DNA of 64,000 nt. It comes from a phage. The stretch lies in the sequence record PZ445448.1; one strand, written 5' to 3'. Of the stretch, positions 1 through 64,000 are shown piece after piece; positions within the stretch are counted from its first letter, which is position 1, and each line of letters begins with the position of its first letter. A model generated the notes under the pieces. It did no database searches. It saw only the letters and a list, made by a program, of their open reading frames with translations, and was not told where the DNA came from. The position numbers and the translations under genes were made by a program.

Positions 1-98
1 TGTATCCAGCTCCAGACTTTATTCTTGCATTTCCTCCGTGCACGCATTTAGCGGTATCAGGTGCTGCACATTTTAAGAAAAAGCTGGCTAAGGATCCT

Positions 99-539
99 TT
101 GATCCAAATTAATGCTGTAAAGGATGCTCGGGTTGCGGAAGAGTTGGGAGAGATTTACGATTGCCCGTGGCATGTAGAGAATCCTGTAGGGGTTATGTCC
201 ACACTGTGGCGAAAACCTGATTACCGTTTTCATCCTTCGGATTATGGTGGGTATTTACCGGAGGATGATGTAAACCCCTGGTTTCCTGAATTTATAGCTC
301 CACGTGATGCCTATCCAAAAATAACTTGCGGCTGGATAGGCAATGGATTTATAATCCCGGCCACAAAACCTGTCCCGCAAATAGTTGACGCGGTTAGCGG
401 GTATTCCATGCAACACGCCAAGCTGGGTGGAAAGAGTGCAAGAACGAAGATGATCCGAAGCCTCACGCCACGTGGCTGGGCAAAAGCCGTATTCTTAGCA
501 AACGAGCCTGTAGTAAGGAGCAGAATTAATGGGAAGTAA
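99..539 (+). CDS. hypothetical protein
   Basis: 146-aa ORF ending 11 nt into primase-helicase start; no recognisable motif; may extend upstream of window. Confidence 0.35.
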   Translation: MIQINAVKDARVAEELGEIYDCPWHVENPVGVMSTLWRKPDYRFHPSDYGGYLPEDDVNPWFPEFIAPRDAYPKITCGWIGNGFIIPATKPVPQIVDAVSGYSMQHAKLGGKSARTKMIRSLTPRGWAKAVFLANEPVVRSRINGK

Positions 540-2607
540 ATTTATGGCATCTGCATACAACCGTTTCGGTGAGCCAAACCCGAAAGCAACTAAGTATAAA
601 AGTGGGGGAAGTGTGAAACGAGACTATCGTGATGAAAAAGAGGTTGAAACTGTAGAGACTGTTTTAGAAAATACTAAAATTGTCCCTGTCCCACAACAAA
701 ATATCGGTCTGATGGCTGCACAATATTTTGGTGTGCGATCAGCATTGTCACAAGAAGACGGTGTGACAGTCACTGCAACATATTTCCCATATTACGACCG
801 CTACGGAAATCTGTCCGGTTTCAAAAAGCGTGACTGGACTATTCCTAAAGAACAAAGGGGCCACTTCTCCGTTGTTGGCATCGTAAAGGCCAACTCCCAG
901 ATGTTTGGTCAAAAGCTGTGTGCATCTTCCAACAACCGTAAGCAGATTAACGTTTGTGAGGGAGAAGGTGATGTTATTGCAGCATGGCAGGCTGCATATC
1001 AGATACAAGTAAAAGGGATTCTCACCAACGCTAAAGCCCCGGCAAAGGTGAAGCAGTGGGCTAAAGAGGTCCAGGACGGGATCGACGCAGTTATCAACGG
1101 TGGTGATCTGGCAGGAAAACCCTGCCTGCCTTTTGTTGGAATTAACTGTGGATGTGCAAACGCAGTAGATACTTTTGCAAACAATGAGAAGTTTATCCGT
1201 AGCTATGGAACAGTTGTGCTGGCAATGGATAACGATGCAGCTAACGAGGTAGAGAAGCAAAAACACGTCATTAAAGGTGTTGAGGCCACGCACAATATCG
1301 CAGCATTTTTGATGGCTGATAACGTTTACCACGTAGAATACCCTGGTGAAGTAAATGACCCTGACGGGGTAAAAGATATCCGTGACATGCTGAAGGCTAA
1401 AAAGCTGGAAGATATTGTCAACATGTTCCGGCACCCTGTTAAATATGTGCCTGATGCTGTGTCGGATTTAGAAGACTTCTCTATCGAGTCTTTGCGGAAA
1501 AAGACTTCCAACGGGGTAGATATCAGCGCAGAGTTCCCAAAACTGCAAAAAATGCTAAAAGGCTTGCACAAAGGGACACTCGTAATGCTTACAGGGCCAT
1601 CAGGGGGCGGTAAAACAACTGTAGCTAAAAAACTGGAACATTGTATTGCAAGATACCTAATGGACCCGACATGCCCGAAGGCTGATGACTATGAAGAGGA
1701 TGATCGTCTATGTATGATCCATCTTGAGGAGGACCCAGAGGAAGCAATTAACTCCTTGTATGCAAACCAGTTAGGGTTTGATGTTAAAGAGTTTGTTGAA
1801 GATCCTAGCCAGTTTTTAACTGATCAAGAACACGCAGAGATTCACCAATCATGGGCAAAAGCTGGAAAAATCAAAGTGTTCAAACATTTCGGATCTATTC
1901 CGGTGGACGAGTTGATTACCAAGCTTAAGCAAATGGTTTGCCTGTACCATTGCCGTTATATTGTGCTGGATCACCTGTCCATGGTAATTTCAGGGCTTAA
2001 TGTTAAGGATGAGCGAAAAGAACTGGACATGGCTATGACTCAGCTGGCTGCGTTTTGTAAGCAGTTTAACGTGTTTATCTTGGTGATCGCTCACCTCAAA
2101 CGTACAGAGATTGTGCCTCCTAAGGACAAGGATGGTAACCCGTTACCTTTCTGGTATCCTGTGCGAAAAGAGAATTTGCGAGGATCGGCGGGGCTTGAAC
2201 AGTTGAGTTGGGTAGTCATAGGTGTCGAGGCCGAAGAAATGGTGGATCGTTCTCGTGGACGTGTCCGTCTGGTAGGTCTTAAAAACCGTCCAGCAAAAAC
2301 TCTAGGTATTGCTGACACTTTGGTTATGGACCCGCACACAGGTAAGTTCCATGATGCCAGTAATTGGTACTGGGACAAAGAAATGCAAATGTTTACAGAC
2401 GGAGAAGGTGGGGAGGTTGTTTGGAGACCTCAGGCTATGTTTGAGGATCAGGAGCATGCAGTTGTAGAAACACCTATGGGCAAGGTTGTGGCTGATAAGG
2501 TTGTAACTCCTACTGTTAAGCCTGTTGACACGCAGGAAGACCTCCAGTACGATGATCCATCCTCTGACCCGGTCCCTGGTTTTGAGGATGATGAAACGCC
2601 TTTTTAA
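529..2607 (+). CDS. DNA primase-helicase (TOPRIM + DnaB/T7 gp4-like helicase)
   Basis: TOPRIM-like CEGEGD and MDNDAANE; Walker A GPSGGGKTT; Walker B IVLDHLS; acidic C-terminus ending ...EDDETPF. Confidence 0.8.
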   Translation: MGSKFMASAYNRFGEPNPKATKYKSGGSVKRDYRDEKEVETVETVLENTKIVPVPQQNIGLMAAQYFGVRSALSQEDGVTVTATYFPYYDRYGNLSGFKKRDWTIPKEQRGHFSVVGIVKANSQMFGQKLCASSNNRKQINVCEGEGDVIAAWQAAYQIQVKGILTNAKAPAKVKQWAKEVQDGIDAVINGGDLAGKPCLPFVGINCGCANAVDTFANNEKFIRSYGTVVLAMDNDAANEVEKQKHVIKGVEATHNIAAFLMADNVYHVEYPGEVNDPDGVKDIRDMLKAKKLEDIVNMFRHPVKYVPDAVSDLEDFSIESLRKKTSNGVDISAEFPKLQKMLKGLHKGTLVMLTGPSGGGKTTVAKKLEHCIARYLMDPTCPKADDYEEDDRLCMIHLEEDPEEAINSLYANQLGFDVKEFVEDPSQFLTDQEHAEIHQSWAKAGKIKVFKHFGSIPVDELITKLKQMVCLYHCRYIVLDHLSMVISGLNVKDERKELDMAMTQLAAFCKQFNVFILVIAHLKRTEIVPPKDKDGNPLPFWYPVRKENLRGSAGLEQLSWVVIGVEAEEMVDRSRGRVRLVGLKNRPAKTLGIADTLVMDPHTGKFHDASNWYWDKEMQMFTDGEGGEVVWRPQAMFEDQEHAVVETPMGKVVADKVVTPTVKPVDTQEDLQYDDPSSDPVPGFEDDETPF

Positions 2608-2669
2608 TGTTTAACAAAGAGTGGGAGGGGTAGTACAACCGCCTCCCCTTTAAGGAGAACGTTTATACT

Positions 2670-5093
2670 ATGAGTATGTGGAATTTTGACTTTGAGGCCT
2701 CAGGTCTTCTGGACGAGGAAGATCTTTACTACCATTGTGGCCTGTTTAAAGAGTTGAATAAAAATAATTTTATGTTGTTTTTGCCTATCAATGATAGATC
2801 TCATTACAGTGAAGAGGAGGTTGAAAAAGCAAAACAATTTATGCTGGCAAAGCAAGATATCTATCCTAGCTGCTCTGTCCGTATTGCGGATTTCAGCCAG
2901 CTTGAATGGTGGTTAACCGGGAACTCCGATTGGTCACCCACATCATTAAGTTGTCACAACTGTTTTAGTTATGACTTTATCTTGATGGAGAAGCTGTCTG
3001 GTATTCATTTTGATATGTTCCGTGATCCCAAGTGTATGGGGACAATCAATAATCATCAGGTGAACCTGTTCGACACTCTGCCAATGAGTCGTATACTATG
3101 GCCCGACAGACCGTTACCTAAAGGATGCCCTGATTCTGTATACAATCCTGTTACAAAACGTATGCAGCAGGTAGGTCCTCATGGCCTAATGGCGTGGGGG
3201 TACGCTTTAGGAAACCAGAAGGTTAAAATTGATGACTGGAGAAATTTACCTCTGTGGAAGTATGTTGATCGTGTATTCGAGGACGTTATCATCCAGGAGC
3301 TGCTCTGGAAAGAGCTGGTAGCGGAATCAAAAGGTGTATTCTACGGCAAATCTGACATGCAGAACTTTATGTACGATCCAGCCAAAGAGAAGCCGAAAGG
3401 GTTCAAGAAGATTACCTGGAAGAATGCATTACGCCGAGGCATGCTGCAGCATTTCCTGATGGAGCTGCAGGCTCGACAGGGTGTGTATTTCGACATAGAT
3501 GGGGCTATTGCTTTACGTGACCGCTGCGATGCGTGGATGAAAGAGATCGCTGATCGTGTTGAACCACAACTTCCTTTAAAAGAGTTATCAATGTCTCAGC
3601 GGCCTAAGTTCCCTGAAAAGCCGTTTAACCAGGATGGGACAATCTCCAATAATGGTTGGAAATGGTTAAAAGACAAGCTTGGCTACCCTGTGGACATGAG
3701 TGCTTTAGAATTCAAAGCTCCTCCTAAGCGAGCATTTACCTCCACAGGAGATGTCAGTAAGATGGGGATAAAATGGTGTGAAGAGATGGGCTGTAAAGAC
3801 CCTGATAAGATGGCGGATTTCTTGAGGGGCTATATCAAGGGCACCTCCACACCACAACCTTTACCTAAAGAGCTAATGGATCAGGCAATAAGTGATCTAC
3901 AGCAGAAGCGAATGCCTGACTGCAAGATACCTATGAAAATCAGCAATCAGGACGATATTAAGCGATACCTGATCAGTGCTGGTTGGCTTCCGACAATGTG
4001 GAGAACTAAGGATGTAACTAAAGACAGCAAGAAGAAAGCTCTACCTGATGCAGATGTTGATGCACGAGTGTATGCATATATGGACGAGCTTTTAGAGTCA
4101 GAGTATTGTGACCTAATTATCAACTTCTGGAACAAAACTGATGCTAAGTTCCAGACAACCGTGCACAAGTTCCGAAGCTTTCCTAACTCCGAAAGGATTA
4201 AAAAGGAAGTATTCGGGAAAATACGTAGAAAAGCTAGGGCACTTATTACTTCTCCGCAACTGAAAGATACGTTTGGACACCTATGCCCGAATCTTGAAAA
4301 ATTGAACGGAGAGATGGCTAAAGATATCGTCTTGTGGTTATCATTGCGAAACCGCAGATCGGTCCTTGATCCAATCAAGGAGGATAAGGTTGATACTGGT
4401 CTTCTTAATCACCCACGTTTGAAGATTGACCATAAGCTTCCTGCTAAAAGTTCTGGATTAACAAACACTTCCCGACAGAAACATAGTATTTGTGCAAACA
4501 TGCCTAAACCATCTCCTAAAGTGGTTATGGGTAAAGAGATGCGTAGTCTGTGGGGTGTTCCTCCAGGATACTTTGAGATCGGTATTGACGGGTCCAACTT
4601 AGAGCAGCTTATCGGGGCTTGGGGTGCCTTTGAGTTCGACAACGGCCTGTATTACGATGTTGTAAGTAACGGGGACGCACACCAAAACAATGCTGAGGCA
4701 TATACAAAAGTAGCAGGTAGAGAGGTGTCTCGTAACGACGGTAAACCTATCACGTATGGGGTTATGTATGGGGCACAAAAAGATAAAGTTGCAGATATGC
4801 TGGACATCTCTCCAGAGTTGGGACAAAGGGTAATCGATGCACTCTGGGATGCCAACCCTGGTCTTAAGGGGCGTAAAGAAGATCTGGAGAAATTCTGGGA
4901 AGCAACGGGTAAGAAGTTTATCTACTCTTTTGATGGTCATGCTATCTGGACCCGATCTAAACACTCTTTACTTAATGCATACCAACAAAATGGCGGCGCA
5001 TCGTTGTGTGACTTAGTTGGGATACTCATGCACCATCAAATGGTGAAGCGTGGGTGGTACGATGAAGGTGTTCGTCGTATTATCTATTACCAT
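2670..5093 (+). CDS. DNA polymerase, family A, exon 1 (3'-5' exo + polymerase motifs, ends before motif C)
   Basis: N-terminal FDFEASGL (DnaQ-like Exo I); motif B-like KPITYGVMYGAQ; ORF stops one codon after ...RRIIYYH; SD aaggag upstream. Confidence 0.8.
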
Positions 5094-5935
5094 AAATAAC
5101 ATTGTGGCTTCGTGCAGTGATGCACGTCGAAAACCTCTTTAATTGACGGGAAGGCTAAGTTGACTTTTACACCTAAACATGGTAAAAGCTCAATATGCTA
5201 ATCCGCAGCGAAGACTAAAGGGGTGTAGTTAAAATGGCTAGATCAGTTGAGTATCACGGATATACCGTGTTTGATGATGGAACAATACCTTTATCGAAAC
5301 GTGATCATACAACAATGTTTTGTTTTGATAATGGTCGAGGTTACCTTTGCGTAACCATGTTCATCGAGGGGAAGCAGTGCACAAAAGGTGTCCACCACTT
5401 GGTTGCTGAATGCTTTGTATCAAACCCTGATCCTGAAAGGCTCACATGGGTGAACCATAAGGACGGAAACAAATACAACAATGCATACTGGAACCTTGAA
5501 TGGACCACCCCTGGTGGAAATATCAAACACGCTTATGATAATGACCTCAGAGTAAGGCCAGTCGGTGAGTATAATGCCAACGCTGTACTGACCGAGGATG
5601 AGGTAACGGAGATTTGCGAACTGTTACAAAGTGGTTTACGACAATGCGAGATTAGGGATCTTGGGTATCCTTATGAGACGGTCAGAGCCATAAAGCAAAG
5701 AAGACAGTGGAAACATATCTCTAAAAACTACACCTGGTAGTAACGTTCAGAGACTATCGAAAGCATAGCGCCAACATAAATTGGTGCGAAGAAGCGAGTA
5801 GAGTAGACCAGCAAGTGCGGTCGAAATGGGAGGTGCCTTGGTAACAAGGTAGTGAGATAGTCCGATCCATACAGGAAACTGTATGGCTGTGCACGTAATG
5901 GTGCGGGGTAGCTTAACGACCTACCTGAACTATTG
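5094..5935 (+). mobile_element. putative group I intron with HNH homing endonuclease ORF, inserted at polymerase motif C
   Basis: Exon ends in U (5093), insert ends in G (5935); GACUA and UAGUC strings in 3' part; flanking ORFs rejoin in frame as YYH|DEYQ. Confidence 0.6.
5234..5740 (+). CDS. HNH homing endonuclease
   Basis: HHLVAECF...VNHKDGNKYNNAYWNLEW HNH motif; lies inside the insert splitting the polymerase gene. Confidence 0.75.
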   Translation: MARSVEYHGYTVFDDGTIPLSKRDHTTMFCFDNGRGYLCVTMFIEGKQCTKGVHHLVAECFVSNPDPERLTWVNHKDGNKYNNAYWNLEWTTPGGNIKHAYDNDLRVRPVGEYNANAVLTEDEVTEICELLQSGLRQCEIRDLGYPYETVRAIKQRRQWKHISKNYTW

Positions 5936-6289
5936 GATGAGTACCAACTTCAAGTCCCTGACACACCGAAGTATAAGACTGTGTACACCTTCGACACAAT
6001 CGAAGAACTGGAAGCATTTAAGGCAGAGCAGGAGGCCAAACTTCATGTGTTCGACGGTCATAAGTACAAAAAGGCACGCAAGGATGAGGACGGAAACGAA
6101 GTGGTTGACAGAGACGGAAACACGGTGTACGATCCTATCCTGAACGATGACGGAAAGCTTGAACTTATCTGGAGCCCTGTGGGTGAAATGGTGGTGCATT
6201 GCTTCTGGCAAGCTTCTAAAATGATGGGCGTCCCGTTCCAGATCACGGGTGAATACCTGTGTGGTCGTAATTGGGGTGATTGTCACTAA
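5936..6289 (+). CDS. DNA polymerase, family A, exon 2 (motif C to C-terminus)
   Basis: Begins DEYQ (completing HDE motif C after splice), ends ...GRNWGDCH like T7 polymerase C-terminus; no ATG or SD of its own. Confidence 0.65.
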   Translation, partial: DEYQLQVPDTPKYKTVYTFDTIEELEAFKAEQEAKLHVFDGHKYKKARKDEDGNEVVDRDGNTVYDPILNDDGKLELIWSPVGEMVVHCFWQASKMMGVPFQITGEYLCGRNWGDCH

Positions 6290-6338
6290 TGTAAACTATC
6301 AACACATGGAAGTGTTGTTGAGCAAAGAGGAGACTTTT

Positions 6339-6623
6339 ATGGTAGTAGAACCAACAAAAACATTTACATCCATGACTATCCCTGTTATTATGCAGGTGGA
6401 GTGTGTTCAGGTATCTCAAGTGTGGCCAGGCACTAAAATCCCAACAGGGCCTGATTTCTTTCAGGTTGGGAAAGTGTACAATGTCTGGAAGGCACCAGAT
6501 TGTCACCCTTTCATTAAAGATGACCGTGGGATGCTGTGGTATCTTGGAAATGACTTGACACTGCACCTTGGGAATGCTATTATTGCAGTATTCAGACTTA
6601 ACAAGAAGGAGACCGATCAATGA
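6339..6623 (+). CDS. hypothetical protein
   Basis: ATG with SD aaagaggag 6 nt upstream; longer track ORF 6249.. overlaps polymerase exon 2. Confidence 0.4.
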   Translation: MVVEPTKTFTSMTIPVIMQVECVQVSQVWPGTKIPTGPDFFQVGKVYNVWKAPDCHPFIKDDRGMLWYLGNDLTLHLGNAIIAVFRLNKKETDQ

Positions 6624-6847
6624 CGACTTTGGTTAAAGCCACCTTTGTAGAAGAAAAGATGACAGACATGTCATTCTTTAAAGAAGGAAAGACCTACGAG
6701 GTTTATTACGATAAAGCTCGTGCAAACAAAATGATTAAAGACGAGGAAGGGGTTGACTGGTATATCTCTCACCTGGCAAACGGTGAGTATCATATCTACG
6801 GAACCACTTTGCTTGCCAAGTTTGTAGTTGTTGAAGAGGACCTATGA
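6620..6847 (+). CDS. hypothetical protein
   Basis: 75-aa ORF, ATGA start/stop overlap with upstream gene. Confidence 0.5.
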   Translation: MTTLVKATFVEEKMTDMSFFKEGKTYEVYYDKARANKMIKDEEGVDWYISHLANGEYHIYGTTLLAKFVVVEEDL

Positions 6848-7038
6848 AAGTAAAGTATCTTGCTGAAGGTATGAATAGGTATTTTACCCTTGGTGAAGAA
6901 TATTGGCCCTTTACAAACAACGGCGATGTCTACGTGAAAGATAATTTCGGCACGCCGTGGTTTCTGCACTCTAATGGGCTGGGATACTCCATTTACTGCG
7001 GTGCAGTGAACAACACAACTCTTGCAGAGTTCGTTTAG
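6844..7038 (+). CDS. hypothetical protein
   Basis: 64-aa ORF, overlapping-stop coupling. Confidence 0.45.
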   Translation: MKVKYLAEGMNRYFTLGEEYWPFTNNGDVYVKDNFGTPWFLHSNGLGYSIYCGAVNNTTLAEFV

Positions 7039-7048
7039 AGGAGGTAGG

Positions 7049-7420
7049 ATGTTAGTAAAAGGTACCCACACAGTCAAACAACGTATTGAAGTTGAGATTG
7101 ATGATTGTGAGCTGAAGCATATTTTACGGTCATGCTCCAACGTTTTGCTCCTTAGTATTCTTCAGGAGCGAGCGGAGAACGAGTTCTTAAATGCATTGGC
7201 AGGCCGTCCCGGTGACTTCTGTGTGCGTAAGCGTGGTGACAACAAGTCGTGGTTGTGGGAGATCGATGCCGACTGGGATTACCACAAAAATGAGGGTATA
7301 GATGAGCCTATTCGTGAACTGACGGACAAAGAGATTCAGATGTACAATGAAGTTTGTCATTGGGCAACACGCCAACAAATTTACCTAGACCCTGTGTGGC
7401 TGATTGAAAATAGTCGTTGA
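7049..7420 (+). CDS. hypothetical protein
   Basis: Start moved to ATG 7049 preceded by gaggaggtagg SD. Confidence 0.5.
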   Translation: MLVKGTHTVKQRIEVEIDDCELKHILRSCSNVLLLSILQERAENEFLNALAGRPGDFCVRKRGDNKSWLWEIDADWDYHKNEGIDEPIRELTDKEIQMYNEVCHWATRQQIYLDPVWLIENSR

Positions 7421-7445
7421 CAAGAAGTAAGGTTAGATGTAAGAT
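7417..7445 (+). promoter_or_regulatory. sigma70-like promoter
   Basis: TTGACA-17 bp-TAAGAT upstream of gene 7497. Confidence 0.45.
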
Positions 7446-7496
7446 ACTCCTCACAAACAGAGTATTGATTGTTAAATAATTAAGGAGACCTCTAAG

Positions 7497-7751
7497 ATGA
7501 AAATCATGTTGAAACCAGAATGCGTTGCAAACGACCGAGCTTTTAAAGATTGCACACTTGGCGCTACTTATGAAGCAGAGTTTTGTGAGAACCCTTTGGT
7601 AAAAGCCCTTTTGGAAGAAGGGGCCCCTCTATCACAAGAAGAGCTTGATGAGCTGGAAAACTCAGCACAGTGCCTTACCTTTAAAGATGATGAAGGAGAC
7701 TCTGTCTGGTGCACTGTTAACGAAGTAGTTTTTGTAAAAACTGAACATTAA
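7497..7751 (+). CDS. hypothetical protein, paralog of 7815..8075
   Basis: Shares AFKDCT and DDEGD..WCT motifs with the next gene; SD aaggaga. Confidence 0.55.
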   Translation: MKIMLKPECVANDRAFKDCTLGATYEAEFCENPLVKALLEEGAPLSQEELDELENSAQCLTFKDDEGDSVWCTVNEVVFVKTEH

Positions 7752-7754
7752 TAC

Positions 7755-7783
7755 TTGACAACAGCGATAGGACCTAATACAAT
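7755..7783 (+). promoter_or_regulatory. sigma70-like promoter
   Basis: TTGACA-17 bp-TACAAT, overlapping GGACC...GGTCC hairpin. Confidence 0.45.
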
Positions 7784-7814
7784 GGTCCTATCAAAACGAA
7801 AGGGGACCACAGCA

Positions 7815-8075
7815 ATGACCAAACAATATCAACGAATTAAAGCCAAGGTTAAGCCAGACTATCTAGAGAAGGACTCTGCTTTTCGGGACTGCACAGCTGA
7901 CAAAGTTTACACAGGGGCCGTCCTGTTGAACGATAAACTTGAAGTAGATGTGCTGGGTAAAGAGGCCGTTATCGAGGATGACAACGGTGACTGTGTTTTC
8001 TGCACCACACGAGAGCTAGAAGTCTTAGAATATTTCGGTGAAATCTTCAACTCCTTAGACGACGAGGAAGCGTGA
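7815..8075 (+). CDS. hypothetical protein, paralog of 7497..7751
   Basis: Start set at ATG after aaggggacc SD; AFRDCT and DDNGDCVFCT motifs. Confidence 0.5.
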   Translation: MTKQYQRIKAKVKPDYLEKDSAFRDCTADKVYTGAVLLNDKLEVDVLGKEAVIEDDNGDCVFCTTRELEVLEYFGEIFNSLDDEEA

Positions 8076-8464
8076 TGAAAAATATTTGGGATATCGATAT
8101 CTTTGAAGCCTCTAAGCTTGACGGTGCTGATGGAGTGATTATGGTGTCTGATGGCAAGGCAACACTAACTTCCGGAGATATCATCTATGCCTTGGACGAG
8201 CTGGCGCTTCTGAAATCTACCGGTAACACTTTGGAGGAGCGTCTTCAAGGATTCGCTTTCAAAGAAGGTACAAATACAGCCATGATGTGCACCACACGGA
8301 CAGTTCAGGTTGGTAACGGTGTCTATATGATTATTGCTGTGTGTCCTAAATTCAGCAACGTCAACAAAGATGATGCTGACGCGGTCAACGATGTGGTTGT
8401 TCTCTTCGTGGGTGACGCTATGGCAGATCTGATGAATGCAGGAGAAGCAGCAAATGAAGACTGA
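8072..8464 (+). CDS. hypothetical protein
   Basis: 130-aa ORF, ATGA overlap with upstream gene. Confidence 0.5.
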   Translation: MMKNIWDIDIFEASKLDGADGVIMVSDGKATLTSGDIIYALDELALLKSTGNTLEERLQGFAFKEGTNTAMMCTTRTVQVGNGVYMIIAVCPKFSNVNKDDADAVNDVVVLFVGDAMADLMNAGEAANED

Positions 8465-8756
8465 AAACATCACCCCAGCAGGGTTCTTAAAAGTATACCG
8501 TGAACTGCTATATACTACAGAGGACAGTGTTCTAGAGTATCCAGAATATCTTTTGCTGTATAAGTATCTGCAGGAGGCTGGTGAAAATCTGCCAGTTAGT
8601 GCAGAAGGTGGTCCAAACTGGATATACAGCGCATGGAGAAAGGTTGACATTCTCCCAGACCCAGGTAAAGATATGGTAGTTTGGCAGCTTATCAACAACA
8701 TCGGGATTCCAATCTTTGATGAAGCTGTTAAAATCTATTTTGAACTTGACGATTAA
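8454..8756 (+). CDS. hypothetical protein
   Basis: Internal ATG 8454 overlapping previous stop. Confidence 0.45.
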   Translation: MKTENITPAGFLKVYRELLYTTEDSVLEYPEYLLLYKYLQEAGENLPVSAEGGPNWIYSAWRKVDILPDPGKDMVVWQLINNIGIPIFDEAVKIYFELDD

Positions 8757-8773
8757 TATCAGGAGACCTTAAG

Positions 8774-9019
8774 ATGACTGAAGCAGTTGCTCGCGCAGGA
8801 CAGAAAGTACGTTGTGTTGAAGTAGGTTTTGGTGGCAAAGGGTGTCAAAACTTGACTCAAGGCAAGGAATATGCTGTTATCTCTGGTGGTGGCGACGAAA
8901 GTATTGTGTTCGAGGGCCACATCCTGGATGCTGAAAACTTTGAAATCTTTGACGACGATGGGGATCCGATCACCTGCCTGCTGGACGGGAATTGGGGAAC
9001 TTTCGAAGTGATTGGCTAA
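8774..9019 (+). CDS. hypothetical protein
   Basis: 81-aa ORF with SD aggagac; DDDGDPITC motif echoes 7497/7815 family. Confidence 0.5.
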   Translation: MTEAVARAGQKVRCVEVGFGGKGCQNLTQGKEYAVISGGGDESIVFEGHILDAENFEIFDDDGDPITCLLDGNWGTFEVIG

Positions 9020-9102
9020 CAAATACCTATTGTAATTTACAGAAGGGGATGCTAAAATAGTGTCTCCTTCTATGTTGTTCAAATAAAATCGGAGATTCCA
9101 TA

Positions 9103-9471
9103 ATGGAACAAATGAACGATCAAGAGTCGGTTGCGATGAACGAGCAAGAACAACCTCAAGAATTTTTCTTAGGGTTAAGTAAAGATCAAGTGTCTCTTTT
9201 GCTAGTGCTTTCTTCTTTCATGGGAAGACTTCAGGAGCTCACACAACAACCGGAGGCTGAACAATTATTTCAGGCTCTGCGTGAAGAAGAAAAATATCGT
9301 CGTTTGGACTATGCCTTAGGTTGGGTAGCTCAACAACGAGATATGCTGATGGCCCTCTCTGGGACCACAAGTTTTGCAATGGGCCTGTTGGCTCAAGTTC
9401 AGGACAAATTAATTCAAGCAGGGTTTGCACACACGGCAAACACTAACGAAGAACAAGGAGACAAAGAATGA
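9103..9471 (+). CDS. hypothetical protein
   Basis: 122-aa ORF; SD ggagattcc. Confidence 0.5.
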   Translation: MEQMNDQESVAMNEQEQPQEFFLGLSKDQVSLLLVLSSFMGRLQELTQQPEAEQLFQALREEEKYRRLDYALGWVAQQRDMLMALSGTTSFAMGLLAQVQDKLIQAGFAHTANTNEEQGDKE

Positions 9472-10694
9472 GCGTTATTCAACAATTCGCTAACCCGATG
9501 AATCCGCGTGAAACTGTTTTACTGGCTCACGGCATGATTAAACGCGTCAGCATCAAGCCTATCAAAGGTGCTGATCCTACAACAGGTATTAAAACCACTG
9601 TGTGGCAAGGTAAGAAAATTGAATCCAGCCACACCATCTCTTTACTGATTTCTGAACTGGATTCCTCTGATAACCTACTTCAAGGTGGTGAAGAAGTTTG
9701 GATCAGTATGGGCGATAAGCTGCTTAAACCGGGTCATCAAGACTCTGTCTCTGTTAAAATTGATGACAAGTGGGAAACCGTAACGCCAGGATGGATCGTA
9801 AATATCCCTTTGAAGGCAAACGAGCATAACGGTAAGACCTACTACAAAGGCTCACTGGCTAAGATGGTTAAGCTGGGTGCAGGAGAGGCTCCAGCAGCGA
9901 CTCAGCAGCAAAAACAGCAACAAGGTGCACAATCACAAGGCCAGAAGCAGAAACCTCAGCAGAATGCCAATCAGGACGTTTTACGCATCTATGGTGATGT
10001 GACTCAGATTGTTGGCAACGTGGTTACTGTAAATGATCACAAGATTGGCGAAGGTGCTATGGTTGTAACTGATGAGCAGCTTAAAGACCTGGTGGTAGGT
10101 GGTCGTGTTGCAGCCATTGTGGACAAAGACACCGGAAACATTATCAGTGGTTTCAAAGCCTACCCACCTAAGGCAGAGAACGGCACTCAAGGCCCTGGTG
10201 GCAAGCGTAAATCCTCTTACGACCCTATTGGTGTGGAGACGGGGCATAGCATCAATGCGTTGCAGATCATCCTGGATCGTGGGTTTAAGGTAGACGACCC
10301 ACTAGGCGTGGCTAAAACACTGCACGTAGTCACCATCGAGCTTAAGAAAGAGTATGCTCAAGCCACCAACCGAACTGAAGATGAAGTAGGTGCCAGTGTC
10401 GGTAATGCGGTGTTGAACGCTTGTCGCCGTATTGACAAGAAAACGAAAGTTGATGATTTTGCAGCGGCAATTACTGCAGAAGCAAAAGATGTCTTGACTA
10501 ATCTGGCTGAGCCGTTGTACGATTGGATCAAGAACGGTGCTGGGTCAACTGACCATCAAGAACCTCAGGCTGCCAAACAGGAAGCAGCTCCACAGCAAAA
10601 CACTGTAGACGCTCCTCCTGTAAATGATGGGGAAGATGACCCGATGGATCAGAATCCAGCACAGTATGACTTCTGTGATGACATACCGTTTTAA
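9468..10694 (+). CDS. putative ssDNA-binding protein with SSB-like acidic C-terminal tail
   Basis: 408 aa; Q-rich linker (QQQKQQQGAQSQGQKQKPQQ); C-terminus ...YDFCDDIPF resembling E. coli SSB tip DDDIPF. Confidence 0.45.
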   Translation: MSVIQQFANPMNPRETVLLAHGMIKRVSIKPIKGADPTTGIKTTVWQGKKIESSHTISLLISELDSSDNLLQGGEEVWISMGDKLLKPGHQDSVSVKIDDKWETVTPGWIVNIPLKANEHNGKTYYKGSLAKMVKLGAGEAPAATQQQKQQQGAQSQGQKQKPQQNANQDVLRIYGDVTQIVGNVVTVNDHKIGEGAMVVTDEQLKDLVVGGRVAAIVDKDTGNIISGFKAYPPKAENGTQGPGGKRKSSYDPIGVETGHSINALQIILDRGFKVDDPLGVAKTLHVVTIELKKEYAQATNRTEDEVGASVGNAVLNACRRIDKKTKVDDFAAAITAEAKDVLTNLAEPLYDWIKNGAGSTDHQEPQAAKQEAAPQQNTVDAPPVNDGEDDPMDQNPAQYDFCDDIPF

Positions 10695-10705
10695 CAATTA
10701 GTTAA

Positions 10706-10738
10706 CATAGCCCTGCCCGAAAGGGTGGGGCATTTTTG
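10706..10738 (+). terminator. stem-loop plus T-run after SSB-like gene
   Basis: gccctgcccgaaagggtggggc followed by atttttg. Confidence 0.4.
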
Positions 10739-10756
10739 TATAAGGAGATCTGAAAA

Positions 10757-11173
10757 ATGACATTAGAAGATATCATTGTTAAACCTGAGAACTATGACCA
10801 ATACAACCTGTCAACTCAATCTGTAGACCTTGGATGCGCCACAGTTAGTGCGTGGCTGGTTAATGGAAAAGAGCTGGACAAGTGCTTAGAAGCTCACATG
10901 TCTGTTAACAAGTTTCTGGATGAAAATACTCACTGGCTTGAGGGTGCTGGAGTATATGCTTCATGGTTGGAGAGCATGGGCTTTGACTATCAATCTGATG
11001 AAGGGTGGTGGAGCTATCTAGCTATCTGTCCAGAAACACTGCAATGCTTCATGAAATACTCTGAAGATCTTGAGTACCGGGCGGTGGTTGATAGTGCTAT
11101 TGCCCGTTATAGCCGTAAACCTTTTTCCCATGACATTAAAACTGTGGAAGAATTTGTTGAAGTTTTCTGTTGA
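10757..11173 (+). CDS. hypothetical protein
   Basis: 138-aa ORF; SD aaggagatc. Confidence 0.5.
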   Translation: MTLEDIIVKPENYDQYNLSTQSVDLGCATVSAWLVNGKELDKCLEAHMSVNKFLDENTHWLEGAGVYASWLESMGFDYQSDEGWWSYLAICPETLQCFMKYSEDLEYRAVVDSAIARYSRKPFSHDIKTVEEFVEVFC

Positions 11174-11198
11174 CACAGGTTGAAAGGTGTGCAATTAT
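11170..11198 (+). promoter_or_regulatory. sigma70-like promoter
   Basis: TTGACA-17 bp-AATTAT(AA). Confidence 0.4.
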
Positions 11199-11269
11199 AA
11201 CTTCATAAAACGGGAGGACGTGATGAACGAAGAAAACTGGGATGTATAACTAACAGGAGGCCACTGCCC

Positions 11270-11467
11270 ATGATTTATCGAATCCGTGTAAGAGAAGATG
11301 CACCAGGCTGTTACTTTGACTGGCGTGGGTGGTGGTTTCTCCACCCAATGGATGGACTCACAGATAGAATGCTGGATGCTGCCCTTTATACAGATACCGA
11401 CATAGAGTATAATCTTTATCTGAAGGATGGTATAGATAACGGCCTGTTTGAAGCAATTCCTGTGTAA
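11270..11467 (+). CDS. hypothetical protein
   Basis: 65-aa ORF; SD aggaggcc. Confidence 0.4.
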   Translation: MIYRIRVREDAPGCYFDWRGWWFLHPMDGLTDRMLDAALYTDTDIEYNLYLKDGIDNGLFEAIPV

Positions 11468-11592
11468 GAGACTGTGATAGCCATGTTTTATGATCTTCCT
11501 GTAGCACCACCTGTTGAACCTGGAGAACTAAGATGATCTATGAAATGCCAAAATTGATCCGTGACGATGCCTAAAACGCTCACACCATTATT

Positions 11593-11958
11593 ATGGGCAA
11601 ACGCATGGATATTATTTGTCATAAAGATTTCTGGGAAGGAAGTTACTTCACAGAATATTTTGGTAAACTGGACAATGGTCTGCTGATCCAGTTCTACACC
11701 GATGCGGAAAACAACATTCACTGGGAGTTCGAAACTGAAGATATCCATAAACTTTTCACCTTCCTCGGTATTAAGGTTGAGGCCAAGTTTGAAGAAGGTG
11801 AGTGCGACGATTGTGGATTCTATGAGGTAACAGATTTCTATCTCCCGAGTGGTGAGAACCTTTACTATGAGAGTCACTTCGGAAACACCAACATGCCTCA
11901 AAGCTGGGAAGAATTTTTCAGTATCGTAGAAGAGGAGCTGGCATACCGTGATTATTGA
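11593..11958 (+). CDS. hypothetical protein
   Basis: 121-aa acidic ORF. Confidence 0.45.
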   Translation: MGKRMDIICHKDFWEGSYFTEYFGKLDNGLLIQFYTDAENNIHWEFETEDIHKLFTFLGIKVEAKFEEGECDDCGFYEVTDFYLPSGENLYYESHFGNTNMPQSWEEFFSIVEEELAYRDY

Positions 11959-12406
11959 TACTGTAAAGGGAGATTTAATCTCCCTTTTTAAGAGCGGTGC
12001 TGGTCACCTAATCCACGGTTGTAACTGCTTCCACACAATGGGTAAGGGCATAGCAAAACAGATTGCCCGTGAGTTTCCTCAAGCATTGTCAGCCGACAAA
12101 GAGACCAGACACGGTTGCCTAAGTAAACTGGGTGCGTTCTCCCGATGGGAGCACTTATCTCCGAGAGGTATTGTCTACGGAATCAATCTGTATACTCAGT
12201 TCTACCCAGGGCCTAATGCTGAATATTTCTCAATCCTGAAAGGCTTTGAGCTAGTCAATGAGGTATTCGAGGGATCGACTTTACCATTCTACATCCCTAA
12301 GATCGGGTGCGGCATAGGCGGTTTGAAGTGGGAGCACGTAGAGGACGTTATTAACCTCGCCACTTTTGATATAGATATTATCGTGGTGGAGTACAAAGAG
12401 TGTTGA
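11948..12406 (+). CDS. macro-domain-like protein (ADP-ribose binding/processing)
   Basis: GDLISL...HLIHGCNCFHTMGKGIAKQIAREFP resembles macro domain VNAAN...GGGV..AI core. Confidence 0.45.
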   Translation: MIIDTVKGDLISLFKSGAGHLIHGCNCFHTMGKGIAKQIAREFPQALSADKETRHGCLSKLGAFSRWEHLSPRGIVYGINLYTQFYPGPNAEYFSILKGFELVNEVFEGSTLPFYIPKIGCGIGGLKWEHVEDVINLATFDIDIIVVEYKEC

Positions 12407-12431
12407 CAGCCGACTTTTGAGATGGTATAGT
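12403..12431 (+). promoter_or_regulatory. sigma70-like promoter
   Basis: TTGACA-17 bp-TATAGT overlapping macro gene stop. Confidence 0.5.
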
Positions 12432-12462
12432 CACCACAACGATTGAGAGAGGGAGCACCACT

Positions 12463-12663
12463 ATGGAGACTAAAATCTTAATTCTGGCTGTGATAGATAC
12501 GACCGAAGGGGCCGTGTTCGAATCTGCAGGAGGGTATTTCTACCTGCCCTACGGAAAAATAACTTCCGAACCGAGTAAAGATTCAATCCTTAAAGTGTTC
12601 CCTTGTGCTTTCTGGCTGGAGATTCTAGTAGAAGATTGCAGAGGATTGGGGAGAGAATTATGA
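12463..12663 (+). CDS. hypothetical protein
   Basis: 66-aa ORF with SD agagaggg. Confidence 0.35.
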   Translation: METKILILAVIDTTEGAVFESAGGYFYLPYGKITSEPSKDSILKVFPCAFWLEILVEDCRGLGREL

Positions 12664-12854
12664 GAAACAAGAAAGAGCTTTATTCTGGCGAGTGGATCAA
12701 CGATCAACAGGTCGGAGAGGTAACCTGCTTCCGGTGTTTTACTCGGTACAATCTTAAAACTGCACCAAAAAGTGTTCCAAAGACTGACGGTTATTACATA
12801 AAAGAACCTCATTGCCCAAAATGTAAATGCCGATTGTACTGGAGCAATCTATAA
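12660..12854 (+). CDS. small zinc-ribbon protein
   Basis: CFRC ... CPKCKC pairs; SD ggggagag before ATG 12660. Confidence 0.5.
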   Translation: MRNKKELYSGEWINDQQVGEVTCFRCFTRYNLKTAPKSVPKTDGYYIKEPHCPKCKCRLYWSNL

Positions 12855-12858
12855 GAGG

Positions 12859-12886
12859 TTGACATCTGAAAACTGCAGTGTATAGT
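12859..12886 (+). promoter_or_regulatory. sigma70-like promoter
   Basis: TTGACA-16 bp-TATAGT. Confidence 0.5.
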
Positions 12887-12917
12887 ATACGCATAAACTA
12901 ACAGAGAGCGATGTATT

Positions 12918-13109
12918 ATGGTAATTTTTAACCGGGATGGTATCATAGTTAGACAGCACCCGTTCCTTGAATACTATCAAATTGAGCAATGGTGCTACGG
13001 GGATTGCAGTCACTCCTATGGGCAAAGTTGGGGATATCGCACAGTTTTTGAATCAACAGACCTTGACAAAGTAAGACAGAAAGTTTTAGAACTTATTAAC
13101 AACAAGTGA
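12918..13109 (+). CDS. hypothetical protein
   Basis: 63-aa ORF. Confidence 0.45.
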   Translation: MVIFNRDGIIVRQHPFLEYYQIEQWCYGDCSHSYGQSWGYRTVFESTDLDKVRQKVLELINNK

Positions 13110-13118
13110 GTATGATAT

Positions 13119-13451
13119 ATGGTAACATTAGAAAGACGTAAAGCTATCGCCGCCACACTGGCAGACATCTTTTGGGATTGCAACTTAAAAGATACCAGAA
13201 ATTGTGGCGCATCTGTAGATGTATTATTCCCACGGCCCACCATTGTTGCAATGGGAAACCTGTTAAACGTAGTGTACGGAGCATGGGACAAAGAAGGTGG
13301 ATTCTATATCTGGCAACCTGACTACGGAGCCTGGAAAGAGGTAAGGGGTGCGGATGACTTTGGGCCTACAGTTGCTAAGATGGATGGCTGGGAAATTTAT
13401 GTTGGAAACGACATGAAGCTGAAAGGCGAGATTGTTTACTGGTTACCTTAA
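13119..13451 (+). CDS. hypothetical protein
   Basis: 110-aa ORF. Confidence 0.5.
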   Translation: MVTLERRKAIAATLADIFWDCNLKDTRNCGASVDVLFPRPTIVAMGNLLNVVYGAWDKEGGFYIWQPDYGAWKEVRGADDFGPTVAKMDGWEIYVGNDMKLKGEIVYWLP

Positions 13452-13471
13452 GAAAGTGCAGGAGATAAAGT

Positions 13472-13717
13472 ATGAACAAAGGGTGGACATTTGTAGACGG
13501 CGTTAAAAACATGCCTCTAGGAAAGTATATCGTAGCCATGGCTGATGAGGATGGCAATGTAGATTTCGGAGCTTGCGAGGTTGTTCTTGCAGGATCTGGT
13601 AACTATGTGAGTAAAACCGGGATAATTAACGGTCAGTTCTACTTTGATCACAACCCTGTTGTAGCGTATATGGCTATGCCAGAGTTCAAGTTCCCAAAGG
13701 AGGGTGCAGATGTTTAA
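13472..13717 (+). CDS. hypothetical protein
   Basis: 81-aa ORF; SD aggaga. Confidence 0.5.
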   Translation: MNKGWTFVDGVKNMPLGKYIVAMADEDGNVDFGACEVVLAGSGNYVSKTGIINGQFYFDHNPVVAYMAMPEFKFPKEGADV

Positions 13718-13907
13718 GCTTAAATCTGCATGGAACATCGCTGTGGGGGACGAGATCCGTATCCCAGGTGGAAAGACCATTATGAAGATATCTCGTATTG
13801 AGTACGAAGGTGACCGTGTATTCCACATCTTCGCAGAAGATGGTCGAGAAATTTATATACAGGCAGGTTCTCACATTTATATCCGTAAGAAAGGGGACGA
13901 CAAATGA
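13704..13907 (+). CDS. hypothetical protein
   Basis: 67-aa ORF; SD aaggaggg. Confidence 0.45.
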   Translation: MQMFKLKSAWNIAVGDEIRIPGGKTIMKISRIEYEGDRVFHIFAEDGREIYIQAGSHIYIRKKGDDK

Positions 13908-14233
13908 CAGAGATCATCATTTCAACTGCAGGGTATGTGTTCCTGACAATCATTGCACTGACTATTTTGGTGACAGTGTATGGGTTTGTTATCCTTCCTA
14001 TCCTTGAGACATTTAGTTTGTGTCGGTGTTGGAGAAAAGCTTACGGTCCACAACCATGGAAGGACTGGCCCCACCTGGTGCGCTTAGCGTTCTCTTATGC
14101 TTACGATCACTCCAGTAGTGCATGCATAACCGGATACCACGCCCACAACTGGAGCTGGGAAGGATTGAGGAAATGGAATGTTACAAAGACCATACCTCTA
14201 CGCATGTACAAACCTAAAAACAAAGACAGCTGA
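13904..14233 (+). CDS. membrane protein
   Basis: N-terminal hydrophobic stretch IISTAGYVFLTIIALTILVTVYGFVILPIL. Confidence 0.45.
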   Translation: MTEIIISTAGYVFLTIIALTILVTVYGFVILPILETFSLCRCWRKAYGPQPWKDWPHLVRLAFSYAYDHSSSACITGYHAHNWSWEGLRKWNVTKTIPLRMYKPKNKDS

Positions 14234-14269
14234 TACTTGAAAATTCCTGGCATATCAAGTGTAAGGGGG

Positions 14270-14730
14270 ATTTCTAAAATGGATTTCCTCCTTTTGATAT
14301 TTCACCGGGCTGGATATTTTAAAATTCTTAGAAAATCAGAAAATGGATCGAAAACTAAAATGGATTTTTCAGAGTAGGCGCGACAAGCTGAATAACTCAT
14401 CCTATCGTTTGCACCATATTCCAGGCCACCATTATAGATTTCCCACACATGCTAACCTCCCTCTACTAGAACTTCCTCCACTTGCCCTTAACCTTCTATG
14501 GTAACAATCTAACCACTATCTTGAAGTTGCGGTGCAGCTTTCCAAGTACTCGATCTACTTTTCATTTCATGGCTTGGATTTTCTGAAAATTTTTCTCGAT
14601 AAATTTCTCAGTACTCGATCTGTTTTTCGTTTTCTGAATCGGATTTTCTGGAAATCGTTCCGGATCTCGACCTGAAATTTTTGGGGACGAAATCGATTTT
14701 TCGTTTTCAGAAATGGATTTTTAAAATTTC
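14270..14730. repeat. iteron-like direct repeats in AT-rich noncoding region
   Basis: Repeated AAAATGGATTT and two ~50-bp copies AGTACTCGATCT..GGATTTTCTG(A/G)AAAT. Confidence 0.5.
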
Positions 14731-14868
14731 TATATGGGAATATTTTATGGGATACTGTTTTATAGGAAATTGTTACGGAGGGTAATTAGCATGCTAATTA
14801 AATTTATTAAATGCGAGGAGTTCTCATTTAGAATTTTGAATGATAATCATTCTCGTTTGCAGAATAAC

Positions 14869-14914
14869 GGGCAGGCCCGGTGATTGTCTCCCCCGTCACC
14901 GGTGCCTGCCGTCC
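14869..14914 (+). repeat. long palindromic hairpin; inverted-repeat copy A
   Basis: gggcaggcccggtga..tcaccggtgcctgcc; reverse complement of 14870-14894 matches 24494-24518 at 24/25. Confidence 0.6.
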
Positions 14915-15374
14915 TTTCGATAGGTATATTGTGCCACCTGGCGGGGCCGCTGTCAACACTTTTCAAAAAATTTTTCTAACCTGATGCGCTAACCGCTGCA
15001 ACCTGGCGGGGCCAGCCTGGCAGGACCTAACTGACCAGGTAGGAGAGAATGAAGGCTTGTAAACCTGGTGGGCCTATGCTATAGGACAGGTAACAATTGA
15101 AGAGGAGGTACAAAAATGAAAGGTAATGTGATCCCCTGGAAAATGTAGCTATTAATGACGCTGAGGCTATCGCCCTGGTTGAAAAGGCCATGGCGGGAGC
15201 GTTGGAACATAAAGAAGAGTACGAAAAAATGATGGTTAACCTGGTAGGGCGGCGGCAGGTGGATTCTATCATAAAAAATAATTTAAAATAATTGTTGACA
15301 ACCGGGGGAGTCCTGCTATTCTTACCCTACAAGGTGAACAACACCGCACTAACTAGTAAAGAGGATAAAAAATC

Positions 15375-15572
15375 ATGAACGCATACGGAATCAAAGTACG
15401 TCGCAACACTCGCCAGGTGGTCACCGATCAAGTGGTTTGCCTGGTGGATGTAACCATCAACAACGGGCAAGGCCTTTATAAATTTCGTCGCGGTCATAGC
15501 TATACCCTGCAACAGCTTAATCGTTGCGCCCTGACAAAAGGTCAGATCAATCACTGGTTTAATAAAAAATAA
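15375..15572 (+). CDS. hypothetical protein
   Basis: 65 aa; SD agaggataa; weak TTGACA promoter ~15295. Confidence 0.5.
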   Translation: MNAYGIKVRRNTRQVVTDQVVCLVDVTINNGQGLYKFRRGHSYTLQQLNRCALTKGQINHWFNKK

Positions 15573-15575
15573 GTA

Positions 15576-15604
15576 TTGACATACGCCCCGACACAAAATA
15601 TACT
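15576..15604 (+). promoter_or_regulatory. sigma70 promoter
   Basis: TTGACA-17 bp-TATACT. Confidence 0.6.
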
Positions 15605-15636
15605 GAAATCACAAAAGACACTAAGAGGATAAAATC

Positions 15637-16035
15637 ATGAAAACCACAACCTTTAATTTTGACAATGCCGACTTCTCTTTTTCTGATGTCAAGAACTGCC
15701 GCCGTGATCGTGGATTTTACAAGGCTTATAATCTGGTTGGCCTGGACGATGATAATAATTTGCACGAAGTAGCGGAGATCCGGTACTATGCCGCCGCCAG
15801 CGGTAACACTAACTACTGCGTTTTTTGGATACACGACAACAAGAACAATAAGTACGGTTATACTGGCGGCAAGGCGAGCGGTCACGGTTATGATAAAGCT
15901 AACGCAGCACTTGAGAGCGCATTAAATGCTATGGGGATCACTGCCAACGGCTGGATCTATGAAGAAGAGTTTTTGTCAGCACTTGCTGCCCACCTGGGGT
16001 ATAAAAAGCACATTGTGACATGCGCCCACGAATAA
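15637..16035 (+). CDS. hypothetical protein
   Basis: 132 aa; SD agaggataaaatc. Confidence 0.55.
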   Translation: MKTTTFNFDNADFSFSDVKNCRRDRGFYKAYNLVGLDDDNNLHEVAEIRYYAAASGNTNYCVFWIHDNKNNKYGYTGGKASGHGYDKANAALESALNAMGITANGWIYEEEFLSALAAHLGYKKHIVTCAHE

Positions 16036-16050
16036 AAAAAAAAAAAATTA

Positions 16051-16078
16051 TTGACACGCTGCAAAATTCAAGTAAACT
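16051..16078 (+). promoter_or_regulatory. sigma70 promoter with A-tract UP-like element and leader hairpin
   Basis: A14 run, TTGACA-16 bp-TAAACT, then hairpin ggcgggaaTGTttcccgcc (16089-16107). Confidence 0.6.
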
Positions 16079-16127
16079 ATACACAAAAGGCGGGAATGTT
16101 TCCCGCCAACACAAAGGAAAAAAGATC

Positions 16128-16523
16128 ATGAATAAGAACGTACGCCGCATCATGAACGAACTGGCAAACGATGAAAAAATTATTGATATGCATTTGGTCA
16201 ACATTTGCCGCCGTTGTGTAACATATAACAACCGCGCCGCAAAAGCGCGTGAGATGAACGCAAAAGGCACCTTAAAGCCCTTTCAGGTGGTTGTAAAATC
16301 TATAACCAGTGCAGCAGGCCAGGCGCATGACCACAACAACGGGAGCACTAATATTGATCCGTCTTACGTAATGAAACGGATCCGGACTTGCAAGAATAAA
16401 GAGCAGGTGTATAACGTCATAGATTGGCTGGACTCCCTGGGCGATGTGGTTTATAATAGGTTTTCTGCAGCTATCGAGATCCAGCTTGACAGACTGGACG
16501 GGAAAGTACTGAAAACTTACTAA
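16128..16523 (+). CDS. hypothetical protein
   Basis: Start at ATG 16128 after aaaggaaaaaagatc leader; track ORF starts upstream inside promoter. Confidence 0.55.
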   Translation: MNKNVRRIMNELANDEKIIDMHLVNICRRCVTYNNRAAKAREMNAKGTLKPFQVVVKSITSAAGQAHDHNNGSTNIDPSYVMKRIRTCKNKEQVYNVIDWLDSLGDVVYNRFSAAIEIQLDRLDGKVLKTY

Positions 16524-16524
16524 G

Positions 16525-16572
16525 TTTATTTTTAGATGGCCTTGACGCCAGGGCCATCAATAAAGTAAACTA
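16525..16572 (+). repeat. conserved ~45-bp hairpin element, copy 1
   Basis: tttatttttaGATGGCCTTGacgcCAGGGCCATCaataaagtaaact. Confidence 0.6.
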
Positions 16573-16602
16573 ATCCCAGTTAAGCTAAAAGGAGGCTTGA
16601 AG

Positions 16603-16722
16603 ATGAGCACTACACGCCAGCACACAAAGGTAACTATTATCGTTTGCATCATTGGTTATATCCTGGCGCAAATGTTGATGGGTAGCGCCAACGGTGTCGC
16701 AAAATTTTTCTTAAACTTTTAA
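16603..16722 (+). CDS. small hydrophobic peptide (39 aa)
   Basis: SD aaaggagg 7 nt before ATG; TM-like IIVCIIGYILAQMLMG; below ORF-track cutoff. Confidence 0.35.
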   Translation: MSTTRQHTKVTIIVCIIGYILAQMLMGSANGVAKFFLNF

Positions 16723-16750
16723 TTGACAAGCTAACTTAGATCGGTATACT
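16723..16750 (+). promoter_or_regulatory. sigma70 promoter with leader hairpin
   Basis: TTGACA-16 bp-TATACT; leader gggaaaacttccc. Confidence 0.6.
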
Positions 16751-16800
16751 AAACACATCAACGGGAAAACTTCCCAGAACACACAAAAGGAGAAAACACC

Positions 16801-17142
16801 ATGACCACTATGACCGCCGCAGAAAAAGCTATTCAGATCGCTGCCCTGAAAAAACAGATCGCAGACCTTGAGAATAAGATCGATAACTTTGAAATCGACG
16901 AGGACAAGTACGACGAAAACTATGATGAATGGTTAGACGAGATCTACGGCGAAATTATGATCGGAAACATTTCTTTTCTTCCGTCGCGTATCCTCAAGGA
17001 GCTAGATCCTATCGCTTACCGCTGCGGATTTAGCGACTACATCGACAGCCTGGATATTGAGGACGATGAAGAATACCAGGAATTACAGACAGAGTTGGAA
17101 GAAGCAAAAGAAGAGCTTGCGGAGCTGGAAGAAAACGAGTAA
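16801..17142 (+). CDS. highly acidic coiled-coil protein
   Basis: 113 aa, D/E-rich (DIEDDEEYQELQTELEEAKEELAELEENE). Confidence 0.55.
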   Translation: MTTMTAAEKAIQIAALKKQIADLENKIDNFEIDEDKYDENYDEWLDEIYGEIMIGNISFLPSRILKELDPIAYRCGFSDYIDSLDIEDDEEYQELQTELEEAKEELAELEENE

Positions 17143-17143
17143 G

Positions 17144-17190
17144 ATTATTTTTAGATGGCCTTGACTCCAGGGCCATCAATAAAGTAAACT
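17144..17190 (+). repeat. conserved ~45-bp hairpin element, copy 2
   Basis: Same stem GATGGCCTTG/CAGGGCCATC, loop ACTC. Confidence 0.6.
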
Positions 17191-17231
17191 TTATACTGTT
17201 AACACTGAACTAATGCATAGGAGTTAAAACC

Positions 17232-17477
17232 ATGGCAGCACTAATCACTAAATATTACGCCCCTACCAACACCAAAAGCGCCCGTATCATGGTAAAAGGC
17301 TTCGGACGTAAAAAGGTTTACACCTGGGATTATGCCTTAGACACGGAAGACAACTACACCAACGCGATGACAGATTTTATTAATGAGCTGAACACGCGGA
17401 TCTTGACAAATTATAAAATTACCGATATTGCCTATATAGGGGAAGGCGGGATCTGTTTTGTCGGTATCGTCAAATAA
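17232..17477 (+). CDS. hypothetical protein
   Basis: 81 aa; SD aggagttaaaacc. Confidence 0.5.
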   Translation: MAALITKYYAPTNTKSARIMVKGFGRKKVYTWDYALDTEDNYTNAMTDFINELNTRILTNYKITDIAYIGEGGICFVGIVK

Positions 17478-17488
17478 ACTGTTTTTTC

Positions 17489-17512
17489 GGTGGTCCTGGT
17501 AGCAGGGCCATC
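17489..17512 (+). repeat. diverged copy of hairpin element
   Basis: GGTGGTCCTG gtag CAGGGCCATC; stem kept through wobble-compatible changes. Confidence 0.45.
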
Positions 17513-17535
17513 TATAAAGATAGTTTATCAATACA

Positions 17536-17907
17536 ATGAAAGGAGAAAGTAACATGATCAGTGGGGCAAGTTTTATCATTGGCGCTATTGCTACGGCTTT
17601 AATTGTAAATAAGATCCAGGATAAAAAGGAAAGAGGAAGTACCGCCCTTGCAGAATATCCATTTTGGGCATTCAACGATAACGAAGATTATATTATAAAG
17701 TATAAAAATAAAGAAGGTGACCAAGTAACACCACGACCGATCCCGGCTTACAAAATGCAGGAAACACTATACCGCCTGGAGGCGGGTGGCGCAAAAATTG
17801 TAGACTTTTGGGGATACGACCACACAGATCAGGAAGTTATAAAGCGCCGTATCCGGGCTATTCAGGCCAATATTGAAGTTAGCAAGGGGGGAATATATGA
17901 AAATTAA
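17536..17907 (+). CDS. membrane protein
   Basis: N-terminal TM ISGASFIIGAIATALIV; SD aaaggagaaag. Confidence 0.5.
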   Translation: MKGESNMISGASFIIGAIATALIVNKIQDKKERGSTALAEYPFWAFNDNEDYIIKYKNKEGDQVTPRPIPAYKMQETLYRLEAGGAKIVDFWGYDHTDQEVIKRRIRAIQANIEVSKGGIYEN

Positions 17908-18094
17908 TTTCGAGAAAATTGTAAAGCGCCCTCATGATTCCGAAGAGCTGCCAGAACGCCGCCAGCGTAACAATAAACTGAATAAGCCAAAAAGGTTTGG
18001 GAAGATCTGGCGGAATCATTATGATCGTAAATTGCCGGGCCTACTTTTGGAACGTGAACGACAAGCGGAACGATACCGCCACAAAGACAAATAG
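17897..18094 (+). CDS. small basic protein
   Basis: Start at internal ATG after aagggggg SD; R/K-rich. Confidence 0.4.
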   Translation: MKINFEKIVKRPHDSEELPERRQRNNKLNKPKRFGKIWRNHYDRKLPGLLLERERQAERYRHKDK

Positions 18095-18099
18095 CAACC

Positions 18100-18130
18100 A
18101 ACGCCCCGCCATTGTGCGGGGCTTTTTATT
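18100..18130 (+). terminator. rho-independent terminator
   Basis: cgccccgcc attgt gcggggc followed by TTTTTATT. Confidence 0.7.
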
Positions 18131-18251
18131 TCTATCCTACGAATAGCGCCCCTGGTTGGCCCTGTAAGCGCCAAAAAGGCCCCCACCTATGCAATCGCCC
18201 CTTTAACCTGAAAACATCGCCCAGGGCCGTTTTATGGCGTTAAAAATATCA

Positions 18252-18279
18252 TTGACATCGTCAACAGGTTAGCTATACT
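18252..18279 (+). promoter_or_regulatory. sigma70 promoter
   Basis: TTGACA-16 bp-TATACT. Confidence 0.6.
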
Positions 18280-18311
18280 AACCACATCAAAGAGAGAAAG
18301 GAGTAAACGCC

Positions 18312-18572
18312 ATGCGTAAATTAAAAAATTTTGATAAAGTTGATGTTATCCTGAATAATTTTTACTACTGCAACAACAAGGCTATTTGGTGGCGTGATAG
18401 TTCCACCGATAAAGTCAAAGCGCGCTTTCTTCAGGGGCACTGGCAAGGCCGCCCAGTGATTAAAATCATGGGGCAATTGGTAGCGTTTAAAAATTGCCGC
18501 CGTGTTGATGACGTTGAGGAGATTTTAAACATTTTGCGCCACAATAATTTAAAAAATAGTGTTGACAAGTAA
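18312..18572 (+). CDS. hypothetical protein
   Basis: 86 aa; SD aaaggagtaaacgcc. Confidence 0.5.
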   Translation: MRKLKNFDKVDVILNNFYYCNNKAIWWRDSSTDKVKARFLQGHWQGRPVIKIMGQLVAFKNCRRVDDVEEILNILRHNNLKNSVDK

Positions 18573-18589
18573 ATCTCAATAAGTATAAT
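18562..18589 (+). promoter_or_regulatory. sigma70 promoter with leader hairpin
   Basis: TTGACA-16 bp-TATAAT; hairpin ggcgggaaaacttcccgcc. Confidence 0.65.
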
Positions 18590-18646
18590 TAAACACACAG
18601 GCGGGAAAACTTCCCGCCACTAACAAAGAAAACAGGAGAAAATATC

Positions 18647-19270
18647 ATGACCACCGTTAACATTACCACAGGTTACAATTTAGCTTTCGACGTGCTGACC
18701 GACGAACAAAAAGAAAAAGCCGTTGAAATGGTCCGCGAAAGAGAAGAACACAGCGGGGATAACTTTTTTGCAGAAAGTGTAATTGAAGACTATAAAGAAT
18801 ATATCTTTCCAGAGTATGGCCTTGAAGATACCGAAGTACATTGGTCCGGCTTTTGGTGCCAGGGCGACGGCGCATCAATCAGTGCGGAAAACGTGGATTT
18901 AGAAAAATTCTTGCGTAAAGTCAAGTCTCTGACTAAATTCCGCTCAATTCGTCACTTGTTCGGCACAATGCACGATGGCGAGCTATCCGCAAGTGTTGAG
19001 CGCGATCCATATAGCCGTTATAGTCACGAAAACACTGTAAGCGGGTACATCGATACTACATGGCTAGACCTGACCGCCAAACAAGAAAACAAAGTGGAAG
19101 ACCTGGAAGAACTGATCACCGAGACGGTACGGGAGCTATCCCGCAAGGTTTACGTAGACCTGGAGGAGGCCTATCTAGAACAGTTCACCGCAGAAAACCT
19201 GATCGGCCTTATCGAGGCCAATGATTGGCGGTTTGATGTCGATGAATATGGTGAGATGACTTTTTCATAA
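18647..19270 (+). CDS. hypothetical protein
   Basis: 207 aa acidic; SD aacaggagaaaatatc. Confidence 0.55.
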   Translation: MTTVNITTGYNLAFDVLTDEQKEKAVEMVREREEHSGDNFFAESVIEDYKEYIFPEYGLEDTEVHWSGFWCQGDGASISAENVDLEKFLRKVKSLTKFRSIRHLFGTMHDGELSASVERDPYSRYSHENTVSGYIDTTWLDLTAKQENKVEDLEELITETVRELSRKVYVDLEEAYLEQFTAENLIGLIEANDWRFDVDEYGEMTFS

Positions 19271-19278
19271 ATAAAGTG

Positions 19279-19306
19279 TTGCAATAACCTAAAAACCTGC
19301 TATATT
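19279..19306 (+). promoter_or_regulatory. sigma70 promoter with leader hairpin
   Basis: TTGCAA-16 bp-TATATT; hairpin gggggcaagacgtttgccccc. Confidence 0.6.
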
Positions 19307-19360
19307 AAAACTCAAGGGGGCAAGACGTTTGCCCCCACACAAAACAAAGAGGAAAACATC

Positions 19361-19741
19361 ATGAAAAACACTACTAAAGCTATTGACACTGTTATGTTTA
19401 ACCTGGTTACATTCCGTGAAGATATGAAAGATCTTCCACGTGAAACAGTGTGCGATCACATTGAAAACTATCGCAAACTAATCAAAGAGTTGCCTTTAAA
19501 ACGTGACCAGTATGCGGCTAACGCTATGCTTAACGCCATGATCAAAAAGATGATTCAGTGTGATTTAACTCTGGCCTATGATTATGCAGGTGGTCGTTTT
19601 GCAGTATACAATCAGCCCGTGCCTGGTATGAGCACCACCGAAGAATTGCACGCGTTAAATCTGAAACAAGATGTATGGGATAACATGCCCCGCGTGGTGG
19701 TGTGGGCAGAAAGCGGAAAGATTTACGGCGATAATTTTTAA
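19361..19741 (+). CDS. hypothetical protein
   Basis: 126 aa; SD agaggaaaacatc. Confidence 0.55.
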   Translation: MKNTTKAIDTVMFNLVTFREDMKDLPRETVCDHIENYRKLIKELPLKRDQYAANAMLNAMIKKMIQCDLTLAYDYAGGRFAVYNQPVPGMSTTEELHALNLKQDVWDNMPRVVVWAESGKIYGDNF

Positions 19742-19749
19742 TCAGGTAA

Positions 19750-19777
19750 CAGGCGGCATATTTGCCGCCTTATTGTT
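19750..19777 (+). terminator. rho-independent terminator
   Basis: ggcggca tatt tgccgcc then TTATTGTT. Confidence 0.55.
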
Positions 19778-19805
19778 AAACAGAACTGCAAAAGAGGTAC
19801 ATAGA

Positions 19806-20177
19806 ATGGAATTTATTATTTTGGCTGTAGTAGTTGCCTTGTTCAACGCCTGGATCGCTGGCAAGATAGGTAGATCCGCTTTTCTATGGTTTGTTATATC
19901 TATTTTCCTGGGAGTGGTTGCAACTATTGTATTGGTTATCCTTGCAATTGTTGACAAGGGCGATAATAGAAAGGGTAAAGTGTTTTCCGACCTGTATGAC
20001 GCACAAACGTTTGTCAACGCCTATTATAGTGATCTTCCAGTCTCCCTACGCTGCAGCCTGGCACAACAGGTTTTTGATGAGGCTAAAACCAGAGACCAAG
20101 CCCATGAGATATGTTTAACTGAAGCGGATCGCCTATTTGAGAGGAATAGAAAATATGTGGACCAGCCGTTTAAATAA
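19806..20177 (+). CDS. membrane protein
   Basis: Start at ATG 19806 (SD agaggtacatag); two hydrophobic segments. Confidence 0.5.
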   Translation: MEFIILAVVVALFNAWIAGKIGRSAFLWFVISIFLGVVATIVLVILAIVDKGDNRKGKVFSDLYDAQTFVNAYYSDLPVSLRCSLAQQVFDEAKTRDQAHEICLTEADRLFERNRKYVDQPFK

Positions 20178-20396
20178 CGCCACGTTAATTAATCCCTTTA
20201 GTGAAGATTTGAAGCCAGCCGCCTGGCGTGACGGATTCAATAACGAACGCTTTATTTTCAGGCCTGATCTTGAGGAATTTTATAACAATGGATCGAACAA
20301 CAGCGGAGATAATTTTTCTTGTGGTGTGCGTGGTGATAGGACTCCTGGGGGCCATTGTAAACCACGTCACTACTAACAGGAGGGAAGGGGGAGACG

Positions 20397-20516
20397 ATGA
20401 CAACCAAGGATAAGCCATGCGCTGATAAGGTGCGCCGTGTTATGGTATGGCTTGAGATTATCGCCCTTGAAATATTGTTAGGCGTAGGGATGTACTTTAT
20501 CGCTGTAAGTAACTAA
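20397..20516 (+). CDS. small hydrophobic peptide (39 aa)
   Basis: Strong SD aggagggaaggggga; TM-like VMVWLEIIALEILLGVGMYFIAV. Confidence 0.35.
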   Translation: MTTKDKPCADKVRRVMVWLEIIALEILLGVGMYFIAVSN

Positions 20517-20518
20517 GA

Positions 20519-20550
20519 GCGGCCCCCGATCATGGGGGCCTATCTTTTAA
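20519..20550 (+). terminator. rho-independent terminator
   Basis: ggcccccgatcatgggggcc then TATCTTTT. Confidence 0.6.
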
Positions 20551-20570
20551 AAAATTTTTCTTCCGGGGTG

Positions 20571-20598
20571 TTGCAATCCGGTCCGGAATGTGGATAAT
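20571..20598 (+). promoter_or_regulatory. sigma70 promoter with leader hairpin
   Basis: TTGCAA-16 bp-GATAAT; hairpin ggggagctaatcccc. Confidence 0.6.
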
Positions 20599-20654
20599 AA
20601 CAATCAACGGGGAGCTAATCCCCACCACCACAAAAACCAGAAAGGAGAAACAAA

Positions 20655-20855
20655 ATGAGCAACAATATCCGCGTTATTAACTTCAAAAAAGAAGAAAAAA
20701 TTGCCGTGCTGATTGACGGTCAAGAAATCTTCAAGGGCGACTATGAAGATCATCAAACGGCGATTAGTATCACTCGCGTGATTGGTTATCATAATTTCTA
20801 CCCCCAAGGCGCTGAGGCAGCAGTTAAACGAATCAAAGAGATTGTAGGCCTGTAA
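20655..20855 (+). CDS. hypothetical protein
   Basis: 66 aa; SD aaaggagaaacaaa. Confidence 0.55.
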   Translation: MSNNIRVINFKKEEKIAVLIDGQEIFKGDYEDHQTAISITRVIGYHNFYPQGAEAAVKRIKEIVGL

Positions 20856-20856
20856 A

Positions 20857-20905
20857 ATTTATTTTTAGATGGCCTTGACTTCAGGGCCATCGATAAAGTA
20901 AATTT
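20857..20905 (+). repeat. conserved ~45-bp hairpin element, copy 3
   Basis: Same stem GATGGCCTTG/CAGGGCCATC, loop ACTT. Confidence 0.6.
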
Positions 20906-20948
20906 AAACCCTGTTAAAATACCACGCAGTTAACAAGGAGTGATAGAC

Positions 20949-21248
20949 ATGTTTATCCAGGCTAATAATCTTTATTTCTTTGATGGTCAGATCGTAGATG
21001 GTGTGGAAGTGGAGATCACCGGGTGCCCTGGCGGTCAGGCTATGACTTTTCGGAATAATGCCTTTGATGATTCTCATATCGTTATGAGAATGGAAGTTAC
21101 GAAGCTGGACGACAAGAAAACACTTATTGACTATTCTGTGAAAGATCATCCAGACTACCGCATGATCCATGGTGATTTGTGCATTGTTGACCGTGACAAG
21201 GTGGGCGGCATTGTGATCGCTATTGTGAACGATGTTTTCTCAAACTAA
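20949..21248 (+). CDS. hypothetical protein
   Basis: ATG 20949 with SD aaggag 8 nt upstream. Confidence 0.5.
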   Translation: MFIQANNLYFFDGQIVDGVEVEITGCPGGQAMTFRNNAFDDSHIVMRMEVTKLDDKKTLIDYSVKDHPDYRMIHGDLCIVDRDKVGGIVIAIVNDVFSN

Positions 21249-21265
21249 TTTCAGCAGGCGATTTT

Positions 21266-21616
21266 ATGAAAGTCAAACTATATTACCTTAATGAGCTTAA
21301 CCCCCTTGCCCAGGTCCGCGCCCTAGCTAATACCTTGATTTGTGAGAAATCTGTATATTGTGTTGAGCTTAACGCCATGCGTGAACGTCTCAAAGGTGGT
21401 TACTTTGACATCCATGCTGCAATCAACGGCCTGAATATGGAATTTATACGCTTACGTAACAGCCGCCGGAATCTGGCAAGAATGGAACAAGATCCGGCCC
21501 ACCTTCGTAAGCTGGTTATTGAAAATCATCTGATGTTTAATGCCGAGGGTGATTATTACCATTTTCACCGCAAACGCTGGTACCGTGGCGGCAATACAGG
21601 CAAGAATGCAAAATAA
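21266..21616 (+). CDS. hypothetical protein
   Basis: 116 aa basic ORF. Confidence 0.5.
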   Translation: MKVKLYYLNELNPLAQVRALANTLICEKSVYCVELNAMRERLKGGYFDIHAAINGLNMEFIRLRNSRRNLARMEQDPAHLRKLVIENHLMFNAEGDYYHFHRKRWYRGGNTGKNAK

Positions 21617-21650
21617 GGCCCCTAGCAGGGCCTGCAGCAATATAATCACA

Positions 21651-21684
21651 TAAAGGCCATGCGGTTGCATGGCCTTTATTATTT
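21651..21684 (+). terminator. rho-independent terminator
   Basis: aaaggccatgc ggtt gcatggccttt then ATTATTTT. Confidence 0.7.
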
Positions 21685-21733
21685 TGGCGTTACAACGGCA
21701 TACGGGGCGCTTAAAAAATTTTTAAAGAAGTAC

Positions 21734-21761
21734 TTGCATCATTCCCGACAATATGGATAAT
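21734..21761 (+). promoter_or_regulatory. sigma70 promoter with leader hairpin
   Basis: TTGCAT-16 bp-GATAAT; hairpin gggggaggccccc. Confidence 0.6.
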
Positions 21762-21818
21762 AAGAGTTGTCGAGGGGGAGGCCCCCAATCGTTGACCAGA
21801 TAGATAGGAGTTAAAATC

Positions 21819-22103
21819 ATGGCTATTGTTACCGCTGGCGATGTAGTAGAAATGGAAGCAAAATACTTAAAAGCGGGTATGCACATCCTACGGAATGATC
21901 AAGAGTTATTATTAACGATGGTTGACTATAATCACGGCCAGGATTATCCAAGCATCGACTACTTTTTTGAGTATGTTGATGAAGAGTTGAAAGAGGATGA
22001 GGCCTATTGCGGTGAGTTCTGCAACTTCTTTTGTCCTGATGAGGTTGTAAAGGTTATTTATCAACCTGGCGTAGCTTTCCCGCTGCACGCTATCAATAAA
22101 TAA
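21819..22103 (+). CDS. hypothetical protein
   Basis: 94 aa acidic; SD ataggagttaaaatc. Confidence 0.55.
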   Translation: MAIVTAGDVVEMEAKYLKAGMHILRNDQELLLTMVDYNHGQDYPSIDYFFEYVDEELKEDEAYCGEFCNFFCPDEVVKVIYQPGVAFPLHAINK

Positions 22104-22158
22104 ACCTGGCGGGGCCGAAAAGGCCCCCAATTATGAAAATAAAGAGAGGCAAATCATC

Positions 22159-22392
22159 ATGATGGAACAAATTAAACGCGCCGAGGCTATTAATGGCAAC
22201 GTGATCTATTTTGTCAGCAAAAACGAAAAAGGCGTACCATATGCGGCAGTAATAGTACAACCTGACGGCGATTATTGGTTTACTGTGTACGGCGCTTATT
22301 CTTTTGGGCGTCCAGTGCATGATAAAATTTTGAAAGTAGCGAACCCTACCGGGAAGAATATCACAGCAGAAAAATTTTTTGAAAATAGTTGA
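22159..22392 (+). CDS. hypothetical protein
   Basis: 77 aa; SD aagagaggc. Confidence 0.5.
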   Translation: MMEQIKRAEAINGNVIYFVSKNEKGVPYAAVIVQPDGDYWFTVYGAYSFGRPVHDKILKVANPTGKNITAEKFFENS

Positions 22393-22416
22393 CATGACCA
22401 TATAAGACTGTAATAT
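22389..22416 (+). promoter_or_regulatory. sigma70 promoter with leader hairpin
   Basis: TTGACA-16 bp-TAATAT; hairpin gggggcaactaacccc. Confidence 0.6.
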
Positions 22417-22467
22417 ATAAATCAAAGGGGGCAACTAACCCCACCAACTACAAAGAGGATAAAAATC

Positions 22468-22647
22468 ATGGCTATTATTGCAAAGACTGAGATCGTAGGC
22501 TTAGATTCTATTCTCCTCGCATATGAGGAAGCTATAGAAATGTATGTGGTTTCCTATGGTGAGTATATCCGTGAATATAAATCTATTGATCTGGCTTTTG
22601 AATGTTATATCCGCCAGGTTAATAAAGCGTACGATGATTATCGTTAA
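22468..22647 (+). CDS. hypothetical protein (59 aa)
   Basis: SD agaggataaaaatc; below ORF-track cutoff. Confidence 0.4.
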   Translation: MAIIAKTEIVGLDSILLAYEEAIEMYVVSYGEYIREYKSIDLAFECYIRQVNKAYDDYR

Positions 22648-22653
22648 AATAGT

Positions 22654-22682
22654 TTGACAACAGCCATCTTACAAAGCATAAT
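22654..22682 (+). promoter_or_regulatory. sigma70 promoter with leader hairpin
   Basis: TTGACA-17 bp-CATAAT; hairpin ggcggtggaatggtccgcc. Confidence 0.6.
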
Positions 22683-22734
22683 ACATAAGGCGGTGGAATG
22701 GTCCGCCACCTGGAACAAAGAAGAGGTAAACACC

Positions 22735-22980
22735 ATGAAAAGCAATAAAGGTTATAACGGTTACAAAAACAAAACTCATTGGAATGTAAGCCTTTGGATT
22801 AATAACGATGAGTCATTGTACCGGTTGGCCCAAGGCTTTATTAACGCCAATGCTAATCGTAATGATGCGGCGCGGGATATGATGCTTTTTCTGGAGCTAA
22901 CCGGACAAGATAAGACCCCGGACGGCTTCAAGTACAGCACTACGGCGATCCGTGCCGCGATGGTTGGAATGAAACACTAA
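22735..22980 (+). CDS. hypothetical protein
   Basis: Start at ATG 22735 after agaggtaaacacc leader. Confidence 0.5.
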   Translation: MKSNKGYNGYKNKTHWNVSLWINNDESLYRLAQGFINANANRNDAARDMMLFLELTGQDKTPDGFKYSTTAIRAAMVGMKH

Positions 22981-23057
22981 AAGCACATAGCTGCCTTACC
23001 CTGGGGCTGTGGTAGCGGCCCCATGAATAAGGTTACTAACAGAAGAGAATAAACACC

Positions 23058-23162
23058 ATGAAACAGAAATTAATCGATGCAGTGATCTTGGTTATTGCCC
23101 TGGGTATTGGCCTGATTGCAACCATGTCTAATATGATCTTGTCTTCCAACGGTATCGGGTGA
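23058..23162 (+). CDS. small hydrophobic peptide (34 aa)
   Basis: SD agaagagaataaacacc; TM-like AVILVIALGIGLIATM. Confidence 0.35.
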   Translation: MKQKLIDAVILVIALGIGLIATMSNMILSSNGIG

Positions 23163-23171
23163 GGTTGGCAA

Positions 23172-23387
23172 ATGATCACTAACAAAACAGGCAAAACGGA
23201 ATTTTTACGCAACTTACAGATCGGCAAGCCTGAGATCTGGTACTGCACTAAAACACCACGTGACGAAATGAAAGACTTCACCGCCACGCTGCAACGGGTA
23301 AAGATATCTATCACGCAGAAAAAGGCCTTACTAGTGGTGGAAGGGGAGATCCCCCAAACCGTTGTTATAGTTGAGCGTACAGCATAG
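23172..23387 (+). CDS. hypothetical protein
   Basis: 71-aa ORF. Confidence 0.45.
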   Translation: MITNKTGKTEFLRNLQIGKPEIWYCTKTPRDEMKDFTATLQRVKISITQKKALLVVEGEIPQTVVIVERTA

Positions 23388-23478
23388 TTTAATTTATACA
23401 GATACCTGAAAATTAACCAACAAAGCATAAACAGGCGGTTACCGCCGCCTTAAACGTAGCAGAAAGAGGATAGACACA

Positions 23479-23763
23479 ATGAAAAAGATGATCGCAGTGG
23501 TTACCCTGGTTGTTGGACTTAATGCGCCTGTAATGGCTAAAGAGCTGGCAAAAGAGGTTAATCTAACGGATATTCATGCCGTCAATCAAATCGGGGTTAC
23601 TTATCGCTTATGCCTTGCCGCTAAAACTTTTAAGGACGGCACAACAGAGTACTACGGATTCGAGGGTATCCGGTGCGGTGAGCTTGCTCGCGACCTTAAG
23701 GAAGATCCAGACCTGGAGGATCTGCCCATAACCGTGAACGGAAAAACTTACGTGAACCGTTAA
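23479..23763 (+). CDS. secreted/periplasmic protein
   Basis: Signal-peptide-like MKKMIAVVTLVVGLNAPVMA; SD agaggatagacaca. Confidence 0.55.
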   Translation: MKKMIAVVTLVVGLNAPVMAKELAKEVNLTDIHAVNQIGVTYRLCLAAKTFKDGTTEYYGFEGIRCGELARDLKEDPDLEDLPITVNGKTYVNR

Positions 23764-23765
23764 CC

Positions 23766-23900
23766 ATGAGAAAGATAATTATTACCATGGGGATCGTGGC
23801 GGCAATGTTGGCGATCTTTCCCTTTATGGTTAGGTATGTGCTGATTAATGTTGTCCTGGTAGTCAGCGATCTGGTGTTATATATTAACTCATTGTTTTAG
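23766..23900 (+). CDS. small hydrophobic peptide (44 aa)
   Basis: ATG overlaps upstream stop; TM-like ITMGIVAAMLAIFPFMVRYVLINVVLVV. Confidence 0.3.
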   Translation: MRKIIITMGIVAAMLAIFPFMVRYVLINVVLVVSDLVLYINSLF

Positions 23901-23908
23901 GCGCGATA

Positions 23909-24100
23909 ATGACAGCGGAAGAAGTTAAAAAAGTACTGGCGGTACTGCGTTATCATAATCATTGCAAGGTGAAGAATGATCCTGATTATCTTGATTCATC
24001 CCTTGAAGAGGATACACTACAAGCCATAAGCAACATGCAAGAATTGCTTAAGCGTATGACAGAGAAAAACCGACCGGACTACATAGGGGGTAAAATATGA
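23909..24100 (+). CDS. hypothetical protein
   Basis: 63-aa ORF. Confidence 0.45.
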   Translation: MTAEEVKKVLAVLRYHNHCKVKNDPDYLDSSLEEDTLQAISNMQELLKRMTEKNRPDYIGGKI

Positions 24101-24408
24101 TCGCTATTACGCCAACCGTTTTAGATTGGTATCGGCAACGCATAGCGCCTCCGCTGGCTATCTTCAAAGATGCGGAAGCAAAACAACGCCGGATCTCAAT
24201 ACATGAGATCATCAACCTTAACGCTGGAGGCACACCATACCGCCCAGGACCTGGCCGTGAGATGGACAATACATTGGCGATCCTGAAGATACGCCGTAAA
24301 CGGTCCTCCCTTACGCTGGATTCATTACACACAATGCAGTCCCCGTTCCAGGTGACTGGGAAACGGATCGCCAGGTCCTGGACAAAGGCCAATGACCGGA
24401 CCGTATAA
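24097..24408 (+). CDS. hypothetical basic protein
   Basis: 103 aa, R/K-rich, ATGA overlap with upstream gene. Confidence 0.45.
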   Translation: MIAITPTVLDWYRQRIAPPLAIFKDAEAKQRRISIHEIINLNAGGTPYRPGPGREMDNTLAILKIRRKRSSLTLDSLHTMQSPFQVTGKRIARSWTKANDRTV

Positions 24409-24493
24409 ATAAAAAGTGTTTTGGTACTGATTTTGGGGTTGACTTGTTCGGCCCCTTTTGCTATTCTTATTAAACGGGCGGCACTTGGGAACA

Positions 24494-24518
24494 GGGGGAG
24501 ACAATCACCAGGCCTGCC
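24494..24518 (+). repeat. inverted-repeat copy B
   Basis: gggggagacaatcaccaggcctgcc = reverse complement of 14870-14894 with one mismatch. Confidence 0.6.
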
Positions 24519-24543
24519 TGTCATATAAGAACTATAAAAACCG

Positions 24544-24572
24544 TTGACATCTGCCAGGGGGTGGGGTAACAT
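24544..24572 (+). promoter_or_regulatory. sigma70 promoter with leader hairpin
   Basis: TTGACA-17 bp-TAACAT; hairpin ggggcaaaggtgccc. Confidence 0.55.
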
Positions 24573-24626
24573 TTATCTTGAAGGGGCAAAGGTGCCCACA
24601 CAACAACCAGAAGAGAGGAAAACACT

Positions 24627-24899
24627 ATGTCAAGCTGGATTAATCAAGAAGTCGAATCACGTTTTAATGCTATTTGGGATCTCATCGAAAAAGAAGACGG
24701 CACATCAAGCCCCTACCTCAACAATTTGGAATTCCATTTTGTGGAAGCGATGAACGCAGAACATGATCACGAAGGTGGTGCGGACGAGTTCGCTAAAGGG
24801 TATGGCTTCAACAATGCCAACGAAATGATCGAGGCGGTTGTACTCCAGGCTGAGGAAGATTATCAATTAAAAACGCTTGAATTCTGCCGCCGTAAGTAA
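24627..24899 (+). CDS. hypothetical protein
   Basis: 90 aa acidic; SD agagaggaaaacact. Confidence 0.55.
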   Translation: MSSWINQEVESRFNAIWDLIEKEDGTSSPYLNNLEFHFVEAMNAEHDHEGGADEFAKGYGFNNANEMIEAVVLQAEEDYQLKTLEFCRRK

Positions 24900-24959
24900 T
24901 AAGATAATGACACGGGCCGGGAGGCCCACTAATCAGAACCACACAAAGAGGTAAACATC

Positions 24960-25223
24960 ATGAAACGTCTTGATCAGCTTAAACTAGTTCAGTACATGGC
25001 CTACAAAGTTCTTGAAGTCCAAAAAGGTAGCAAAAAAGAGGTTTGCGAGAAAGCATATAAGATCTTTACCCGTAAAAAAGATGATTGGATGTTACGCCAG
25101 ACCAAAAAAGCCGATATCCTGGGATACCTGGAAGAAGAGATCCGACTTGAAGAACAAGAAGAGATCCGCCGTAGTGAGGCAGATTATCAGGCAGCTTGGG
25201 AAAACTGGATGAGCAACAAATAA
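24960..25223 (+). CDS. hypothetical protein
   Basis: 87 aa; SD agaggtaaacatc. Confidence 0.5.
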   Translation: MKRLDQLKLVQYMAYKVLEVQKGSKKEVCEKAYKIFTRKKDDWMLRQTKKADILGYLEEEIRLEEQEEIRRSEADYQAAWENWMSNK

Positions 25224-25289
25224 TACAACAAGTTACATGGTCAGGGGCAATAAAGCCCCTTGATCACATAAAAATTATGCTATCCCTGG

Positions 25290-25318
25290 TTGACAGGGAT
25301 CGGCAGTTTTGCTATATT
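25290..25318 (+). promoter_or_regulatory. sigma70 promoter
   Basis: TTGACA-17 bp-TATATT. Confidence 0.6.
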
Positions 25319-25367
25319 CTTTTTTGAAGGGAAGTTGTAAGAAAATTAACTAAGAGGTAAAAACACC

Positions 25368-25787
25368 ATGAACATTAAATCTAATAATCCGGCATATAGC
25401 TTTGATAACGCTTTTTGTCACGGTCCGGCGGCGAAAGGATTCGAAATCGATGGTAAACTAATTATTGTCAATGTTGACGGGGAAGAGGTTGCAGTATATC
25501 CGGTGGCAGACGTAAAAAGCCGTTTACAATGCCGCATGGATGTTACCGCCTATCAGCTTGATCCGGTCCGCATAGTTGCCCTGGTCCTGGAAGAAGAAAT
25601 TAAAGCCATGCACCATAGCAACAGATTTATTGGTGACGCGCAGGATAATATGAAAGTATGCCGCCATAAAGTTAATGAAGTGCTTAAAGAGTACGGCTAT
25701 AAAGATCTTATGATCAAACGTGAGGAAAAATTCCGCTACCGTAACGACCTGGCAAATCGGATTTTTGAAATATACGAATCATTATAA
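25368..25787 (+). CDS. hypothetical protein
   Basis: 139 aa; SD agaggtaaaaacacc. Confidence 0.55.
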   Translation: MNIKSNNPAYSFDNAFCHGPAAKGFEIDGKLIIVNVDGEEVAVYPVADVKSRLQCRMDVTAYQLDPVRIVALVLEEEIKAMHHSNRFIGDAQDNMKVCRHKVNEVLKEYGYKDLMIKREEKFRYRNDLANRIFEIYESL

Positions 25788-25810
25788 TTTTTTAACTGAA
25801 TTATCAAGGG

Positions 25811-25836
25811 GCTTAGGCCCCTTTCTTTTTGTCTGC
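25811..25836 (+). terminator. rho-independent terminator ending plus-strand block
   Basis: aggggc tta gcccct then TTCTTTTT. Confidence 0.65.
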
Positions 25837-25839
25837 TCT

Positions 25840-28310
25840 TCCTCCTACCACAAACGGCCCAGCCTGGCAAGTGGAATAATTGACTAGCCATCAATCCCAC
25901 ACACTGTACAAATATACATGGAAAATAACTATTGCATAATTTTTCATTGTGTGGTAGCAGGTCCATTTTTACCCGTTTTCTCTCTCAAAATTGCACGTAA
26001 TGCCGCTATTGCACAAAATTTAACCTGATGCACATCTTCAATATCTTGTCAACAACTAAAAATCTTTATAAGTCATACACTTACACACTCACAAAAGCGT
26101 GTTCTACGTGAAAAATCGAGTATAACTATAGCCGCCAGATCTCAGAATTTACGTACGCTCACCATTCTATAGTCTGCTAAGTATTTATTCCAACCATGGA
26201 ATAACGGAATAGTCAATACCTGCATAAAATAATTATTCGTGTAAACTGCATAACATAAATCAGCTCAGGTGTCAACATTTTTCGTAAACAGTCCGAAATT
26301 GTCACGGTGAGTTATCATAAACAGAGAAATATTTAGTCGTCTAATGTTTACTGTACATTACTATACTGACTGGAATCATTAGATGACTAAGAGAAAGATA
26401 AGAAATAATTAACAATACAATTATTTTATCTGTAACAATAAGGCAACTATGCAAACGAATGGCATGGCGCGACGGAGTCGCGACATAATATAAAAGCAGT
26501 AACCATCACCCCCGTGATAGTTTGTCTGCAAACTATTAATCAGATCATAGTTGCCTTGTATTTAGTTAATCATGACATAACAAGCAAGGCAACTATAGAT
26601 CTTCTAATAGTTGCCCTGCTTTTATATTATGTCATAGAAACACCCGAAGGGGTGACCAAAGGTCACCTGGCATGGCCAGTGAAAGATTATTAACTTGTTA
26701 ATTGTTAACTTGCTAATTGTTTTCATGCAAACGAATGTCATGGCTTATCCTATCTGTGTAAACAGTCAAGGTGTAAACTATCCAGGCGTAAACAATCTAT
26801 ACGTGAACAGTGAAACATGAAATAATAACAGTCGTTATTGTGTCGAAAGTGTATAAGGTGTCATAGTATGTCAGACAAGTTTTTCTCCTCTTTGTCAAGT
26901 GCTGCATGAAAAATTTACAAGCTTGTATGGTAGCATTTTTGCTGCCCTGTTTACATTCAGTTGTGTATGTATAACCCTTGTTGTGTGGGCGTTTAGACGT
27001 CTAGACGGTTGGAAGTCCGCAGGTTAATATCTAATCTATTGGCTGCTAACTATATCCCACACAAATAGTAAGAAATATAATTGTTATGTGCGTAAACAGT
27101 AACTCATGTTATCAATCCCTGTATGTATCGCCAGTGGTGCGCATAATGGGTATTATGTTAAATTGCCCGTAATGATAACTATTCTCACAATGATAGGTAT
27201 TCTCATTCACTCCCACAAGATAGGTTGCAAATGTTGTGCCACTGTGTGAACGGCCTCACCTATTAATTTGCCTCACTGCCTCGATATTTGAGAATTGTTA
27301 TAAGAATGAGAAGTATTCCCATTTCGTCCGCCTGGCAGCACTCCAGTCGCTACCGCTCATGACAGGGCAGAACTAGACCCTCTTCAGATATTTCTGGCTG
27401 ACTCTTCAGGCCTGTGTGGGAAAAGCCAACCTCTCCGGCGGCGGGGAGGGGTTTGTCAGGAAAATTGCAGGTCAATTAAAAAATTTACGTGGTATATGAA
27501 GCGCTCTTCAGGTAAGGCATGTATTATGGGATGAAACCCTCTTCAGGCAATGATATTTGTGGGTGTGATATTTGCTGGAAAGCCAGATATGACGGGACTC
27601 CCGGCGGGGCAGGGGTAGTACAGACAGGGGAAATATGGAGGATGTAGTTGGGGGAGTTGATCAAACAGGTAGAGTATGGAATATGTTACAAGTATGTTAA
27701 ATATGGAGGGTGGATATCTGTAGGATTTATGTGTAAAATCAAAGACTTAAGTGGTGTTGTGGTATTTTCTATAAATAATTCAAGTTTAATAGGTAATATT
27801 TGTCTCTATCCGCTTTGTGTGGTAAACAAATTCAGATGGTGTTGGTTTACAAGTGTATACATAATATACAAATTAAAGATACAAGAAACCCCCCTCCCCC
27901 TTCGGCTACCATTCACCTTTTCCTCTGACTGGTACTTAAACACTTATTCAGACTCTTCAGGTTATCACCCATATATCATATGGCAGTGACTGGTGTCCTC
28001 CGGCCCCTCTTTCGTCACCCGTCCGCTTCGCCATGCTAATGCCATAGCCAATGGTTCGGTTGTTCACCCTGTTCACTCAGGTGTATCTCCATACCCCTTC
28101 AAACCGAAGAGAACAGAAAACCCGAATTACTCGGTAAAAGAAAAGAGAAGAACTTAATTTTATCAGGATAGGCAAGAATGTCAAGGCATGACTGCTCACT
28201 AAACAAGCAAACAGTCATGTGTGGGAGGTAAGTGATTGTGGTGGTAGGAAATTTAGTTGAAAGATGTGTTATAGGTGCTCCCAGCACTTTAGCCGGGTAG
28301 CTAATTGTGT
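25840..28310. repeat. 2.5-kb repeat-rich noncoding convergent intergenic region
   Basis: No convincing ORF; GGCAACTAT/ATAGTTGCC inverted repeats, GGTGACCaaaGGTCACC palindrome, GTAAAC clusters, CTCTTCAGG x5-6, G-rich motifs. Confidence 0.6.
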
Positions 28311-28311
28311 G

Positions 28312-28527
28312 TCAGTCCAGTGGTTCATCACCTACTTCACTGAAATCAATGTTCATGGTCTCCTCCCAACCATCAATCTCAGCACCAGAGTAGAGATCTT
28401 TAGGACTTACTCCCAAAGCATCAGCAACAGAGTCCATATTTAACACCTCTGGCAGGTATGATTTATCGAATTCAAGGTAAATCAGGCCACGAGTATTGTC
28501 AGCTCCACCAAATATTTCTATCTTCAT
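28312..28527 (-). CDS. hypothetical acidic protein
   Basis: 71-aa ORF, first gene of minus block. Confidence 0.45.
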   Translation of the reverse strand: MKIEIFGGADNTRGLIYLEFDKSYLPEVLNMDSVADALGVSPKDLYSGAEIDGWEETMNIDFSEVGDEPLD

Positions 28528-28648
28528 GAAATCTCCTCTGGAAATGAGAGTGTGAACAGGGTTTTATACGTTCCGATGCACAGGAATTATGCACGTTTTC
28601 CTCTTCAGGCCATGCTTTAGCATGAGGAACCTGTGTGGGCTCGGTGCT

Positions 28649-29062
28649 TCATAGTCTACCACCCCTGAACTCTTCGTGCTCAGGCATAATAGAGAACCAG
28701 ATATCTACGATGTCTTCCCACGTTAGGTCATCAGCCTCAGGATCTACCTGGAGCAAAGATGGAGAATCTTCAGAATCGAAGTTTTCCTCTTGCACTGGCT
28801 CAGTCAAGGGACATATAGTCACTCCTTTGGATGTCTCTTCAGATGCATGCGTGTTTATCATGTTCCACCCGTGAGTATTCCGGCAACAGCCGCTATGGAC
28901 GTAATGATCATCAGAATAACCACCAAAACCTCTGACAATGTTTTCATTGTGTATCCCATATTCTCCAAACGATGTGTGGATACTATCACTGGAGCGGCAA
29001 TGTGTCAACAGAAACGCCGCGAGGGTTTGGTTAAAATCCGAGCGTATGGTGATTTGGGTCAA
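28649..29062 (-). CDS. hypothetical protein (start uncertain)
   Basis: Acidic C-terminal half; minus promoter TTGACA..TAGTAT near 28960-28995 suggests internal start ~28861. Confidence 0.3.
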   Translation of the reverse strand: MTQITIRSDFNQTLAAFLLTHCRSSDSIHTSFGEYGIHNENIVRGFGGYSDDHYVHSGCCRNTHGWNMINTHASEETSKGVTICPLTEPVQEENFDSEDSPSLLQVDPEADDLTWEDIVDIWFSIMPEHEEFRGGRL

Positions 29063-29221
29063 AACGGACGTGCGTTCTCGCTACGCTCGAAATATAGAGT
29101 TGTTTGTAGGAAGCTCTTAAACGCTCTGTAACGAGATTATCTGTCCAAGGTATGCAATCGTGCACCAGATAAAGAAAAGGACGCCACAGAGCGTCCTAGG
29201 TGTCTTAAATTTGATATTTTG

Positions 29222-29533
29222 TTATACCCATGAGGGTTTATCAAGGTTGGAGTAGCTGAAAGGTGTCAAAAGGTGATTGTCAAAATCTCTCAAACTATCC
29301 AGATCTTTCTCCTCGTCCTGACACCATCTGTGCCTACATTTATTGTTGTAGTGCATAGAATGCATAGCGTTCTGCAACTTAACAGGTACAAGTGATTCAG
29401 GAGTAGATAGTATTGTTGGGTATGCCAGAACCACCTCAAACAGTGGAAACACATCGAAACTAAAGTCTACCTCTGCAGAGGTTGATGGCATGTAAGAGTA
29501 TTTAGCCGCCTTTGTAGACATAATCCACCTCAC
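29222..29533 (-). CDS. hypothetical protein
   Basis: 103-aa ORF, stop/start overlap with neighbour. Confidence 0.45.
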   Translation of the reverse strand: MRWIMSTKAAKYSYMPSTSAEVDFSFDVFPLFEVVLAYPTILSTPESLVPVKLQNAMHSMHYNNKCRHRWCQDEEKDLDSLRDFDNHLLTPFSYSNLDKPSWV

Positions 29534-29856
29534 ACAGGTTTGATAATACCTTTACCGAATAATTCTTCGTATCTAATCTTATCCGGATCCCACTCCTGGA
29601 TAATTTCGAAGACAATATCCAACCCAGGGATAATCACTTCTCCAGTGTCAAGTTTGGCAAGAACAAAACCAGAAGGCTGAATGGTTTCCCAGTTGCGCCG
29701 ATTGGAATAGAAGACCTCGAAAATATCGCCGACCTTTATCTGTTGATCAAGATGTTCAAGATTCTCTTTCATATAGACGCAGCGGATTTTTCGTGCAGGC
29801 CATAGACCACCTGCATCACGTTCATTTAGCTCTTTTACAGTAATCGGTATACCCAT
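29530..29856 (-). CDS. hypothetical protein
   Basis: 108-aa ORF. Confidence 0.5.
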   Translation of the reverse strand: MGIPITVKELNERDAGGLWPARKIRCVYMKENLEHLDQQIKVGDIFEVFYSNRRNWETIQPSGFVLAKLDTGEVIIPGLDIVFEIIQEWDPDKIRYEELFGKGIIKPV

Positions 29857-29911
29857 CTCAAATCTCCTTCATAGATAGTAAAAAGAGGGGCCCAAGCCCC
29901 CCTCTTTGTCA

Positions 29912-30217
29912 TTATTCTACAGAGCGTTTGAACAGAATGTCTGCCTCAGACATGTGCTCAACCTCTTCTTCGATTTTAGCGCGACGTTTTTCAGCCTCAT
30001 AGCGAATATCGAACTCGGTAGCCACCAGAGATTTGATGAATTTAGGAGAATACAGGTGATCCTGCTTCTCAACGAGAATGATATCCTTAATGGCATCTTT
30101 CAGATCTTTAATCTGAAGTTGGAGTTCTACCAGTTCTTCGATTGTTTTGCGAAGGCGATCACGCTCTGCAGTGTCAGAAGGAAGAGAGGTGAACAGTTCA
30201 ACTTTAGATTTAGCCAT
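29912..30217 (-). CDS. hypothetical coiled-coil protein
   Basis: 101 aa, charged heptad-like sequence. Confidence 0.5.
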   Translation of the reverse strand: MAKSKVELFTSLPSDTAERDRLRKTIEELVELQLQIKDLKDAIKDIILVEKQDHLYSPKFIKSLVATEFDIRYEAEKRRAKIEEEVEHMSEADILFKRSVE

Positions 30218-30245
30218 AGTAAGAGTCTCCTTATGTTGTTTTAAA

Positions 30246-30563
30246 TTAACGTTCTACAAAAATACCGTTCAGTTCAATAACCAGGAATTTCTGGTCTTCA
30301 CTATCGTCTCGTGCCAGCACCTCACAGACGTATCGGTCATCCCCATCATCATCGCAGTCAAATACAAGACTGAGGACTTTATCATGGTAAACCTTCGCAA
30401 CTACCGCCTCGTAAGTATTGCCGATTGTGAATCCAAGATAATCTCCGATGCATTTGACAACAACATGGTCTCCAGCATTTAAGTCAATCTTCGTCATTAC
30501 TGCGCTCCTTGGGTAATAATACTGTATGTAAAACTTTAACCAGAGATGTGAATAACGCCCCAA
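30246..30563 (-). CDS. hypothetical protein
   Basis: 105-aa ORF. Confidence 0.45.
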   Translation of the reverse strand: MGRYSHLWLKFYIQYYYPRSAVMTKIDLNAGDHVVVKCIGDYLGFTIGNTYEAVVAKVYHDKVLSLVFDCDDDGDDRYVCEVLARDDSEDQKFLVIELNGIFVER

Positions 30564-30652
30564 AACACACCGATAGCGCTAAAACAGACAAGGCCATCAT
30601 TAAAGCTTCAGTAAAATCAGTCATTCCTCACCTCTTGTTAGTCACTATACTA

Positions 30653-30916
30653 TCATTTATCCTTGTCGTCAAGAACTTTTTTAAATCTTTCAGGGATATC
30701 TCCCGTTCTTAGATAGTTCATGACCTCGCAAGGTTCCCACTTGAATTTCTTACAGAGCAGGGCGGCTGAGATTGTTTCATTGCGAAAAGAAAGGATATTA
30801 ATATCCCACTCTGAGAACCCCAACTTCCGAAGGGTAGCTACAGAAATCCTCACCGCAACCCAGCAGCAAAAACATGCAACAAACGCCACTGCTACAACCC
30901 ACATCAGGATGTTCAT
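30653..30916 (-). CDS. membrane protein
   Basis: N-terminal TM ILMWVVAVAFVACFCCWVAV. Confidence 0.45.
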   Translation of the reverse strand: MNILMWVVAVAFVACFCCWVAVRISVATLRKLGFSEWDINILSFRNETISAALLCKKFKWEPCEVMNYLRTGDIPERFKKVLDDKDK

Positions 30917-31005
30917 ATAAGCACCTTACTGAAATACAAGACACAGTGTTAAGGTTACTGACCAGCAAATAATTAACAGTGCCGTTGCAACCTTGGCAAG
31001 ATTTA

Positions 31006-31293
31006 TCATAGTGCCTCTAAGATTTCATATCCTTCGGGTCGGAATACAAGCCACTCCGTGGCTCCGTTTGGTCGATACGCTTTATACAGAACAACCTGGT
31101 CTCGGCACATGCACATGGCTACATAGTTTTCATCCACACCTGCAGCCTGCATTGCATCTTCTTCTCCGGCAACTGCTTTGCTTACAACTTCCTTGGTAGG
31201 CAGGTGTGCGATCAGCTCGTCACCATCATTAATTCCAAAATGGCTGAGTTCGCCGTTGGTATCTTTAATCTTAATCTTAACCAGATCTTTCAT
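31006..31293 (-). CDS. small acidic protein, MKxK paralog family
   Basis: 95 aa; tandem member of diverged family. Confidence 0.5.
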   Translation of the reverse strand: MKDLVKIKIKDTNGELSHFGINDGDELIAHLPTKEVVSKAVAGEEDAMQAAGVDENYVAMCMCRDQVVLYKAYRPNGATEWLVFRPEGYEILEAL

Positions 31294-31622
31294 TAGTCTT
31301 CCCCCAGGTTCAAAGGTCCTAAGATTTCATATGCCAGATTAGAAGTTACAAGAGGGTCTTCTGCGTCTTTAGTATTATACCACCCGTGAATAACCAGAGT
31401 CCCACTTTGTTTCATGTCCAACTGGAACTCTTCTGCCGTTTCCTCATCCAGCTCCAAGATTTCCATAAGGTATTTGATGTTAGGGAGGTATGCAGCTGTT
31501 ACAGTCCCCTCTACCAGACCTTCAGGCCAACCTACATCTGGATGACAAGTAGGAACCAGATTGGTCAGCTTAATGGTGTACGCTTTTTCTGCACGAGCCT
31601 TCAGTAACGGGTCAATCTTCAT
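31293..31622 (-). CDS. small acidic protein, paralog family
   Basis: 109 aa; shares start/stop nucleotide with neighbours. Confidence 0.5.
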   Translation of the reverse strand: MKIDPLLKARAEKAYTIKLTNLVPTCHPDVGWPEGLVEGTVTAAYLPNIKYLMEILELDEETAEEFQLDMKQSGTLVIHGWYNTKDAEDPLVTSNLAYEILGPLNLGED

Positions 31623-31972
31623 TATTCGTCCTCCTCTTCGGTACCTGCTTCCAGTAATAAGTTAAGAATATCTTCTGCACAAGGCTCATAGAACTCTTGG
31701 CCTTCATTATCGATGATTTTGTAGTCATCTCCGCGAATAATCAGAGGATCACTCTCAAAATTATCGAGACCTTTAACAACGACAACACGATCGATTGCCA
31801 TCATTGTAAGAACTTTATCGACATCTTCCTCTGCTACACCATACTGCAGCAGAATGTCTTTGGTAGGAGGAACAGCATCCACCACAACACCGTTACCAAA
31901 ACCTTCCGGTAAGTTAGCTAAAATATCTTCCGGAACCACACTAACATCAAAACCAGTAATTTCTACTTTCAT
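31622..31972 (-). CDS. small acidic protein, paralog family
   Basis: 116 aa; MKVEITG start, acidic tail. Confidence 0.5.
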   Translation of the reverse strand: MKVEITGFDVSVVPEDILANLPEGFGNGVVVDAVPPTKDILLQYGVAEEDVDKVLTMMAIDRVVVVKGLDNFESDPLIIRGDDYKIIDNEGQEFYEPCAEDILNLLLEAGTEEEDE

Positions 31973-32233
31973 TTACAGCACCTCTTCGTCAACTACTTCA
32001 TAAAAATGGCCTGGGATTGCAATAGCGTTCTCACCTTCACCTACAAACACAGTTCCGTCAAGAATCAACATCATAAGAGTTTCTGGAATATCCTCTTCCT
32101 GAACGTTGCCAAAACCTTTAATCAGCTCGTAGGTTGGAAGATTTACCTCTAAGATGTCACCATCTTTAGAGCGGAAATCAACACCATCCTGAATCTCTGC
32201 CATTTCAAGGTTTTTCAGTTTAATCTTCATCAA
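31973..32233 (-). CDS. small acidic protein, paralog family
   Basis: 86 aa; MMKIKLKNL...VVDEEVL; minus promoter TTGACA..AATAAT ~32262-32291. Confidence 0.5.
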   Translation of the reverse strand: MMKIKLKNLEMAEIQDGVDFRSKDGDILEVNLPTYELIKGFGNVQEEDIPETLMMLILDGTVFVGEGENAIAIPGHFYEVVDEEVL

Positions 32234-32309
32234 TCAGTCTCCCGTCTTGTTAAGATGAAGGTATTATTTCACACAGGGTTGGCGTTGTCAACACCTGTGT
32301 GCAAGAAAA

Positions 32310-32705
32310 TTACTGAAACAGTGCGGATAAATTACCTTCTGGTGGGAACTTATCTGCCAAAAACGGTGTTAGCACAGTAGCCTTCTGAAGATCTGGGGTC
32401 CACTCGTTGTTCAGAACATCCCAGTAGTACGCAATGTTGCTGTGTGGGTGCCGCATTACGAACTTTTTCCCTTCGTAGTCATCTGAAACCTCTACAGAAG
32501 AAATAACAACAGAATCTTCAAGGGTTTCTTCATAGAAAGATCCACCTTCAAATTTCCAACGAGATGCAAGAGCTCCTGCCTTGAACGCTGCAGATAACGG
32601 ACTGTCTGCAAGAACATACATTTCTTGCACTCTGTCGCTGCGATCTTTGCTTCTTACGTTGTATACAGTATCTGAGCTATACTCAACACGGTATAGGCTT
32701 ACCAT
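32310..32705 (-). CDS. hypothetical protein, paralog of 34512..34910
   Basis: Shared HP.S....YW......WTP motif. Confidence 0.5.
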   Translation of the reverse strand: MVSLYRVEYSSDTVYNVRSKDRSDRVQEMYVLADSPLSAAFKAGALASRWKFEGGSFYEETLEDSVVISSVEVSDDYEGKKFVMRHPHSNIAYYWDVLNNEWTPDLQKATVLTPFLADKFPPEGNLSALFQ

Positions 32706-33064
32706 TACCGCACCTCCTCAATAACTTCCACATCTGAGCCCACCACAAATGCAAAAGGACAGGTTTCATGAAAGACATCCGGATCGCCGCCAAGCTTGCT
32801 AACAATCTCTCCACCACTAATAAACACAAGCTCACCGATATTCATCAGATTGCTGAAATAGTACCCATAATGATTAAAGAATGCAGCAGGGTCAGGTAGA
32901 CTAGTAGCCTCAAGCACTACATCAGTTGAGGTTACTTTCTTATCATAACCTCTCGCCTTTTGAGATGCAAGATCTGCAGAATCCTCAGGCGACCGGAGAT
33001 GCACAGGAATTGTTTCACCAATAAAGCGTACTTTCATATTATCACCCAACAACCATAGCTTCAA
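32705..33064 (-). CDS. small acidic protein, paralog family
   Basis: 119 aa; ...DVEVIEEVR ending. Confidence 0.45.
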   Translation of the reverse strand: MKLWLLGDNMKVRFIGETIPVHLRSPEDSADLASQKARGYDKKVTSTDVVLEATSLPDPAAFFNHYGYYFSNLMNIGELVFISGGEIVSKLGGDPDVFHETCPFAFVVGSDVEVIEEVR

Positions 33065-33305
33065 AAGGGGTCATGAACGAATAAACGGCATCATCATCTG
33101 CTTCAGGGAATGCTCCCAAAGACTTCATGTCTGAGCCCTTGACAAATACAAGGTTTTGATCAAAAGCTTCTTGAGGATCAATCCGATACATATTTCGTAG
33201 AATATCGCCTACCTCCTCATCAAGAGGTGAGTATGCTGTGCACGTTTTTCCGATCAAGCTTTGAGAATCAGGGTATCCACCTGAAGTTTTAAAATAAACA
33301 ATCAT
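33042..33305 (-). CDS. hypothetical protein
   Basis: 87-aa ORF. Confidence 0.45.
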   Translation of the reverse strand: MIVYFKTSGGYPDSQSLIGKTCTAYSPLDEEVGDILRNMYRIDPQEAFDQNLVFVKGSDMKSLGAFPEADDDAVYSFMTPFEAMVVG

Positions 33306-33396
33306 ATAGTATCACCTCTGGTAAGAGATTGGGATTCCTTTCCCACAAATAATTACAAACCTTCCTTATCGAGGAAGTATGCTAATCCAAGCAGGA

Positions 33397-33666
33397 TTAT
33401 TCCTCTACAATCTCATACACATCCGGAGTTACAATCAACTCTTCTCCGTTACCCGGTGCAACAAACACCACCATGCCTTCAGGTGTGTGCTTTTTAGCCA
33501 TCTCGATAACATCTTCTCGCAGAGCTGGCTCCATCAGATCAAAACCTTCACCCAGGGCATCACGAACCACCTTCATATAGTCAACTGGTTGTGCTTCGAC
33601 AATCATACCTTCAACCAGTCCACAGTTTTTGTCTGCCAGCTCAGTTTTGAATAATTTAATTTTCAT
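33397..33666 (-). CDS. small acidic protein, paralog family
   Basis: 89 aa; MKIKLFK...YEIVEE. Confidence 0.5.
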   Translation of the reverse strand: MKIKLFKTELADKNCGLVEGMIVEAQPVDYMKVVRDALGEGFDLMEPALREDVIEMAKKHTPEGMVVFVAPGNGEELIVTPDVYEIVEE

Positions 33667-33803
33667 TTAGAGGTCTCCTCAATTATTTGATATTAATAGC
33701 CGTAACCTAACACATTAACTACAACTGCGATTGCAAACATAATTTCAAAGCATGCAATCTCTACATTTGGAACTAATTTCTTGATCACACCCATTGTAGC
33801 ACC

Positions 33804-34121
33804 TCATTCTCTAAAGTCAATCTTTACTTTGCCTTTCCCCTTACCTTTCTTTCCACCGCATTTAGCCAGTTGACGTGCTGCAACATCTACCATACGGTCA
33901 GTTGCCTCGTAAGCATCACTGCCTTTAGCTTTGGCAATAACTTCTTTTCCAGAATTGTCAAAAATGAACGCCATAACTTCCTGGTGATCATTTTCAACTT
34001 TTACACTCACACGTGCATAGTTGGCAGAGGGATGCAAACGCTCCAGCTTAGACATTTTGTGGGAAATGAAAGACACCATACCTTCAGTGATTTCTACGTT
34101 GCCAGTGATTTCAATTTGCAT
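33804..34121 (-). CDS. ribosome hibernation promoting factor (HPF/RaiA)-like protein
   Basis: MQIEITGNVEITEGM...KLERL...VKVE...ARQLAK parallels E. coli HPF MQLNITGNNVEITEAL...KLEQY...LKVE...ARQLTK; minus promoter ~34168-34196. Confidence 0.7.
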   Translation of the reverse strand: MQIEITGNVEITEGMVSFISHKMSKLERLHPSANYARVSVKVENDHQEVMAFIFDNSGKEVIAKAKGSDAYEATDRMVDVAARQLAKCGGKKGKGKGKVKIDFRE

Positions 34122-34203
34122 AACGTGTTCCTTTTAAAGAAGAGGGAACCAAACCCTCTTTGAAAACAATGATACTAAATCTGAAGCGTTGTGTCAACAG
34201 TTT

Positions 34204-34494
34204 TTACAGATTGTTGTCGATAGTTTTTAAAATATCCACAGCAAGATCTGCCATTTTTCGAACATACTCTGCAAACTCAACAGGATCCTTGATCAAAGAA
34301 TTCACAGGGTCGTACCCTAGAGCGTTCAAAATGGCTGCAGCATCTACAACCTTCTCATCATTTGCGAAGATCTCTCCATCAAACTTGTAGGTCCATTTTG
34401 AGTCAATCTTGGCAGGGAATGATTGGTCAACGCTTGTTACACCATCCTTTTTAAACGCTCCGGTGTTATCAGTGTCTAGAACTAAATCCATCAT
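34204..34494 (-). CDS. hypothetical protein
   Basis: 96-aa ORF. Confidence 0.5.
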   Translation of the reverse strand: MMDLVLDTDNTGAFKKDGVTSVDQSFPAKIDSKWTYKFDGEIFANDEKVVDAAAILNALGYDPVNSLIKDPVEFAEYVRKMADLAVDILKTIDNNL

Positions 34495-34511
34495 GTTAGT
34501 ACCTCACCGTT

Positions 34512-34910
34512 TCAGTTTAGCTTTTCTTCAACAACCCCATAGCTCGGGACAGAGTCAAGAGCTTTCTGGTTTAAAAGTGGTGTAGCAGAATCTGCAAACG
34601 GTGTCCAAGTTTTTGTTCTGGCATTCCAGTAATGCTTCACTCTGGAATCTGGATGCACTATAACAAAAACTTTTTCACTTGTCAACACATTAATTTCTTC
34701 TACACCCTTGCTGATAATTTCTCCGTCATAGCCACCAGTCTGGTATCCTTCGTACCAGGTTCTTGCATATGCATAGCCAGCCTGCCAGCATGCAGCCTCC
34801 TCCGAGGTGGAGACTACGTAGAAGTCTTTCTCAAATTCTGGGATACGCCCTTGCTTTACGCTCCAAGCTCCGCGAATTTTCATTGTAACTTTGAACAGTT
34901 TATTTTTCAC
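34512..34910 (-). CDS. hypothetical protein, paralog of 32310..32705
   Basis: VIVHPDSRVKHYWNARTKTWTP matches VMRHPHSNIAYYWDVLNNEWTP. Confidence 0.5.
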   Translation of the reverse strand: MKNKLFKVTMKIRGAWSVKQGRIPEFEKDFYVVSTSEEAACWQAGYAYARTWYEGYQTGGYDGEIISKGVEEINVLTSEKVFVIVHPDSRVKHYWNARTKTWTPFADSATPLLNQKALDSVPSYGVVEEKLN

Positions 34911-34922
34911 AACGGTTACCCA

Positions 34923-35177
34923 TCACAGCTCTACAATCTCTGCATCTGACCCTGCCCCAAAGGCATAATAGGATTCTTCCCCGAAATAATATTCCGGTGC
35001 ACCAGCAGCGATCAGGTCTGATCCCAAGATAAACACCACGTTGTGGCCTACATAACTGTGATGTTGCCGCACAGGATCATCCCACGGCAACCCTTCAAAG
35101 TATACCGCAGGAACGACCTTTCCCTTCAGGAAGGATTGTCCCAAGTAGACGTTAGAATCAAGAATTTTAACCTTCAT
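34923..35177 (-). CDS. small acidic protein, paralog family
   Basis: MKVKILDSNVYLGQ...DLIAAGAPEYYF...AEIVEL. Confidence 0.5.
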   Translation of the reverse strand: MKVKILDSNVYLGQSFLKGKVVPAVYFEGLPWDDPVRQHHSYVGHNVVFILGSDLIAAGAPEYYFGEESYYAFGAGSDAEIVEL

Positions 35178-35394
35178 TCTCGTCCTCCACTATCTCTACA
35201 TCCTCACCAAGGGCAAAGTTGTAGGTCCACTGGCTGTCAAAGCAGTCCTGAGATGCACCAGCGGAAATAAGATCTGCACCTTTTATTTTTAAAAGGTCAG
35301 GATAATCTTCGTTAGGGATAGCGGTAAACACTTTCCCCACTAAGGGCTCCTGACCAATATAGAAGCTTGAATCTAAAACTTTAACTTTCATCAA
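35167..35394 (-). CDS. small acidic protein, paralog family
   Basis: MKVKVLDSSFYIGQ...DLISAGASQDCF...VEIVEDE. Confidence 0.5.
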   Translation of the reverse strand: MMKVKVLDSSFYIGQEPLVGKVFTAIPNEDYPDLLKIKGADLISAGASQDCFDSQWTYNFALGEDVEIVEDENEG

Positions 35395-35678
35395 CGGTCT
35401 CCCTCAGGCGGTTGTGGGACGTAAACACTGTTACGAATATCGTCAGCAGTGTAGTAATAAGTGGTTCCAACCCTATCTCGGGCTGCAATGTACTCTGCTA
35501 TACCAATAAGTGCCATTGATTTGGTGGCGTATCTTCCCCACTCGTTAGCTCCCCAGTAGAATTTAGACCAGTAGGGAATAATACCGAACAAATATACCTT
35601 TTGACGAACTTCCCAGTAAGTGCCTTTTCCGACAAGTTTAAACTCTACTTCACTACTGTTAATCTTTTTCATTATCAA
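35391..35678 (-). CDS. hypothetical protein
   Basis: 95-aa ORF, W/Y-rich. Confidence 0.45.
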   Translation of the reverse strand: MIMKKINSSEVEFKLVGKGTYWEVRQKVYLFGIIPYWSKFYWGANEWGRYATKSMALIGIAEYIAARDRVGTTYYYTADDIRNSVYVPQPPEGDR

Positions 35679-35971
35679 TCTCCCTCTACCGTGGTCGGAT
35701 TGTCAGTAAGAAATTGAGCATTGGCTGGAGGCACGCCTGACATTTTCCACACAACCATAAGTTTGTAACCAGGAACTCTATTAAGTGCAGATCGAGTAGA
35801 GTTTGTGCACGTATACTTTCGCTTTCCAAACCCGTTCTCCATCATAATCCAGTACCCAGTATCTTTGTCACCAGGTATCGGTAGACCACCTTCATCAACC
35901 CACTGAATGGACCACGGCACGATGGCTACAGCTTTATATTTAAACTTTTTAAACCACTCAAAAAGTTTCAT
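35675..35971 (-). CDS. hypothetical protein
   Basis: 98-aa ORF. Confidence 0.45.
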   Translation of the reverse strand: MKLFEWFKKFKYKAVAIVPWSIQWVDEGGLPIPGDKDTGYWIMMENGFGKRKYTCTNSTRSALNRVPGYKLMVVWKMSGVPPANAQFLTDNPTTVEGD

Positions 35972-36066
35972 AATTCAGCCTCGCATAGACATAATCACTA
36001 TAAACAGGCAAACAATGAATCCGAATGCCACGCCACCCATAAACGTTAATATTGATGCAATCATAG

Positions 36067-36252
36067 TCAATCAGCCTCGCTTGGCAACTCTTCTACCTTA
36101 ACATGCCGAAAAGTGTTACCGTAATGGTTGATCCATGACATCAGCTCGCTTTCTTGCTCTTCCTCTGGGATGAACTCTCGAATGCTGACAAGTTTTAAGA
36201 AAACCCAATCACAATCTGCACCCATTCTACCAGACAGGCAATAGTGCTTCAT
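36067..36252 (-). CDS. hypothetical protein
   Basis: Start moved to ATG after ggtggggg SD to avoid overlap with 36269..36463. Confidence 0.35.
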   Translation of the reverse strand: MKHYCLSGRMGADCDWVFLKLVSIREFIPEEEQESELMSWINHYGNTFRHVKVEELPSEAD

Positions 36253-36268
36253 AAAACCCCCACCTGGT

Positions 36269-36463
36269 TTAGAATATTGCTTCTTCCATTGCACCTGAGA
36301 GCAACAAAGAGGTGATCTGGCTAACATTCATCTCAGACTCTACTTCCTCCCCTTTGAAAGGTTCGCGGCAGAATAGGACTGTTTCAGGACTTTTACTTCG
36401 AACAATATAATACAAATCATTCAATGTGTTGTAGTAATAAGTGTTAAAACGTAAGTTTTTCAT
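36269..36463 (-). CDS. hypothetical protein
   Basis: 64-aa ORF. Confidence 0.4.
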   Translation of the reverse strand: MKNLRFNTYYYNTLNDLYYIVRSKSPETVLFCREPFKGEEVESEMNVSQITSLLLSGAMEEAIF

Positions 36464-36747
36464 TTTCTAGTCCCCTTCTTAGATTTTTGTGTAGAAACGC
36501 TTTCTGCAATACGAGACAAACGTTCTTCTGAAGCCTTGCCTATTCCAGGTTTTTTGAGTGGGTTATCTTTATGACCACAATCCAATTGGATATTGGATAC
36601 CTCTCCAACCTTGTAAGTCAATTCTAGCAAAAGGTTGTCGTCCTTGTCAAATGTTCTTACGATAAATTTTTTATCGTTCTCCTGAACTTCGTATCGGGTA
36701 CCCGCAGTATACAGCATGGTGCCATCCGCATAGGATATCCAGATCAT
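36460..36747 (-). CDS. hypothetical protein
   Basis: 95-aa ORF. Confidence 0.45.
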   Translation of the reverse strand: MIWISYADGTMLYTAGTRYEVQENDKKFIVRTFDKDDNLLLELTYKVGEVSNIQLDCGHKDNPLKKPGIGKASEERLSRIAESVSTQKSKKGTRK

Positions 36748-37091
36748 TGAACCTCCTTCTGCTGCAACAGCATTAACTCTTTGTTGGAGATTTTTACTGC
36801 TGTTTTTATTGTTCCATCTTCACGAAACCACGACCAGAACTCTACAGTGTCCCCACTGTCAAGCAAAGCATACCCGTGGTAGAAGTCTTTGTCCTTAGAC
36901 AGTTTCTCATCTATGTCTGCATCGACACATTCGTGATCCATAGCATTTTGCCTGAATGCATCGGTTATACCAATGCACGCCTTGCTCTCAAGACTGGTAT
37001 ATCCGATATCTTTTAATTCAGTTTCCCAAGTCCAGTACCCTATAAAAGCTAAAACAGCTACCCACATTAATAACGTTTTAATCTTTGGCAT
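36744..37091 (-). CDS. membrane-anchored protein
   Basis: N-terminal TM LLMWVAVLAFIGYWTW. Confidence 0.45.
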   Translation of the reverse strand: MPKIKTLLMWVAVLAFIGYWTWETELKDIGYTSLESKACIGITDAFRQNAMDHECVDADIDEKLSKDKDFYHGYALLDSGDTVEFWSWFREDGTIKTAVKISNKELMLLQQKEVQ

Positions 37092-37153
37092 TCTCTCTAC
37101 CTCTTTCTTAGTTTATTTCACTATGGCACATCCTTTGTGCCATATCTCAACCA

Positions 37154-37615
37154 CTACTTAAATAGTAGTCCAAAATAGTGCAAAATTAACAGAAGTTGAA
37201 CTACACCTAGTGCAACGGCGAGTATGTTAATCTTAGAATCGAAAAACTTCTTAACTTTTACTCTAAAAGGTTCCTTAATGTCCTTTACGATCCTATTTAT
37301 AGATGATTTCATATCCCTGATTACCATCCTAAACATTAGAGACGGATCTTCCTTCTCTGTAATAGAATCGAAAACATACTCTCTTCGGTCATAAGGACCT
37401 CCAGATCTGCGTATTAACCTCTCCACAGAGACCTCGTACGACACACCTGTAACGTAATCATCTATGATAAGTAGTGACGGGTCTTTATCGTCCAAGGGTA
37501 TTAAAGTTATCTTTCCAGATTTTGTTAAAATTTCCCCTTTTTCAAGCAAGGTGTACCAATGCTCTCTGCCAAGACTGTTGAGGCACGTTTTTACATATTT
37601 AACAAACATCGTCAC
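37154..37615 (-). CDS. tail-anchored membrane protein
   Basis: C-terminal TM ILAVALGVVQLLLILHYFGLLF. Confidence 0.45.
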   Translation of the reverse strand: MTMFVKYVKTCLNSLGREHWYTLLEKGEILTKSGKITLIPLDDKDPSLLIIDDYVTGVSYEVSVERLIRRSGGPYDRREYVFDSITEKEDPSLMFRMVIRDMKSSINRIVKDIKEPFRVKVKKFFDSKINILAVALGVVQLLLILHYFGLLFK

Positions 37616-37797
37616 CCCTCATCGCACGTCTGATATAACCACTCTATAAAATCTTGATACCATTCGCCCTCTGAGCGCTCCGTAGGCCAATAATCTTCAC
37701 CCTCTCGTGCATTAAAATCTGAGTATTCAACTTTCCACTCCTTTACCAGCTCGTGGAGAAGGTTTTCAGCCTGCTCTAAAGATTTATTTTTTACCAT
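37612..37797 (-). CDS. hypothetical acidic protein
   Basis: Start at ATG (MVKNKS) after aaaaaggagacagca SD; track ORF uses upstream TTG. Confidence 0.4.
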   Translation of the reverse strand: MVKNKSLEQAENLLHELVKEWKVEYSDFNAREGEDYWPTERSEGEWYQDFIEWLYQTCDEG

Positions 37798-37891
37798 TGC
37801 TGTCTCCTTTTTCAAGATAGTTATACATCAGAACTGCACCACCTAAGATGGCTACCAGTAACAATACCCCAGATAGCATCTCAATAAACAT
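37784..37891 (-). CDS. small hydrophobic peptide (35 aa)
   Basis: MFIEMLSGVLLLVAILGGAVLMY; below track cutoff; overlaps neighbours. Confidence 0.25.
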   Translation of the reverse strand: MFIEMLSGVLLLVAILGGAVLMYNYLEKGDSNGKK

Positions 37892-38016
37892 GGCTTGAAA
37901 CACTGGAAGGCCTCCCTAAATTAACGCACCATTTTAAATACATGCTCTTTTCCCATAAAGGTGCCTGGCTAAGATCTGCGTAGAACGCAATCTCTTTAAG
38001 AACAGTATAAACAGTT

Positions 38017-38253
38017 TTAGGTGCGGTCTCCATCCCTACCCTCCTTTTTCTCCTTACGGATATTCTTGTAGTAATCAACCAAGCACATTATCACGATGAA
38101 GATAACAACAGGCCAAAAAGGTGCAGCAGTGATGATGGTGATAAAATCATCAAACTTCACCCTTCGTCTGGACACGATGCATACACCTGTCAAGAATACC
38201 GCTGTTATAACGGACATTACCAGGTAACCTATTAGCACAACATTTATACTCAT
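38017..38253 (-). CDS. two-TM membrane protein (holin-like topology)
   Basis: Two hydrophobic segments then charged tail KNIRKEKKEGRDGDRT; not adjacent to the endolysin. Confidence 0.4.
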   Translation of the reverse strand: MSINVVLIGYLVMSVITAVFLTGVCIVSRRRVKFDDFITIITAAPFWPVVIFIVIMCLVDYYKNIRKEKKEGRDGDRT

Positions 38254-38283
38254 TGGTCCTCCCTTTGTAGGTTAAATTGTATA

Positions 38284-38817
38284 CTACAAATGGTCGCTGA
38301 GGGTGTCAAGAAAATTATCCCGTTCTTTCTCAGAGTTTTCATGTGTGTAGCTGAAAAACATATCGAGAATAACCTTATTGATATATTCCAGCTCCTCTGT
38401 GTTCAGATGCTTAGCAGGATCTACAATGACATCCCAAATATCATACAGACCGCACTCATGATACCCATAACGCCACTCAATTGTCAAGCTGAGCGGCAAA
38501 TCTTTACCTTCACAAACAACCTTCCATCTACATATGTTGGTATCTGGTCGTACCTGTGCACGGTACACCTGCACAAAATCCAATTTGAATTTGAGGTACT
38601 CGTCATACAATTTAAGCACAAAGCTCTCGATTTGTGGAGACACTTTTGCAGCAAACTGTGCGTATTTGTACTTGCACTGGATGATCTTTCTGCGTTTTGC
38701 AGTTAAATTTTTTGCCGCCAGTTGTTCTTCAGTGTATCTCCACCTACGATCAACAAACGCAACAGGGTCTTTGTCCCCATAGAGGTCTTCCCAGTTAATC
38801 AGAAGCATACCTGTCAC
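38284..38817 (-). CDS. hypothetical protein
   Basis: 177-aa ORF. Confidence 0.5.
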   Translation of the reverse strand: MTGMLLINWEDLYGDKDPVAFVDRRWRYTEEQLAAKNLTAKRRKIIQCKYKYAQFAAKVSPQIESFVLKLYDEYLKFKLDFVQVYRAQVRPDTNICRWKVVCEGKDLPLSLTIEWRYGYHECGLYDIWDVIVDPAKHLNTEELEYINKVILDMFFSYTHENSEKERDNFLDTLSDHL

Positions 38818-39047
38818 TCCTCCACAACTTCAAGGCCTTTACCGCCTCGCTCTGGCAGATTACTTAAAGATAGGTAATACATATAATCAGGAGAGATCCT
38901 GCCAGACTCTGCACCTGCAGCTAGTAAATCCTTCCCTTTAACCAGGACAACATTCTCGTTTGCAGATAGCCGTTTTGCTTCCACAATTTTACCAACACAG
39001 TCAACCAAGGAAGGGTACCCTAAATCTGTAAGAAATTTAACTTTCAT
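38814..39047 (-). CDS. small acidic protein, paralog family
   Basis: MKVKFLTDLGY...DLLAAGAES...LEVVEE. Confidence 0.5.
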   Translation of the reverse strand: MKVKFLTDLGYPSLVDCVGKIVEAKRLSANENVVLVKGKDLLAAGAESGRISPDYMYYLSLSNLPERGGKGLEVVEE

Positions 39048-39084
39048 GCTACCTCCTACCTACCGTCCCTGGTAAGATAAATTA

Positions 39085-39483
39085 TTACTGAACAGAGCGC
39101 GGTGCTGGGAAGGATAACTCTTCTAAAGAGAAGATTTCATTTCCTACCACCCAAGTTGCTGGGTCATCTGGATCAACAGGTTGGATAATCATTACCTCAT
39201 CCGCCTCGCACACACGTTTCCCACCCATAGTAGCGTCAGCCACTAACATACGCGGCTCTTCAGAAATGCACAGGTAGCCACCTCGGCCCACTGTTCCTTC
39301 CACGGGATCCTGCCCTTTGACCACAATGAATACCTTCTCTCCTGTGGAGATATTACTTTTCACACTAACAGTTTGACCAACTTTAGATGTACCGATCTTG
39401 GTGGCTTCAAACATTAAATCCCGAATTACTGTTGCATAGTTGCCGGACACTTTCTTACCTTCTTTAGTAATCTCAATCTTCAT
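39085..39483 (-). CDS. hypothetical protein
   Basis: 132 aa; MKIEIT start. Confidence 0.5.
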   Translation of the reverse strand: MKIEITKEGKKVSGNYATVIRDLMFEATKIGTSKVGQTVSVKSNISTGEKVFIVVKGQDPVEGTVGRGGYLCISEEPRMLVADATMGGKRVCEADEVMIIQPVDPDDPATWVVGNEIFSLEELSFPAPRSVQ

Positions 39484-39755
39484 AATCTAGGCTCCTTAAA
39501 TGAATCTATGTAATCAATTAAATCCCAAGCATCGCGATGGGCTGTCAGAGGGTATACTTCTCCGAGAGGGATCATAGCAATAAGTCTATCAAAAACCCAG
39601 TCTGGACGCAACATTTTATGGTGATATTCCCACTCACCTTCCACAGATTTTTTCTGAGTGATCAGGATCTCTGTGTAGTGTTTCGCCTGTCTTGAGTAGA
39701 TTGAAAATGACTTGTACATAAATGACCCCCTCTTGTTGAAAACAACAATACACAA
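39480..39755 (-). CDS. hypothetical protein
   Basis: 91-aa ORF. Confidence 0.45.
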   Translation of the reverse strand: MCIVVFNKRGSFMYKSFSIYSRQAKHYTEILITQKKSVEGEWEYHHKMLRPDWVFDRLIAMIPLGEVYPLTAHRDAWDLIDYIDSFKEPRL

Positions 39756-40040
39756 CTACCAGGTTACTGTCAAGTAGGCAACCGTATTATTTTTCTCTGG
39801 GGAGATGCCAACAACATCTACCTGCAGACCTCCTGCTCTTAAATCTCCAACAATGTGCGGGAAGTAATCTGAGAGATGCGAGGGTAGATTTATCGAAAAT
39901 CCGCACCCCAGAAAGCCTGCTAACGCTTTATTTTGTATCTCCCCTACAATCGCATCATAAATGGAGTTAAGCTCGTCAGGGAGCGTTACAGGGCGTTTTA
40001 GCGCTAGCTGGTGTAATTTGTCCTTAGCACTCATTTTCAT
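39756..40040 (-). CDS. hypothetical protein
   Basis: Start likely internal Met (MKMSAKDK) just after MTase stop. Confidence 0.4.
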   Translation of the reverse strand: MKMSAKDKLHQLALKRPVTLPDELNSIYDAIVGEIQNKALAGFLGCGFSINLPSHLSDYFPHIVGDLRAGGLQVDVVGISPEKNNTVAYLTVTW

Positions 40041-40570
40041 TTCAGGTCTACCTCTGGGGGTGCCAACCACATAAACGGCGGCAAGTCTAAACGGTTTTTC
40101 TTATCCCACACAAAATATGCATATGCTTGCCCGTCAGTTCTGCCGTTTGATTGAAATGATGGACGCTTAGATATTGTGATCACAGTAGTAGGTGCATTAT
40201 CAAGCCACCATTCAAATCTGGCTTTGCTTTCCAGAAAATTAAGACGCAAAAGCATAATAACTACGTCAGCATCTTTCAACGCCTTGTCTACAAACTCACG
40301 AGCCAGGCTGTATGGTGGGTTGGTGATAATACAGTCAACATGGTTGTATTCTGTATTCAGATAGTCAACACCTTCTTGTATTTCTCCCCATGCAGATCCT
40401 AACGGCATACGGGAGTAGAACACACCTGAGGCACTATTCCTGCAAGGCTCTAAGTAGGTCCAGTCTTCTGGGAACGGAATAAGGTCATACAGCCCTTCTG
40501 CACACCACTCCGGTGTCACATACTCATCGTAGGCGTTACGTTGTTCATCAGGTTTTCTAGCACAAGTCAT
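40037..40570 (-). CDS. DNA N6-adenine methyltransferase (phage Dam-like)
   Basis: Catalytic ITNPPYS motif; 177 aa. Confidence 0.6.
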   Translation of the reverse strand: MTCARKPDEQRNAYDEYVTPEWCAEGLYDLIPFPEDWTYLEPCRNSASGVFYSRMPLGSAWGEIQEGVDYLNTEYNHVDCIITNPPYSLAREFVDKALKDADVVIMLLRLNFLESKARFEWWLDNAPTTVITISKRPSFQSNGRTDGQAYAYFVWDKKNRLDLPPFMWLAPPEVDLK

Positions 40571-40621
40571 GCAAATCTCCAGATCATAAAAGCCCTCCGA
40601 AGAGGGCTTTAGAATTAATGT

Positions 40622-41671
40622 TTAAGCTTCTTCGACAATTCCTGCACCCAGGATTTTTTCATTGAGCTCTTTTGCTGTTTTAATAATATTGTCCACCAGA
40701 CGCTTGCGAGTCTTATCTTTCACCTTAACCTCTTCACCGCCGTTCAGAGTAGTCTTCAATTGAGACAGAATATCCTGAAGTTCAACGACAGAGAATCTCT
40801 GCAGATCTTCTGAAGTAATCTCACTCAGGGCAATTCTGACGGTCTCGCCACTTTCCATCTGCAGATTCAGGAACACAGTGTGAACATCACCTTTCGAACC
40901 ACCCGCTTTTGCAGATTCAACAGCATGAACTAACTCATCTAAAGATGTGCACTGGTGAATCTCCGGAAGACCTGCTTCACCTAACACGCCTTCTTCATCA
41001 CCTTTTGCCAGAAGCTTTTTCGGTTTTTGTCCGTTCTGGATGCGTTGTATGTTGCCTTCATCCAGAATAATAGCTCCAGTGCGTGCTGCCAGCTCTTCTC
41101 CGTCCAACCACACTTCGCCACCAGCTGTGATGGATGCGATCTCATCTTCTGTCAGCACCCCACCGTAGTATTTTTCGATCAGGCGTTCAAAACGTTTTTT
41201 CCAGTAGCTGACCTGAGTATTCATGTTCACACCGTTACCATAAGTGCCACCTTGATAGTAGTGGAACATAAACTCTGTGTCCGGAGCCACAGTACGTTCT
41301 TTACAACCAAGCCATAAGATTGTTCCAGCAGAGCAGCACATCCCTTCAGCATGTGCAACAACGCTTGCCTGAGACTCTCGGAATGCCTGCAGATAAGCCA
41401 TTGCAATGTTCACGCAACCCCCAGGGCTATTGATGATCACCCGAATGCTTTCTTCCGGCTGAGCCATACGGATCGTCTGCAGACGAGACATATGATCTTG
41501 TAAGTCTTCCAAATCGTCGATATAAAGAACGTGGTCAACAACAGGTGTTGGGTAGCTGTATGTTTCCATGATACCGCCCGGCATACCAAACATTTTATTA
41601 CTCATAGGTTCGAAACCGTTCTGTTTTTCTTTCATGCCGTGTACCATGGTTCTGCGAGGTGTTAAATTCAT
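40622..41671 (-). CDS. ClpP/S14-family serine protease
   Basis: VIINSPGGCV...CCSAGT...MFH core matching ClpP INSPGG/Ser/His arrangement. Confidence 0.65.
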   Translation of the reverse strand: MNLTPRRTMVHGMKEKQNGFEPMSNKMFGMPGGIMETYSYPTPVVDHVLYIDDLEDLQDHMSRLQTIRMAQPEESIRVIINSPGGCVNIAMAYLQAFRESQASVVAHAEGMCCSAGTILWLGCKERTVAPDTEFMFHYYQGGTYGNGVNMNTQVSYWKKRFERLIEKYYGGVLTEDEIASITAGGEVWLDGEELAARTGAIILDEGNIQRIQNGQKPKKLLAKGDEEGVLGEAGLPEIHQCTSLDELVHAVESAKAGGSKGDVHTVFLNLQMESGETVRIALSEITSEDLQRFSVVELQDILSQLKTTLNGGEEVKVKDKTRKRLVDNIIKTAKELNEKILGAGIVEEA

Positions 41672-41731
41672 GAGAAATCCTTAATATTGGAAGTTGAAAG
41701 CTATTTATTTAAACCTGATTCACATTTACCT

Positions 41732-42043
41732 TTATTTAGCAATCACTATGGAATACTTACGATTGTCAGAAGCATCACAACTCAATGATTGCCAGTCTAC
41801 CACATACCACGTATCATTGTCAACAATTACTTTATCGCCTGTTCTGTAGCAGGTACTGCTTTCAATAATCCGAGACTCGATAAAGAATCTGTGTCGGCGC
41901 TCACGTAGCAACGCTAAGTTGATTATATTACCACCACTGTCCTTGATCCACACATTCTTGGATCCTTTATTTGCCAAAATTGTCTCGCCGTTGTAGACAA
42001 ACAGGCAGTATATTTTATTCAGTTTCTCTTGTATTGTAGCCAT
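41732..42043 (-). CDS. hypothetical protein
   Basis: 103 aa; minus promoter TTGACA-17-TATTAT at ~42072-42100. Confidence 0.45.
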   Translation of the reverse strand: MATIQEKLNKIYCLFVYNGETILANKGSKNVWIKDSGGNIINLALLRERRHRFFIESRIIESSTCYRTGDKVIVDNDTWYVVDWQSLSCDASDNRKYSIVIAK

Positions 42044-42144
42044 ACTGTCCTTCTCTCTGTTTTGTCCGATAATAATATCTAAAGCTTACCTATTTGTCAA
42101 CAACTGTTTTAGATATTTAAGGGTGGAATAACCACCCTTCTGTA

Positions 42145-42933
42145 TTACTCGGAAACAGGGGTCCAAATATGATTTGCACGATCCTCAATAAGATTGAGTG
42201 CGATCTGACGACCCAACCCGGAACGAACGACATCGTCTGGACTATCAAAGCTGATCATTCCAACCTCAGGATCTGGATGACGAGTAAAGAAATCCGTCAC
42301 CCATGCAAGGCCAGATTTACCAGGGATGTCACGTTGGCTATTATCACCCATAATTACAAGGGTGGCCTGATCAGAGATCCTTGTGATAATTGACAACATT
42401 TCTTCAGGGTTAGTTTGCTGTGCCTCGTCAATCAGGACAAAGCATCGCTCATCGAAACTACGACCACGAATGCTTTCAACTTCACAAATCTCGATACGAC
42501 TGTTCTGACCGTCTCCCAGCATTGCGGCAAAAGCACCTTTGCCAACACGACGACAAATCGTGTCCATCATGCTTCGAAGATAGGGCCACAGTTTCTGCAT
42601 TGCATTTCCGGGTTTAAATCCTGAAGTCTTTCCTGTCTGGACGTAAGGACGTGCAACAATGATCTTATCAATCTCGTTCTTACGCAGAAGATCACCTGCA
42701 TATGCAGATGCCATAAATGTCTTACCGGATCCAAACACACCGTTTACAATAATAATCTTACGTGACCCTAGATAATCAAGATACTTTTGCTGCTTCTTAT
42801 TCATTGGTCGGAGAGCTGGAGCGGTGTGCTCTCTTTCGTCAGCAAATTTCTCAGCAGCCTTACGCAGGCGATCAGATTTGCGAGCCTCTCTAGCTTCATC
42901 ACGCATGCGTTTTGTTTCTTTAGCTCGACCCAT
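42145..42933 (-). CDS. phoH: PhoH-like ATPase
   Basis: P-loop GVFGSGKTFMA; VLIDEAQQ; MGDNSQRDIPG. Confidence 0.8.
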   Translation of the reverse strand: MGRAKETKRMRDEAREARKSDRLRKAAEKFADEREHTAPALRPMNKKQQKYLDYLGSRKIIIVNGVFGSGKTFMASAYAGDLLRKNEIDKIIVARPYVQTGKTSGFKPGNAMQKLWPYLRSMMDTICRRVGKGAFAAMLGDGQNSRIEICEVESIRGRSFDERCFVLIDEAQQTNPEEMLSIITRISDQATLVIMGDNSQRDIPGKSGLAWVTDFFTRHPDPEVGMISFDSPDDVVRSGLGRQIALNLIEDRANHIWTPVSE

Positions 42934-42971
42934 GTTGGGACTCCTTTCAGATTGAGATGTGCCAAGTACTT

Positions 42972-43322
42972 TTACTGCAACAGTTTTTCAATAGCCGCTT
43001 CCATGCTGCTTGCAACAGCCTGAACTCGGATATTCATCTCTTCTTGGTGGATCAGCTCCTTAAGCTCTTTAATGGTAAATTCTTTAGAGAAACCTTCCAC
43101 CATAATCTTGTGCAAAGATTCTTGCGTGTCTACTTGCAAGAACTTTTCCAGTTTGTTGGCAGAGGCTTCTAAATCAGCCCGAATACGAGGGTCATCTGTG
43201 CGATTCAGCATTAGGCGTAAGCCATCAAGATTAGTAGAAATAGCATCTGCATGTTGAGTAACTAACCGTGGCAAAATGATGTCTACAAACTTATTAGCCA
43301 AATCGATACGTTCTTGTGTCAC
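42972..43322 (-). CDS. hypothetical protein
   Basis: 116-aa helical ORF (GTG start in track). Confidence 0.45.
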   Translation of the reverse strand: MTQERIDLANKFVDIILPRLVTQHADAISTNLDGLRLMLNRTDDPRIRADLEASANKLEKFLQVDTQESLHKIMVEGFSKEFTIKELKELIHQEEMNIRVQAVASSMEAAIEKLLQ

Positions 43323-43432
43323 TGTTGCACCCCCTCTTCATCTTCATGATGTTTCTTTTCACGCTTGTGTTTTTTCTTAAGCTCAAGCGCAATCTCTTTC
43401 TTGTACGCCTTCTTCAAGGCTTTTTTAGCCAT
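43319..43432 (-). CDS. small lysine-rich protein (37 aa)
   Basis: MAKKALKKAYKKEIALELKKKHKREKK...; SD gaggagg; promoter TTGACA..GTATAAT ~43453-43482. Confidence 0.3.
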   Translation of the reverse strand: MAKKALKKAYKKEIALELKKKHKREKKHHEDEEGVQQ

Positions 43433-43496
43433 TTGGCACCTCCTCTGCTTTCATTTTACGATAATTATACCTATCTAAACAAAGCTTTGTCAACAA

Positions 43497-43970
43497 CTAG
43501 TCTACCTGAACCCAACCGCCTGATACTTTTTTAAACATTCTTTGGTTATCACTGCCTCGGAACGGTTTCTTGGTTGGTAAATCTTTTACATACTTACCGT
43601 CAATGATGATATCAGCCAGTTTAAGAACATCACTAGAGATATGGTCAAATGTGAACCCAGTATATACAAGAATAGTTTTCTTGTCACCAAATTTTTCCTT
43701 AATTTTCTCCATCAGGCTAATAATATCTGGCTCATTATAGTATGCTAAGGGTTCTCCACCCAGCAGAGAGATACCGCACACAGACGGGTTATCTAAATCT
43801 GACAAGATTTTTTGCAAGTCTTCTTCAGTGAACTCCCTCCCCTTATCTTTTGACCAAAATGCCTGATTAAAGCAACCAGGGCAAGCGTGTGGGCACCCAG
43901 ATACCCACAAGGCAGTTCTAATACCTGGCCCTTCGGTGTAAGATATTTCTGTGTATCCGACAATGTTCAT
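43497..43970 (-). CDS. nrdG: anaerobic ribonucleotide reductase activating protein
   Basis: GPGIRTALWVSGCPHACPGCFN radical-SAM cluster motif as in T4 NrdG; 157 aa. Confidence 0.85.
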   Translation of the reverse strand: MNIVGYTEISYTEGPGIRTALWVSGCPHACPGCFNQAFWSKDKGREFTEEDLQKILSDLDNPSVCGISLLGGEPLAYYNEPDIISLMEKIKEKFGDKKTILVYTGFTFDHISSDVLKLADIIIDGKYVKDLPTKKPFRGSDNQRMFKKVSGGWVQVD

Positions 43971-44083
43971 AGATACTCCGCATCACATTTAGGGCAATGC
44001 CAAATAAAATCGTCTAGTGCCTTGCACCAACGAAGATTGCAACTACATCCGCACTTGCAAATTTTATAAATACCTGATGACAT
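43967..44083 (-). CDS. small Cys-rich zinc-ribbon peptide (38 aa)
   Basis: MSSGIYKICKCGCSCNLRWCKALDDFIWHCPKCDAEYL; stop overlaps nrdG start. Confidence 0.3.
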   Translation of the reverse strand: MSSGIYKICKCGCSCNLRWCKALDDFIWHCPKCDAEYL

Positions 44084-44146
44084 ACTGCACCTCCTAGCTC
44101 ACTGTGTGTCAATAATATGCCACATCCTTGTGGCTTTTGTCAAGAA

Positions 44147-45409
44147 TCAGCAACCACAACTTCCGTAGTGCTTAACTCGCTCGATAACTTCCGCTTGCTT
44201 ACCTTTATTGTAAGGACGGGAGTTAGGACTGGAAAGATATCCAGACACTCTTCGGATCACTGAGATATATTGTTCATCGTGGCATCCGCACGCAGGGCAG
44301 CAGAACCCTTTAGCTGTTGCACTGAACTCACCAGAGAAACCACACTTGAGACATTTATCCACAGGTTGGTTAATACCAAAATACATAATGTGTTTATACC
44401 CGAAGTCAACAAGAGCCTCTAAAGCATCCAAGTTGTTTTTCAGGTTAGGTGTCTCTACGTATCCGATGTTGCCACCAGAGGAGATCATAGCAAAACCTTC
44501 CTCATACTCCCACTTATCAAAAGGAGAGCTATTTATCCATACTGGCTGATGGAAACTGTTGGTGAGATATTCATGCTCGTGCTTCAACACTTCCGGATAT
44601 TCACGATCCAGACAGGTTGCAGCTTTATAGCATAGACTCTCAGAAGGAGTGCCGTACAAGCTAAACGCTAGTCTACTTTCCTTCTTGTATCGCTCACAAG
44701 CATCTCTCATGTGCTGAAGGATTCCAAGAGCTAAAGCCTTGTCACCCTCTCTACCCAAAATCTGACAGGTTTCATACACACCAATATACCCAATACTGAT
44801 GGAAGCGTACCCGTCATAGAAGAGTTTATCAATACTCTCTTCAGGATCCAGGCGAGCAAGAGCTCCTTCACACCACATGATTGGGTTCTGCCCTGCCTTT
44901 GTTCCTTTTAGACGGTTAACCCTTACAAGGTGAGCCTCGTATGCAAGATCCAAGTATTCGTCAAGAACTGCAAAGAAATCAACACCTTCCGTCTTAGCTT
45001 TTGCCGCAATCATTGGTAGGTTAAGGCTAACAACGCCTAAGTTAAATCTGCCAAGATATTTCTCCTCGCCTGTTTCCAAGTCACTGTATTTGCTAAGAAA
45101 ACTCCGGCAACCCATGCTCGTTACTTTGCCATCTGTCGAGCCTGTCACTTTTCTATTTAGTGGTACAGATACGAAGTCAGGGTAGATACGTTCTGCACAG
45201 CATTCCAGAGCTAATCGTTTCAAATCATAGTTAGGATCCTCAGGGTTCATGTTGACACCCTCTTCTAGGAAGAACAGCACTTTAGGGAACACAGGTGTGA
45301 TCCGTTCTTCACCAAGACCCATTTTGTGGACTTTCAAGTAATTTTTGGTAATCATTCTACCAAAGACCGAGGTATCCAGTCCTAAACTTAATGTGATAAA
45401 AGGGGTTTG
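44147..45409 (-). CDS. nrdD: anaerobic ribonucleoside-triphosphate reductase, exon 2
   Basis: C-terminal CCPACGC zinc site and glycyl-radical RVSGYL; frame open upstream of track Met to Q codon at 45409. Confidence 0.8.
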   Translation of the reverse strand, partial: QTPFITLSLGLDTSVFGRMITKNYLKVHKMGLGEERITPVFPKVLFFLEEGVNMNPEDPNYDLKRLALECCAERIYPDFVSVPLNRKVTGSTDGKVTSMGCRSFLSKYSDLETGEEKYLGRFNLGVVSLNLPMIAAKAKTEGVDFFAVLDEYLDLAYEAHLVRVNRLKGTKAGQNPIMWCEGALARLDPEESIDKLFYDGYASISIGYIGVYETCQILGREGDKALALGILQHMRDACERYKKESRLAFSLYGTPSESLCYKAATCLDREYPEVLKHEHEYLTNSFHQPVWINSSPFDKWEYEEGFAMISSGGNIGYVETPNLKNNLDALEALVDFGYKHIMYFGINQPVDKCLKCGFSGEFSATAKGFCCPACGCHDEQYISVIRRVSGYLSSPNSRPYNKGKQAEVIERVKHYGSCGC

Positions 45410-45666
45410 CGGTCCCCACCCTTATGTTTCCACAAGGCCAGACTATCTCTTGCCTGAAATCACACCGTGTGATTCTTAATCAGACCCCTGCGTTTCGGAA
45501 TCTTCCATAATCCCTACACCAAAAGGTTAGTCGTTACAACCGCCTCACTCCTTGTGAAGCTAGTCACGGGATTGGCATAGCTTTCGCCTTAGCGTTCCCC
45601 GTTAGCCAGCGATCAGCTGACCCCTCATACTAAGGTTAGCAGAGTTTTAAAACGGCCAGTTTGTTA
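45410..45666 (-). mobile_element. ORF-less group I intron in nrdD
   Basis: Exon 1 ends in U, intron ends in G; ACGGGGAAC...CAAUCCCGUG and GACUA/UAGUC core strings; splice gives ...LTSVNG|QTPF... Confidence 0.75.
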
Positions 45667-46527
45667 ACCGTTTACCGAGGTTAGTGTGTTGATCTGATAA
45701 AGCAACGTCTGCATGCTGTCAAACACGTCTTTATCTGTCATTTGCATTGCAACAGTCTCAGCATCTGGCAACCAATGTTCCTGGCAAAATTTAAGGTTCT
45801 TCTCATAAGTCGCCTCAGCATACTGTGCCAAATAATGGTCAATATGGCTCATAGTCTGACCCCCATATTGAGCACTAGCTACTGCACTAGAGATTTGGCT
45901 AAGGATTGTTGTTGCAACCCCTATTGACTTCGGCTTACTGACATGGGCGTTACCAATGTTGAATCCGTTTTCCAACATATCTGGATAATTTACCAAACAA
46001 CAGTTTGTTAACGGACTGATCAAGTAGTCAAGATCATGCACATGGATGAAGCCTTTATTGTGCTCTTCTGAAACACGGTCTGGCAGGATCTGTGTTGATG
46101 CAAGGTGTTTGCTAAGGATGCCTGCAAGCAGGTCACGATGAGTGTGTACATGATTGGTAGGCTTATTTGCGTTTTCTTTTGTAAATTCATCACAAGTTCG
46201 ATCCAAGAAGCCACTAATATCTGCAAGCAGTTTTCCACCTGCCTCTCTGTTATTATCTCTTGTCTGTCTATACTGGATGTATTCTCTGGCTGCACATTTT
46301 AAACCCATATCCATAAGAGCATCTTCAACAAGGATATGGATATTTTTTACAGAGATCGTGCACTGGTCGGTTGGTAGATTGTTAGCAACAACTTCATTAA
46401 CCGCGCAGGCGATCCGGTAAGCTTCTTCTTCAGTATGTCCAGACTCAAGTAAGGCGGACTCTGCCGCCTTGATCACCTTAATTCCGTTATAGAACTCTTC
46501 TCTACCGTCCCGTTTTACAACTTTCAC
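45667..46527 (-). CDS. nrdD: anaerobic ribonucleoside-triphosphate reductase, exon 1
   Basis: N-terminal ATP-cone-like MKVVKRDGREEFYNGIKV; ORF stop lies 1 codon past proposed 5' splice site. Confidence 0.8.
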
Positions 46528-46802
46528 TTTTTCTCTCCAAAACCATTCTTAACAAAAGAGATGAAATCGTCGGCACCGCCTATATGGACACTGTCAAGAT
46601 CGCTTTCTAAGAAGATCTGCGGCAACGTTCTGGGGACAATTGGACTGCACTTCTCAATAAGCTCTTCTTTTGTGTAGCCCTCGCCAAGTGTCTTATATAC
46701 AAAAGGCAGACCTTTGCTGATTGCAAATTCTTTTGCTCTGACACAATGTGGGCAGTTATCCTTACCGTAAATGATGATGAAAAAAGATTTTTCGCAGCTC
46801 AT
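46524..46802 (-). CDS. glutaredoxin
   Basis: IIIYGKDNCPHCVRAKE ... RTLPQIF ... HIGGADD. Confidence 0.75.
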   Translation of the reverse strand: MSCEKSFFIIIYGKDNCPHCVRAKEFAISKGLPFVYKTLGEGYTKEELIEKCSPIVPRTLPQIFLESDLDSVHIGGADDFISFVKNGFGEKK

Positions 46803-46805
46803 ATA

Positions 46806-47894
46806 TTAAAACTCCCAAATTTCTTCTTCAGCGTCGTTAACAGTTGTGTTGACGCGGTAGTCAGTGTTCGACATTTCTTGGTTCGCCGTCTGTTGTAATG
46901 AAGGTTTCATCCACACCTGCATAAACGGTAGCGGGTCCTTTGTTGGCGGCACAAAGTCTTTGTCGATGTCGTAGTAATCATAAATCGGTGAGCAGTTATA
47001 GTCAACCCACTCTTTAAGCAACGGTGAGTTAAGACCTATAATCGCTCTTCCTTCGCTGAAAATATAGTCACTCCAACCGTACTCTTTGGTTCGTACTTCA
47101 TCAAGAATCTCTTTTAACTCCCCCTTTATCTCAAGGAAGCTTTTCTCCCATGCGGGATCATTAAGCAAGATATCAATGATGGCAAAATCACCTTTCGAAT
47201 GTAGCATTTCGTCAAGCATGATTTTTTGAACAAGCTGCGCCACCTGAACAAAGATACCCTGTTCAGCTACTGCGAAAGTGCATGCAAAACTTGCAATAAA
47301 CTCAATACTTTCCAGAGCTAAAAGCGCAAAAAGCGCTCTAAGAATGCATTTCCGCACAATATCTTCTTCAACACTAGAAGGATCCAGGCGGTATTTTGCA
47401 CCAATAACCTCAAGCTCTTGCATGTATTTGACAATAACGCCGGATCTGCTCAGAACGTTTTGGTTTTCCTGAATCTCTTCTATAATCTCACGGGCATTGG
47501 GGAGGCATTGTCTAACAATCTCTGAGTAAGTTAGTGCGTGAAGAACTTCAATCTCTGACTGTTTCATCAATAGAGTGAAAAGCTCACTATTAGTGATGAA
47601 TGGTGAAAAGAGGCAGATGATCGATCTTGCCGCAACGCTATCAGCCTCCCATTGCCACATCAAGGTCTGCACCATCACGTCATAAGTTGACTTTGAGCAT
47701 GTTACAAAATCTGAAATAGATTGCGACAAATCCACTTCATCCTCTGCCCAATCTTGCTCTTTTTGTTTTTTGTATAGTTCAAACAGTTGTGGATATTTTT
47801 TGTTGATAGAGTCGTACATACCCATTTGCTGTCCCAGAAACAGCGGATAGTCACCAGTTTTATGAGCGGTGTTCTCAGCATTAAATACAGCCAT
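46806..47894 (-). CDS. nrdB: ribonucleotide reductase class Ia beta subunit
   Basis: Paired E..H ligand motifs (EIEVLHALTYSE, LDEMLHSKGD); acidic C-terminus ...EEEIWEF. Confidence 0.75.
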   Translation of the reverse strand: MAVFNAENTAHKTGDYPLFLGQQMGMYDSINKKYPQLFELYKKQKEQDWAEDEVDLSQSISDFVTCSKSTYDVMVQTLMWQWEADSVAARSIICLFSPFITNSELFTLLMKQSEIEVLHALTYSEIVRQCLPNAREIIEEIQENQNVLSRSGVIVKYMQELEVIGAKYRLDPSSVEEDIVRKCILRALFALLALESIEFIASFACTFAVAEQGIFVQVAQLVQKIMLDEMLHSKGDFAIIDILLNDPAWEKSFLEIKGELKEILDEVRTKEYGWSDYIFSEGRAIIGLNSPLLKEWVDYNCSPIYDYYDIDKDFVPPTKDPLPFMQVWMKPSLQQTANQEMSNTDYRVNTTVNDAEEEIWEF

Positions 47895-47933
47895 TATTCT
47901 ACCTCTAAAATGGGGCCGGAAGCCCCTTTAAAA

Positions 47934-50249
47934 TTATAGTGCACAGCTTTCGCAATACGGATCTTCAACTGAACTATCTGCAATCAAAGGATAGTTCTTT
48001 CTGGTTTCATCTTCAGCCTGTTTCTTGGCATGAAGTTCCTCTGCCAAGGAGTCACCAGCACCAACCCTAGAGTTTAAATAATACCATGTCTTCATCCCGA
48101 ATTTAGTGGCACGGATAAGGTACCCTAACTGCTCCTTCATTGAAATTTTACCATCTTTCAACTTGGTGTAGTCTATGTATAAATCCGCGCTGATTGCCTG
48201 ACCTGTGAATTTTTGAATCACGGCATACATATCGATCATGTCGTTAGTATCAACGTCCCAAGCCGAAGTGTAATACTCTTTCAACTCATCATAGTCAGGA
48301 ACGATAAACAGCACCTGCCCTTGTGGCGACTTTTTAAAGATAATGTGCTCACGGACAGGATAAACCCCGTTAGTGGTGTTTGTTGCCAGCGAAGAGCTTT
48401 CATTAGGCATATATGCTTCAAGAACGCTATTACGTAGCCCACCATTTTCAACGATTTCTTTACGTAACCCTTCCCAATCCTGTTTAAGAGAAGGATCTTT
48501 CACCACGCTATCGACCTCTTTGTTATAGGTGTCGATTGGTAACCAACCTTCTGGATATTTTGTTTTATGCATCCACTCGCAGACACCACGCTCTTTTGCC
48601 AACCGTAAACTTGCCTTATGCAAGCTGTAGCTGTGAAGTTCTGCAAGATCGTGAACGAGCTGTTTACTTTCAGGAGATCCGTAAGTAACCTTGTGGCTGG
48701 CAATAAAATGTGCAACATTGGTAAGGCCAACCCCGATGGATCTGCGTTTTTTAACTGTGCTTTCCATATTTTCATACGGATATGTCATGATTTCCATAAC
48801 ATTGTCAATCATAAGCACCGTATAGTATGCAACATCCTCATACTCCTCTGGAGTAACCCTCCCAGCTACAAGAGATGACAGGAAGCACAATGCAACCTCT
48901 CCATCATCAGCATCGTACTTGAAGATATTACGCATATCTGAATAGCCTTTTGTCGGGAGGGCTATTTCTGCACACAGGTTACTTGAATAGATCACATCTT
49001 TAAAAGGTGTATGTCTATTCATCTCATCTGTCCAGTATACATACAGCCTTCCCACCTCAGTACGCTGCGTGATCAGTTCAACAGCAAGATCTCTGGCCCG
49101 GATCCATGTTTTAGGAATACTGTCATCTTTAGCAATACGATCAACCTCTGCATCAAACTCCTCCATAGACATGGTGAAGATACCCTCATGCAGTTGAGGC
49201 GCGTGCTTATAAGAAACAAGCATCCAATCCAAATTCTTAGCCACACGGTTGATAAACGACCTATTAATACCGATGGAGTAGTCCATGGTGTTGATTCTTT
49301 TTGAAGCAACAGTCATAGGGTTTCTCAAACGGATTAGCTCATCAATCTGCGGGTCCAGTGCAAGGAATGATACTGTTGCAGAACCGCCACGTGATTGTTG
49401 TCTGTTCTCCTTAACACCAGCATCAATACCTCGATAATATGGAATCTTACCCATATGTTTAATAGTGTTACCACGAACACCATCGCCTGCAGATCTTGAG
49501 GATAAATAGTAGCCGATACCTGCCTGGTTAACCGTCATTGTGTACGCAACTTCACGTGCCACGCCAATAGATTTTGCTGTATCGTCAGCTTTTATTACAC
49601 AACAAGATGCATACCCTGTCTTACCTGTGCGCAGCCCGTTTAAGTACGGTGTCGGGGCATTGATTTTTAAGTCGGACAGATAAGTGTATAATTTTACAAC
49701 ATCGTTGATACGACGTTCTTTCGGCATATTCTTCATGACAGCCATTGCTATCCCCATAAACATCATCTGGGGAGATTCAAACAAGGTGTCTTTAAGAGTA
49801 TCCTTGATCCCGTATTTGTCGCGAAACTGTTTAAGGACTGCATAGCCATAACCGAGATCTTTACTGTGGTCAATAACAGCGTCTAAAGTGTTTAGCTCGG
49901 TAAAGCTATAACCCATATCCTCCCAATACCCTTTCTCAACCATGGTATTGTAAAATGATGGTAAGGAAGGGATCTTTGTAAACCCTCCAAAAGCCTCTTT
50001 ATAAATCTGACCAATAAGAACACGACCAGCCATACGGGAATGTGCTTCGTCTTTACGGCTAACACATGAGTCTATGATAGCTTGGTTAACTTCTTTGGTT
50101 GTACATCCATCATACAGTCGTTTGTATGCATCCAGTGCAATGTGTGACCAATTGCCGTTACCGTCGTCACCGAAAATAGCTGCCTTATTTAAACGTTCTG
50201 GATCGAATGCCACTTCACATCCGTTGCTTTTAATTACCTTGGTGATCAA
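47934..50249 (-). CDS. nrdA: ribonucleotide reductase class Ia alpha subunit
   Basis: ATP cone at N-terminus; SSNLCAEI active-site loop; C-terminal CESCAL. Confidence 0.85.
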   Translation of the reverse strand: MITKVIKSNGCEVAFDPERLNKAAIFGDDGNGNWSHIALDAYKRLYDGCTTKEVNQAIIDSCVSRKDEAHSRMAGRVLIGQIYKEAFGGFTKIPSLPSFYNTMVEKGYWEDMGYSFTELNTLDAVIDHSKDLGYGYAVLKQFRDKYGIKDTLKDTLFESPQMMFMGIAMAVMKNMPKERRINDVVKLYTYLSDLKINAPTPYLNGLRTGKTGYASCCVIKADDTAKSIGVAREVAYTMTVNQAGIGYYLSSRSAGDGVRGNTIKHMGKIPYYRGIDAGVKENRQQSRGGSATVSFLALDPQIDELIRLRNPMTVASKRINTMDYSIGINRSFINRVAKNLDWMLVSYKHAPQLHEGIFTMSMEEFDAEVDRIAKDDSIPKTWIRARDLAVELITQRTEVGRLYVYWTDEMNRHTPFKDVIYSSNLCAEIALPTKGYSDMRNIFKYDADDGEVALCFLSSLVAGRVTPEEYEDVAYYTVLMIDNVMEIMTYPYENMESTVKKRRSIGVGLTNVAHFIASHKVTYGSPESKQLVHDLAELHSYSLHKASLRLAKERGVCEWMHKTKYPEGWLPIDTYNKEVDSVVKDPSLKQDWEGLRKEIVENGGLRNSVLEAYMPNESSSLATNTTNGVYPVREHIIFKKSPQGQVLFIVPDYDELKEYYTSAWDVDTNDMIDMYAVIQKFTGQAISADLYIDYTKLKDGKISMKEQLGYLIRATKFGMKTWYYLNSRVGAGDSLAEELHAKKQAEDETRKNYPLIADSSVEDPYCESCAL

Positions 50250-50554
50250 TTTGCTTCCTCCACTTCACTAACGTATTTATCAAGGCAGGTATCAGTATCT
50301 TGCTGGATAAAAGTATCCTCTTCTACAGAGATATTTATAATTTTACCTGTATACTCGTCATAATAGACATCATCATACATTTTAATATCGTTTGTCAGGC
50401 CATTGAACCAAAGCCAACCAACATACTCTGCCCGACTTGCAAAACCAAGATCCTTCCACTTGGAGTTATGACTCATCTTCACCACCTTAGCTTTCAATAC
50501 CGAATAATTTTTCCAGGCGATGCAGATCTTCAAAATTGAAAGGTTCATCAACAA
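50246..50554 (-). CDS. hypothetical protein
   Basis: 102-aa ORF; start may be internal. Confidence 0.4.
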   Translation of the reverse strand: MLMNLSILKICIAWKNYSVLKAKVVKMSHNSKWKDLGFASRAEYVGWLWFNGLTNDIKMYDDVYYDEYTGKIINISVEEDTFIQQDTDTCLDKYVSEVEEAN

Positions 50555-50948
50555 TATGAATATCTTCAGCCTTTTCAGATTGTTTTGTATACTTTCTTAC
50601 ATTAACACGATCCTCTACAGGGATATCATACGGGAGATCTTGAACAAGCATTGCCTCACCAGGTGCTTTATCTACATCTAAAATATCTACACCGTTATAC
50701 ATTTGTGGGTATCTAAAGTCTGCACGCATGACACCAGCAAATACATCTGCCTTTCGATAATGTGTTGGCTTATTTTTGCATCGAACGTTTTTTCCACGAA
50801 GAACATCAATACTTTTTAAATCAAACCCTACGGCAAAGAGTGCAGCTCGGAGACCGTTTCGTGTGCGAACGTTAAACCCGGGGACGGTAGATAGAAAATC
50901 TAAAGTAACTGAAATAAATGTCTTTTTAGGAATCATAACATTACTCAT
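50487..50948 (-). CDS. hypothetical protein
   Basis: Start moved to MSNVMIPKK (SD ggagac) because promoter TTGACT-17-TATAAT (~50989-51017) abuts track start. Confidence 0.4.
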   Translation of the reverse strand: MSNVMIPKKTFISVTLDFLSTVPGFNVRTRNGLRAALFAVGFDLKSIDVLRGKNVRCKNKPTHYRKADVFAGVMRADFRYPQMYNGVDILDVDKAPGEAMLVQDLPYDIPVEDRVNVRKYTKQSEKAEDIHIVDEPFNFEDLHRLEKLFGIES

Positions 50949-51046
50949 ATCTGTCTCCATTTCTGGCTCACCAACAAAGTGAGCCATTATTATAGATTAT
51001 CTAATACTATTAGTCAACACAAAAGTTACCTATCGCTGTGATAGGA

Positions 51047-52030
51047 TTAACCTTTCACGAAGTGGTTATTAAGCAGTTGTCTGTGCTGAACCCACCCACA
51101 AAAGTTGGCAGACCAGAATTTACCATCACGGTCTTGATGGGTTACACCTTCCTGCCAAGTACTGATGTCTTGTGTGATTTCACATGAAGACAGGTAGTAG
51201 TTTAAACGTTCCATTGCATTATCGTGATCCATAGGTGTTGCCTGGTGCTCGTAAGGGCTTGCATGAATACGATCCCCACCAATCAATTTTTTAGCAACAC
51301 TATCTGCCTTTTCAAACGTGCTGTCAATATTTCGATAAGATACTTGTGCACAGCAACTAGCACTGATAGACAGAGCTTCTTTAGTATCGAGAATGCAAAG
51401 CTTTCCTTCTGTGTCACGTACAGCGTAGTTAAACTCTCCGTCCAAATAAACGTGCTCTACATATGGGGTGTGCCATTGACCCGGTTTAAGGATTTCAGGA
51501 GTGCTATTCTCAAGAGCCTCCCACATACAATTAGCTAACATCTGAATCGTAGGATCCGCATCGTGCCAGCAACGGAGGTGGAAAAAATTATTCCACTCGG
51601 TGCTTGTTACAACTGTTTTCATGCGCTGGAACGGCTCCACTAAGCGGTTACATACTTGCTTATGGTAACCAGCAAGGGCGAACTTCTCTGCATGCCAAGC
51701 GGCGTTTTTTGCAGCTTCTTTCCAAAACTCTTCAGGAGTTAGCTCCATGTCAGTGTACTCTACACGGATCTTTTGATCGTGTTCCCCACCATCTTCCATT
51801 CCTCGCTTATTTACACCGAAGCGAACTGGCATTGCCGGATTCTCCACAATCTGTTGCAGCATCTTTCCGACAGGCACTGCACGGGAAGACATGGCGTTTC
51901 GGCTGAACACTCGGTGCGTCATAAGCTCTGAGTGAATAATTCGAGGATACTCTAGCTCAAAAGTGGTGATGCGCTTACCTTTCTCGGAAATGCTGTCAGC
52001 AATGATCTTTGCAGTGCACAGTTTTAGCAT
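51047..52030 (-). CDS. putative flavin-dependent thymidylate synthase (ThyX-like)
   Basis: THRVFSRNAMSSR resembles ThyX RHR..S....S.R signature; nucleotide-metabolism context. Confidence 0.4.
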   Translation of the reverse strand: MLKLCTAKIIADSISEKGKRITTFELEYPRIIHSELMTHRVFSRNAMSSRAVPVGKMLQQIVENPAMPVRFGVNKRGMEDGGEHDQKIRVEYTDMELTPEEFWKEAAKNAAWHAEKFALAGYHKQVCNRLVEPFQRMKTVVTSTEWNNFFHLRCWHDADPTIQMLANCMWEALENSTPEILKPGQWHTPYVEHVYLDGEFNYAVRDTEGKLCILDTKEALSISASCCAQVSYRNIDSTFEKADSVAKKLIGGDRIHASPYEHQATPMDHDNAMERLNYYLSSCEITQDISTWQEGVTHQDRDGKFWSANFCGWVQHRQLLNNHFVKG

Positions 52031-52230
52031 TATTTAGCTCTCCTTGTTTTAATTTTGGAAATTTCGTCTGGGTTTATGTTGGCCTTAAATGCAAGGTATC
52101 TGTTGAACATATCGGAGCACATGTCTTGGGTGATCCTGGAGGCATACACCAGCTTACCTCCCAGATCATACACCTCTAGCCAGTCACCGTATCTGACTAC
52201 AGGATCGCCACCTTTAGAACATCTGCCCAT
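52030..52230 (-). CDS. hypothetical protein
   Basis: 66-aa ORF. Confidence 0.4.
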   Translation of the reverse strand: MGRCSKGGDPVVRYGDWLEVYDLGGKLVYASRITQDMCSDMFNRYLAFKANINPDEISKIKTRRAK

Positions 52231-52231
52231 T

Positions 52232-52825
52232 TCAAATACCTTCTAAAAACTTTCCTATTTTATACCAGCTATTAGCGGTATAGTCAACACTGACCTTTAA
52301 CTCCTCAAATTGCTCATAAGGCGTATCTTTTAGGATTTTAATAACTTCAGGGCGTGAAGCGAATTGGTTCAGGTATTCATGCCTGTCGTCAATTATAACA
52401 TCTACAGCCACATTTCCCTTGAAATGCGTGGCGTAGAAGCCGTGACCCTGGGTGTGATCGTCCAGATCCATAAAATCACTAGTCCAACGCTTTAAGAACC
52501 TTGATTTAGATGCAAGGTGACCTTTCTTGCATACCGAGATAAATGCAAGCTTGTGACCACGAGCCACCAAATCTTTCATAACCTCAATAGCCCCCTCTTC
52601 AGGCTTAAGAAAGTCGTAGAGGAACGGGTCACTCCAGAAATCAAAAGGCCCTATGATGTTTTCTTTGGGGCGATCAGGCCAATACTTTGACAGATCGTAA
52701 TACATTAACCCATTAGAAGGTTTAGTGACTGTCTTACTGGCTGGACCATATAAACGCTCCAACCACTCCCACCATGCTGTTCCTGAATCTACCAGTGTCA
52801 AATCTACATCAATACCGATTAACAT
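52232..52825 (-). CDS. HAD-superfamily phosphatase (possible nucleotidase)
   Basis: N-terminal IGIDVDLTLVD (DxDxT motif I). Confidence 0.4.
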   Translation of the reverse strand: MLIGIDVDLTLVDSGTAWWEWLERLYGPASKTVTKPSNGLMYYDLSKYWPDRPKENIIGPFDFWSDPFLYDFLKPEEGAIEVMKDLVARGHKLAFISVCKKGHLASKSRFLKRWTSDFMDLDDHTQGHGFYATHFKGNVAVDVIIDDRHEYLNQFASRPEVIKILKDTPYEQFEELKVSVDYTANSWYKIGKFLEGI

Positions 52826-53436
52826 TCTTCTTGGGCCTCTTTAGCATCAATATACTTGCACACAATCTCCGATGCACATTCCCAAGGTGCACCTTCAGGG
52901 TTTACAACATCGAACTCAATTCCTTTTATTCCGTTCTTTTCCAGACTTAGATAGGTTCTGGAATCATTTCCCCAGTCATATCCGACACGGTGAATACGGA
53001 ACAACAACAGATCTCCACCTGTGCTGTACGCGTACTCGCTAAGGCATGCCAGCTCCTCTTTGAATCCACCATCGGAGTAAACAACAACCCCTTTACCTTT
53101 AGGGAAATCTTTCTTCAAAGATGCGACTGCGGCTTTACCGAAAGCATCTTCACCAAAGATAGGTTTAATCAGATTTTCACTACAATGGATCATCCATTCT
53201 CGCGGAGAAACATGCTTGCCGTCTATCATTAAGAAAGGGCAAGGCTCTTCTTTGTAGTGGCGGTCATAAAGTGCATTCCAGAGTTGAGGAGTTACACCAG
53301 CTGCCTTAATTGCCACACTGAAGAGCATCTCCTTAACCTCACGGTGGTGTGAGTTAGGAATAGCTTCCAACAAGAGATCTGCAATGTGATCCTTACCACT
53401 GCTGGGTGGGGCGTTAAGAACAATAATATCCATCAA
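52819..53436 (-). CDS. deoxynucleoside monophosphate kinase
   Basis: IIVLNAPPSSGKDHIADLL resembles T4 gp1 LIFLSGVKRSGKDTTADFI. Confidence 0.55.
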   Translation of the reverse strand: MMDIIVLNAPPSSGKDHIADLLLEAIPNSHHREVKEMLFSVAIKAAGVTPQLWNALYDRHYKEEPCPFLMIDGKHVSPREWMIHCSENLIKPIFGEDAFGKAAVASLKKDFPKGKGVVVYSDGGFKEELACLSEYAYSTGGDLLLFRIHRVGYDWGNDSRTYLSLEKNGIKGIEFDVVNPEGAPWECASEIVCKYIDAKEAQEEC

Positions 53437-53636
53437 AAACCTCCGTGGTATTCTTCAACTGCATCAATAATACTTTTACACTTATCTACCAGCTCGTTAG
53501 CCACTACAGCATCGTCTTCCCAAACAGCTTCCTCGATCTGATCAAGCAATGATCGCATCTTACCCATCATTTCTGGGATAAAGTCTTCTGAAAAGCTGTC
53601 TGGAATTGTTAACTTTAGTGTCATTGCGTTCTCCAA
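53433..53636 (-). CDS. hypothetical acidic protein
   Basis: 67-aa ORF. Confidence 0.4.
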   Translation of the reverse strand: MENAMTLKLTIPDSFSEDFIPEMMGKMRSLLDQIEEAVWEDDAVVANELVDKCKSIIDAVEEYHGGF

Positions 53637-53651
53637 TCATACTATGCGTTA

Positions 53652-54110
53652 TTAGAAGTTTGTTTTTACACGTCCCTTTTCATCAACCTCGTTGTTGGCT
53701 AGAAGCGTTACAAAGTCTGTGAAACGGACATGAAGAACTCTTTTCTTATCAAGGTATCCTAAAGCCACCCCTGAGAAATTTAGCATCAAAGGGGCTAAAG
53801 AAGCTCTGGCACTGAAATGCTGTTGTTCTACCCTTCCAACACCCTTAGTGTAGGATGGGTTAAGATTGTAAGTTCTGAATCCCAGTTTTGTTGGAGCTTT
53901 AGAATTAAAAACAACTTTATAGCGTTTCTTACTCAACTTATGCTCCAGGATAAGCATTCCCTTATCACCCTTGATAAGTTGAAAATCTGTAAAGTGCTCT
54001 TTTAATACGAAAGGTAATGCCAGTCCCATCGCCTGCCCCCTTTGTACCGCTGTCTCACCAAAAGCTTTTGCATCAGTAAGTTCTTTGGTCAAGTCTATGC
54101 TTTTGATCAT
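53652..54110 (-). CDS. hypothetical protein
   Basis: 152-aa ORF. Confidence 0.45.
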   Translation of the reverse strand: MIKSIDLTKELTDAKAFGETAVQRGQAMGLALPFVLKEHFTDFQLIKGDKGMLILEHKLSKKRYKVVFNSKAPTKLGFRTYNLNPSYTKGVGRVEQQHFSARASLAPLMLNFSGVALGYLDKKRVLHVRFTDFVTLLANNEVDEKGRVKTNF

Positions 54111-54891
54111 ACCTAGTCTCCAAAATGTATTGTAGTTCTTTCTTACCTATACTCTTCATTCCGGCAGTCTTACCTGCTTCTTCTTGAAAAGAAGAATAGC
54201 ATTCAGCAAACACTCTGTCAACACCGTCAACTAAAGATTTTATGAAATATGTTGATTCTTCAGATTTTGGGTCATCCTCCCCCAATACTTTTCCAGCATT
54301 ATACCCAACACGTCTTACACAGAAGTCGTAGTCATCTGGAGTGCTAAAAGAAAATAACTTATTCTCCCCAATCTCTACAGGATCCCTGTTGCACGCCTTT
54401 TTCTCCCAAATTTGGAAAACACACGGCACGTCATAAGGTTTGCCATTAAGTAGAAACGAGTTCTTAGGGCACCTTTCACTGTAGACAAGGTGCATCGACA
54501 TGTCCAGTTTGTTTGCAAAAAATATTTTTTCAAATGTCCGTGGCAAGATGAAGGCTATAGCCCCTCCAAGCTCTAGCAATGATGCACAATGGTTGAAGAA
54601 TTTGCAAGCTAAAGATGAATTCTTGCCAAATGGTGGGTTACCTATGAAGACATCTGCCTTGGGATGAACCTCCAAGAAGTTTGCCTGAATGCACGGTGTT
54701 GGTCCTTCAAATTCAGGATCTGGTACTAAATCGTACGACAGTATCTCTGAAAATAGTTTTGAAAAAGAACCCCTTCCAGCAGAAGGCTCAACGTATGCAC
54801 AATTCCCATACTTATCTTTTACTTTACCAACAAGATATTCTGCATACTCAGGGTTTGTGTAATATTTGTCGTTGGACTCTTTCTTACTCAA
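54073..54891 (-). CDS. DNA N6-adenine methyltransferase (gamma-class-like)
   Basis: YYTNPEYAEYLV, VEPSAGRGSF (AdoMet site), FIGNPPFGKN (motif IV). Confidence 0.55.
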   Translation of the reverse strand: MSKKESNDKYYTNPEYAEYLVGKVKDKYGNCAYVEPSAGRGSFSKLFSEILSYDLVPDPEFEGPTPCIQANFLEVHPKADVFIGNPPFGKNSSLACKFFNHCASLLELGGAIAFILPRTFEKIFFANKLDMSMHLVYSERCPKNSFLLNGKPYDVPCVFQIWEKKACNRDPVEIGENKLFSFSTPDDYDFCVRRVGYNAGKVLGEDDPKSEESTYFIKSLVDGVDRVFAECYSSFQEEAGKTAGMKSIGKKELQYILETRYDQKHRLDQRTY

Positions 54892-54937
54892 AGTGCCTCC
54901 AAAAGGAAAAGGGAGGCTTGCGCCTCCCTATACTTGA

Positions 54938-55921
54938 TTAGATTATCTGAATCAGGGTGTTTTTCATTTCTTCTCTGGTACGGATGTTGTTACGGTCACG
55001 AACAACAGATCCACAACCTTCGCAGCGATATGTTTTAAATGCACTCAGTTGAGTATACGCCAAAGCTTCTTCCTCGTGAAGGTGTTCTCCACCACAGCGT
55101 GGGCAACGAACCTTTGGCTCCTCGTCCTGGTAGTACAATGACATGTTTGGGTGCTGCTTAGCAAACGGGCGAGCCAGCAAATACAGTCCTTCCAGAGACA
55201 GGATATCACCAACATTATACTCCCGCATCTGTTTAAATGCCTCAAGATCGCCATGGACACACTTGATCCACATTTCAAATGTGTGATCAATCAGTTTCTG
55301 TCTGGCCAGTTGGAAGTATTTGCATGCATACTCCAAAGTGTTTGCATTCAAACGGAATGCCTTCTTGATCATTTTAAGGGTGTCAACCTCTTTGTAGGGG
55401 CTTGTTGGAGGCAACCCGTGAAATGCAAATCGTTGGTTGGCCCACCCGCAGTCAAAACCTGAATTGTGGGCTACTGCGACATCGCATTTATCCAGATAAT
55501 ACCACAAATCCTGAATCAATTCGAGATCATTGTGAATATCCTCATCCCACATTTTGTAATCGGGAAGAGCGCAGTCAACCACACTAGGGCTGTCTAACCA
55601 CTTACCTGCGAAAGTTAGCATATAAGGCATAACTTCAATACCACAGGTTTGAATGTTGGTCTTATAGTGCCCAAAGAACCAGCCGTTTGTTGGGGATGTC
55701 TCTGTATCATACACCCAAACTTTAGCGCCTTTGTGCTCTTCAAGGAAGCGCTCCGTTGCTTCTCCTACAATCTCTGACATATTCTCTTGTGCACGTTTAA
55801 GCTGTAGTCGGATCCAGCTCTCACGTGACTCACGGCCTAAAAATTCACGAGCAATTTGTCTATTAGTGTATCCCTGTTGCTTTAGTGTTAAAATTTGCTC
55901 AAGAGTTAACTTTGTCATCAT
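54938..55921 (-). CDS. DEDDh-type 3'-5' exonuclease with HTH N-terminus and C-terminal zinc ribbon
   Basis: VYDTET (Exo I), AHNSGFD (Exo II), H..D (Exo III); CPRCGG...CEGCGS. Confidence 0.5.
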   Translation of the reverse strand: MMTKLTLEQILTLKQQGYTNRQIAREFLGRESRESWIRLQLKRAQENMSEIVGEATERFLEEHKGAKVWVYDTETSPTNGWFFGHYKTNIQTCGIEVMPYMLTFAGKWLDSPSVVDCALPDYKMWDEDIHNDLELIQDLWYYLDKCDVAVAHNSGFDCGWANQRFAFHGLPPTSPYKEVDTLKMIKKAFRLNANTLEYACKYFQLARQKLIDHTFEMWIKCVHGDLEAFKQMREYNVGDILSLEGLYLLARPFAKQHPNMSLYYQDEEPKVRCPRCGGEHLHEEEALAYTQLSAFKTYRCEGCGSVVRDRNNIRTREEMKNTLIQII

Positions 55922-55933
55922 CGTTAAGATTCC

Positions 55934-56155
55934 TTAGTAAAACTGAAGAATGTCTTTTAAAGCGAAGTCACGATATTCGCCCTTGTCTACATCGAAGGCA
56001 CGCATCAACCACTGCTCTTCTTTATGATACTCTGTAGAGCCAAACCATAAATTAGGCTCAGTAACGCAGCGATCTGCAACAACACCTTTCCAGTTACGGT
56101 ATTTCATCCTGATCAGGACTGAGTCGCAAGGATTGAATACCTTTTTCATCCCCAT
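55934..56155 (-). CDS. hypothetical protein
   Basis: 73-aa ORF. Confidence 0.4.
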   Translation of the reverse strand: MGMKKVFNPCDSVLIRMKYRNWKGVVADRCVTEPNLWFGSTEYHKEEQWLMRAFDVDKGEYRDFALKDILQFY

Positions 56156-56699
56156 AGAAATCTCTCTCCTCAGTTTTCTTTATAAACTCTTGCATGTAGA
56201 ACTCAATAGCCTCATGCTTGGTGCACTCCGGATCAATGACAAGATTGAGATCTGATTCTGCTCGTGCAATAATCGTAGCTTTAGAGCATCTCCTCAAGAA
56301 CTTTGTCATATCATCTCTGTAGTTTTTGTGGAGCGGGAAGTCGCTGTAGTCTTTCTCCAAATAGTCAGCCATCCGGCGCAACGCCTCTGATAAACTGCAA
56401 TCTGTATACTCGTTACAGTATTTCATCCAGTATTTAAGCACATACCCCTCAAAGGTATTAGTGCATTGAGACAAAACACCCCTGCAACGACCAGTCAGAT
56501 GATCATGATCTAAACAAGGCTTACGAAGTGGCTCGCACAAGATCGGATCAAGACCATCCTGCTCCTCTGACAATTCTTTTCGAAAGTTGGCTATGTCCTT
56601 AGAATCTTTTAACCACCCGTTATGAACTGGGGCTTTGACAGCTTTCTTTCTTATTTTACGCTTTGCGATAATCCCTCCAGATGAGCCCTGCCTATCCAA
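56094..56699 (-). CDS. endonuclease VII-like junction-resolving nuclease
   Basis: CLDHDHLTGRCRGVLSQCTNTFEG matches T4 endo VII H.DHDH..G..RGLLC..CN..EG. Confidence 0.55.
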   Translation of the reverse strand: MDRQGSSGGIIAKRKIRKKAVKAPVHNGWLKDSKDIANFRKELSEEQDGLDPILCEPLRKPCLDHDHLTGRCRGVLSQCTNTFEGYVLKYWMKYCNEYTDCSLSEALRRMADYLEKDYSDFPLHKNYRDDMTKFLRRCSKATIIARAESDLNLVIDPECTKHEAIEFYMQEFIKKTEERDFYGDEKGIQSLRLSPDQDEIP

Positions 56700-57280
56700 T
56701 AAGCATCTGCGAGATCGGCCTTACCTTGTACCAAATTGATCCCGTCTAGGAACCCAGGTTCAGATACTTCGCAGGCCTTAACCATCAACTTTTTATCCAT
56801 TGTAACAGGTTTCTTCACAGTATGCTCTTTACCTGTCTTTTTGTCAAGCTTTTTCTTCTCCTCAAAAGCAAGTTCTTCAGGAAGATGACTACGAGCAAAC
56901 TTTTTGGCAGTTGTTGGTGTCACTGTGTGGACCTTAAACAGGCCGTCATTTTCACAATCAGCTAAGGCATCCCAAAGCATAATTTCAAGACCGTAAAACA
57001 ACCCAGCCAGTTCACGTGTGGCATCCCCGCGTGATCCAAAGGAAAGCCCTTCCATAACCACGGTGTCAACGTGATGCGTGTGGATATAATATCTGACCTG
57101 TTTGCAGATCCAGTCAATACGCTCAGCAGCTGTTGCAAAAGAAACCGTCCCTGGTTTCTTCTCTTTTGCAGATGAGCTTTGAGTTCGTAACACAACCTTA
57201 TGAACAGGCTTTCCATCGTCCCATACAACGCAAGCTGTGTGTGTCAACGACTGGTCTATGGATAATAGACGCTCTCTCAT
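56651..57280 (-). CDS. RuvC-like Holliday junction resolvase
   Basis: LSIDQSLTHTACVVW, VVMEGLSFGS, GKADLADAYWIGRAH resemble RuvC catalytic motifs. Confidence 0.5.
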   Translation of the reverse strand: MRERLLSIDQSLTHTACVVWDDGKPVHKVVLRTQSSSAKEKKPGTVSFATAAERIDWICKQVRYYIHTHHVDTVVMEGLSFGSRGDATRELAGLFYGLEIMLWDALADCENDGLFKVHTVTPTTAKKFARSHLPEELAFEEKKKLDKKTGKEHTVKKPVTMDKKLMVKACEVSEPGFLDGINLVQGKADLADAYWIGRAHLEGLSQSVK

Positions 57281-57612
57281 GCTTCCTCATCCTCCTCTCC
57301 TTCATCAGGAGCATAAGCCTTATCTTTGAACAAGACGAGAGAGCAAAGCTTAACATCTGTTTCCACACTGGTGAACATGCATAACCGCTCGCCCTCAATC
57401 AACTCACAATCCTCTTTTAAAACAGCAGACCATACACGGTCATCTGCGTAATCATCTGTGTACAGGATGTATGAAATAGTGTCATCTTCATACAACCGCC
57501 ACATACCTGTGGCAACAATAAATGTATTTTTTGTTTTAATGGTCCCTGTTGTATGATCATCCTCAAAAACAGCTTCCATAATTGCACTATCTACAGAATT
57601 TTTAGTCATCAA
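57277..57612 (-). CDS. hypothetical acidic protein
   Basis: 111-aa ORF. Confidence 0.45.
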   Translation of the reverse strand: MMTKNSVDSAIMEAVFEDDHTTGTIKTKNTFIVATGMWRLYEDDTISYILYTDDYADDRVWSAVLKEDCELIEGERLCMFTSVETDVKLCSLVLFKDKAYAPDEGEEDEEA

Positions 57613-58748
57613 ATTGCTCCAACATTTCTAAGAACGTTAACAAGTTTTGTTTGATCATTGAATGTTCGCTTCATATACAAACAGTCAAAAATTATACTCA
57701 TCCATTGACCTACGGAAATTCTACGATCAATACCATTGAAGTCAGTATACTTAACAACACCTTTCGGGAACCACTTCTTGTACTGATCAATAATAGCCAT
57801 CCACATCTCCTTTGGAGTGCTGCACTGAGACAGTAGGTAGAATGCTGAGGCATCTCCGAACTTACCCTTACCGATAAGTCCCTGATACGGCTTGATGTTG
57901 TCAGCAGAGTCACCACACAGCATTTGGTATCCGAAGAACAGCATTCCGTAACCACCAACCTCTCCATTAGGCTTCATGAAGATGTTCCCCATACCGTTAT
58001 CGATCAGCATAGGGGTTTCTCTTACAAAATCTCCCTTATCGTTTCGCATGGGATCGAACACAAGCCCCGGTAGTGTTCTTTGGTCCTTATCAATAGAGAT
58101 AATAAACTTGTTGAACTTACCTGTTTTTTGGTAGTGGTTCCAACCTTCAAATTGCTGGATAGCTAACCAGTCGTCAGCCTCGATACCGTTGATCACTTGA
58201 GCATTATACTGCTTTTGGAGATACTGTCTTGCATCTCCAAGCAGCAGTGGTCGAAGAGTATTGTTACGGTTGGCTTTATATCTTTCCGGCATGGGAAGAT
58301 CTAGTCTGAAATTACCTGTGCCTCCAAGTACCCCCACGCACCGATCTTCCGGAATACCGAGATAATTAAGGACTGCATTAGCTTTACACTTAATTGTGTG
58401 CAAGCAGTTCTCTACAGGATCAGGGGTTTGGATATCTAAGACATCGAAATCTTCTCGTGTCCACGGAATAAACTCCTTGCCAGCCTTTTTACATGCAGCT
58501 TCACGGTTGGTATTCTCAGCTTTTAACCAACCACCAACGGTGTTCTTCTGCCGCCCCCAGAACTCTGTTCGTGTTTTAAACATCTTCTTACGTCCGGAGG
58601 CTTTGTGTGTTACCTCAATTGTCCTTTTTTCACAACTTGCTGCAGCTTGATATGCAACCTGATCGAAGTCATAATAAACTATAGCGTCAGGTTCAAGAAG
58701 ATCAGCCAGACAATCTATGGACTCAATAAGTGGATATTCTCTACTCAA
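57609..58748 (-). CDS. 5'-3' exonuclease / flap endonuclease (FEN family)
   Basis: GIEADDWLA and LCGDSADNIKPYQGLIGKGKFG motifs as in Pol I 5'-nuclease, T5 D15, T4 RNase H. Confidence 0.7.
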   Translation of the reverse strand: MSREYPLIESIDCLADLLEPDAIVYYDFDQVAYQAAASCEKRTIEVTHKASGRKKMFKTRTEFWGRQKNTVGGWLKAENTNREAACKKAGKEFIPWTREDFDVLDIQTPDPVENCLHTIKCKANAVLNYLGIPEDRCVGVLGGTGNFRLDLPMPERYKANRNNTLRPLLLGDARQYLQKQYNAQVINGIEADDWLAIQQFEGWNHYQKTGKFNKFIISIDKDQRTLPGLVFDPMRNDKGDFVRETPMLIDNGMGNIFMKPNGEVGGYGMLFFGYQMLCGDSADNIKPYQGLIGKGKFGDASAFYLLSQCSTPKEMWMAIIDQYKKWFPKGVVKYTDFNGIDRRISVGQWMSIIFDCLYMKRTFNDQTKLVNVLRNVGAI

Positions 58749-59049
58749 AGACCCTCCTGTTAGTTATTCTGCAAGATGGTTGGATGCTGTAATGGAAGGC
58801 ATCATCACTCTCTGCAATAAGTGACTCAACATCCCAATACTTTTCAAAAAGGAACGGATTAGACCCCCAGTGGTGGGTTATTTTCATCAAGGAGTCTGGT
58901 ATCATATAACCACAGATCTTAATTACATCGCCAGGTTGAATTGTGTTTTCATGAAGGTTGCTTGCCTTCTTCAGAATCATACCTTTATGATTCTCGTTTG
59001 CATACAACTGGACAATATCTTTATCTTCAACAATAAAAATTTTAAGCAT
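58741..59049 (-). CDS. hypothetical protein
   Basis: 102 aa; minus promoter TTGACA-18-TATTAT ~59083-59112. Confidence 0.45.
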   Translation of the reverse strand: MLKIFIVEDKDIVQLYANENHKGMILKKASNLHENTIQPGDVIKICGYMIPDSLMKITHHWGSNPFLFEKYWDVESLIAESDDAFHYSIQPSCRITNRRVFE

Positions 59050-59108
59050 ATCTAGTTCTCCTAGTTTATAGATATCTTACCGATAATATCAGATTAATAA
59101 CACTTTTG

Positions 59109-59402
59109 TCAAGACTTTTTAGTCTTTCTTGGAGAGCTTTTTGTTGATCTTTTCCTTTTGTGGTAGATTCCAAGTGCAGCGTTTTCTTGGGCGCACGTTT
59201 TAACAGTTCTCAGACAAGAACTTTCAGCTTTAGGCAGGTTTAACTCCCACCAACCAAGCCAGTAAAGTTCTGATTCAGACAACTGCTCAGATTCAGCCTT
59301 CCGATACAAGGCTTGCATACCTCTGATGATATCGTCCAGAGGTGTATCGAATACAAAAGCTGTCTTATCGAATTTCTCTTTTACAGGTTTCTTATCCATC
59401 AA
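59109..59402 (-). CDS. hypothetical protein
   Basis: 97-aa ORF, basic C-terminus. Confidence 0.4.
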   Translation of the reverse strand: MMDKKPVKEKFDKTAFVFDTPLDDIIRGMQALYRKAESEQLSESELYWLGWWELNLPKAESSCLRTVKTCAQENAALGIYHKRKRSTKSSPRKTKKS

Positions 59403-59856
59403 GGTAACCCTCTATCCACGAAAAGTCAGTCTTCCACTCTGGAACTTTACTAAGCTCACGCCACTCTGCAAAGCAGTCTCGGTAATACTCCTCTGCCATA
59501 CCTTTGGTGATCTTATTCACCTTAGCCAACTGATTAACTGCCTGAGCATACTTTCCACGAATATTTGCTAACCCAGGATGCACCGATGTGTGACAATCTG
59601 GGCACAACGCTATCAGTCCGACAAGCCGGATCACTCCCTCTTCGAAAGTGTAAAGTTCATGACACTCCACTGGGTGTTTGCTGCCTTTACCGCCGCACAC
59701 CTCACAGGTGTAGTTGGCTTCTCTATAGCACTTCTTGCGGATCTTATCCCACTCACTCTTCTTTACAGCGTTTCGGAGGTTATTATACCAAGCTGTTTCT
59801 GGGATCAGTTGCACAATAAGCCTGCGTTCAGACTTCATTAAACGTCCGTCTTCCAC
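59392..59856 (-). CDS. zinc-binding HNH-like protein
   Basis: CEVCGG...HPVECHE...CPDCHTSVH Cys/His pattern. Confidence 0.35.
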   Translation of the reverse strand: MEDGRLMKSERRLIVQLIPETAWYNNLRNAVKKSEWDKIRKKCYREANYTCEVCGGKGSKHPVECHELYTFEEGVIRLVGLIALCPDCHTSVHPGLANIRGKYAQAVNQLAKVNKITKGMAEEYYRDCFAEWRELSKVPEWKTDFSWIEGYLDG

Positions 59857-59865
59857 GTATCCTCC

Positions 59866-60072
59866 TCATTCAAAGAAATGGGTACGAGGGCAGGAACCTG
59901 CCTCTCCTTGTTTCACAAGTTCGTAGAGCTCACCTTGGCTTGTCTCATAAAGGCAAATACGTTTACCATTGTCCCGATATACATCGACAAGATACGCTGT
60001 TTCACCTGCAAACACTACACCACAGGCCAGACATGCTGCCATGAACAAAATTGCCAACAGAAAATCTTTCAT
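59866..60072 (-). CDS. small secreted/lipoprotein (possible spanin-like lysis accessory)
   Basis: Signal-like MKDFLLAILFMAACLACG; immediately downstream of endolysin. Confidence 0.35.
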   Translation of the reverse strand: MKDFLLAILFMAACLACGVVFAGETAYLVDVYRDNGKRICLYETSQGELYELVKQGEAGSCPRTHFFE

Positions 60073-60135
60073 GGTTAAACCCTCCTAAACATTTTATGAG
60101 GCAACAATACCACGTCCGTGTGGTTATGTCAATGA

Positions 60136-60606
60136 TCAATCAAGGACAACACCGCCTGCCTTTTTAAACACCTCGATCAACTTCTCAATCTTCTGTTCAT
60201 GCTGACCATATCCAGCACCAGGTAACGAAGCCCAGCGGGAACGGCATTTATGGATAGCCTCGTGGATACGCCCTTCGTCAATGTCGGCGAGAGCCTTGCA
60301 CTCACGGATCAGTTGCAACGCAATCTTGTCCTGACTGGCAGGGCCAAAATCTGGCAATCCTAACTGTTCCATGTAGTGTTTAGCAAACTTCTCCAAAACC
60401 TGGTAACGCCCAGCAGCGGAGGAGGTAAGTTTAGCATTTAGCTTAACGTACACACCTGGATGCTTGCTGTAATCGCTAAACAGCTTGCCACCAACTATGA
60501 CATCATAGCCCCGATCCTTGGTGGGTTGTCTACCATTATCTGTGCCTTCTGAATATGCGATCATATCCAAGAAAGCTTTTCGTTGAACATTTTTATCAAG
60601 TTTCAT
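60136..60606 (-). CDS. endolysin, lambda R-like lytic transglycosylase
   Basis: NVQRKAFLDMIAYSEGTDNGRQPTKDRGYDVIVGG...WASLPGAGYGQHEQK nearly collinear with lambda R. Confidence 0.9.
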   Translation of the reverse strand: MKLDKNVQRKAFLDMIAYSEGTDNGRQPTKDRGYDVIVGGKLFSDYSKHPGVYVKLNAKLTSSAAGRYQVLEKFAKHYMEQLGLPDFGPASQDKIALQLIRECKALADIDEGRIHEAIHKCRSRWASLPGAGYGQHEQKIEKLIEVFKKAGGVVLD

Positions 60607-60730
60607 TTTTCATACTCTCCAGTTTACTCATAACTAACCAGATCAACAACACTACACAGTGTGGTTATGTAGGTGCCAATTGAAAAACCATCATTCGATT
60701 GGCTACCGTTACCTACTAAACCTTCCTACA

Positions 60731-62014
60731 TCATTCCAGAACCTCCCAAGTGTCTGGGTCAACATTTCGGACGCAGATACCGACAGGGAATTGGTAGTTG
60801 TTGTCTTCTGTCCTTGATTGATATTTGAAGGTGACAAACTTGCCGATCATTTCCTGCATCCTGTCATAGCTACGCTCCTCGTGCGTGCCTTTCATCTTCA
60901 TTTTAACAATAACACCTTCCTTGTCAACACAGATAAGAACACCTTCATCATTCTTATCTTTCTCAACGTCAATAACTTTCACCTCTGCGTCGTTGAACTT
61001 TTTCCATTTCAATGCTTCAGATGTTCGCTGACCGTACTCGTATTTACCGCAGAAATTACGCATGATAGTACCTTCATATCCTTCGGACATGAATATACCA
61101 ACAGATTCTTCGCAATGATCAACTGTGTACGCAAGCTCTGCGTCAACAACCTTGATATGGTCAAGCATCAGAGTGGTAACGGTATCCTCTGCATCCATAA
61201 GATCCTTGCAGCGTCCAGACTCTGTTTCTGGATCCCACCACACCTTGTCGCTAGGAATATCAAAAATGTGATACTCCAGATCGTAGCTACAGTACCCACC
61301 GTAACGCAAATCATCACGAACAGGCTCAACATCGACAGGAATATCTACCTTGTTGAAGTTTTTGTATGTTGATAAGCCTGCCTTAATTGCTGCATGACGG
61401 CGTTTTTTATCTGCCTCATAGTCTTTATCGATCTCGGCCTGAATCTCTTCCTGTGTGCGCCACCGTTTAGCAAGAGACACTATTTTCTGCAAAGGAAGAC
61501 CATGAATGTATAGTTCCCCATCAAGTTGTTTAATCCCAGTGGTAGAATGGAAAGAACGAAGTTGCTCTAAAAGCTTTCCTTGAATAGGGTAGGACTTATT
61601 ACCACGGGAAATAAATTTAGGCTCACCATTTTGGAAAACAACAAGCAGACGAAGGCCATCTAACTTACGCAAGATCCAGCAAGGTAATTTAAGTGCCTTG
61701 CCACGCTTCAGGTAGTCATGCACCAGCATGGGTAAAAGATCAACACCCTGCTCGCAATCTTCCATGTTTTCAACATACCCCAGACGGACTTGTTTTTCCC
61801 ACTTGCTGATAGCCTCAAGCTCGGCCTGTTGCTCAGCTGTAGTCTCGTTGGCACGACCTACGTTCTTAGGTGTGCATACCGTCTCTTTGTACTGCAGTTT
61901 ACCATCAAGCTTGCCAAACTCTACGATAACCTTATCACCATCCGTGAATACTTTCCACTGTTGGTAGCTGCCATCTTTATTCAGTGCGTACAGTGTTGTT
62001 TTGATCTGATGCAT
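60731..62014 (-). CDS. ATP-dependent DNA ligase
   Basis: Adenylation motif KLDGLR (KxDGxR); 427 aa. Confidence 0.7.
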   Translation of the reverse strand: MHQIKTTLYALNKDGSYQQWKVFTDGDKVIVEFGKLDGKLQYKETVCTPKNVGRANETTAEQQAELEAISKWEKQVRLGYVENMEDCEQGVDLLPMLVHDYLKRGKALKLPCWILRKLDGLRLLVVFQNGEPKFISRGNKSYPIQGKLLEQLRSFHSTTGIKQLDGELYIHGLPLQKIVSLAKRWRTQEEIQAEIDKDYEADKKRRHAAIKAGLSTYKNFNKVDIPVDVEPVRDDLRYGGYCSYDLEYHIFDIPSDKVWWDPETESGRCKDLMDAEDTVTTLMLDHIKVVDAELAYTVDHCEESVGIFMSEGYEGTIMRNFCGKYEYGQRTSEALKWKKFNDAEVKVIDVEKDKNDEGVLICVDKEGVIVKMKMKGTHEERSYDRMQEMIGKFVTFKYQSRTEDNNYQFPVGICVRNVDPDTWEVLE

Positions 62015-62283
62015 TACTCGGCCTCTTCCTTAAAAATTTTAAACATCTCTTCTTTACTCATTACCAACCAGTCTCCCATAAAGTCAACTAGCCAATCTCC
62101 CTGGTACAAGACAAGGTTACCAAAAGGCTCGACAAGCTCACACATGCGACGAAGATCTCTGGTCCGAACAGGTGACGATGTAAACACACCTGTATCAATC
62201 CACCGTTGCAGATCAGATACTGATGAAGAGCTTCCGTCAAACTGATGTGCTTCTACAGGTTTAGCAAGATTAAATAACGGCAT
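62014..62283 (-). CDS. hypothetical protein
   Basis: 89-aa ORF, stop/start overlap. Confidence 0.45.
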   Translation of the reverse strand: MPLFNLAKPVEAHQFDGSSSSVSDLQRWIDTGVFTSSPVRTRDLRRMCELVEPFGNLVLYQGDWLVDFMGDWLVMSKEEMFKIFKEEAE

Positions 62284-62578
62284 TGCAGTCCTCCTTCTGT
62301 AGTAGGTCTTTTATAGGATAAACAAGTAAGTGTGGGTCGTAATAACGTATAGTCCTATTCTGCCACACTATGAACTTTATTACAACCAAATTTACAATAT
62401 CTTTATCACCATGTAGCCCAACACACACATTTGTCCATATTTTGTGGTTGAAGACCTTGCTATCGATGTAGATTTTAGTGTCAAACTTATCCTCCATTCT
62501 ACCAATAAGTTTGATCAGCTCCTTCATCTGGTCGCCAAACACAGCATCTTTTTCAAGATCTCTGGAATGCTTGTACAT
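62270..62578 (-). CDS. hypothetical protein
   Basis: 102-aa ORF. Confidence 0.45.
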   Translation of the reverse strand: MYKHSRDLEKDAVFGDQMKELIKLIGRMEDKFDTKIYIDSKVFNHKIWTNVCVGLHGDKDIVNLVVIKFIVWQNRTIRYYDPHLLVYPIKDLLQKEDCNAVI

Positions 62579-62640
62579 AACTGACTACCTCACTGCATAC
62601 TTTCCATAGTAAGTAAAGCCGGGTAATCCCGGCTATGTTG

Positions 62641-63354
62641 TTAAATATACTCTGTTACATCCTTGAAGCTCGAAGGCTTCATAATCTTACCTTTACTGTC
62701 AAGGAATATAATAACTTTATTGCCGTTGTAGAACTCCTCTTTAGCAACGAAACCTTCGTAGCGACCACCAAAACGACGCTCAAGATCTTTAATCTCCAAC
62801 TCGATGAGTTGTTCAGCAGGCATATCTGCACTGGCACCGTGTGAATGCCGTAGATGGTTGATCCGTGCAAACTTACTGTCATTAGATTTTAGAACCTTCC
62901 GCATCATCCCACACACATCCCCGCTAAGCTGGAACAGCAAAGCTGTTGATAACTCCGCTAGTCGGTAAGCTGACGCTCTTTGCTTGGATGTGTTTTTCGC
63001 AGCGATCAGTGTATCATAGAACTCACCGATCTTGAACTTAAGACCTCGCGGATTATCAAACAGGTTTGACCACTTTTCGTGGTTATCATTAACAAGATAA
63101 GCTGCATAACTTGTGACAACGTGAAGATCGCAGGCCTCTTTTAGCAGGTGATCTCCACCATCACCTTTCTCCAGCTCTTCCAAAACCTCATTGAACTCTT
63201 CCTCAATGAAGCTAAGCTGTAATTCGAATGGTGTGTATGATTTTTTCACTTTAGCTGCCACACGGTTCCAGTTTTCCACCCAGTTGGCAGACCAAAGGTA
63301 GTTTTCAGGCTGGGACAGTTTTTCCAGGTTGTCGATCAGTTTAGTATTCAGCAT
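62641..63354 (-). CDS. MazG-like nucleotide pyrophosphohydrolase
   Basis: EEEFNEVLEELEKGD...LLKEACDLHVV resembles MazG E..E....E...DLL core. Confidence 0.4.
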   Translation of the reverse strand: MLNTKLIDNLEKLSQPENYLWSANWVENWNRVAAKVKKSYTPFELQLSFIEEEFNEVLEELEKGDGGDHLLKEACDLHVVTSYAAYLVNDNHEKWSNLFDNPRGLKFKIGEFYDTLIAAKNTSKQRASAYRLAELSTALLFQLSGDVCGMMRKVLKSNDSKFARINHLRHSHGASADMPAEQLIELEIKDLERRFGGRYEGFVAKEEFYNGNKVIIFLDSKGKIMKPSSFKDVTEYI

Positions 63355-63367
63355 TAAAGGTCTCCTT

Positions 63368-64000
63368 TTAAAGTTCCATAAAGTTTTCTACAGTTTCAAT
63401 AAATGCTTTATCAGAGAAAGCGTCAACAGCACCGTTAAACCATACAGGGATCCCGCGATCCTCATATTGATAAAGGTCGCTACGTGAAATGCCACTTCCA
63501 TCTGCACTCTGCGAATCATACTTGTTTACAATCAGCAGTTTTGTGCCTTTACAAGTAGCAGGAAACAATTCCCAGTTAAAATTAATAACTGTGTTAGAAC
63601 AACCTACCAGGATCACCATATCATTGCTTGTGAGAGATGTCAACAGGTCATACATGTCTGTATACTTAGGAGCAACCTCACCGAAGAACACTACATTGGG
63701 CTTAACCCAGGTATACTTGCCTGTATCTACCTCCGTGTATCCGATATTTTTAATTACATCATTACCTTCAGCATCTTCGTAGGTGATTTCAGGCAAATAC
63801 CCGTGGACATGTAAAATATCTTCATGTTTTACACCAGCACGCTCCAGCAAATCATCTACATTGGTAGTAAGGTTGATCACACGACCAGACCAGCGGGAAT
63901 ACCACTCAGCGATCCGAAGATGTGCAAGGTTAGGATCAACACTGCCCAGAGCTACACGACGTGCATTGTAAAAGTCATGCACCTTATAGTAGTTCTTGGC
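63368..64000 (-). CDS. Sir2-family protein (5' end beyond window)
   Basis: LTTNVDDLLERAG, HVHG, PNVVFFGE, VILVGCS match sirtuin motifs; reading frame stays open to window edge. Confidence 0.55.
   Translation of the reverse strand, partial: AKNYYKVHDFYNARRVALGSVDPNLAHLRIAEWYSRWSGRVINLTTNVDDLLERAGVKHEDILHVHGYLPEITYEDAEGNDVIKNIGYTEVDTGKYTWVKPNVVFFGEVAPKYTDMYDLLTSLTSNDMVILVGCSNTVINFNWELFPATCKGTKLLIVNKYDSQSADGSGISRSDLYQYEDRGIPVWFNGAVDAFSDKAFIETVENFMEL

Follow-up and report, generated by a model that had tools for sequence, protein, structure and literature searches.

Inverted repeats of about 26 bp that bracket segments of several kilobases are found in the Hin/Gin/Cin-type invertible systems, which recombine at imperfectly palindromic crossover sites that have a central dinucleotide. 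Short conserved sequences near promoters have other precedents, among them the RfaH-recruiting ops/JUMPStart element, which acts in the non-template strand of the leader, and the nut site of lambda and P22, which has, from 5' to 3', a boxA (CGCTCTTTA-like) and a boxB hairpin whose pentaloop is GNRA-like, and which works together with the N protein. Large lytic myoviruses also carry intergenic units of ~100 nt without assigned function, such as sRNA1/sRNA2 of Pseudomonas phage PAK_P3 and the band C/D RNAs of T4, while at T7 phi1.1A/1.1B and T4 oriF/oriG tandem promoters lead into AT-rich, repeat-rich non-coding DNA. Here we describe a pair of inverted 25-mers in an rV5-like Vequintavirus: each is the conserved core of one copy of a short non-coding element, and the two copies face outward.

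The window (the whole 64,000-nt stretch of DNA analysed) shares 98% identity with phage MaxTheCat. An inverted repeat pair of 25 bp with 24 identical positions had been proposed from the letters alone, as had its non-coding location and the improbability of a chance match, and each of these statements held. The reverse complement of 14870-14894 (copy A) is GGGGGAGACAATCACCGGGCCTGCC and 24494-24518 (copy B) is GGGGGAGACAATCACCAGGCCTGCC, identical at 24/25 positions; a search of the whole 64 kb allowing up to three mismatches returned 14870-14894 (-) and 24494-24518 (+) and nothing besides; no 25-mer match arose in any of 100 dinucleotide-preserving shuffles; and both copies are intergenic. Ungapped similarity between them reaches 31 nt at 90%. 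The string aacgggc(a/g)g, noted earlier as common to the two sites, is indeed present at both: in A it is complementary to the 3' tail of the unit, and in B it forms the unit's 5' arm.

Profile R1, built from other phages only with the window sequences left out, matched about 60 nt at each site, namely copy B at 24468-24530 (+; 50.8 bits, E=9e-15) and copy A at 14857-14915 (-; 48.7 bits, E=4e-14); elsewhere in the window no match was better than E=2.8. The ~60-nt unit consists of an invariant block GAGACAAnCACC followed by G-rich, CTGCC and ATTC positions, with a short variable hairpin abutting the block; as RNA the block reads GAGACAAnCACC-(G)GnCCUGCC-CGYYAUUC, and its conserved GAGACAAnCACC...CTGCC part is asymmetric. 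The invariant core, GAGACAATCACC, lies at 14879-14890 (-) in copy A and at 24498-24509 (+) in copy B. Elements of this kind are spread over the Vequintavirinae (5 genera), the Stephanstirmvirinae, the Pseudomonas genus Nankokuvirus (phage PAP-JP) and uncultured freshwater phages, the groups being Vequintavirus, Seunavirus, Certrevirus, Henunavirus, W70, Phapecoctavirus, Justusliebigvirus, Nankokuvirus and uncultured contigs. Because the reading frame across the core, read directly from the sequences, differs between variants, the element is non-coding. Rfam 15 held no match at either window site or over the elements in related loci, none of the papers we found mentions the element, and the family is undescribed; its existence, breadth, promoter linkage and orientation rule are shown by the present analysis, as are the deletion and the absence of inversion described below.

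A promoter scan placed a sigma70-type promoter (TTGACA/TATAAT-type) upstream and on the same strand in all 51 of 51 element variants, with a mean score of 9.57 against 6.95 +/- 0.17 in shuffles, so that every variant has the promoter of its own that is expected of a trans-acting small RNA gene. The -10-to-core distance varies from 23 to 57 nt, which speaks against rigid contact between DNA and the RNA polymerase at the promoter. Unit A is served by P_A (14928-14956, -), with TTGACA, a 17-bp spacer, TGg-CACAAT and an A/T-rich upstream stretch; P_A is kept in all relatives, and its upstream/-35 region (14951-14977) is 93% identical to the rightward early promoter at 22368-22394. Unit B follows P_B (24435-24467, +), whose -35 TTGACT lies inside the loop of a terminator hairpin (24435-24455) and is followed by an extended -10, TGc-TATTCT; such a terminator-promoter fusion also precedes the B units of rV5, CR8, POP15 and SSBI34. 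The next early promoter in the scan (24544-24572, +) stands ~35 nt past unit B, drives the gene at 24627-24899 and is the equivalent of rV5 P168, which is annotated as a promoter. Other early promoters in the window also have 5' hairpins after them. The region that unit A faces has no ORFs; it holds palindromic boxes, AT-rich DNA and iterons, and it includes a Fur-box-like 7-1-7 palindrome downstream of the unit (14841-14855; TGATAATCATTCTCG, family consensus TGAGAATnATTCTCA) and ~65-bp tandem repeats with TCGAGTAC (14536-14721) that leftward transcription from P_A would reach. The same Fur-box-like box follows A-type units in PVP-SE1, CR3, phiWec181, FKP3, L187 and L199, and in CR3 and Pseudomonas phage PAP-JP the element has homologous iterons downstream. 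Unit B points toward a second large non-coding region (25.8-28.6 kb) that bears the same boxes.

Copy A had also been described as embedded in a larger perfect palindrome. The palindrome is there (14870-14910; RNA fold -31.8 kcal/mol, z=-4.1), but it is near-perfect and private to this phage, being absent from relatives, all of which carry two tandem units, A1 and A2, at this locus. Alignment with MaxTheCat, EdH4 and isim leaves a 134-bp gap in the window at copy A, and each of the relatives listed matches both units in two BLAST pieces, none having the fused form. Copy A is a chimera with the 5' half of ancestral A1 and the 3' half of ancestral A2, joined by crossover within a 9-bp microhomology, GGGAGACAA (14884-14892, -), and its palindrome is the by-product of this 134-bp deletion, seen only in this genome. 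Insertion of a MITE or IS with a 9-bp target duplication was rejected, since the extra 134 bp hold no foreign element with terminal inverted repeats but duplicate, in diverged tandem form, the tail, box and promoter of the unit itself. The suggestion that the repeats are a footprint of past rearrangement thus applies to the palindrome of copy A and not otherwise.

Evaluating the family at the RNA level revealed a short helix, P1, of 3-5 bp and varying sequence that adjoins the core in 21 of 21 sequence clusters, with a summed helix score of 79 against 45.8 +/- 6.9 in shuffles (z=4.8) and with compensation in one example (CCGG/CCGG to CCAG/CUGG). In the window, direct reading and this family-wide test give P1 as CCG-GUGA-CGG abutting the copy A core (14893-14902, -), and folding together with the same test gives CUUG-GGAA-CAGG just 5' of the copy B core (24484-24495, +). 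Beyond P1 there was no robust conserved fold (RNAalifold over all variants scored 0), mean MFE z-scores over the family were -1.0 for the sense and -0.7 for the antisense strand, the duplex of the element's 5' and 3' parts had a z-score of -0.5, and no conserved pairing partner was found for the invariant block. Several distant lineages have stand-alone promoter-to-terminator units of ~75-125 nt, which make the element look like a small RNA; an intrinsic terminator lies 20-100 nt past the core in L191 (L191a), L189, L186 and L192/L198, and in L191, where flanks were examined, the neighbouring ORFs are on the opposite strand. The terminator scan found no canonical terminator for the A and B units of the window or of other enteric phages, so that the small RNA label is there an extrapolation. 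Searches for complementary targets in the window, CR8 and POP15 found none, the antisense strands of the elements themselves being the only strong complements. The element shares with the PAK_P3 and T4 RNAs its size, intergenic position, large lytic myovirus hosts and want of an assigned function, and it also occurs in PAK_P3's genus, Nankokuvirus; it differs from the PAK_P3 sRNAs in being predicted from sequence, in spanning several subfamilies and in having an invariant 12-mer as its defining feature. Published RNA-seq work on PAK_P3 reported two small RNAs of different sequence and did not flag the element locus, the core is absent from the published sRNA1/sRNA2 sequences, and we found no RNA-seq study of Vequintavirinae in the literature.

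That the 25-mers are crossover sites at which a site-specific recombinase inverts or excises the 9.6-kb early-gene segment, as the original prediction had entertained, is barely credible. The likeness to Hin/Gin/Cin-type segments is real in that a long inverted match brackets a discrete multi-kb block, the bracketing is kept in Certrevirus (in CR8, F5M1E and POP15 an A(-) copy lies 9.4-10.6 kb upstream of a B(+) copy), and the core does serve as a homology-driven crossover point, as seen in the 134-bp deletion and in shuffled halves in L156. However, none of 117 related phage genomes covered a synthetic inverted junction over at least 80% of its length, every full-length match runs collinear with the window, and freshwater contig L191 holds two copies in direct orientation. 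Unlike the invertible systems, the site has no dyad symmetry and is always tied, in one orientation, to a promoter, the repeats being parts of promoter-linked units. The earlier remark that no recombinase gene is evident fits a Pfam scan of the 13-26 kb region, whose 10 largest ORFs gave no hit to a recombinase domain, invertases included; integrases were also reported to be missing from the related phage phiTE (PMC3475682). We also consider it highly unlikely that the elements are intrinsic (bidirectional) terminator hairpins or RNA-stabilising 5' stem-loops devoid of a sequence-specific role: the fold of copy A is strong on both strands, Vequintavirus B-type units fold well (z about -2.5 to -3) and hairpins follow other early promoters too, but the strong A hairpin exists in this genome only, many family members fold no better than shuffles (MFE z near 0), there is no U-tract, and the conserved part is a stretch without a conserved pairing partner and not a stem. 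As an intrinsic terminator, a stable GC-rich hairpin that runs straight into a U-tract and is kept among homologues, the element was rejected, since neither copy is among the terminator-scan entries, many homologues have z near 0 and the tails are CGUUAUUCUG and UGUCAUAUAAG.

A conserved primary sequence would equally fit a DNA-binding site, and it is possible, if unlikely, that the block is read as DNA or within the transcription bubble. It would then be a promoter-proximal site where an elongation or antitermination factor loads or polymerase pauses, on the model of ops/RfaH or of a hairpin-stabilised pause, or else an operator at which a phage protein gates these two special promoters. Consistent with this are a 12-mer that is strongly conserved while RNA folding is little conserved, a fixed orientation to the promoter with the site in the leader, a P1 hairpin that ends 0-3 nt before the 12-nt core, and a core that, counted from its last C, shows G at -10, C at -1 and G at +1; the distance from P1 to the core's end is the right one for hairpin-dependent pauses. 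Unit B, moreover, opens a transcription unit that must cross further terminators, and operator-like palindromes come after the A units. Like ops, the element is an orientation-dependent, 12-nt invariant leader motif downstream of promoters, with several copies per genome at variable promoter distance; yet its core GAGACAAnCACC is unrelated to the ops consensus GGCGGTAGnnTG, on which ground an RfaH recruitment element was rejected, the -10-to-core distance ranges widely, and no cognate factor, NusG-like or other, is linked to the core. Outside the window, PVP-SE1, CR3 and FKP3 do have a CGGTAG-containing motif, in another element that lies upstream. An antiterminator loading site would also make no sense where copies stand directly before strong terminators, as in several lineages, or face the convergent genes of L191. 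Nut sites and the rrn leader antiterminator resemble the element in setting a promoter-proximal hairpin beside conserved single-stranded sequence, but the order of parts differs from both rrn and lambda; GNRA-type loops are frequent in, and confined to, the P1 hairpins of B/A1 units, and no boxA lies 5' of P1. For the boxA-like CGYYATTCTG a half-site of the downstream palindrome is the better explanation, and the 8-mer AGACAATC that also occurs in the E. coli rrnB leader matches over only 8 nt. We consider it improbable that the units are instead origin-associated promoters, modelled on T7 phi1.1A/B, T4 oriF and ColE1, whose G-rich transcripts would prime or activate replication as an R-loop or primer, with the core as the RNA's hand-over site to the replication machinery. 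Unit A, with two tandem promoters in relatives, does point into ORF-free boxes, AT-rich DNA and iterons, much as at the T7 and T4 origins, phages from those of E. coli to those of Pseudomonas share the promoter-element-iteron module, unit B points toward non-coding DNA with the same boxes, and rV5-like phages share with T7 a replisome of T7-type primase-helicase and Pol A (PMC3606486). Against it, GC-skew shifts only follow the direction of transcription (PMC3606486), the copies in freshwater phages and in L192 are short and end in terminators, with no iterons seen downstream of those read, what comes after unit B in Vequintavirus is a promoter and genes rather than iterons, and the units use host sigma70 promoters and a conserved 30-nt leader block that has no T7 or T4 counterpart. 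More speculatively, and with little confidence, the GAGACAAnCACC unit could be a module, cis-acting or ncRNA, that is universal in a very large lytic myovirus clade (rV5-like, phAPEC8-like, KPP10/PAK_P3-like and uncultured freshwater phages) and that marks and operates their replication origin(s) or else a switch dedicated to transcription elongation, with the 12-mer as putative docking site of a conserved phage or host factor and the co-conserved Fur-box-like palindromes and TCGAGTAC iterons as parts of the same machine.

An RNA-level role appears most likely, and we would put at about an even chance the reading in which the 25-mers are cores of two paralogous promoter-proximal non-coding elements whose block acts in RNA; that the element is transcribed and acts as RNA we infer from its sequence and setting. 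Host RNA polymerase would start at the sigma70-type promoter upstream of the core, and the beginning of the transcript would carry the short variable P1 and then, directly, the invariant block as a putative sequence-specific recognition module, either a base-pairing seed or a protein-binding site, at the 5' end of a small or leader RNA. Unit A would fire leftward, against early-gene flow, into the non-coding boxes and iterons, and unit B rightward directly after a terminator; with the 9.6-kb early-gene block lying between two units that point away from it, the cores take on the appearance of an inverted repeat. Strong selection on the block, together with occasional exchange between units at the core, would keep the A and B cores nearly identical, while the A palindrome is a private accident of the deletion between A1 and A2. 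The proposal of a shared operator comes close in spirit, as both copies belong to one conserved, promoter-tied regulatory or non-coding family.

Long inverted repeats in phage early regions can simply be divergently oriented copies of one regulatory unit. That a non-coding block of ~30 nt stays nearly invariant from E. coli phages to Pseudomonas phages to uncultured freshwater phages, at a constant position just after a host-type promoter, points to unusually strong selection on both sequence and placement. Phages of the rV5-like, phAPEC8-like and PAK_P3-like groups are common in phage therapy and biocontrol collections and, to our knowledge, their replication origin and early regulatory logic have never been mapped. 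The element offers a mutable handle, two small loci in phages like Bas57 and MaxTheCat, that could reveal a phage small RNA or leader function, an origin, or the factor that reads the motif.

Evaluating the inverted repeat proposed in the original prediction, we found that 14870-14894, when reverse-complemented, differs from 24494-24518 at 1 base of 25, and that the pair extends to 31 nt at 90% identity (repeat finder, I1). The repeat is real and far beyond chance, as had been argued, with 0 matches at ≤3 mismatches in 100 dinucleotide-preserving shuffles, and a search for the 25-mer elsewhere returned just these two sites within the 64 kb at the same tolerance. The window comes from an rV5-like Vequintavirus and was matched by 308 phage records. 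Both sites lie in the rightward-transcribed early region (14-25 kb), which is rich in small genes, sigma70-type promoters and terminators and is 98% identical to Escherichia phage MaxTheCat (Bas57). Each 25-mer belongs to one copy of a promoter-proximal non-coding unit of roughly 60 nt (copy A, 14857-14915, minus strand; copy B, 24468-24530, plus strand), and a sequence profile of this unit built without the window copies (R1) made exactly two matches in the window (50.8 and 48.7 bits, E ~1e-14), with no third site. Rfam searches at gathering and permissive thresholds found no family in the window or related loci, and a tRNA/tmRNA scan found none.

The feature shared by these copies, and by the tandem units A1 and A2 of relatives, is a position directly 3' of a sigma70-type promoter and in the same orientation. 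The promoter of copy A (P_A, 14956-14928, minus strand) reads TTGACA-17-TGgCACAAT, with an upstream region 93% identical to the rightward early promoter at 22368-22394, while that of copy B (P_B, 24439-24467, rightward) reads TTGACT-17-TGcTATTCT and has its -35 hexamer within the loop of the upstream gene's terminator. Similar stop-and-restart modules, in which a terminator hairpin encloses a TTGAC -35 and is followed by a -10 hexamer, are reused across the early region (the D1 repeat family and the B unit: 24435-24467, 16521-16571, 17140-17190, 17475-17525 and 20854-20904). We gathered 51 distinct unit variants from IMG/VR contigs, metagenomes and cultured phages (rV5, EdH4, isim, PVP-SE1, CR3, CR8, POP15, F5M1E, Hena1, SSBI34, W70, ABPH49, phiWec181, alia and FKP3); a first IMG/VR scan had used a 16-mer, whose matches arose mostly by chance. 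A same-strand upstream promoter was present in all 51 (best-score mean 9.57 of 12.5 vs 6.95 +/- 0.17 in shuffled sequence), and the end of the -10 hexamer lay 23-57 nt ahead of the invariant 12-mer core, with a mode of 29-30 nt. Anchored alignment revealed a single conserved block, GGGAGACAAnCACCGGnCCTGCCCGYYATTC, in which GAGACAA and CACC show little or no variation and the 5' part is variable and G-rich.

Copy A owes its present form to a deletion. In MaxTheCat, EdH4 and isim, two tandem minus-strand units lie about 135 bp apart, A1 (GGCAGGCACCGGTGAC-GGGGGAGACAA-CCACCGGGGATGGG) and A2 (GCCGGGGCAACAGGGGCC-GGGAGACAA-TCACCGGGCCTGCC), and each has a promoter of its own and a related tail downstream. 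The window copy consists of the 5' half of A1 and the 3' half of A2, joined within the shared GGGAGACAA (14884-14892), and each of the listed relatives matches it in two pieces spanning ~134 extra bases (L003:2371-2529 in MaxTheCat). Such a fused copy would rank first in a search and yet was found in 0 of 50,697 phage records; it is the outcome of a 134-bp deletion private to this genome, which cost one promoter and one box and created a 41-nt palindrome (14870-14910, fold -31.8 kcal/mol). The larger perfect palindrome noted around copy A is therefore present, if only near-perfect, but is an accident of this genome rather than a conserved feature, since it arose where the A1 and A2 halves were joined and relatives lack the fusion. 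Similarly, the suggested footprint of past rearrangement holds for this small deletion and not for a 9.6-kb inversion, of which none was seen. Because further combinations of 5' and 3' unit halves occur in a metagenomic contig (L156), the core is a recurrent site of homology-driven exchange between units. MaxTheCat bas57_0099 (L003:2341-2616) and similar FFH2 and FKP3 CDS are "hypothetical protein" calls spanning A1/A2 or the element, and are probably spurious ORFs because the reading frame is not conserved.

The proposal that the repeats are paired recombination sites for inversion or excision gained no support. Halves of a synthetic inverted junction (25-mer x 25-mer) were matched by 117 phage records, of which 0 reached 80% coverage of it at a single locus. 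Every long match to 14-25 kb was collinear, and the conserved block is asymmetric. No recombinase domain turned up in the ten largest ORFs of the segment and its surroundings, in agreement with the earlier observation that none was evident, and phiTE, a related phage, was reported to be without integrases (PMC3475682). The absent junction, the collinear relatives, the lack of a recombinase domain in those ten ORFs and the asymmetric block make it very unlikely that the 25-mers serve site-specific inversion or excision. On rare occasions the core instead mediates plain homology-driven exchange from one unit to another, of which the deletion in this genome is an example.

The inverted arrangement instead follows the direction of transcription, such that the units face outward from the 9.6-kb block because A runs leftward, convergent with upstream early genes and into an ORF-free region, and B runs rightward directly past a terminator toward a second ORF-free region of ~2.7 kb (25.8-28.6 kb). 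In Certrevirus CR8, F5M1E and POP15, A(-) likewise lies 9.4-10.6 kb upstream of B(+), and these phages otherwise have almost no nucleotide similarity to the window. Inversion symmetry as such is no trait of the family, since a freshwater contig (L191) carries two copies as direct repeats 4 kb apart.

The DNA beyond the units is itself patterned. Just downstream of unit A lies a Fur-box-like 7-1-7 palindrome (14841-14855; family consensus TGAGAATnATTCTCA), four more cluster in the second ORF-free region (27173-27321), and 2-5 copies follow the A units of CR3, phiWec181, FKP3 and two further loci (L187, L199). Their count across the window (9 vs 5.3 expected) is not significant alone, but their clustering and cross-genus conservation are striking, and host Fur or a phage protein could be the factor that binds them. 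Further downstream of unit A are a non-coding 18-bp perfect palindrome, TAATTAGCATGCTAATTA (14783-14800), and ~65-bp tandem repeats with iterons GAAAA-N-(A)TCGAGTAC (14536-14721). Cronobacter phage CR3 has homologous iterons downstream of the element (L006:1670-1860), and GAAAATCTGTCGAGTACCTT occurs three times in Pseudomonas phage PAP-JP (L201:800-890), a pattern suggestive of an ancient array of protein-binding sites, possibly origin-like. Within the second ORF-free region (25830-28600), transcription direction flips, cumulative GC skew peaks, and short repeats abound (GTAAAC-type every ~10-15 bp at 26756-26815; inverted AAGGCAACTAT at 26440-26620); this may be the "non-coding" box of the rV5 genome map. 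Relatives carry another conserved non-coding element, GC-rich and ~85 nt long, which includes an ops-like CGGTAG and ends in GGTGGATCGCCGGTAG(C/T)TCG (L005:1320-1410; L006:1325-1415; L131:280-310; upstream of the A promoter in L134/L135); no copy of it is evident in the window. In PVP-SE1, CR3 and FKP3 it is followed by a pair of TGTAAAGA repeats that directly precede the A-unit promoter, and in ABPH49 and Hena1 by a single one. It has its own promoter in CR3, and Rfam and tRNA searches with it were blank.

As to what the element does, an RNA-level role is most likely, being the reading best supported by these comparisons, in which a short hairpin adjoining the core (P1) would present the otherwise unpaired invariant block in RNA. 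The orientation rule holds in 51/51 variants with variable promoter-to-core spacing, and a helix of 3-5 bp adjoins the core in 21/21 sequence clusters through widely differing pairs (including GCGA/UCGC, CGCA/UGCG, GUGA/UCAC, CACUA/UAGUG, GCGGG/CCCGC, CCGG/CCGG and CCAG/CUGG), with a summed score of 79 vs 45.8 +/- 6.9 in dinucleotide shuffles (z=4.8). Canonical intrinsic terminators lie 20-100 nt past the core in L191 (copy at 605), L189, L186 and L192/L198, and the neighbouring ORFs in the L191 flanks examined are on the opposite strand; such units are predicted stand-alone transcription units of ~75-125 nt. Against this, RNAalifold found no consensus structure over the whole variant set, MFE z-scores average -1.0 (not significant), and complementarity between the 5' G-rich and 3' C-rich parts was no better than composition predicts; because all three were null, a long outer helix read by eye was abandoned. 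A rival reading, that the block acts as DNA or inside the elongation complex as a loading or pause site of the ops type or as an operator, may apply and fits the conserved primary sequence and hairpin-to-core geometry, but sits poorly with the terminated stand-alone units. By analogy with T7 phi1.1A/B and T4 oriF, the units may also be origin-associated promoters, a reading that accommodates unit A as well as the iterons co-conserved between E. coli and Pseudomonas phages, and the iteron-less copies only poorly.

Several more specific identities were set aside. The core is not peptide-coding, since ATG-initiated frames across it vary among variants, which speaks for RNA. A duplex-energy target search found strong complements in the antisense strands of the units themselves and no others, a result that counts against the RNA reading. 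Likenesses to the P22 boxB loop (GACAA), to the type I-E CRISPR repeat, to the 16S 3' end and to a T7 primase site (TTGTC on the complement) need indels or cover 5-6 nt. Similarity to the rrn leader comes down to a shared 8-mer, AGACAATC, in a different element order, and was rejected as homology, and phiTE pseudo-ToxI differs in locus and sequence. Also counting against the RNA reading, a literature search found no usable Vequintavirinae transcriptome; an RNA-seq study of PAK_P3 (Nankokuvirus) describes two small RNAs, sRNA1 and sRNA2, whose sequences differ from the element. After the second element copy in L191 (4640-4760), a perfect TTGACA-17-TATAAT promoter and a short terminated transcript (CCTACT-TTAAT-AGTAGG-TTTT) give the appearance of several candidate sRNA genes clustered together.

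By BLAST and pattern scans, the unit is present in five Vequintavirinae genera or lineages and in both sampled Stephanstirmvirinae genera. It also occurs in Pseudomonas Nankokuvirus, where PAP-JP reads TTGACA-17-CATTCT ... GAGACAAACACCGCCCCTGCCCGC followed by the three iterons, and in uncultured contigs, including several that belong to a single freshwater-type dataset (Ga0315903) and one of 214 kb. Among 185,579 bacterial genomes (one per species) the block had 17 matches in unrelated taxa, about the estimated chance number and none of them enterobacterial, leaving no case for a host counterpart or mimicry; the element is phage-specific. Literature and Rfam searches found no description of it, the rV5 genome paper having merely an ORF-free "non-coding" box on its map. 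The inverted repeat thus reveals a pair of paralogous members of an undescribed non-coding family that is linked to promoters and widely conserved, a phage small or leader RNA or a cis-regulatory motif, whose conservation is unusually deep and whose association with origin-like DNA is intriguing.

Follow-up and report, generated by a model that had tools for sequence, protein, structure and literature searches.

What do the repeated promoters in the early region of this phage contribute to the small genes that they precede, and why are most of them followed by a hairpin? The window, a 64,000-nucleotide stretch of DNA (PZ445448.1), is that of an rV5-like myophage (Vequintavirus), and the region is 98% identical to deposited Vequintavirus genomes. 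Positions 15290-25370 of the + strand carry about 30 small early genes in a row. The array is best explained as a hyperplastic block of early genes in an rV5-like E. coli phage, built from repeated regulatory cassettes. In each of these an A/T-rich element comes first and a sigma-70 promoter close to consensus next, then a GC-rich stem-loop, a linker rich in A and C and poor in U and G, the SD and the ATG. The encoded proteins range from 34 to 207 aa; Pfam matches were found for just two (T7 gp1.1-like and DUF7249), while all PHROG matches fall under 'unknown function'. No RNA-binding or repressor gene could be recognised from these Pfam and PHROG matches.

The promoters themselves are well supported. 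A scan of 15290-25370 for TTGACA-N16-18-TATAAT with at least 10/12 matches recovered 12 sites on the + strand and none on the - strand, against an expectation of 1.63 +/- 1.32 from dinucleotide-preserving simulations, and 10 of the 12 lie directly 5' of a gene. This confirms the array of standardised promoter modules proposed in a first-pass annotation. Counting by hand gives 15 promoters, with the weaker J, K, M and Q (TTGCAA/TTGCAT/TTGAAT) and P1 joining the scan set. Most had been predicted earlier for rV5: nine appear independently in rV5 Table S4, and 14 were independently predicted for Gotham. Across ten relatives no columns are better conserved than the -35 and -10 hexamers (divergence from the window 0.6% and 2.9%, as compared with 7.6% for the spacer). 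The strong independent expression of many small genes that had also been proposed fits this conservation and the rV5 and Gotham predictions. The promoter units are as follows:

15295..15374, + strand: unit A, TTGACA-16-TATTCT; weak hairpin 15333-15345 (GGTGaacaaCACC, offset 10); leader, SD; gene 15375-15572 (65 aa); rV5 P195A
15576..15636, + strand: unit B, TTGACA-17-TATACT; no hairpin; 26-nt A/C-rich 5' UTR; gene 15637-16035 (132 aa); rV5 P195
16051..16127, + strand: unit C, TTGACA-16-TAAACT; hairpin 16089-16107 (GGCGGGAAtgtTTCCCGCC, -13 kcal/mol, offset 10); leader aacacaa-AGGA; gene 16128-16523 (131 aa); rV5 P194
16723..16800, + strand: unit E, TTGACA-16-TATACT; hairpin 16763-16775 (GGGAAaacTTCCC, offset 12); gene 16801-17142 (113 aa); rV5 P192
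18252..18311, + strand: unit H, TTGACA-16-TATACT; no hairpin; 26-nt UTR; gene 18312-18572; rV5 P186
18562..18646, + strand: unit I, TTGACA-16-TATAAT (12/12); hairpin 18600-18618 (GGCGGGAAaacTTCCCGCC, offset 10); gene 18647-19270 (207 aa); rV5 P185
19279..19360, + strand: unit J, TTGCAA-16-TATATT (TG-extended); hairpin 19316-19336 (GGGGGCAAgacgtTTGCCCCC, -14 kcal/mol, offset 9); gene 19361-19741
20571..20654, + strand: unit K, TTGCAA-16-GATAAT; hairpin 20609-20623 (GGGGAgctaaTCCCC, offset 10); leader accaccacaaaaaccagaaa; gene 20655-20855
21734..21818, + strand: unit M, TTGCAT-16-GATAAT; hairpin 21774-21786 (GGGGGaggCCCCC; outer cga...tcg from 21771); gene 21819-22103
22389..22467, + strand: unit N, TTGACA-16-TAATAT; hairpin 22427-22442 (offset 10); gene 22468-22647; rV5 P174
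22654..22734, + strand: unit O, TTGACA-17-CATAAT; hairpin 22692-22707 (GGTGGAatggTCCGCC; outer pairs 22688-22711); gene 22735-22980 (DUF7249)
24435..24467, + strand: P1, terminator-like hairpin 24435-24455 then TTTT; -35 TTGACT inside the hairpin; -10 TATTCT
24544..24626, + strand: unit P2, TTGACA-17-TAACAT; hairpin 24584-24597 (GGGCAaaggTGCCC, offset 11); gene 24627-24899; rV5 P168
24877..24959, + strand: unit Q, TTGAAT-17-TAAGAT; hairpin 24914-24927 (GGGCCgggaGGCCC, offset 8); gene 24960-25223
25282..25367, + strand: unit R, hairpin 25282-25300 over the -35 (TCCCTGGttgacAGGGA); TTGACA-17-TATATT (TG-extended); no leader hairpin; gene 25368-25787; rV5 P164

P1 is a composite terminator/promoter, and the next ~70 nt hold no ORF. 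The proteins of units E (113 aa) and I (207 aa) both have a net charge of -26.

A hairpin formed by a G-run and a C-run is present in C, E, I, J, K, M, N, O, P2 and Q, and weakly in A, with its main stem beginning 8-12 nt 3' of the -10 hexamer. By a scripted criterion (dG <= -4, start at offset 8-12) 8/15 units carry such a hairpin against a background of 7.7% (P ~5e-6), and hand correction of two -10 coordinates raises this to 10/15 (10-11 with the weak A). The strong promoters B, H and R lack a leader hairpin, so the conservation of hairpin structure and position claimed for the array holds for about two thirds of its units. The leader that was said to follow the hairpin is borne out by composition: from hairpin to SD it is 57% A, 25% C, 11% G and 8% T, and A+C makes up 69% of the 20 nt 5' of the SD in the array, versus 48-50% for the other genes of the window (P = 5e-7). 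Within the window this A+C-rich, T-poor leader is limited to the array (P = 5e-7 and 2e-6). The hairpin's 3' end always lies at least 20 nt from the ATG, and the 8 nt that follow each leader hairpin contain 0-3 U as read from the sequence (e.g. ACACAAAA). As intrinsic terminators the leader hairpins are ruled out, since they lack the U tract that real terminators nearby possess.

The sense-strand fold is the more stable one in 19 unique hairpins and the antisense fold in 6 (p = 0.018), showing the leader hairpin to be a sense-strand RNA structure favoured by G·U pairs. This bears on the idea that the hairpins, with the T/G-rich complement of the A-rich initial transcribed region, halt leftward transcription from the convergent - strand block as antisense terminators. 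That block (28-64 kb) is directed toward the array, in a consensus scan the - strand of C, I, J, K and N resembles a terminator, and the rV5 authors expected a bidirectional terminator at the junction and found none. However, the + strand folds systematically better, the antisense tails are U-poor in many units and in nearly all modules of phages phAPEC8 and alia (see below), and a ~2 kb non-coding gap and a terminator at 25806 already part the two blocks, which makes this role very improbable.

Interspersed in the array are elements absent from the first-pass annotation, namely a two-tier hairpin of ~53 nt (class-2 element) in four intergenic regions, true U-tract terminators and hairpins that lack a promoter:

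16521..16573, + strand: class-2 element, first copy; -25 kcal/mol, z -7.3; 5' of a 39-aa membrane ORF 16603-16722
17140..17193, + strand: class-2 element, second copy; 5' of gene 17232-17477
17475..17527, + strand: class-2 element, divergent copy; 5' of genes 17554-17907 and 17897-18094 (T7 gp1.1-like)
20854..20907, + strand: class-2 element, fourth copy; 5' of genes 20949-21248 and 21266-21616
18103..18122, + strand: intrinsic terminator; GCCCCGCcattgtGCGGGGC then TTTTTATTT
19751..19770, + strand: intrinsic terminator; AGGCGGCatatttGCCGCCT then TATTGTT; genes 19806-20177, 20155-20376 and 20397-20516 next; rV5 t184
20521..20540, + strand: intrinsic terminator; GGCCCCCgatcatGGGGGCC then TATCTTTT; rV5 t181
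21650..21679, + strand: intrinsic terminator; 13-bp stem then TATTTTGG; rV5 t177
22111..22127, + strand: promoterless GC hairpin; -14 kcal/mol, no U tract; 5' of gene 22159-22392; kept in relatives
23002..23023, + strand: promoterless GC hairpin; -17 kcal/mol, no U tract; 5' of small membrane ORF 23058-23162 and gene 23172-23387
23433..23450, + strand: promoterless GC hairpin; no U tract; 5' of genes 23479-23763, 23766-23900, 23909-24100 and 24097-24408

The first class-2 copy combines an A·U lower stem, a 2x3 internal loop, a 10-bp GC upper stem and a tetraloop, and in the divergent copy both stems carry compensatory as well as G·U changes (+ strand -27.6 kcal/mol, - strand -11.3). With two-tier stems of ~23 bp, covariation and a strongly favoured sense strand, the four elements appear to resemble RNase III sites. 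The promoterless hairpin at 23433..23450 keeps its stem among relatives while its loop varies. These elements raise the alternative that hairpins throughout the array block 3'-5' exonucleases or mark processing, such that upstream cistrons survive as stable segments (compare the hairpins that RNase III leaves in T7 early mRNAs) and promoter adjacency is incidental. A sense-strand GC hairpin does occur in nearly every intergenic region, with or without a promoter, the class-2 elements have features typical of RNase III substrates, and read-through is expected because a terminator is missing between most promoters and the stop codon before them. Nevertheless, this leaves unexplained the placement of the hairpin behind the promoter and not ahead of it, as well as the narrow 8-12 nt offset and the U-poor, RNase E-site-poor linker, and it needs a cut 3' of the hairpin to create the 3' end; we consider it rather unlikely.

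Comparison of the ten relatives with the window gives divergences of 4.4% for the stem, 4.4% for the SD, 10% for the linker and 24% for the loop, which, together with the hexamers, show promoters and hairpin stems to be under purifying selection. Changes in orthologues preserve the structure: in unit J an A-U pair has become G·U, a G-C pair has been added and the two arms are shortened symmetrically by one base; those of unit K gain one pair; those of unit O keep pairing through a register shift; and the unit Q loop, GGGA in the window, is AAAA in 8 relatives. In two relatives the unit N locus is occupied by a promoter, hairpin and gene without homology to those of the window, the hairpin again at offset 10. 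The unit H promoter has a duplicated -35 in relatives, or a 585-bp insertion within it (L010), and in YP-6 promoters I and J have recombined with loss of gene I. Intergenic DNA makes up 22-27% of the sequence but takes about half of the 30 indel breakpoints. As the cassettes resemble one another and could act as homologous linkers, we infer that they also serve in recombination.

Phapecoctavirus and Justusliebigvirus show the same layout with hairpins of other sequence, with at least 8 matching sites in phAPEC8 and at least 9 in phage alia; over ~28 modules from three genera the hairpin lies 7-13 nt 3' of the -10. The phAPEC8 record labels such hairpins "PHIRE promoters". Many phAPEC8 and alia hairpins share GGGCGGCAatrgTGCCGC or GGCGGGAAAtggTTTCCCGCC, and in Stephanstirmvirinae the hairpins group by sequence into two or three families whose loops are similar, which could reflect sequence-specific recognition or recent copying. 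In the window, units C, I and E share the hairpin sequence GGCGGGAA/TTCCCGCC. Such sharing would suit a phage or host protein that reads the hairpin RNA, or DNA operators at ~+3 to +25, for joint shut-off or boost at the early-to-middle switch; overlap with the start site is a classical operator position, as are the -35 and spacer positions of the repeat in related phages. The first-pass proposal of such a binding site fares poorly here: the array has at least seven unrelated stems and ten different loops, the loops evolve fastest, G·U pairs and sense/antisense asymmetry speak against a double-stranded DNA operator, and the Pfam and PHROG matches of the array reveal no gene for such a regulator. 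We regard this reading as improbable.

Our preferred reading, a tentative one at somewhat less than even confidence, is that the cassettes provide 5'-proximal mRNA-stabilising hairpins followed by an RNase E-poor, structure-free ribosome landing zone. The literature searched yielded no reports of transcription starts or mRNA half-lives for rV5-like phages, and the 5' ends are therefore deduced. A pyrimidine-purine step lies 6-8 nt 3' of each -10; host RNA polymerase would start there, placing the hairpin 0-6 nt from the 5' end, where it would hinder 5'-end-dependent attack by RppH and then RNase E. The linker, incapable of self-pairing and without the U preferred at RNase E sites, would thereby keep the SD open as a ribosome standby zone, and the hairpin would end outside the ribosome footprint. 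In read-through RNA from upstream promoters, the leader, promoterless and four RNase III-like hairpins might punctuate the polycistron and protect its segments, and via the cassette linkers small genes could be deleted, inserted or swapped between phages. The rV5 gp11 is reported to be a homologue of Srd (PMC3606486), and T4 Srd stimulates RNase E (PMC4980113). The 5'-end stabiliser role, also raised in the first-pass annotation, is compatible with the geometry and the U-poor leader; the promoterless hairpins, Certrevirus CR9, the hairpin-free leaders of the strong promoters B, H and R and the Stephanstirmvirinae sequence families count against it. Conserved GC hairpins in promoterless intergenic regions mean that a 5'-terminal position is not required there, several modules would leave 3-6 unpaired 5' nt, enough for RppH, so protection may be partial, and shared ancestry of the cassettes could account for part of the fixed offset.

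The proposed role parallels that of the 5' stem-loops of ompA and papA, and E. coli mRNAs are known to be stabilised by 5'-terminal stem-loops (references 92-95 in PMC3997798). The closest known system is the PeSL ("promoter-early stem-loop") cassette of T4-like phages, which flanks ORFans and in which an AT-rich stretch, a sigma-70 promoter and a polyG/polyC stem-loop precede SD and ATG; one of its stem-loops lowered lacZ expression as much as rrnB T1 (PMC2839356). The first-pass annotation mentioned neither this precedent nor the role of PeSL in recombination. P1 and R, with a stem-loop over the -35, and CR9 match PeSL subclasses; in CR9 the hairpin is in the promoter spacer, outside its own transcript. 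By extension, the array stem-loops might attenuate or terminate upstream transcripts, levelling expression, and act with the promoter mainly as linkers for gene shuffling, with no role at their own 5' end. The likeness of parts, the lacZ result, the P1, R and CR9 placements, the breakpoints inside cassettes and the conserved promoterless hairpins all accord with this. Yet the U-poor sequence after leader hairpins is just what a terminator tail is not, terminators with U tracts stand separately 5' of K, M, H and P1, a terminator 3' of its own promoter would also kill its own transcript, and the hairpins of the ~28 modules keep to their offset instead of lying anywhere in the intergenic region; we therefore think this account unlikely, if less so than the other alternatives. 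The array is real and tidy, and with the PeSL precedent known it is not a new kind of system.

The 10-kb array (15290-25370, + strand) is 98% identical to the corresponding region of the Vequintavirus genomes vB_EcoM_12A_SA_NWU, MaxTheCat and isim; its identity to rV5 derivatives is 94-95%, and it hence represents the early region of an rV5-like myophage. It carries about 30 small genes, all co-oriented on the + strand, and at about 27-28 kb, the start of a convergent - strand block, the GC skew flips sign. The convergent gene blocks are separated by a nearly ORF-free stretch of about 2.2 kb (~25900-28100, GC 0.39), in which iteron-like short tandem repeats occur at 26686-26797 and 27171-27205. 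The terminal repeat annotated in the record of phage Gotham, about 1.5 kb past the last gene of the array, maps to this area; the stretch may therefore be an origin or a genome-end region. A search of the window with ARAGORN found no tRNA genes. The comparative work presented below used GenBank phage records, since IMG/VR contained only two close relatives.

The array of promoter cassettes in this region is real, statistically solid and evolutionarily conserved. Sites matching TTGACA-N16-18-TATAAT at 10 or more of the 12 positions occur 12 times on its + strand and not once on its - strand, against 1.63 +/- 1.32 expected from composition-matched simulations, which bears out the claim of at least 12 consensus sigma70 promoters in the first-pass annotation. 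Ten of the 12 lie directly upstream of a gene, and the total rises to 15 once weaker units with TTGCAA, TTGCAT or TTGAAT are included; we refer to these cassettes as units A, B, C, E, H-K and M-R, with P divided into P1 and P2. Each of the 15 promoters is preceded by an A/T-rich stretch, the upstream 20 nt consisting of A/T runs, and each shows a pyrimidine-purine step 6-8 nt past the -10 hexamer, which at that distance is the usual context of a sigma-70 transcription start. Units K (20571-20598) and M (21734-21761) share an unusual promoter, with a -35 of TTGCAA or TTGCAT and TGGATAAT around the -10, and each directly follows a strong terminator, as if opening a new transcription unit.

In units C, E, I, J, K, M, N, O, P2 and Q, and weakly in A, the promoter is followed by a hairpin made of a G run and then a C run, whose main stem starts 8-12 nt past the -10 hexamer (the offset). 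These 10-11 leader hairpins have folding energies of -4 to -14 kcal/mol. A hand-curated module table is the reference for the units, the automated module scan being conservative and missing those with a weaker -35. As scripted, 8 of the 15 units combine a dG of -4 or lower with an offset of 8-12, against a background of 7.7% at arbitrary positions of the window (P ~5e-6); this becomes 10 of 15 after correction of the -10 coordinates of M and Q and use of the inner stem of O. The leader hairpin is not present in B, H and R, and the putative spacer hairpin of unit A is not significant. Since the leaders of B and H measure 26 nt as against 43-51 nt in the hairpin units, these two look like the same cassette without the hairpin. 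In all hairpin units the 3' end of the hairpin lies 20-32 nt before the ATG, and the linker running from it to the SD is 57% A, 25% C, 11% G and 8% T. Correspondingly, A+C makes up 69% of the 20 nt upstream of the SD in array genes versus 48-50% in other genes of the window (P = 5e-7), and T 18% versus 29-33% (P = 2e-6). Thus, the CA-rich leader that had been proposed for the modules stands, while the accompanying claim of a hairpin conserved in position and structure applies to about two-thirds of the units, with offset 8-12, and fails for B, H and R.

The 8 nt after a leader hairpin contain 0-3 U, typically ACACAAAA, and genuine U-tract terminators stand apart at 18103, 19751, 20521, 21650 and 24435. 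Several candidate roles for the leader hairpins were rejected: intrinsic terminators on the + strand lack the U tract (on the - strand some pass, and these weakly); antisense terminators conflict with the sense bias of the G·U pairs; a lambda nut/boxB-like antitermination site or a loop-specific binder does not suit loops that lack a consensus and are the fastest-evolving part; RNase III sites would need more than stems of 5-8 bp; and N4-type DNA-hairpin promoters are at odds with the absence of an RNA polymerase from rV5-like phages (PMC7344957).

To see how the parts of the cassette evolve, divergence from the window was counted by column class across ten Vequintavirus relatives.

Divergence from the window by column class across the ten Vequintavirus relatives
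-35 hexamer: 0.6%
-10 hexamer: 2.9%
hairpin stem: 4.4%
SD: 4.4%
promoter spacer: 7.6%
linker: 10%
segment from the -10 to the hairpin: 11%
hairpin loop: 24%

The two promoter hexamers are the best-conserved columns. In the relatives, AAAA replaces GGGA as the loop of Q above an unchanged stem, and loop bases of K are turned into an additional G-C pair. In J an A-U pair becomes G·U and a new pair is formed, while elsewhere a one-base deletion is symmetric in both arms; in O pairing is retained through a register shift. Changes that weaken a stem are few (C and N in relative L002, I in L004). In two relatives unit N has been swapped for a non-homologous promoter, hairpin and gene, and the new hairpin again has an offset of 10. 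In an automated module scan, 19 unique hairpins are more stable as sense than as antisense RNA versus 6 with the opposite preference (p = 0.018). The better folding of the sense strand comes from wobble pairs that read as G·U on the + strand. It points to a sense-strand RNA structure and speaks against a cruciform, an antisense terminator or an operator in double-stranded DNA.

The same architecture with different hairpin sequences recurs at no fewer than 8 intergenic sites of phAPEC8 (Phapecoctavirus) and at least 9 of the Justusliebigvirus phage alia; the offsets there run from 7 to 13 and are most often 10. In the phAPEC8 record, 20-mers found with PHIRE and called 'putative promoters' are leader hairpins, e.g. 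gtaGGGCGGCAATGGTGCCGC, located downstream of sigma-70-type promoters, and should be re-annotated as such.

Features of phAPEC8 labelled 'putative promoter determined with PHIRE' that are conserved leader hairpins (GGGCGGCAATGGTGCCGC)
556-575
937-956
1787-1806
3202-3221

The hairpins of Stephanstirmvirinae group into a few sequence families, which could reflect either copying between cassettes or specific recognition. A regulator shared by the hairpins would account for the latter; for the array, where stem sequences differ from unit to unit, we regard it as very unlikely. A further arrangement is seen in Cronobacter phage CR9, a Certrevirus (e.g. 222-290, 2795-2864, 4280-4351 and 8210-8287), where a GC hairpin occupies the promoter spacer in the form TTGACA-c-GGGGCCnnnnnnGGCCCC-ATAAT, with a spacer of 18-19 bp, and is followed by a like A/C-rich leader. 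Lying within the spacer, it is not part of the RNA made from that promoter, an arrangement that recalls promoters with an operator in the spacer.

GC hairpins without a U tract are also found in the array at three intergenic positions with no recognisable promoter.

22111-22127, + strand, promoterless GC hairpin
23002-23023, + strand, promoterless GC hairpin
23433-23450, + strand, promoterless GC hairpin

Their stems are kept and their loops vary in the relatives, and this conservation suggests that hairpins matter within read-through transcripts too. It would suit a rather unlikely alternative, namely that the hairpins protect 3' ends between cistrons, which does not by itself account for a fixed distance from the -10 hexamer. 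Other structured features were observed around these hairpins and at the array margins. The motif AAACCTGGYGGGSCC occurs three times on the + strand (14999, 15061 and 22102) versus 0.02 expected, each copy lying just downstream of a stop codon, at the base of a GC hairpin. Two inverted homologous segments, 14850-14965 (- strand) near the left edge and 24430-24545 (+ strand) near the right end of the array, both have the -35 inside a GC hairpin, followed by a conserved structured stretch, GGGGGAGACAATCACCnGGCCTGCC, with no ORF. With a folding energy of -33 kcal/mol (z -4.8), the former is a possible small RNA; the latter is P1, a degenerate copy.

A second class of hairpin, about 53 nt long and built in two tiers, is found between genes of the array.

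16521-16573, + strand, intergenic two-tier hairpin
17140-17193, + strand, intergenic two-tier hairpin
17475-17527, + strand, intergenic two-tier hairpin
20854-20907, + strand, intergenic two-tier hairpin

In each, a 2x3 internal loop separates a lower A·U stem (10-13 bp) from an upper GC stem (10 bp) capped by a tetraloop, and folding energies range from -20 to -28 kcal/mol (z -5.7 to -7.4). On the - strand they are far less stable, the most divergent copy giving -27.6 (+) versus -11.3 kcal/mol (-). Pairs 4-54, 5-53, 7-51 and 8-50 covary, both partners changing, and variation in the upper stem is confined to G·U. A covariance model located four copies, no more and no fewer, in the window and again in every complete Vequintavirus locus, and it found none in phAPEC8, CR9 or alia; Rfam at gathering thresholds gave no match to a known RNA family anywhere in the window, these elements included. 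They are annotated as a 'terminator' in Murica and as a 'promoter' in Gotham, and neither label fits because the U-rich run precedes the hairpin and the -35-like TTGAC is missing in one copy; these 45-nt features should be re-annotated as two-tier RNA hairpins. The elements are intercistronic sense-RNA structures of RNase III-substrate size, with about two helical turns of double-stranded RNA and an internal loop. RNase III processing sites were reportedly described by Dunn and Studier between the early genes of phage T7. The array elements share with these an intercistronic position, a two-tier sense-strand stem of about 23 bp broken by an internal loop, and a place in an early operon served by the host polymerase. 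By analogy they are candidate RNase III processing sites, albeit with no sequence similarity to those of T7.

The products of the array genes offer few functional clues. Searches of 26 proteins against Pfam and PHROGs yielded only two Pfam matches, a T7 gp1.1-like protein (17897-18094) and DUF7249 (22735-22980), and every PHROG matched is labelled 'unknown function'. The small proteins are thus as devoid of assigned function as the first-pass annotation had it, apart from belonging in two instances to recognised families. PDB sequence searches with three array proteins gave no match. The products of 16801-17142 and 18647-19270 are extremely acidic (net charge -26 each, pI 4.1 and 4.4), resembling in this respect DNA-mimic anti-restriction proteins, and neither has a sequence match to solved structures or named families. 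The cassette-driven genes are obvious candidates for host-takeover and anti-defence screens.

For the cassettes themselves we tentatively favour, at close to an even chance, a composite reading in which a 5'-proximal stabilising hairpin and a U-poor ribosome-landing leader are built into each promoter cassette. Its cassette, promoter and structure parts are well supported, and the stabilising step is what we infer from them. With transcription starting at the pyrimidine-purine step, 0-6 nt would separate the hairpin from the 5' end, a position in which it might slow 5'-end-dependent decay in the manner of the ompA and papA stem-loops. The linker, made of A and C, is unable to self-pair, and it is depleted of U, the base favoured at RNase E sites. 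As the hairpin ends 20-32 nt before the ATG, it would lie just beyond the ribosome footprint, such that hairpin, bound ribosome and U-poor linker together might leave little target for RNase E. Against the stabilising hairpin stand the conserved GC hairpins of the three promoterless intergenic regions, the CR9 spacer hairpins that are not part of their own transcript, and the single-stranded 5' nucleotides of some units, which would be enough for RppH. Together with the hairpin families of Stephanstirmvirinae, these observations leave the rival readings with appreciable weight.

If the composite mechanism is true, rV5-like phages carry a natural set of at least 10 interchangeable insulated cassettes, each uniting a strong promoter with a 5' stabiliser and a ribosome landing pad free of structure. 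This would explain how dozens of small early genes can each be expressed strongly and simultaneously, how early mRNAs survive while host mRNA is degraded, and how genes are swapped between phages with their regulation intact. The cassettes are also ready-made parts for synthetic biology. A rationale for shielding early phage mRNAs comes from the manipulation of RNase E by phages: T7 gp0.7 inhibits the enzyme and T4 Srd stimulates it (PMC4980113), and rV5 gp11 is a reported Srd homologue (PMC3606486). More speculatively, and with little expectation on our part, the hairpin and U-poor leader could be a 'self' mark exempting early mRNAs from a phage-induced RNase E burst on host mRNA, or a cue for a hairpin-recognising factor that switches the whole array off together. 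Either would amount to a genome-wide RNA-level code for discrimination or timing, conserved in Vequintavirus, Phapecoctavirus and Justusliebigvirus.

Parts of this system are already known, namely the promoters and the concept of the cassette. For the rV5 genome, 33 sigma-70-type promoters had been predicted (Kropinski et al., 2013; PMC3606486, Table S4), nine of which are orthologues of array promoters (P164, P168, P174, P185, P186, P192, P194, P195 and P195A), with J, K, M, O and Q absent from that list. The Gotham record annotates 14 PhagePromoter sites across the array region, and in Certrevirus an early promoter, AAAA-N3-TGTTGAC-N19-TATAAT, is concentrated in the small-ORF region (PMC7344957). 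Both sets of published predictions thus cluster, like the array, in the small-ORF early region, but give the hexamers only, without the leader hairpin, the A/C-rich linker or the two-tier elements. No description of the hairpin or linker was found in these two papers or the Gotham record, nor one of the hairpin elsewhere in the searched literature, which likewise yielded neither transcriptomes nor mapped start sites for Vequintavirus or Phapecoctavirus. What is new is the fixed 5'-proximal hairpin, the U/G-depleted leader, the layout shared by three genera and the RNase III-like elements.

As to the proposed stabilising function, the 5' stem-loops of ompA and papA slow decay in E. coli, as cited in PMC3997798 (its references 92-95; Emory, Bouvet and Belasco, 1992; Arnold et al., 1998). 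They share with the array a stable hairpin a few nucleotides from the 5' end, which in the array is the predicted one, followed by an efficient ribosome site. They need structure and position and not sequence, with which the array agrees in that stems are kept, loops are free and stems differ in sequence between units. They are, however, single proven host cases, whereas the array has at least 10 in a phage with predicted 5' ends, and unlike them some array units have perhaps 3-6 unpaired 5' nucleotides.

The closest described system is the PeSL (promoter-early stem-loop) cassette of the T4-like phage pairs RB49/phi1, PST/T4 and nt-1/KVP40 (Arbiol et al., 2010, PMC2839356; Comeau et al., 2014, PMC4122927). 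PeSLs combine an AT-rich region with a strong sigma-70 promoter and a polyG/polyC stem-loop, and end in an SD and an ATG; they flank ORFans in hyperplastic regions and drive modular shuffling, with excised mini-circles detectable in T4-like myoviruses, and fall into five subclasses by the position of the stem-loop, for which a terminator or attenuator role was proposed (PMC2839356, PMC4122927). The array has the same succession of parts, including G·T pairs in the stem-loop, and the same dense repetition ahead of small ORFans in a variable region, with gene content differing among relatives of 92-98% identity. Two of the subclasses, in which the stem-loop covers the -35 or follows the -10, are represented in it too: the hairpin overlaps the -35 in P1 and R, and in P1 it is joined by TTTT into a composite terminator/promoter. 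Breakpoints of indels and gene replacements between close relatives, which in the PeSL phages lie in the cassettes, seem to fall there in the array as well. In clear cases, YP-6 has lost gene I through an exchange between promoters I and J, and L010 carries a 585-bp insertion between the -35 and -10 of promoter H; N, O, P or Q is the starting point of several gene replacements. Overall, the intergenic 22-27% of the sequence takes about 15 of 30 breakpoints, the events being few and not independent. Promoter H is a hotspot (18242-18280 of the window compared with L003-L006, L002 and L010).

These likenesses would favour a PeSL-type attenuator or linker as the role of the hairpins, which we nevertheless hold to be unlikely. 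A terminator function does not suit stem-loops that lack a U tract (0-3 U in 8 nt) and lead into a U-depleted A/C-rich linker, with separate U-tract terminators present; judged by sequence criteria, they are neither terminators nor attenuators. The stem-loop, moreover, is fixed 8-12 nt past the -10 and within the transcript in two-thirds of the array cassettes, while in RB49/phi1 its commonest sites are the promoter spacer and the -10 itself. The PeSL label also fits the array by analogy and not by lineage, since the host genome is a Vequintavirus, of the Vequintavirinae, and the PeSL phages are T4-like. The array units further recall the morons of lambdoid phages in being single genes with their own promoter and sometimes their own terminator; morons, however, are isolated insertions, often in opposite orientation and without conserved flanking linkers, unlike the co-oriented, tandem and standardised units of the array. 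If the composite stabilising mechanism holds, the PeSL idea would reach beyond T4-like phages and gain a function at the RNA level.

Follow-up and report, generated by a model that had tools for sequence, protein, structure and literature searches.

Extent and distribution of the element

In the window, a 64-kb stretch of DNA from a Vequintavirus (an rV5-like coliphage), the same hairpin recurs among small co-directional genes, just 3' of their stop codons. What is this element, and does it act as RNA or only as DNA? A first-pass annotation had described four hairpins here, and we found all four at the places given (16535-16558, 17154-17177, 17489-17512 and 20868-20891).

The window contains exactly four copies, all on the + strand (c1 to c4, Table 1). 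A pattern search of the window gave 4 sites (8 matches, as both strands are counted) against 0.02 expected from shuffles. We also built a covariance model from the element family and ran it on the 64-kb window; it returned the four known copies only, at 73-79 bits on the + strand and 34-45 bits on the - strand, the next match having E=1.7. The search for the motif elsewhere, which the annotation had called for, gave BLAST matches to 119 rV5-like phage records, mostly with three detectable copies per record, to a single phi92-like phage, and to nothing else. All four copies lie within 4.4 kb of a genome that, from the record lengths, measures ~137 kb. In each of them the hairpin starts 11 nt (11, 11, 11) or 12 nt 3' of the TAA stop of a + strand ORF. 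The intergenic gaps measure 77-94 nt and are retained across ~120 genomes; the next start codon lies 31-45 nt beyond the last base of the lower stem, and the ribosome-binding site is not overlapped.

Table 1. Coordinates of the four copies and of their flanking genes in the window (CM, covariance model)
Feature	Position	Strand	Details
c1, full element	16520-16574	+	fold -25 kcal/mol, z -6.1; CM 76.1 bits; promoter scan 9/12
c1 lower stem	16523-16532 with 16562-16571	+	
c1 internal loop	16533-16534 / 16559-16561	+	
c1 upper stem	16535-16544 with 16549-16558	+	tetraloop ACGC 16545-16548
c1 upper hairpin	16535-16558	+	GATGGCCTTG-ACGC-CAGGGCCATC
c1 promoter-like boxes	16542-16547; 16566-16571	+	-35 TTGACG; -10 TAAACT
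c1 upstream stop TAA	16521-16523	+	at stem base
c2, full element	17139-17193	+	-23.2 kcal/mol, z -5.0; CM 75.9 bits
c2 lower stem	17142-17151 with 17181-17190	+	single mismatch close to base
c2 upper stem	17154-17163 with 17168-17177	+	loop ACTC
c2 promoter-like boxes	17161-17166; 17185-17190	+	-35 TTGACT; -10 TAAACT
c2 preceding stop codon	17140-17142	+	
c4, diverged copy	17474-17528	+	-28.2 kcal/mol, z -5.8; CM 72.8 bits
c4 lower stem	17474-17486 with 17516-17528	+	13 bp
c4 internal loop		+	UC / UAU
c4 upper stem	17489-17498 with 17503-17512	+	loop GTAG; GGTGGTCCTG-GTAG-CAGGGCCATC
c4 preceding stop codon	17475-17477	+	
c3, full element	20853-20907	+	-24.7 kcal/mol, z -6.0; CM 78.6 bits
c3 lower stem	20855-20865 with 20895-20905	+	
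c3 upper stem	20868-20877 with 20882-20891	+	loop ACTT
c3 promoter-like boxes	20875-20880; 20899-20904	+	-35 TTGACT; -10 TAAATT
c3 preceding stop codon	20853-20855	+	
Gene upstream of c1	16128-16523	+	rV5 ORF194 homolog, function unknown (ORF list, related-phage annotation)
c1-c2 cassette	16603-17142	+	
39-aa ORF in c1-c2 cassette	16603-16722	+	
Predicted strong sigma70 promoter in c1-c2 cassette	16723-16750	+	5' hairpin 16762-16775
113-aa ORF in c1-c2 cassette	16801-17142	+	
81-aa ORF between c2 and c4	17232-17477	+	rV5 ORF191 homolog
Gene 3' of c4	17554-17907	+	rV5 ORF190 homolog
Gene upstream of c3	20655-20855	+	rV5 ORF179 homolog
Gene 3' of c3	20949-21248	+	

The element is a two-stem structure of the sense RNA

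We folded the four copies and observed that the T-rich 5' flank pairs with the A-rich AAAGTAAAC 3' flank. The 10-bp hairpin first described is the upper stem of a larger unit of ~55 nt and ~22 bp, in which a 10-13-bp lower stem, previously missed, is separated by a 2/3-nt internal loop from the 10-bp upper stem with its tetraloop. The same two-stem minimum free energy fold was obtained for all four copies and for each of the 35 distinct variants, which come from 15 genomes or contigs, and the divergent copy L012 keeps it although its loop has 5 nt and its internal loop 4 nt.

On the sense strand the folds of the window copies have energies of -23 to -28 kcal/mol (z -5 to -6), whereas those of the antisense strand are far weaker (-13 to -20 kcal/mol, z about -2). 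The upper stem of c1-c3 holds one T-G pair per copy and the 5' arm of c4 shows three differences (A>G, C>T, T>C), each of which preserves a pair only when + strand G-U pairs are counted. The sense-strand specificity of the fold thus stems from the G-U pairs, and the earlier remark that the T-G pairs are valid only as + strand G-U and that the diverged copy still pairs proved right.

Covariation in homologous phages was looked for in alignment A2, of 32 rows, three indel-bearing variants being excluded. In this alignment pairing holds in 92.9% of cells, compared with 36-55% for slid partners, a count that is inflated by gene conversion among copies. Pairing is complete (100%) in the upper stem, where four one-sided wobble changes occur, and in the lower stem both partners change at four pairs among the 32 variants of 15 genomes: 11-57 (GC/AU/GU), 12-56 (UA/CG), 14-54 (UA/GU/AU) and 15-53 (AU/UA). 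Between c4 and c1-c3 there are four double-sided lower-stem changes; the independent events are few, mainly c4 versus c1-c3, two c4 lineages, and c1 versus c3. In genomes with ungapped elements the 3' half CAGGGCCATCNATAAAG, which contains the cut predicted below, is invariant across the four copies, c4 included; this region departs slightly in L012 and in copies that carry an additional base there. Positions 3-4 of the loop are variable (GC, TC, TT, AC, CC, AT), and the element is much more conserved than the loop and flanking positions. Because of the sense-strand specificity, the compensatory changes and the z-scores of -5 to -6, a conserved RNA-level structure of the sense strand is strongly supported.

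A promoter-like sequence overlaps three of the four copies

The TTGAC with TAAACT ~18 bp downstream noticed at first was recovered by a promoter scan as TTGACN-N18-TAAAYT in c1-c3, a 9/12 match with an 18-bp spacer; matches of at least 9/12 are common by chance (59 found in 17 kb, where 37 are expected). Across variants, c1-c3 all carry TTGAC, the one exception being the divergent L012 copy (TTGAT). The unpaired loop AC belongs to this invariant TTGAC, while the two loop bases that follow are free to vary. In two variants the spacer is 19 bp long. Since c4 keeps the fold without a -35 box, with a conservation equal to that of c1-c3, and since the promoter spacing is disrupted in one divergent copy, a promoter alone is insufficient to account for the element.

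The phi92-like phage KKE7M provides a further indication. There the element sits in the exact promoter slot of a local promoter-plus-hairpin cassette: a GC hairpin lies 11 nt after it, and resident promoters precede the same hairpin by 8-13 nt. Such cassettes, a promoter with a 5'-proximal GGCGGGAA...TTCCCGCC hairpin, occupy an intergenic slot like that of the element in the window and in KKE7M, where the element replaces their promoter part at the same 11-nt distance. Unlike the element, they have no lower stem, their promoters follow the consensus TTGACA-N16/17 and their hairpin lies downstream of the -10 box, thus at the transcript 5' end. A hairpin-embedded promoter, as first proposed, is therefore partly supported for c1-c3 by the invariant TTGAC and the KKE7M slot, but not for c4, nor for the copy with broken spacing. 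Two other hairpins of the window contain a -35 box, at 24435-24455 and about 25284-25300.

Comparison with terminators and with RNase III sites

Like intrinsic (Rho-independent) terminators, the element is a GC-rich hairpin directly 3' of a gene. However, a T-run precedes and an A-rich run follows the hairpin here, so that neither strand has a U-tract. No terminator call was present at the element in the terminator scan or the GenBank annotation. A canonical intrinsic terminator was rejected for the missing U-tract, in agreement with the first-pass annotation.

That annotation had also proposed an RNA-level element such as a processing site, which holds as regards structure; its 10-bp stem alone would be too short for RNase III, which requires about two helical turns (PMC1540722, PMC6212723). 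The length of the full helix satisfies this requirement, and the RNase III reading is credible only because the lower stem is present.

For comparison, we folded the T7 sites R0.3, R0.5, R1, R1.1 and R1.3. Like the element, these early-region signals are sense-strand intergenic RNA hairpins just 3' of stops, with a lower stem, an asymmetric internal loop (2/3 in R1), an upper stem of 9-10 bp (13 bp in R1.3) and a loop of 3-5 nt; G-U pairs are common to both, and in R0.5 the stop codon lies within the lower stem. Adjoining its loop-closing pair the element has U-A then U-G, as R1.1 does in its canonical distal box (PMC1540722). In the equivalents of the proximal box an A-U pair stands at position 2 and no pair at position 4, so that neither known antideterminant is present; this box is only partly canonical, unlike in T7, with U-A instead of G-C at position 1 and G-C instead of A-U at position 3. 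The T7 sites also form a small paralogous family sharing sequence inside one genome. The element differs by a smaller internal loop (2/3 against mostly 4/5), a longer and almost purely A-U lower stem, a superimposed sigma70-like promoter, and four clustered copies where the T7 sites are spread over the genome. It has no sequence homology to the T7 sites, hence the resemblance is one of analogy. As no transcript-end data for rV5-like phages were found in the searched literature, cleavage of the element by RNase III is, in contrast to T7, purely a prediction.

On this analogy we tentatively favour, at a little short of an even chance, a signal in the sense RNA for processing or 3' protection, probably an RNase III cutting site, overlaid on a promoter. 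When the small-gene block is transcribed through, the 55 nt fold into the interrupted ~22-bp helix, the base of which includes the upstream gene's stop codon. Host RNase III would recognise this helix as it does the T7 early-region sites and make a single cut on the internal loop's 3' side, which by analogy with R1.1 is predicted ~13 nt beyond the tetraloop (16561|16562, 17180|17181, 17515|17516 and 20894|20895). The upstream cistron would then retain a protective 3' hairpin, and read-through RNA would be separated from the downstream gene. In c1-c3 the DNA may double as a sigma70-type promoter preceded by a T-rich stretch, with a putative -35 TTGAC in the upper stem and loop and a -10 TAAAYT in the 3' arm of the lower stem, from which the downstream gene could be re-expressed from its own start. 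The element would thus be a composite boundary between gene cassettes. Four copies in 4.4 kb are odd for a general processing system, which weighs against this processing reading.

Comparison with PeSL cassettes and other explanations

The composite boundary resembles the promoter-early stem-loop (PeSL) cassettes of the T4-like phages RB49/phi1, PST and nt-1 (Arbiol 2010, PMC2839356; Comeau 2014, PMC4122927). A PeSL consists of an AT-rich stretch with a stop, -35 and -10 boxes with a G-T-paired stem-loop between or over them, a SD and an ATG (PMC2839356). This composite motif is common to both, and so are the location among small ORFans and the recombination of copies, by which cassettes are deleted or inserted. 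However, the element's phage is not T4-like, its promoter is non-consensus (9/12, 18-bp spacer) and missing from one copy, and its stem has 10 bp over the -35 box instead of 7-8 bp filling the spacer. In addition, a covarying lower stem joins the AT-rich stretch to the -10 region. When we folded the RB49 PeSLs, none had a comparable 10-13-bp lower stem, although a few have 5-7 flanking pairs; like the element, they are without a U-tract. The element is real and is an undescribed variant of known phage intergenic signals.

A PeSL-type promoter and attenuator could therefore act without RNase III, the hairpin, once formed in nascent read-through RNA, reducing expression of what follows by pausing, non-canonical termination or blocking and the embedded sigma70 promoter restarting transcription for the next gene. 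We consider this possible but rather unlikely. One RB49 stem-loop lowered downstream lacZ as strongly as rrnB T1 (PMC2839356), a drop that fits termination or RNA processing alike. The shared anatomy, the lack of a U-tract in RB49 stem-loops, the identical recombination behaviour and the further -35-containing hairpins of the window all agree with attenuation. The A-rich run on both strands, the lack of a terminator call by the scan or by GenBank annotators and the equal conservation of the promoterless c4 do not; the compensatory upkeep of a 10-13-bp second stem and the ~22-bp length are left unexplained.

The conservation of the 3' half CAGGGCCAUCNAUAAAG and of U20, A47 and U48 of the internal loop beyond the needs of pairing, together with a structure kept on the sense strand only, would suit a binding site for a phage or host protein other than RNase III that controls stability or translation of the small-gene RNA. 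This is improbable, since the apical loop, the usual protein contact, is hypervariable, the next start codon is 31-45 nt away, clear of the ribosome-binding site, and no candidate protein was identified. Still less probable is a function at the DNA level only, that is, an ordinary sigma70 early promoter whose -35-to-spacer region carries a palindrome serving a dimeric DNA-binding protein as operator, for instance in early shut-off. The inverted repeat GATGGCCYTG/CAGGGCCATC does overlap the -35 box and spacer, a classic operator position, and TTGAC is invariant; but such a model does not predict that the asymmetries are all G-T on the + strand (A-C on the - strand), folds and covariance-model scores are asymmetric between the strands, the flanks covary in a way that preserves complementarity rather than sequence, and c4 has no -35 box.

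Recombination between copies

The near-identical copies serve as sites of homologous recombination, by which cassettes are deleted, inserted or transferred; it is because they are nearly identical that they recombine. In phages ime and ECP32 and in contig L011 the c1-c2 segment is absent and a single hybrid element remains. Loop variants are shared within genomes, which indicates gene conversion. A functionless dispersed repeat, left by cassette duplication or hitch-hiking and with a hairpin potential upheld by conversion, would fit this sharing, the confinement of just four copies to one 4.4-kb stretch and their dispensability in an evolved lab strain, but is the least probable explanation, very unlikely indeed, since the compensatory differences that set c4 apart from c1-c3, and those among c4 orthologs, cannot arise by conversion, the 77-94-nt gaps are retained in ~120 genomes and the element is far more conserved than its loop and flanks. 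That strain, a lab-evolved rV5 derivative, lacks c1 and c3, which are thus dispensable in culture. Finally, the segment 16722-17194 is found at 93.7% identity in KKE7M, where the borders of the cassette are the promoter and the end of the element.

A conserved two-stem RNA element in four clustered copies

The first-pass annotation had placed copies of a hairpin at four positions, and all four were exact: a pattern search returned 4 sites where 0.02 were expected. We observed that these copies (c1 to c4, c4 being the diverged one) form a cluster of conserved two-stem RNA structures that are specific to the sense strand. When 71-nt windows were folded, the T-rich 5' flank was base-paired with the A-rich 3' flank; the element is longer than the 10-bp stem described before, and a lower stem of 10-13 bp has to be added. 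The two stems are joined by an internal loop that has 2 nt in its 5' strand and 3 nt in its 3' strand in every copy; in three variants the 3' strand has 4 nt. The stop codon of the upstream gene is placed at or inside the base of the lower stem. The sense fold has a free energy of -23 to -28 kcal/mol (z -5 to -6), with 0 of 200 shuffles equally good, and the antisense fold one of just -13 to -20 kcal/mol (z about -2).

Many genomes of Vequintavirus (rV5-like E. coli myophages) match region 15500-21500 of the window at 94-98% identity, phage isim most closely (98.2%). GC skew and ORFs indicate + strand genes as far as about 28 kb of the window. In rV5 the counterpart block is part of a long co-directional unit, "genes 10-1-238-164" (PMC3606486), annotated as small genes of unknown function. 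A TAA stop codon precedes the start of the hairpin by 11-12 nt in 4/4 copies, the next start codon lies 31-45 nt past the end of the lower stem, and the intergenic gaps concerned are 77-94 nt long. In these gaps the promoter scan detected no promoter of consensus strength (at least 10 of 12 matches) and the terminator scan no canonical terminator; both kinds of signal are common nearby. Judging by how the genes are ordered, and with no terminators separating the elements from the promoters upstream of them, transcription presumably reads through into the elements.

Positions in the window of the element copies and of other features of the region
Feature	Position	Remarks
Element copy c1	16520-16574	+ strand
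Element copy c2	17139-17193	+ strand
Element copy c4	17474-17528	+ strand; diverged
Element copy c3	20853-20907	+ strand
C(A/T)GTTAA box	16572-16584, 17191-17203, 20905-20917	c1, c2 and c3, respectively
Promoter + GGCGGGAA...TTCCCGCC hairpin cassettes	16051-16107, 16723-16775, 18562-18618	also in most intergenic gaps of the KKE7M locus (L022)
Hairpin enclosing a -35 box	24435-24467	GGGGTTGACTTGTTCGGCCCC then TTTTGCTATTCT; terminator-like, T-run overlapping an extended -10
Hairpin enclosing a -35 box	25284-25318	CCCTGGTTGACAGGG then TGCTATATT
Very stable GC-rich hairpin	14870-14910	about -32 kcal/mol; related second copy about 9.6 kb downstream, at about 24474-24524
C-rich stretch	18125-18245	between terminator 18103-18122 and promoter 18252-18279

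Comparative analysis and distribution of the element

The region was also taken from another 12 Vequintavirus records, two IMG/VR contigs and the phi92-like phage KKE7M, and the same two-stem fold was found in 35/35 distinct variants. In a 32-row alignment, which leaves out three indel variants, standard pairs occupy 92.9% of the cells; sliding the 3' partners by 1-3 columns lowers this to 36-55%. Every cell of the upper stem is paired (100%), and its four changes are all one-sided and wobble-compatible. In the core lower stem both sides are altered in four pairs (GC/AU/GU, UA/CG, UA/GU/AU and AU/UA), which bears out the covariation that the first-pass annotation had proposed to look for in related phages; some of these two-sided changes are found among the c4 orthologs themselves, for example C-G versus U-A. 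By a rough hand estimate, the chance that four altered positions per 10-nt arm are exact partners and all restore pairing is about 1e-4, a figure to be read with the caveat that independent events are few and that loop variants are common to the copies within one genome. This sharing indicates gene conversion between the copies of one genome. Across the loci compared (L001-L030), the loop variants of c1-c3 tend to match within a genome (ACAC/ACAC/ACTC, or ACTC three times). A more divergent copy, on contig L012, still folds in this way, with 5 nt in its loop and 4 nt in its internal loop.

With a covariance model of the family, the four copies were the only matches in the window (73-79 bits on the + strand, 34-45 bits on the - strand), and no further diverged copies were detected in the window, the KKE7M locus or the T7 early region. 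The motif search in related phages that had been suggested was run by BLAST and returned the element in 120 phage records only, all of rV5-like phages and KKE7M, with usually 3 detectable copies in each rV5-like record. An IMG/VR scan for CAGGGCCATCNATAAAG gave 18 loci, only three of which (on two rV5-like contigs) hold the element, the others being single chance matches. The flanking 81-aa and 113-aa proteins have distant homologs in unrelated phages, and tblastn with them revealed no new element-bearing relatives outside Vequintavirus and KKE7M. Neither did a scan of 12000-29000 give an Rfam match at the elements (E<=1), nor did MFE values from sliding 64-nt segments of either strand, too unspecific a measure, single out analogous elements. 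A host origin was rejected, with 0 matches in 5,426 E. coli genomes and a lone "plasmid" match that is a phage genome: this PLSDB entry (CP057073.1, 137.5 kb), filed under E. coli, holds three copies and looks like a mislabelled rV5-like phage. Seventeen "Campylobacter phage" records (MG0656xx), which share about 95% identity with rV5-like phages of E. coli, look mislabelled as well.

Similarity to the RNase III sites of T7

For comparison we also folded the T7 early region's five intergenic hairpins (R0.3-R1.3), the identity of the R1.1 hairpin being confirmed by its GCAA loop (PMC1540722). As folded, each begins with a lower stem, in which the stop codon sometimes lies, and ends in a 3-5-nt loop; the upper stem measures 9-10 bp, or 13 bp in R1.3, and is set off from the lower one by an internal loop that is asymmetric (2/3 in R1 and 4/5 in R0.5). 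The element has the same plan, and its 2/3 internal loop has the size of that of R1; there is no sequence homology between the element and the T7 sites.

Outward from the loop, the pairs are C-G, U-A, U-G, A-U, C-G, U-G, G-C, G-C, A-U, A-U in R1.1 and G-C, U-A, U-G, C-G, C-G, G-C, G-C, U-A, A-U, G-C in the element. In c1-c3 the U-A and then U-G that follow the loop-closing G-C are identical to the distal box of R1.1, and c4 has U-A and then C-G, as does R0.5. Optimal RNase III binding is obtained with the canonical "distal box" of U-A and U-G (PMC1540722); the T-G pair noticed earlier in the upper stem corresponds to its U-G. The preferences in the proximal box are G-C; A-U/U-A; A-U; A-U/U-A, without G-C/C-G at positions 2 and 4 (PMC1540722). 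If the register of R1.1 is assumed, the element has a non-preferred U-A at position 1, the preferred A-U at position 2, a non-preferred G-C at position 3 and an unpaired A/A at position 4, with no antideterminant at position 2 and no catalytic antideterminant at position 4.

RNase III requires about two helical turns (~20-22 bp) of dsRNA, in which stacked stems are allowed (PMC1540722, PMC6212723). A 10-bp hairpin alone is below this length, whereas the 10-bp upper stem plus the 10-13-bp lower stem reaches it in all copies and variants. All copies also have the asymmetric internal loop, a feature of RNase III substrates; such loops limit the enzyme to a single cut, leaving a protective 3' hairpin (PMC1540722; PMC6212723). 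We infer that RNase III would cleave the element at the internal loop; in the register of R1.1 (28-nt product, 11-bp helix) the cut is predicted 13 nt past the tetraloop, immediately 3' of the internal loop's invariant A-U. After such a cut the upstream cistron would be stabilised and the downstream gene would no longer be coupled to read-through. In the literature we found no transcriptome or transcript-end data for Vequintavirus or rV5-like phages.

A putative promoter overlaid on three copies

Copies c1-c3 contain TTGACN, an 18-bp spacer and TAAAYT, a 9/12 match in the promoter scan, at a threshold where matches are frequent by chance (59 found versus 37 expected). TTGAC, which includes two unpaired loop bases, is invariant in c1-c3 of all genomes but one, and no positions of the element vary more than the next two loop bases (GC, TC, TT, AC, CC or AT). 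A consensus-type cassette at 16051-16078 likewise has TAAACT as its -10. Nearly all intergenic gaps of KKE7M contain TTGACA-N16/17-(-10), 8-13 nt, a GGCGGGAA...TTCCCGCC hairpin, SD and ATG, and the rV5-type element sits in the exact promoter slot, 11 nt ahead of that hairpin. The invariant TTGAC, the reuse of TAAACT and the KKE7M slot favour a real promoter. On the other hand, c4 is without a -35 yet conserved equally, the spacer is 19 bp in two variants and 15 or 20 bp in c1 of contig L012, and the most conserved stretch of the element, CAGGGCCATCNATAAAG, is the spacer itself, which a promoter model leaves unconstrained; these points argue against a promoter as the conserved function. A sigma70 promoter in c1-c3 is supported, though unproven. 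A short conserved box, C(A/T)GTTAA, absent from c4, lies 7-13 nt past TAAAYT in c1-c3, where a transcript would start.

Comparison with PeSLs and exchange of cassettes

The promoter-early stem-loops (PeSLs) of the T4-like phages RB49 and phi1, described by Arbiol et al., have a stop codon in an AT-rich stretch, then -35/-10, stem-loop, SD and ATG; the stem-loop contains G-T pairs and lies most often between or over the promoter boxes (PMC2839356). They are clustered among ORFans, which recombination inserts or deletes (PMC2839356). When we folded RB49 PeSLs, a 7-8-bp stem without U-tract filled the spacer of a TTGACA-N17-TATAAT promoter. The element shares this anatomy throughout, AT-rich stop-codon region, SD and next start codon included, and its upper stem, spanning the -35 and most of the spacer, is placed as PeSL stem-loops are. 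It differs in that its promoter is non-consensus, one copy (c4) is promoter-less, the stem covers the -35 and the lower stem covaries.

The recombination behaviour is also the same. The 619-bp c1-c2 segment is missing from phages ime and ECP32 and from contig L011, where one hybrid element is left, with the upstream flank of c1 and the downstream flank of c2; c1 and c3 are missing from a lab-evolved rV5 derivative. The copies thus recombine with each other. KKE7M, of another subfamily, carries a promoter, the 113-aa ORF and the element at 93.7% identity, with borders, corresponding to window positions 16722 and 17194, at the promoter on one side and where the element ends on the other. In KKE7M the leader that follows the GC hairpins (L022 6330-6363, 9232-9258) reads CCGCCATCAATAAAGAG, and CCATCAATAAAG is common to it and to the 3' half of the rV5 element, which may hint at a common origin or be due to chance.

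Possible functions and significance

It is conceivable, if rather unlikely, that the same 55 nt are read twice, as a promoter in DNA and as an RNase III site in RNA. Such a self-contained transcriptional insulator would allow cassettes to be swapped between subfamilies: read-through RNA of the upstream cassette would be severed and its 3' end capped, and the downstream gene would be expressed solely from transcripts begun within the element, which would lack the hairpin. Gene cassettes could then be exchanged from rV5-like to phi92-like phages with their neighbours undisturbed.

The main rival is a PeSL-style attenuator that acts without RNase III; the PeSL anatomy speaks for it, and the element departs from PeSLs in its covarying lower stem. 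Less probable readings are a DNA operator, a repeat without function and an RNA bound by a protein. The invariant TTGAC would suit an operator, and the strand-specific fold speaks against one; the loop variants shared within genomes would suit a functionless repeat, and the compensatory changes speak against it; the conserved sense-strand fold would suit a protein-binding RNA. An intrinsic terminator was rejected, as had been foreseen, for lack of a U-tract: AAUAAAG follows the hairpin, the sequence after the lower stem is not U-rich, and the elements are not among the terminators found in the window scan or annotated in EdH4 and rV5. Two further ideas, an integron attC-like site and an N4-type single-stranded DNA hairpin promoter, were set aside, as no matching integrase or polymerase was noticed and the deletions are consistent with ordinary homologous recombination between repeats of 50 nt.

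No annotation of the element is found in the rV5 genome paper (PMC3606486) or in the GenBank records inspected. The element, without a match in Rfam, is new as a variant of known phage signals and not as a new principle. Phages of the rV5 type have been isolated widely and are used against pathogenic E. coli; to our knowledge, no post-transcriptional signals have been described in their large block of small genes, presumed early. If the element is a T7-like processing hairpin fused to a promoter, RNase III-type cistron separation would not be limited to T7-like phages, the poorly understood stem-loops of the PeSL type could be read as signals of processing rather than termination, and phage engineering would gain a compact natural insulator part. 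If it is merely a composite of attenuator and promoter, the PeSL concept would extend from T4-like to rV5-like and phi92-like phages.

Other cassettes and hairpins of the region

A second recurrent cassette, with a consensus TTGACA-N16/17-TAnAnT promoter followed after 8-13 nt by the GGCGGGAA...TTCCCGCC hairpin, SD and ATG, is the dominant intergenic design of the phi92-like phage. Its hairpin would occupy the extreme 5' end of the transcript, and the cassette resembles a subclass of PeSLs or a stabiliser of mRNA 5' ends. Both hairpins with a -35 box inside resemble terminators coupled to promoters. The C-rich stretch contains only two short ORFs (43-49 aa), and its composition is odd for the surrounding AT-rich region.
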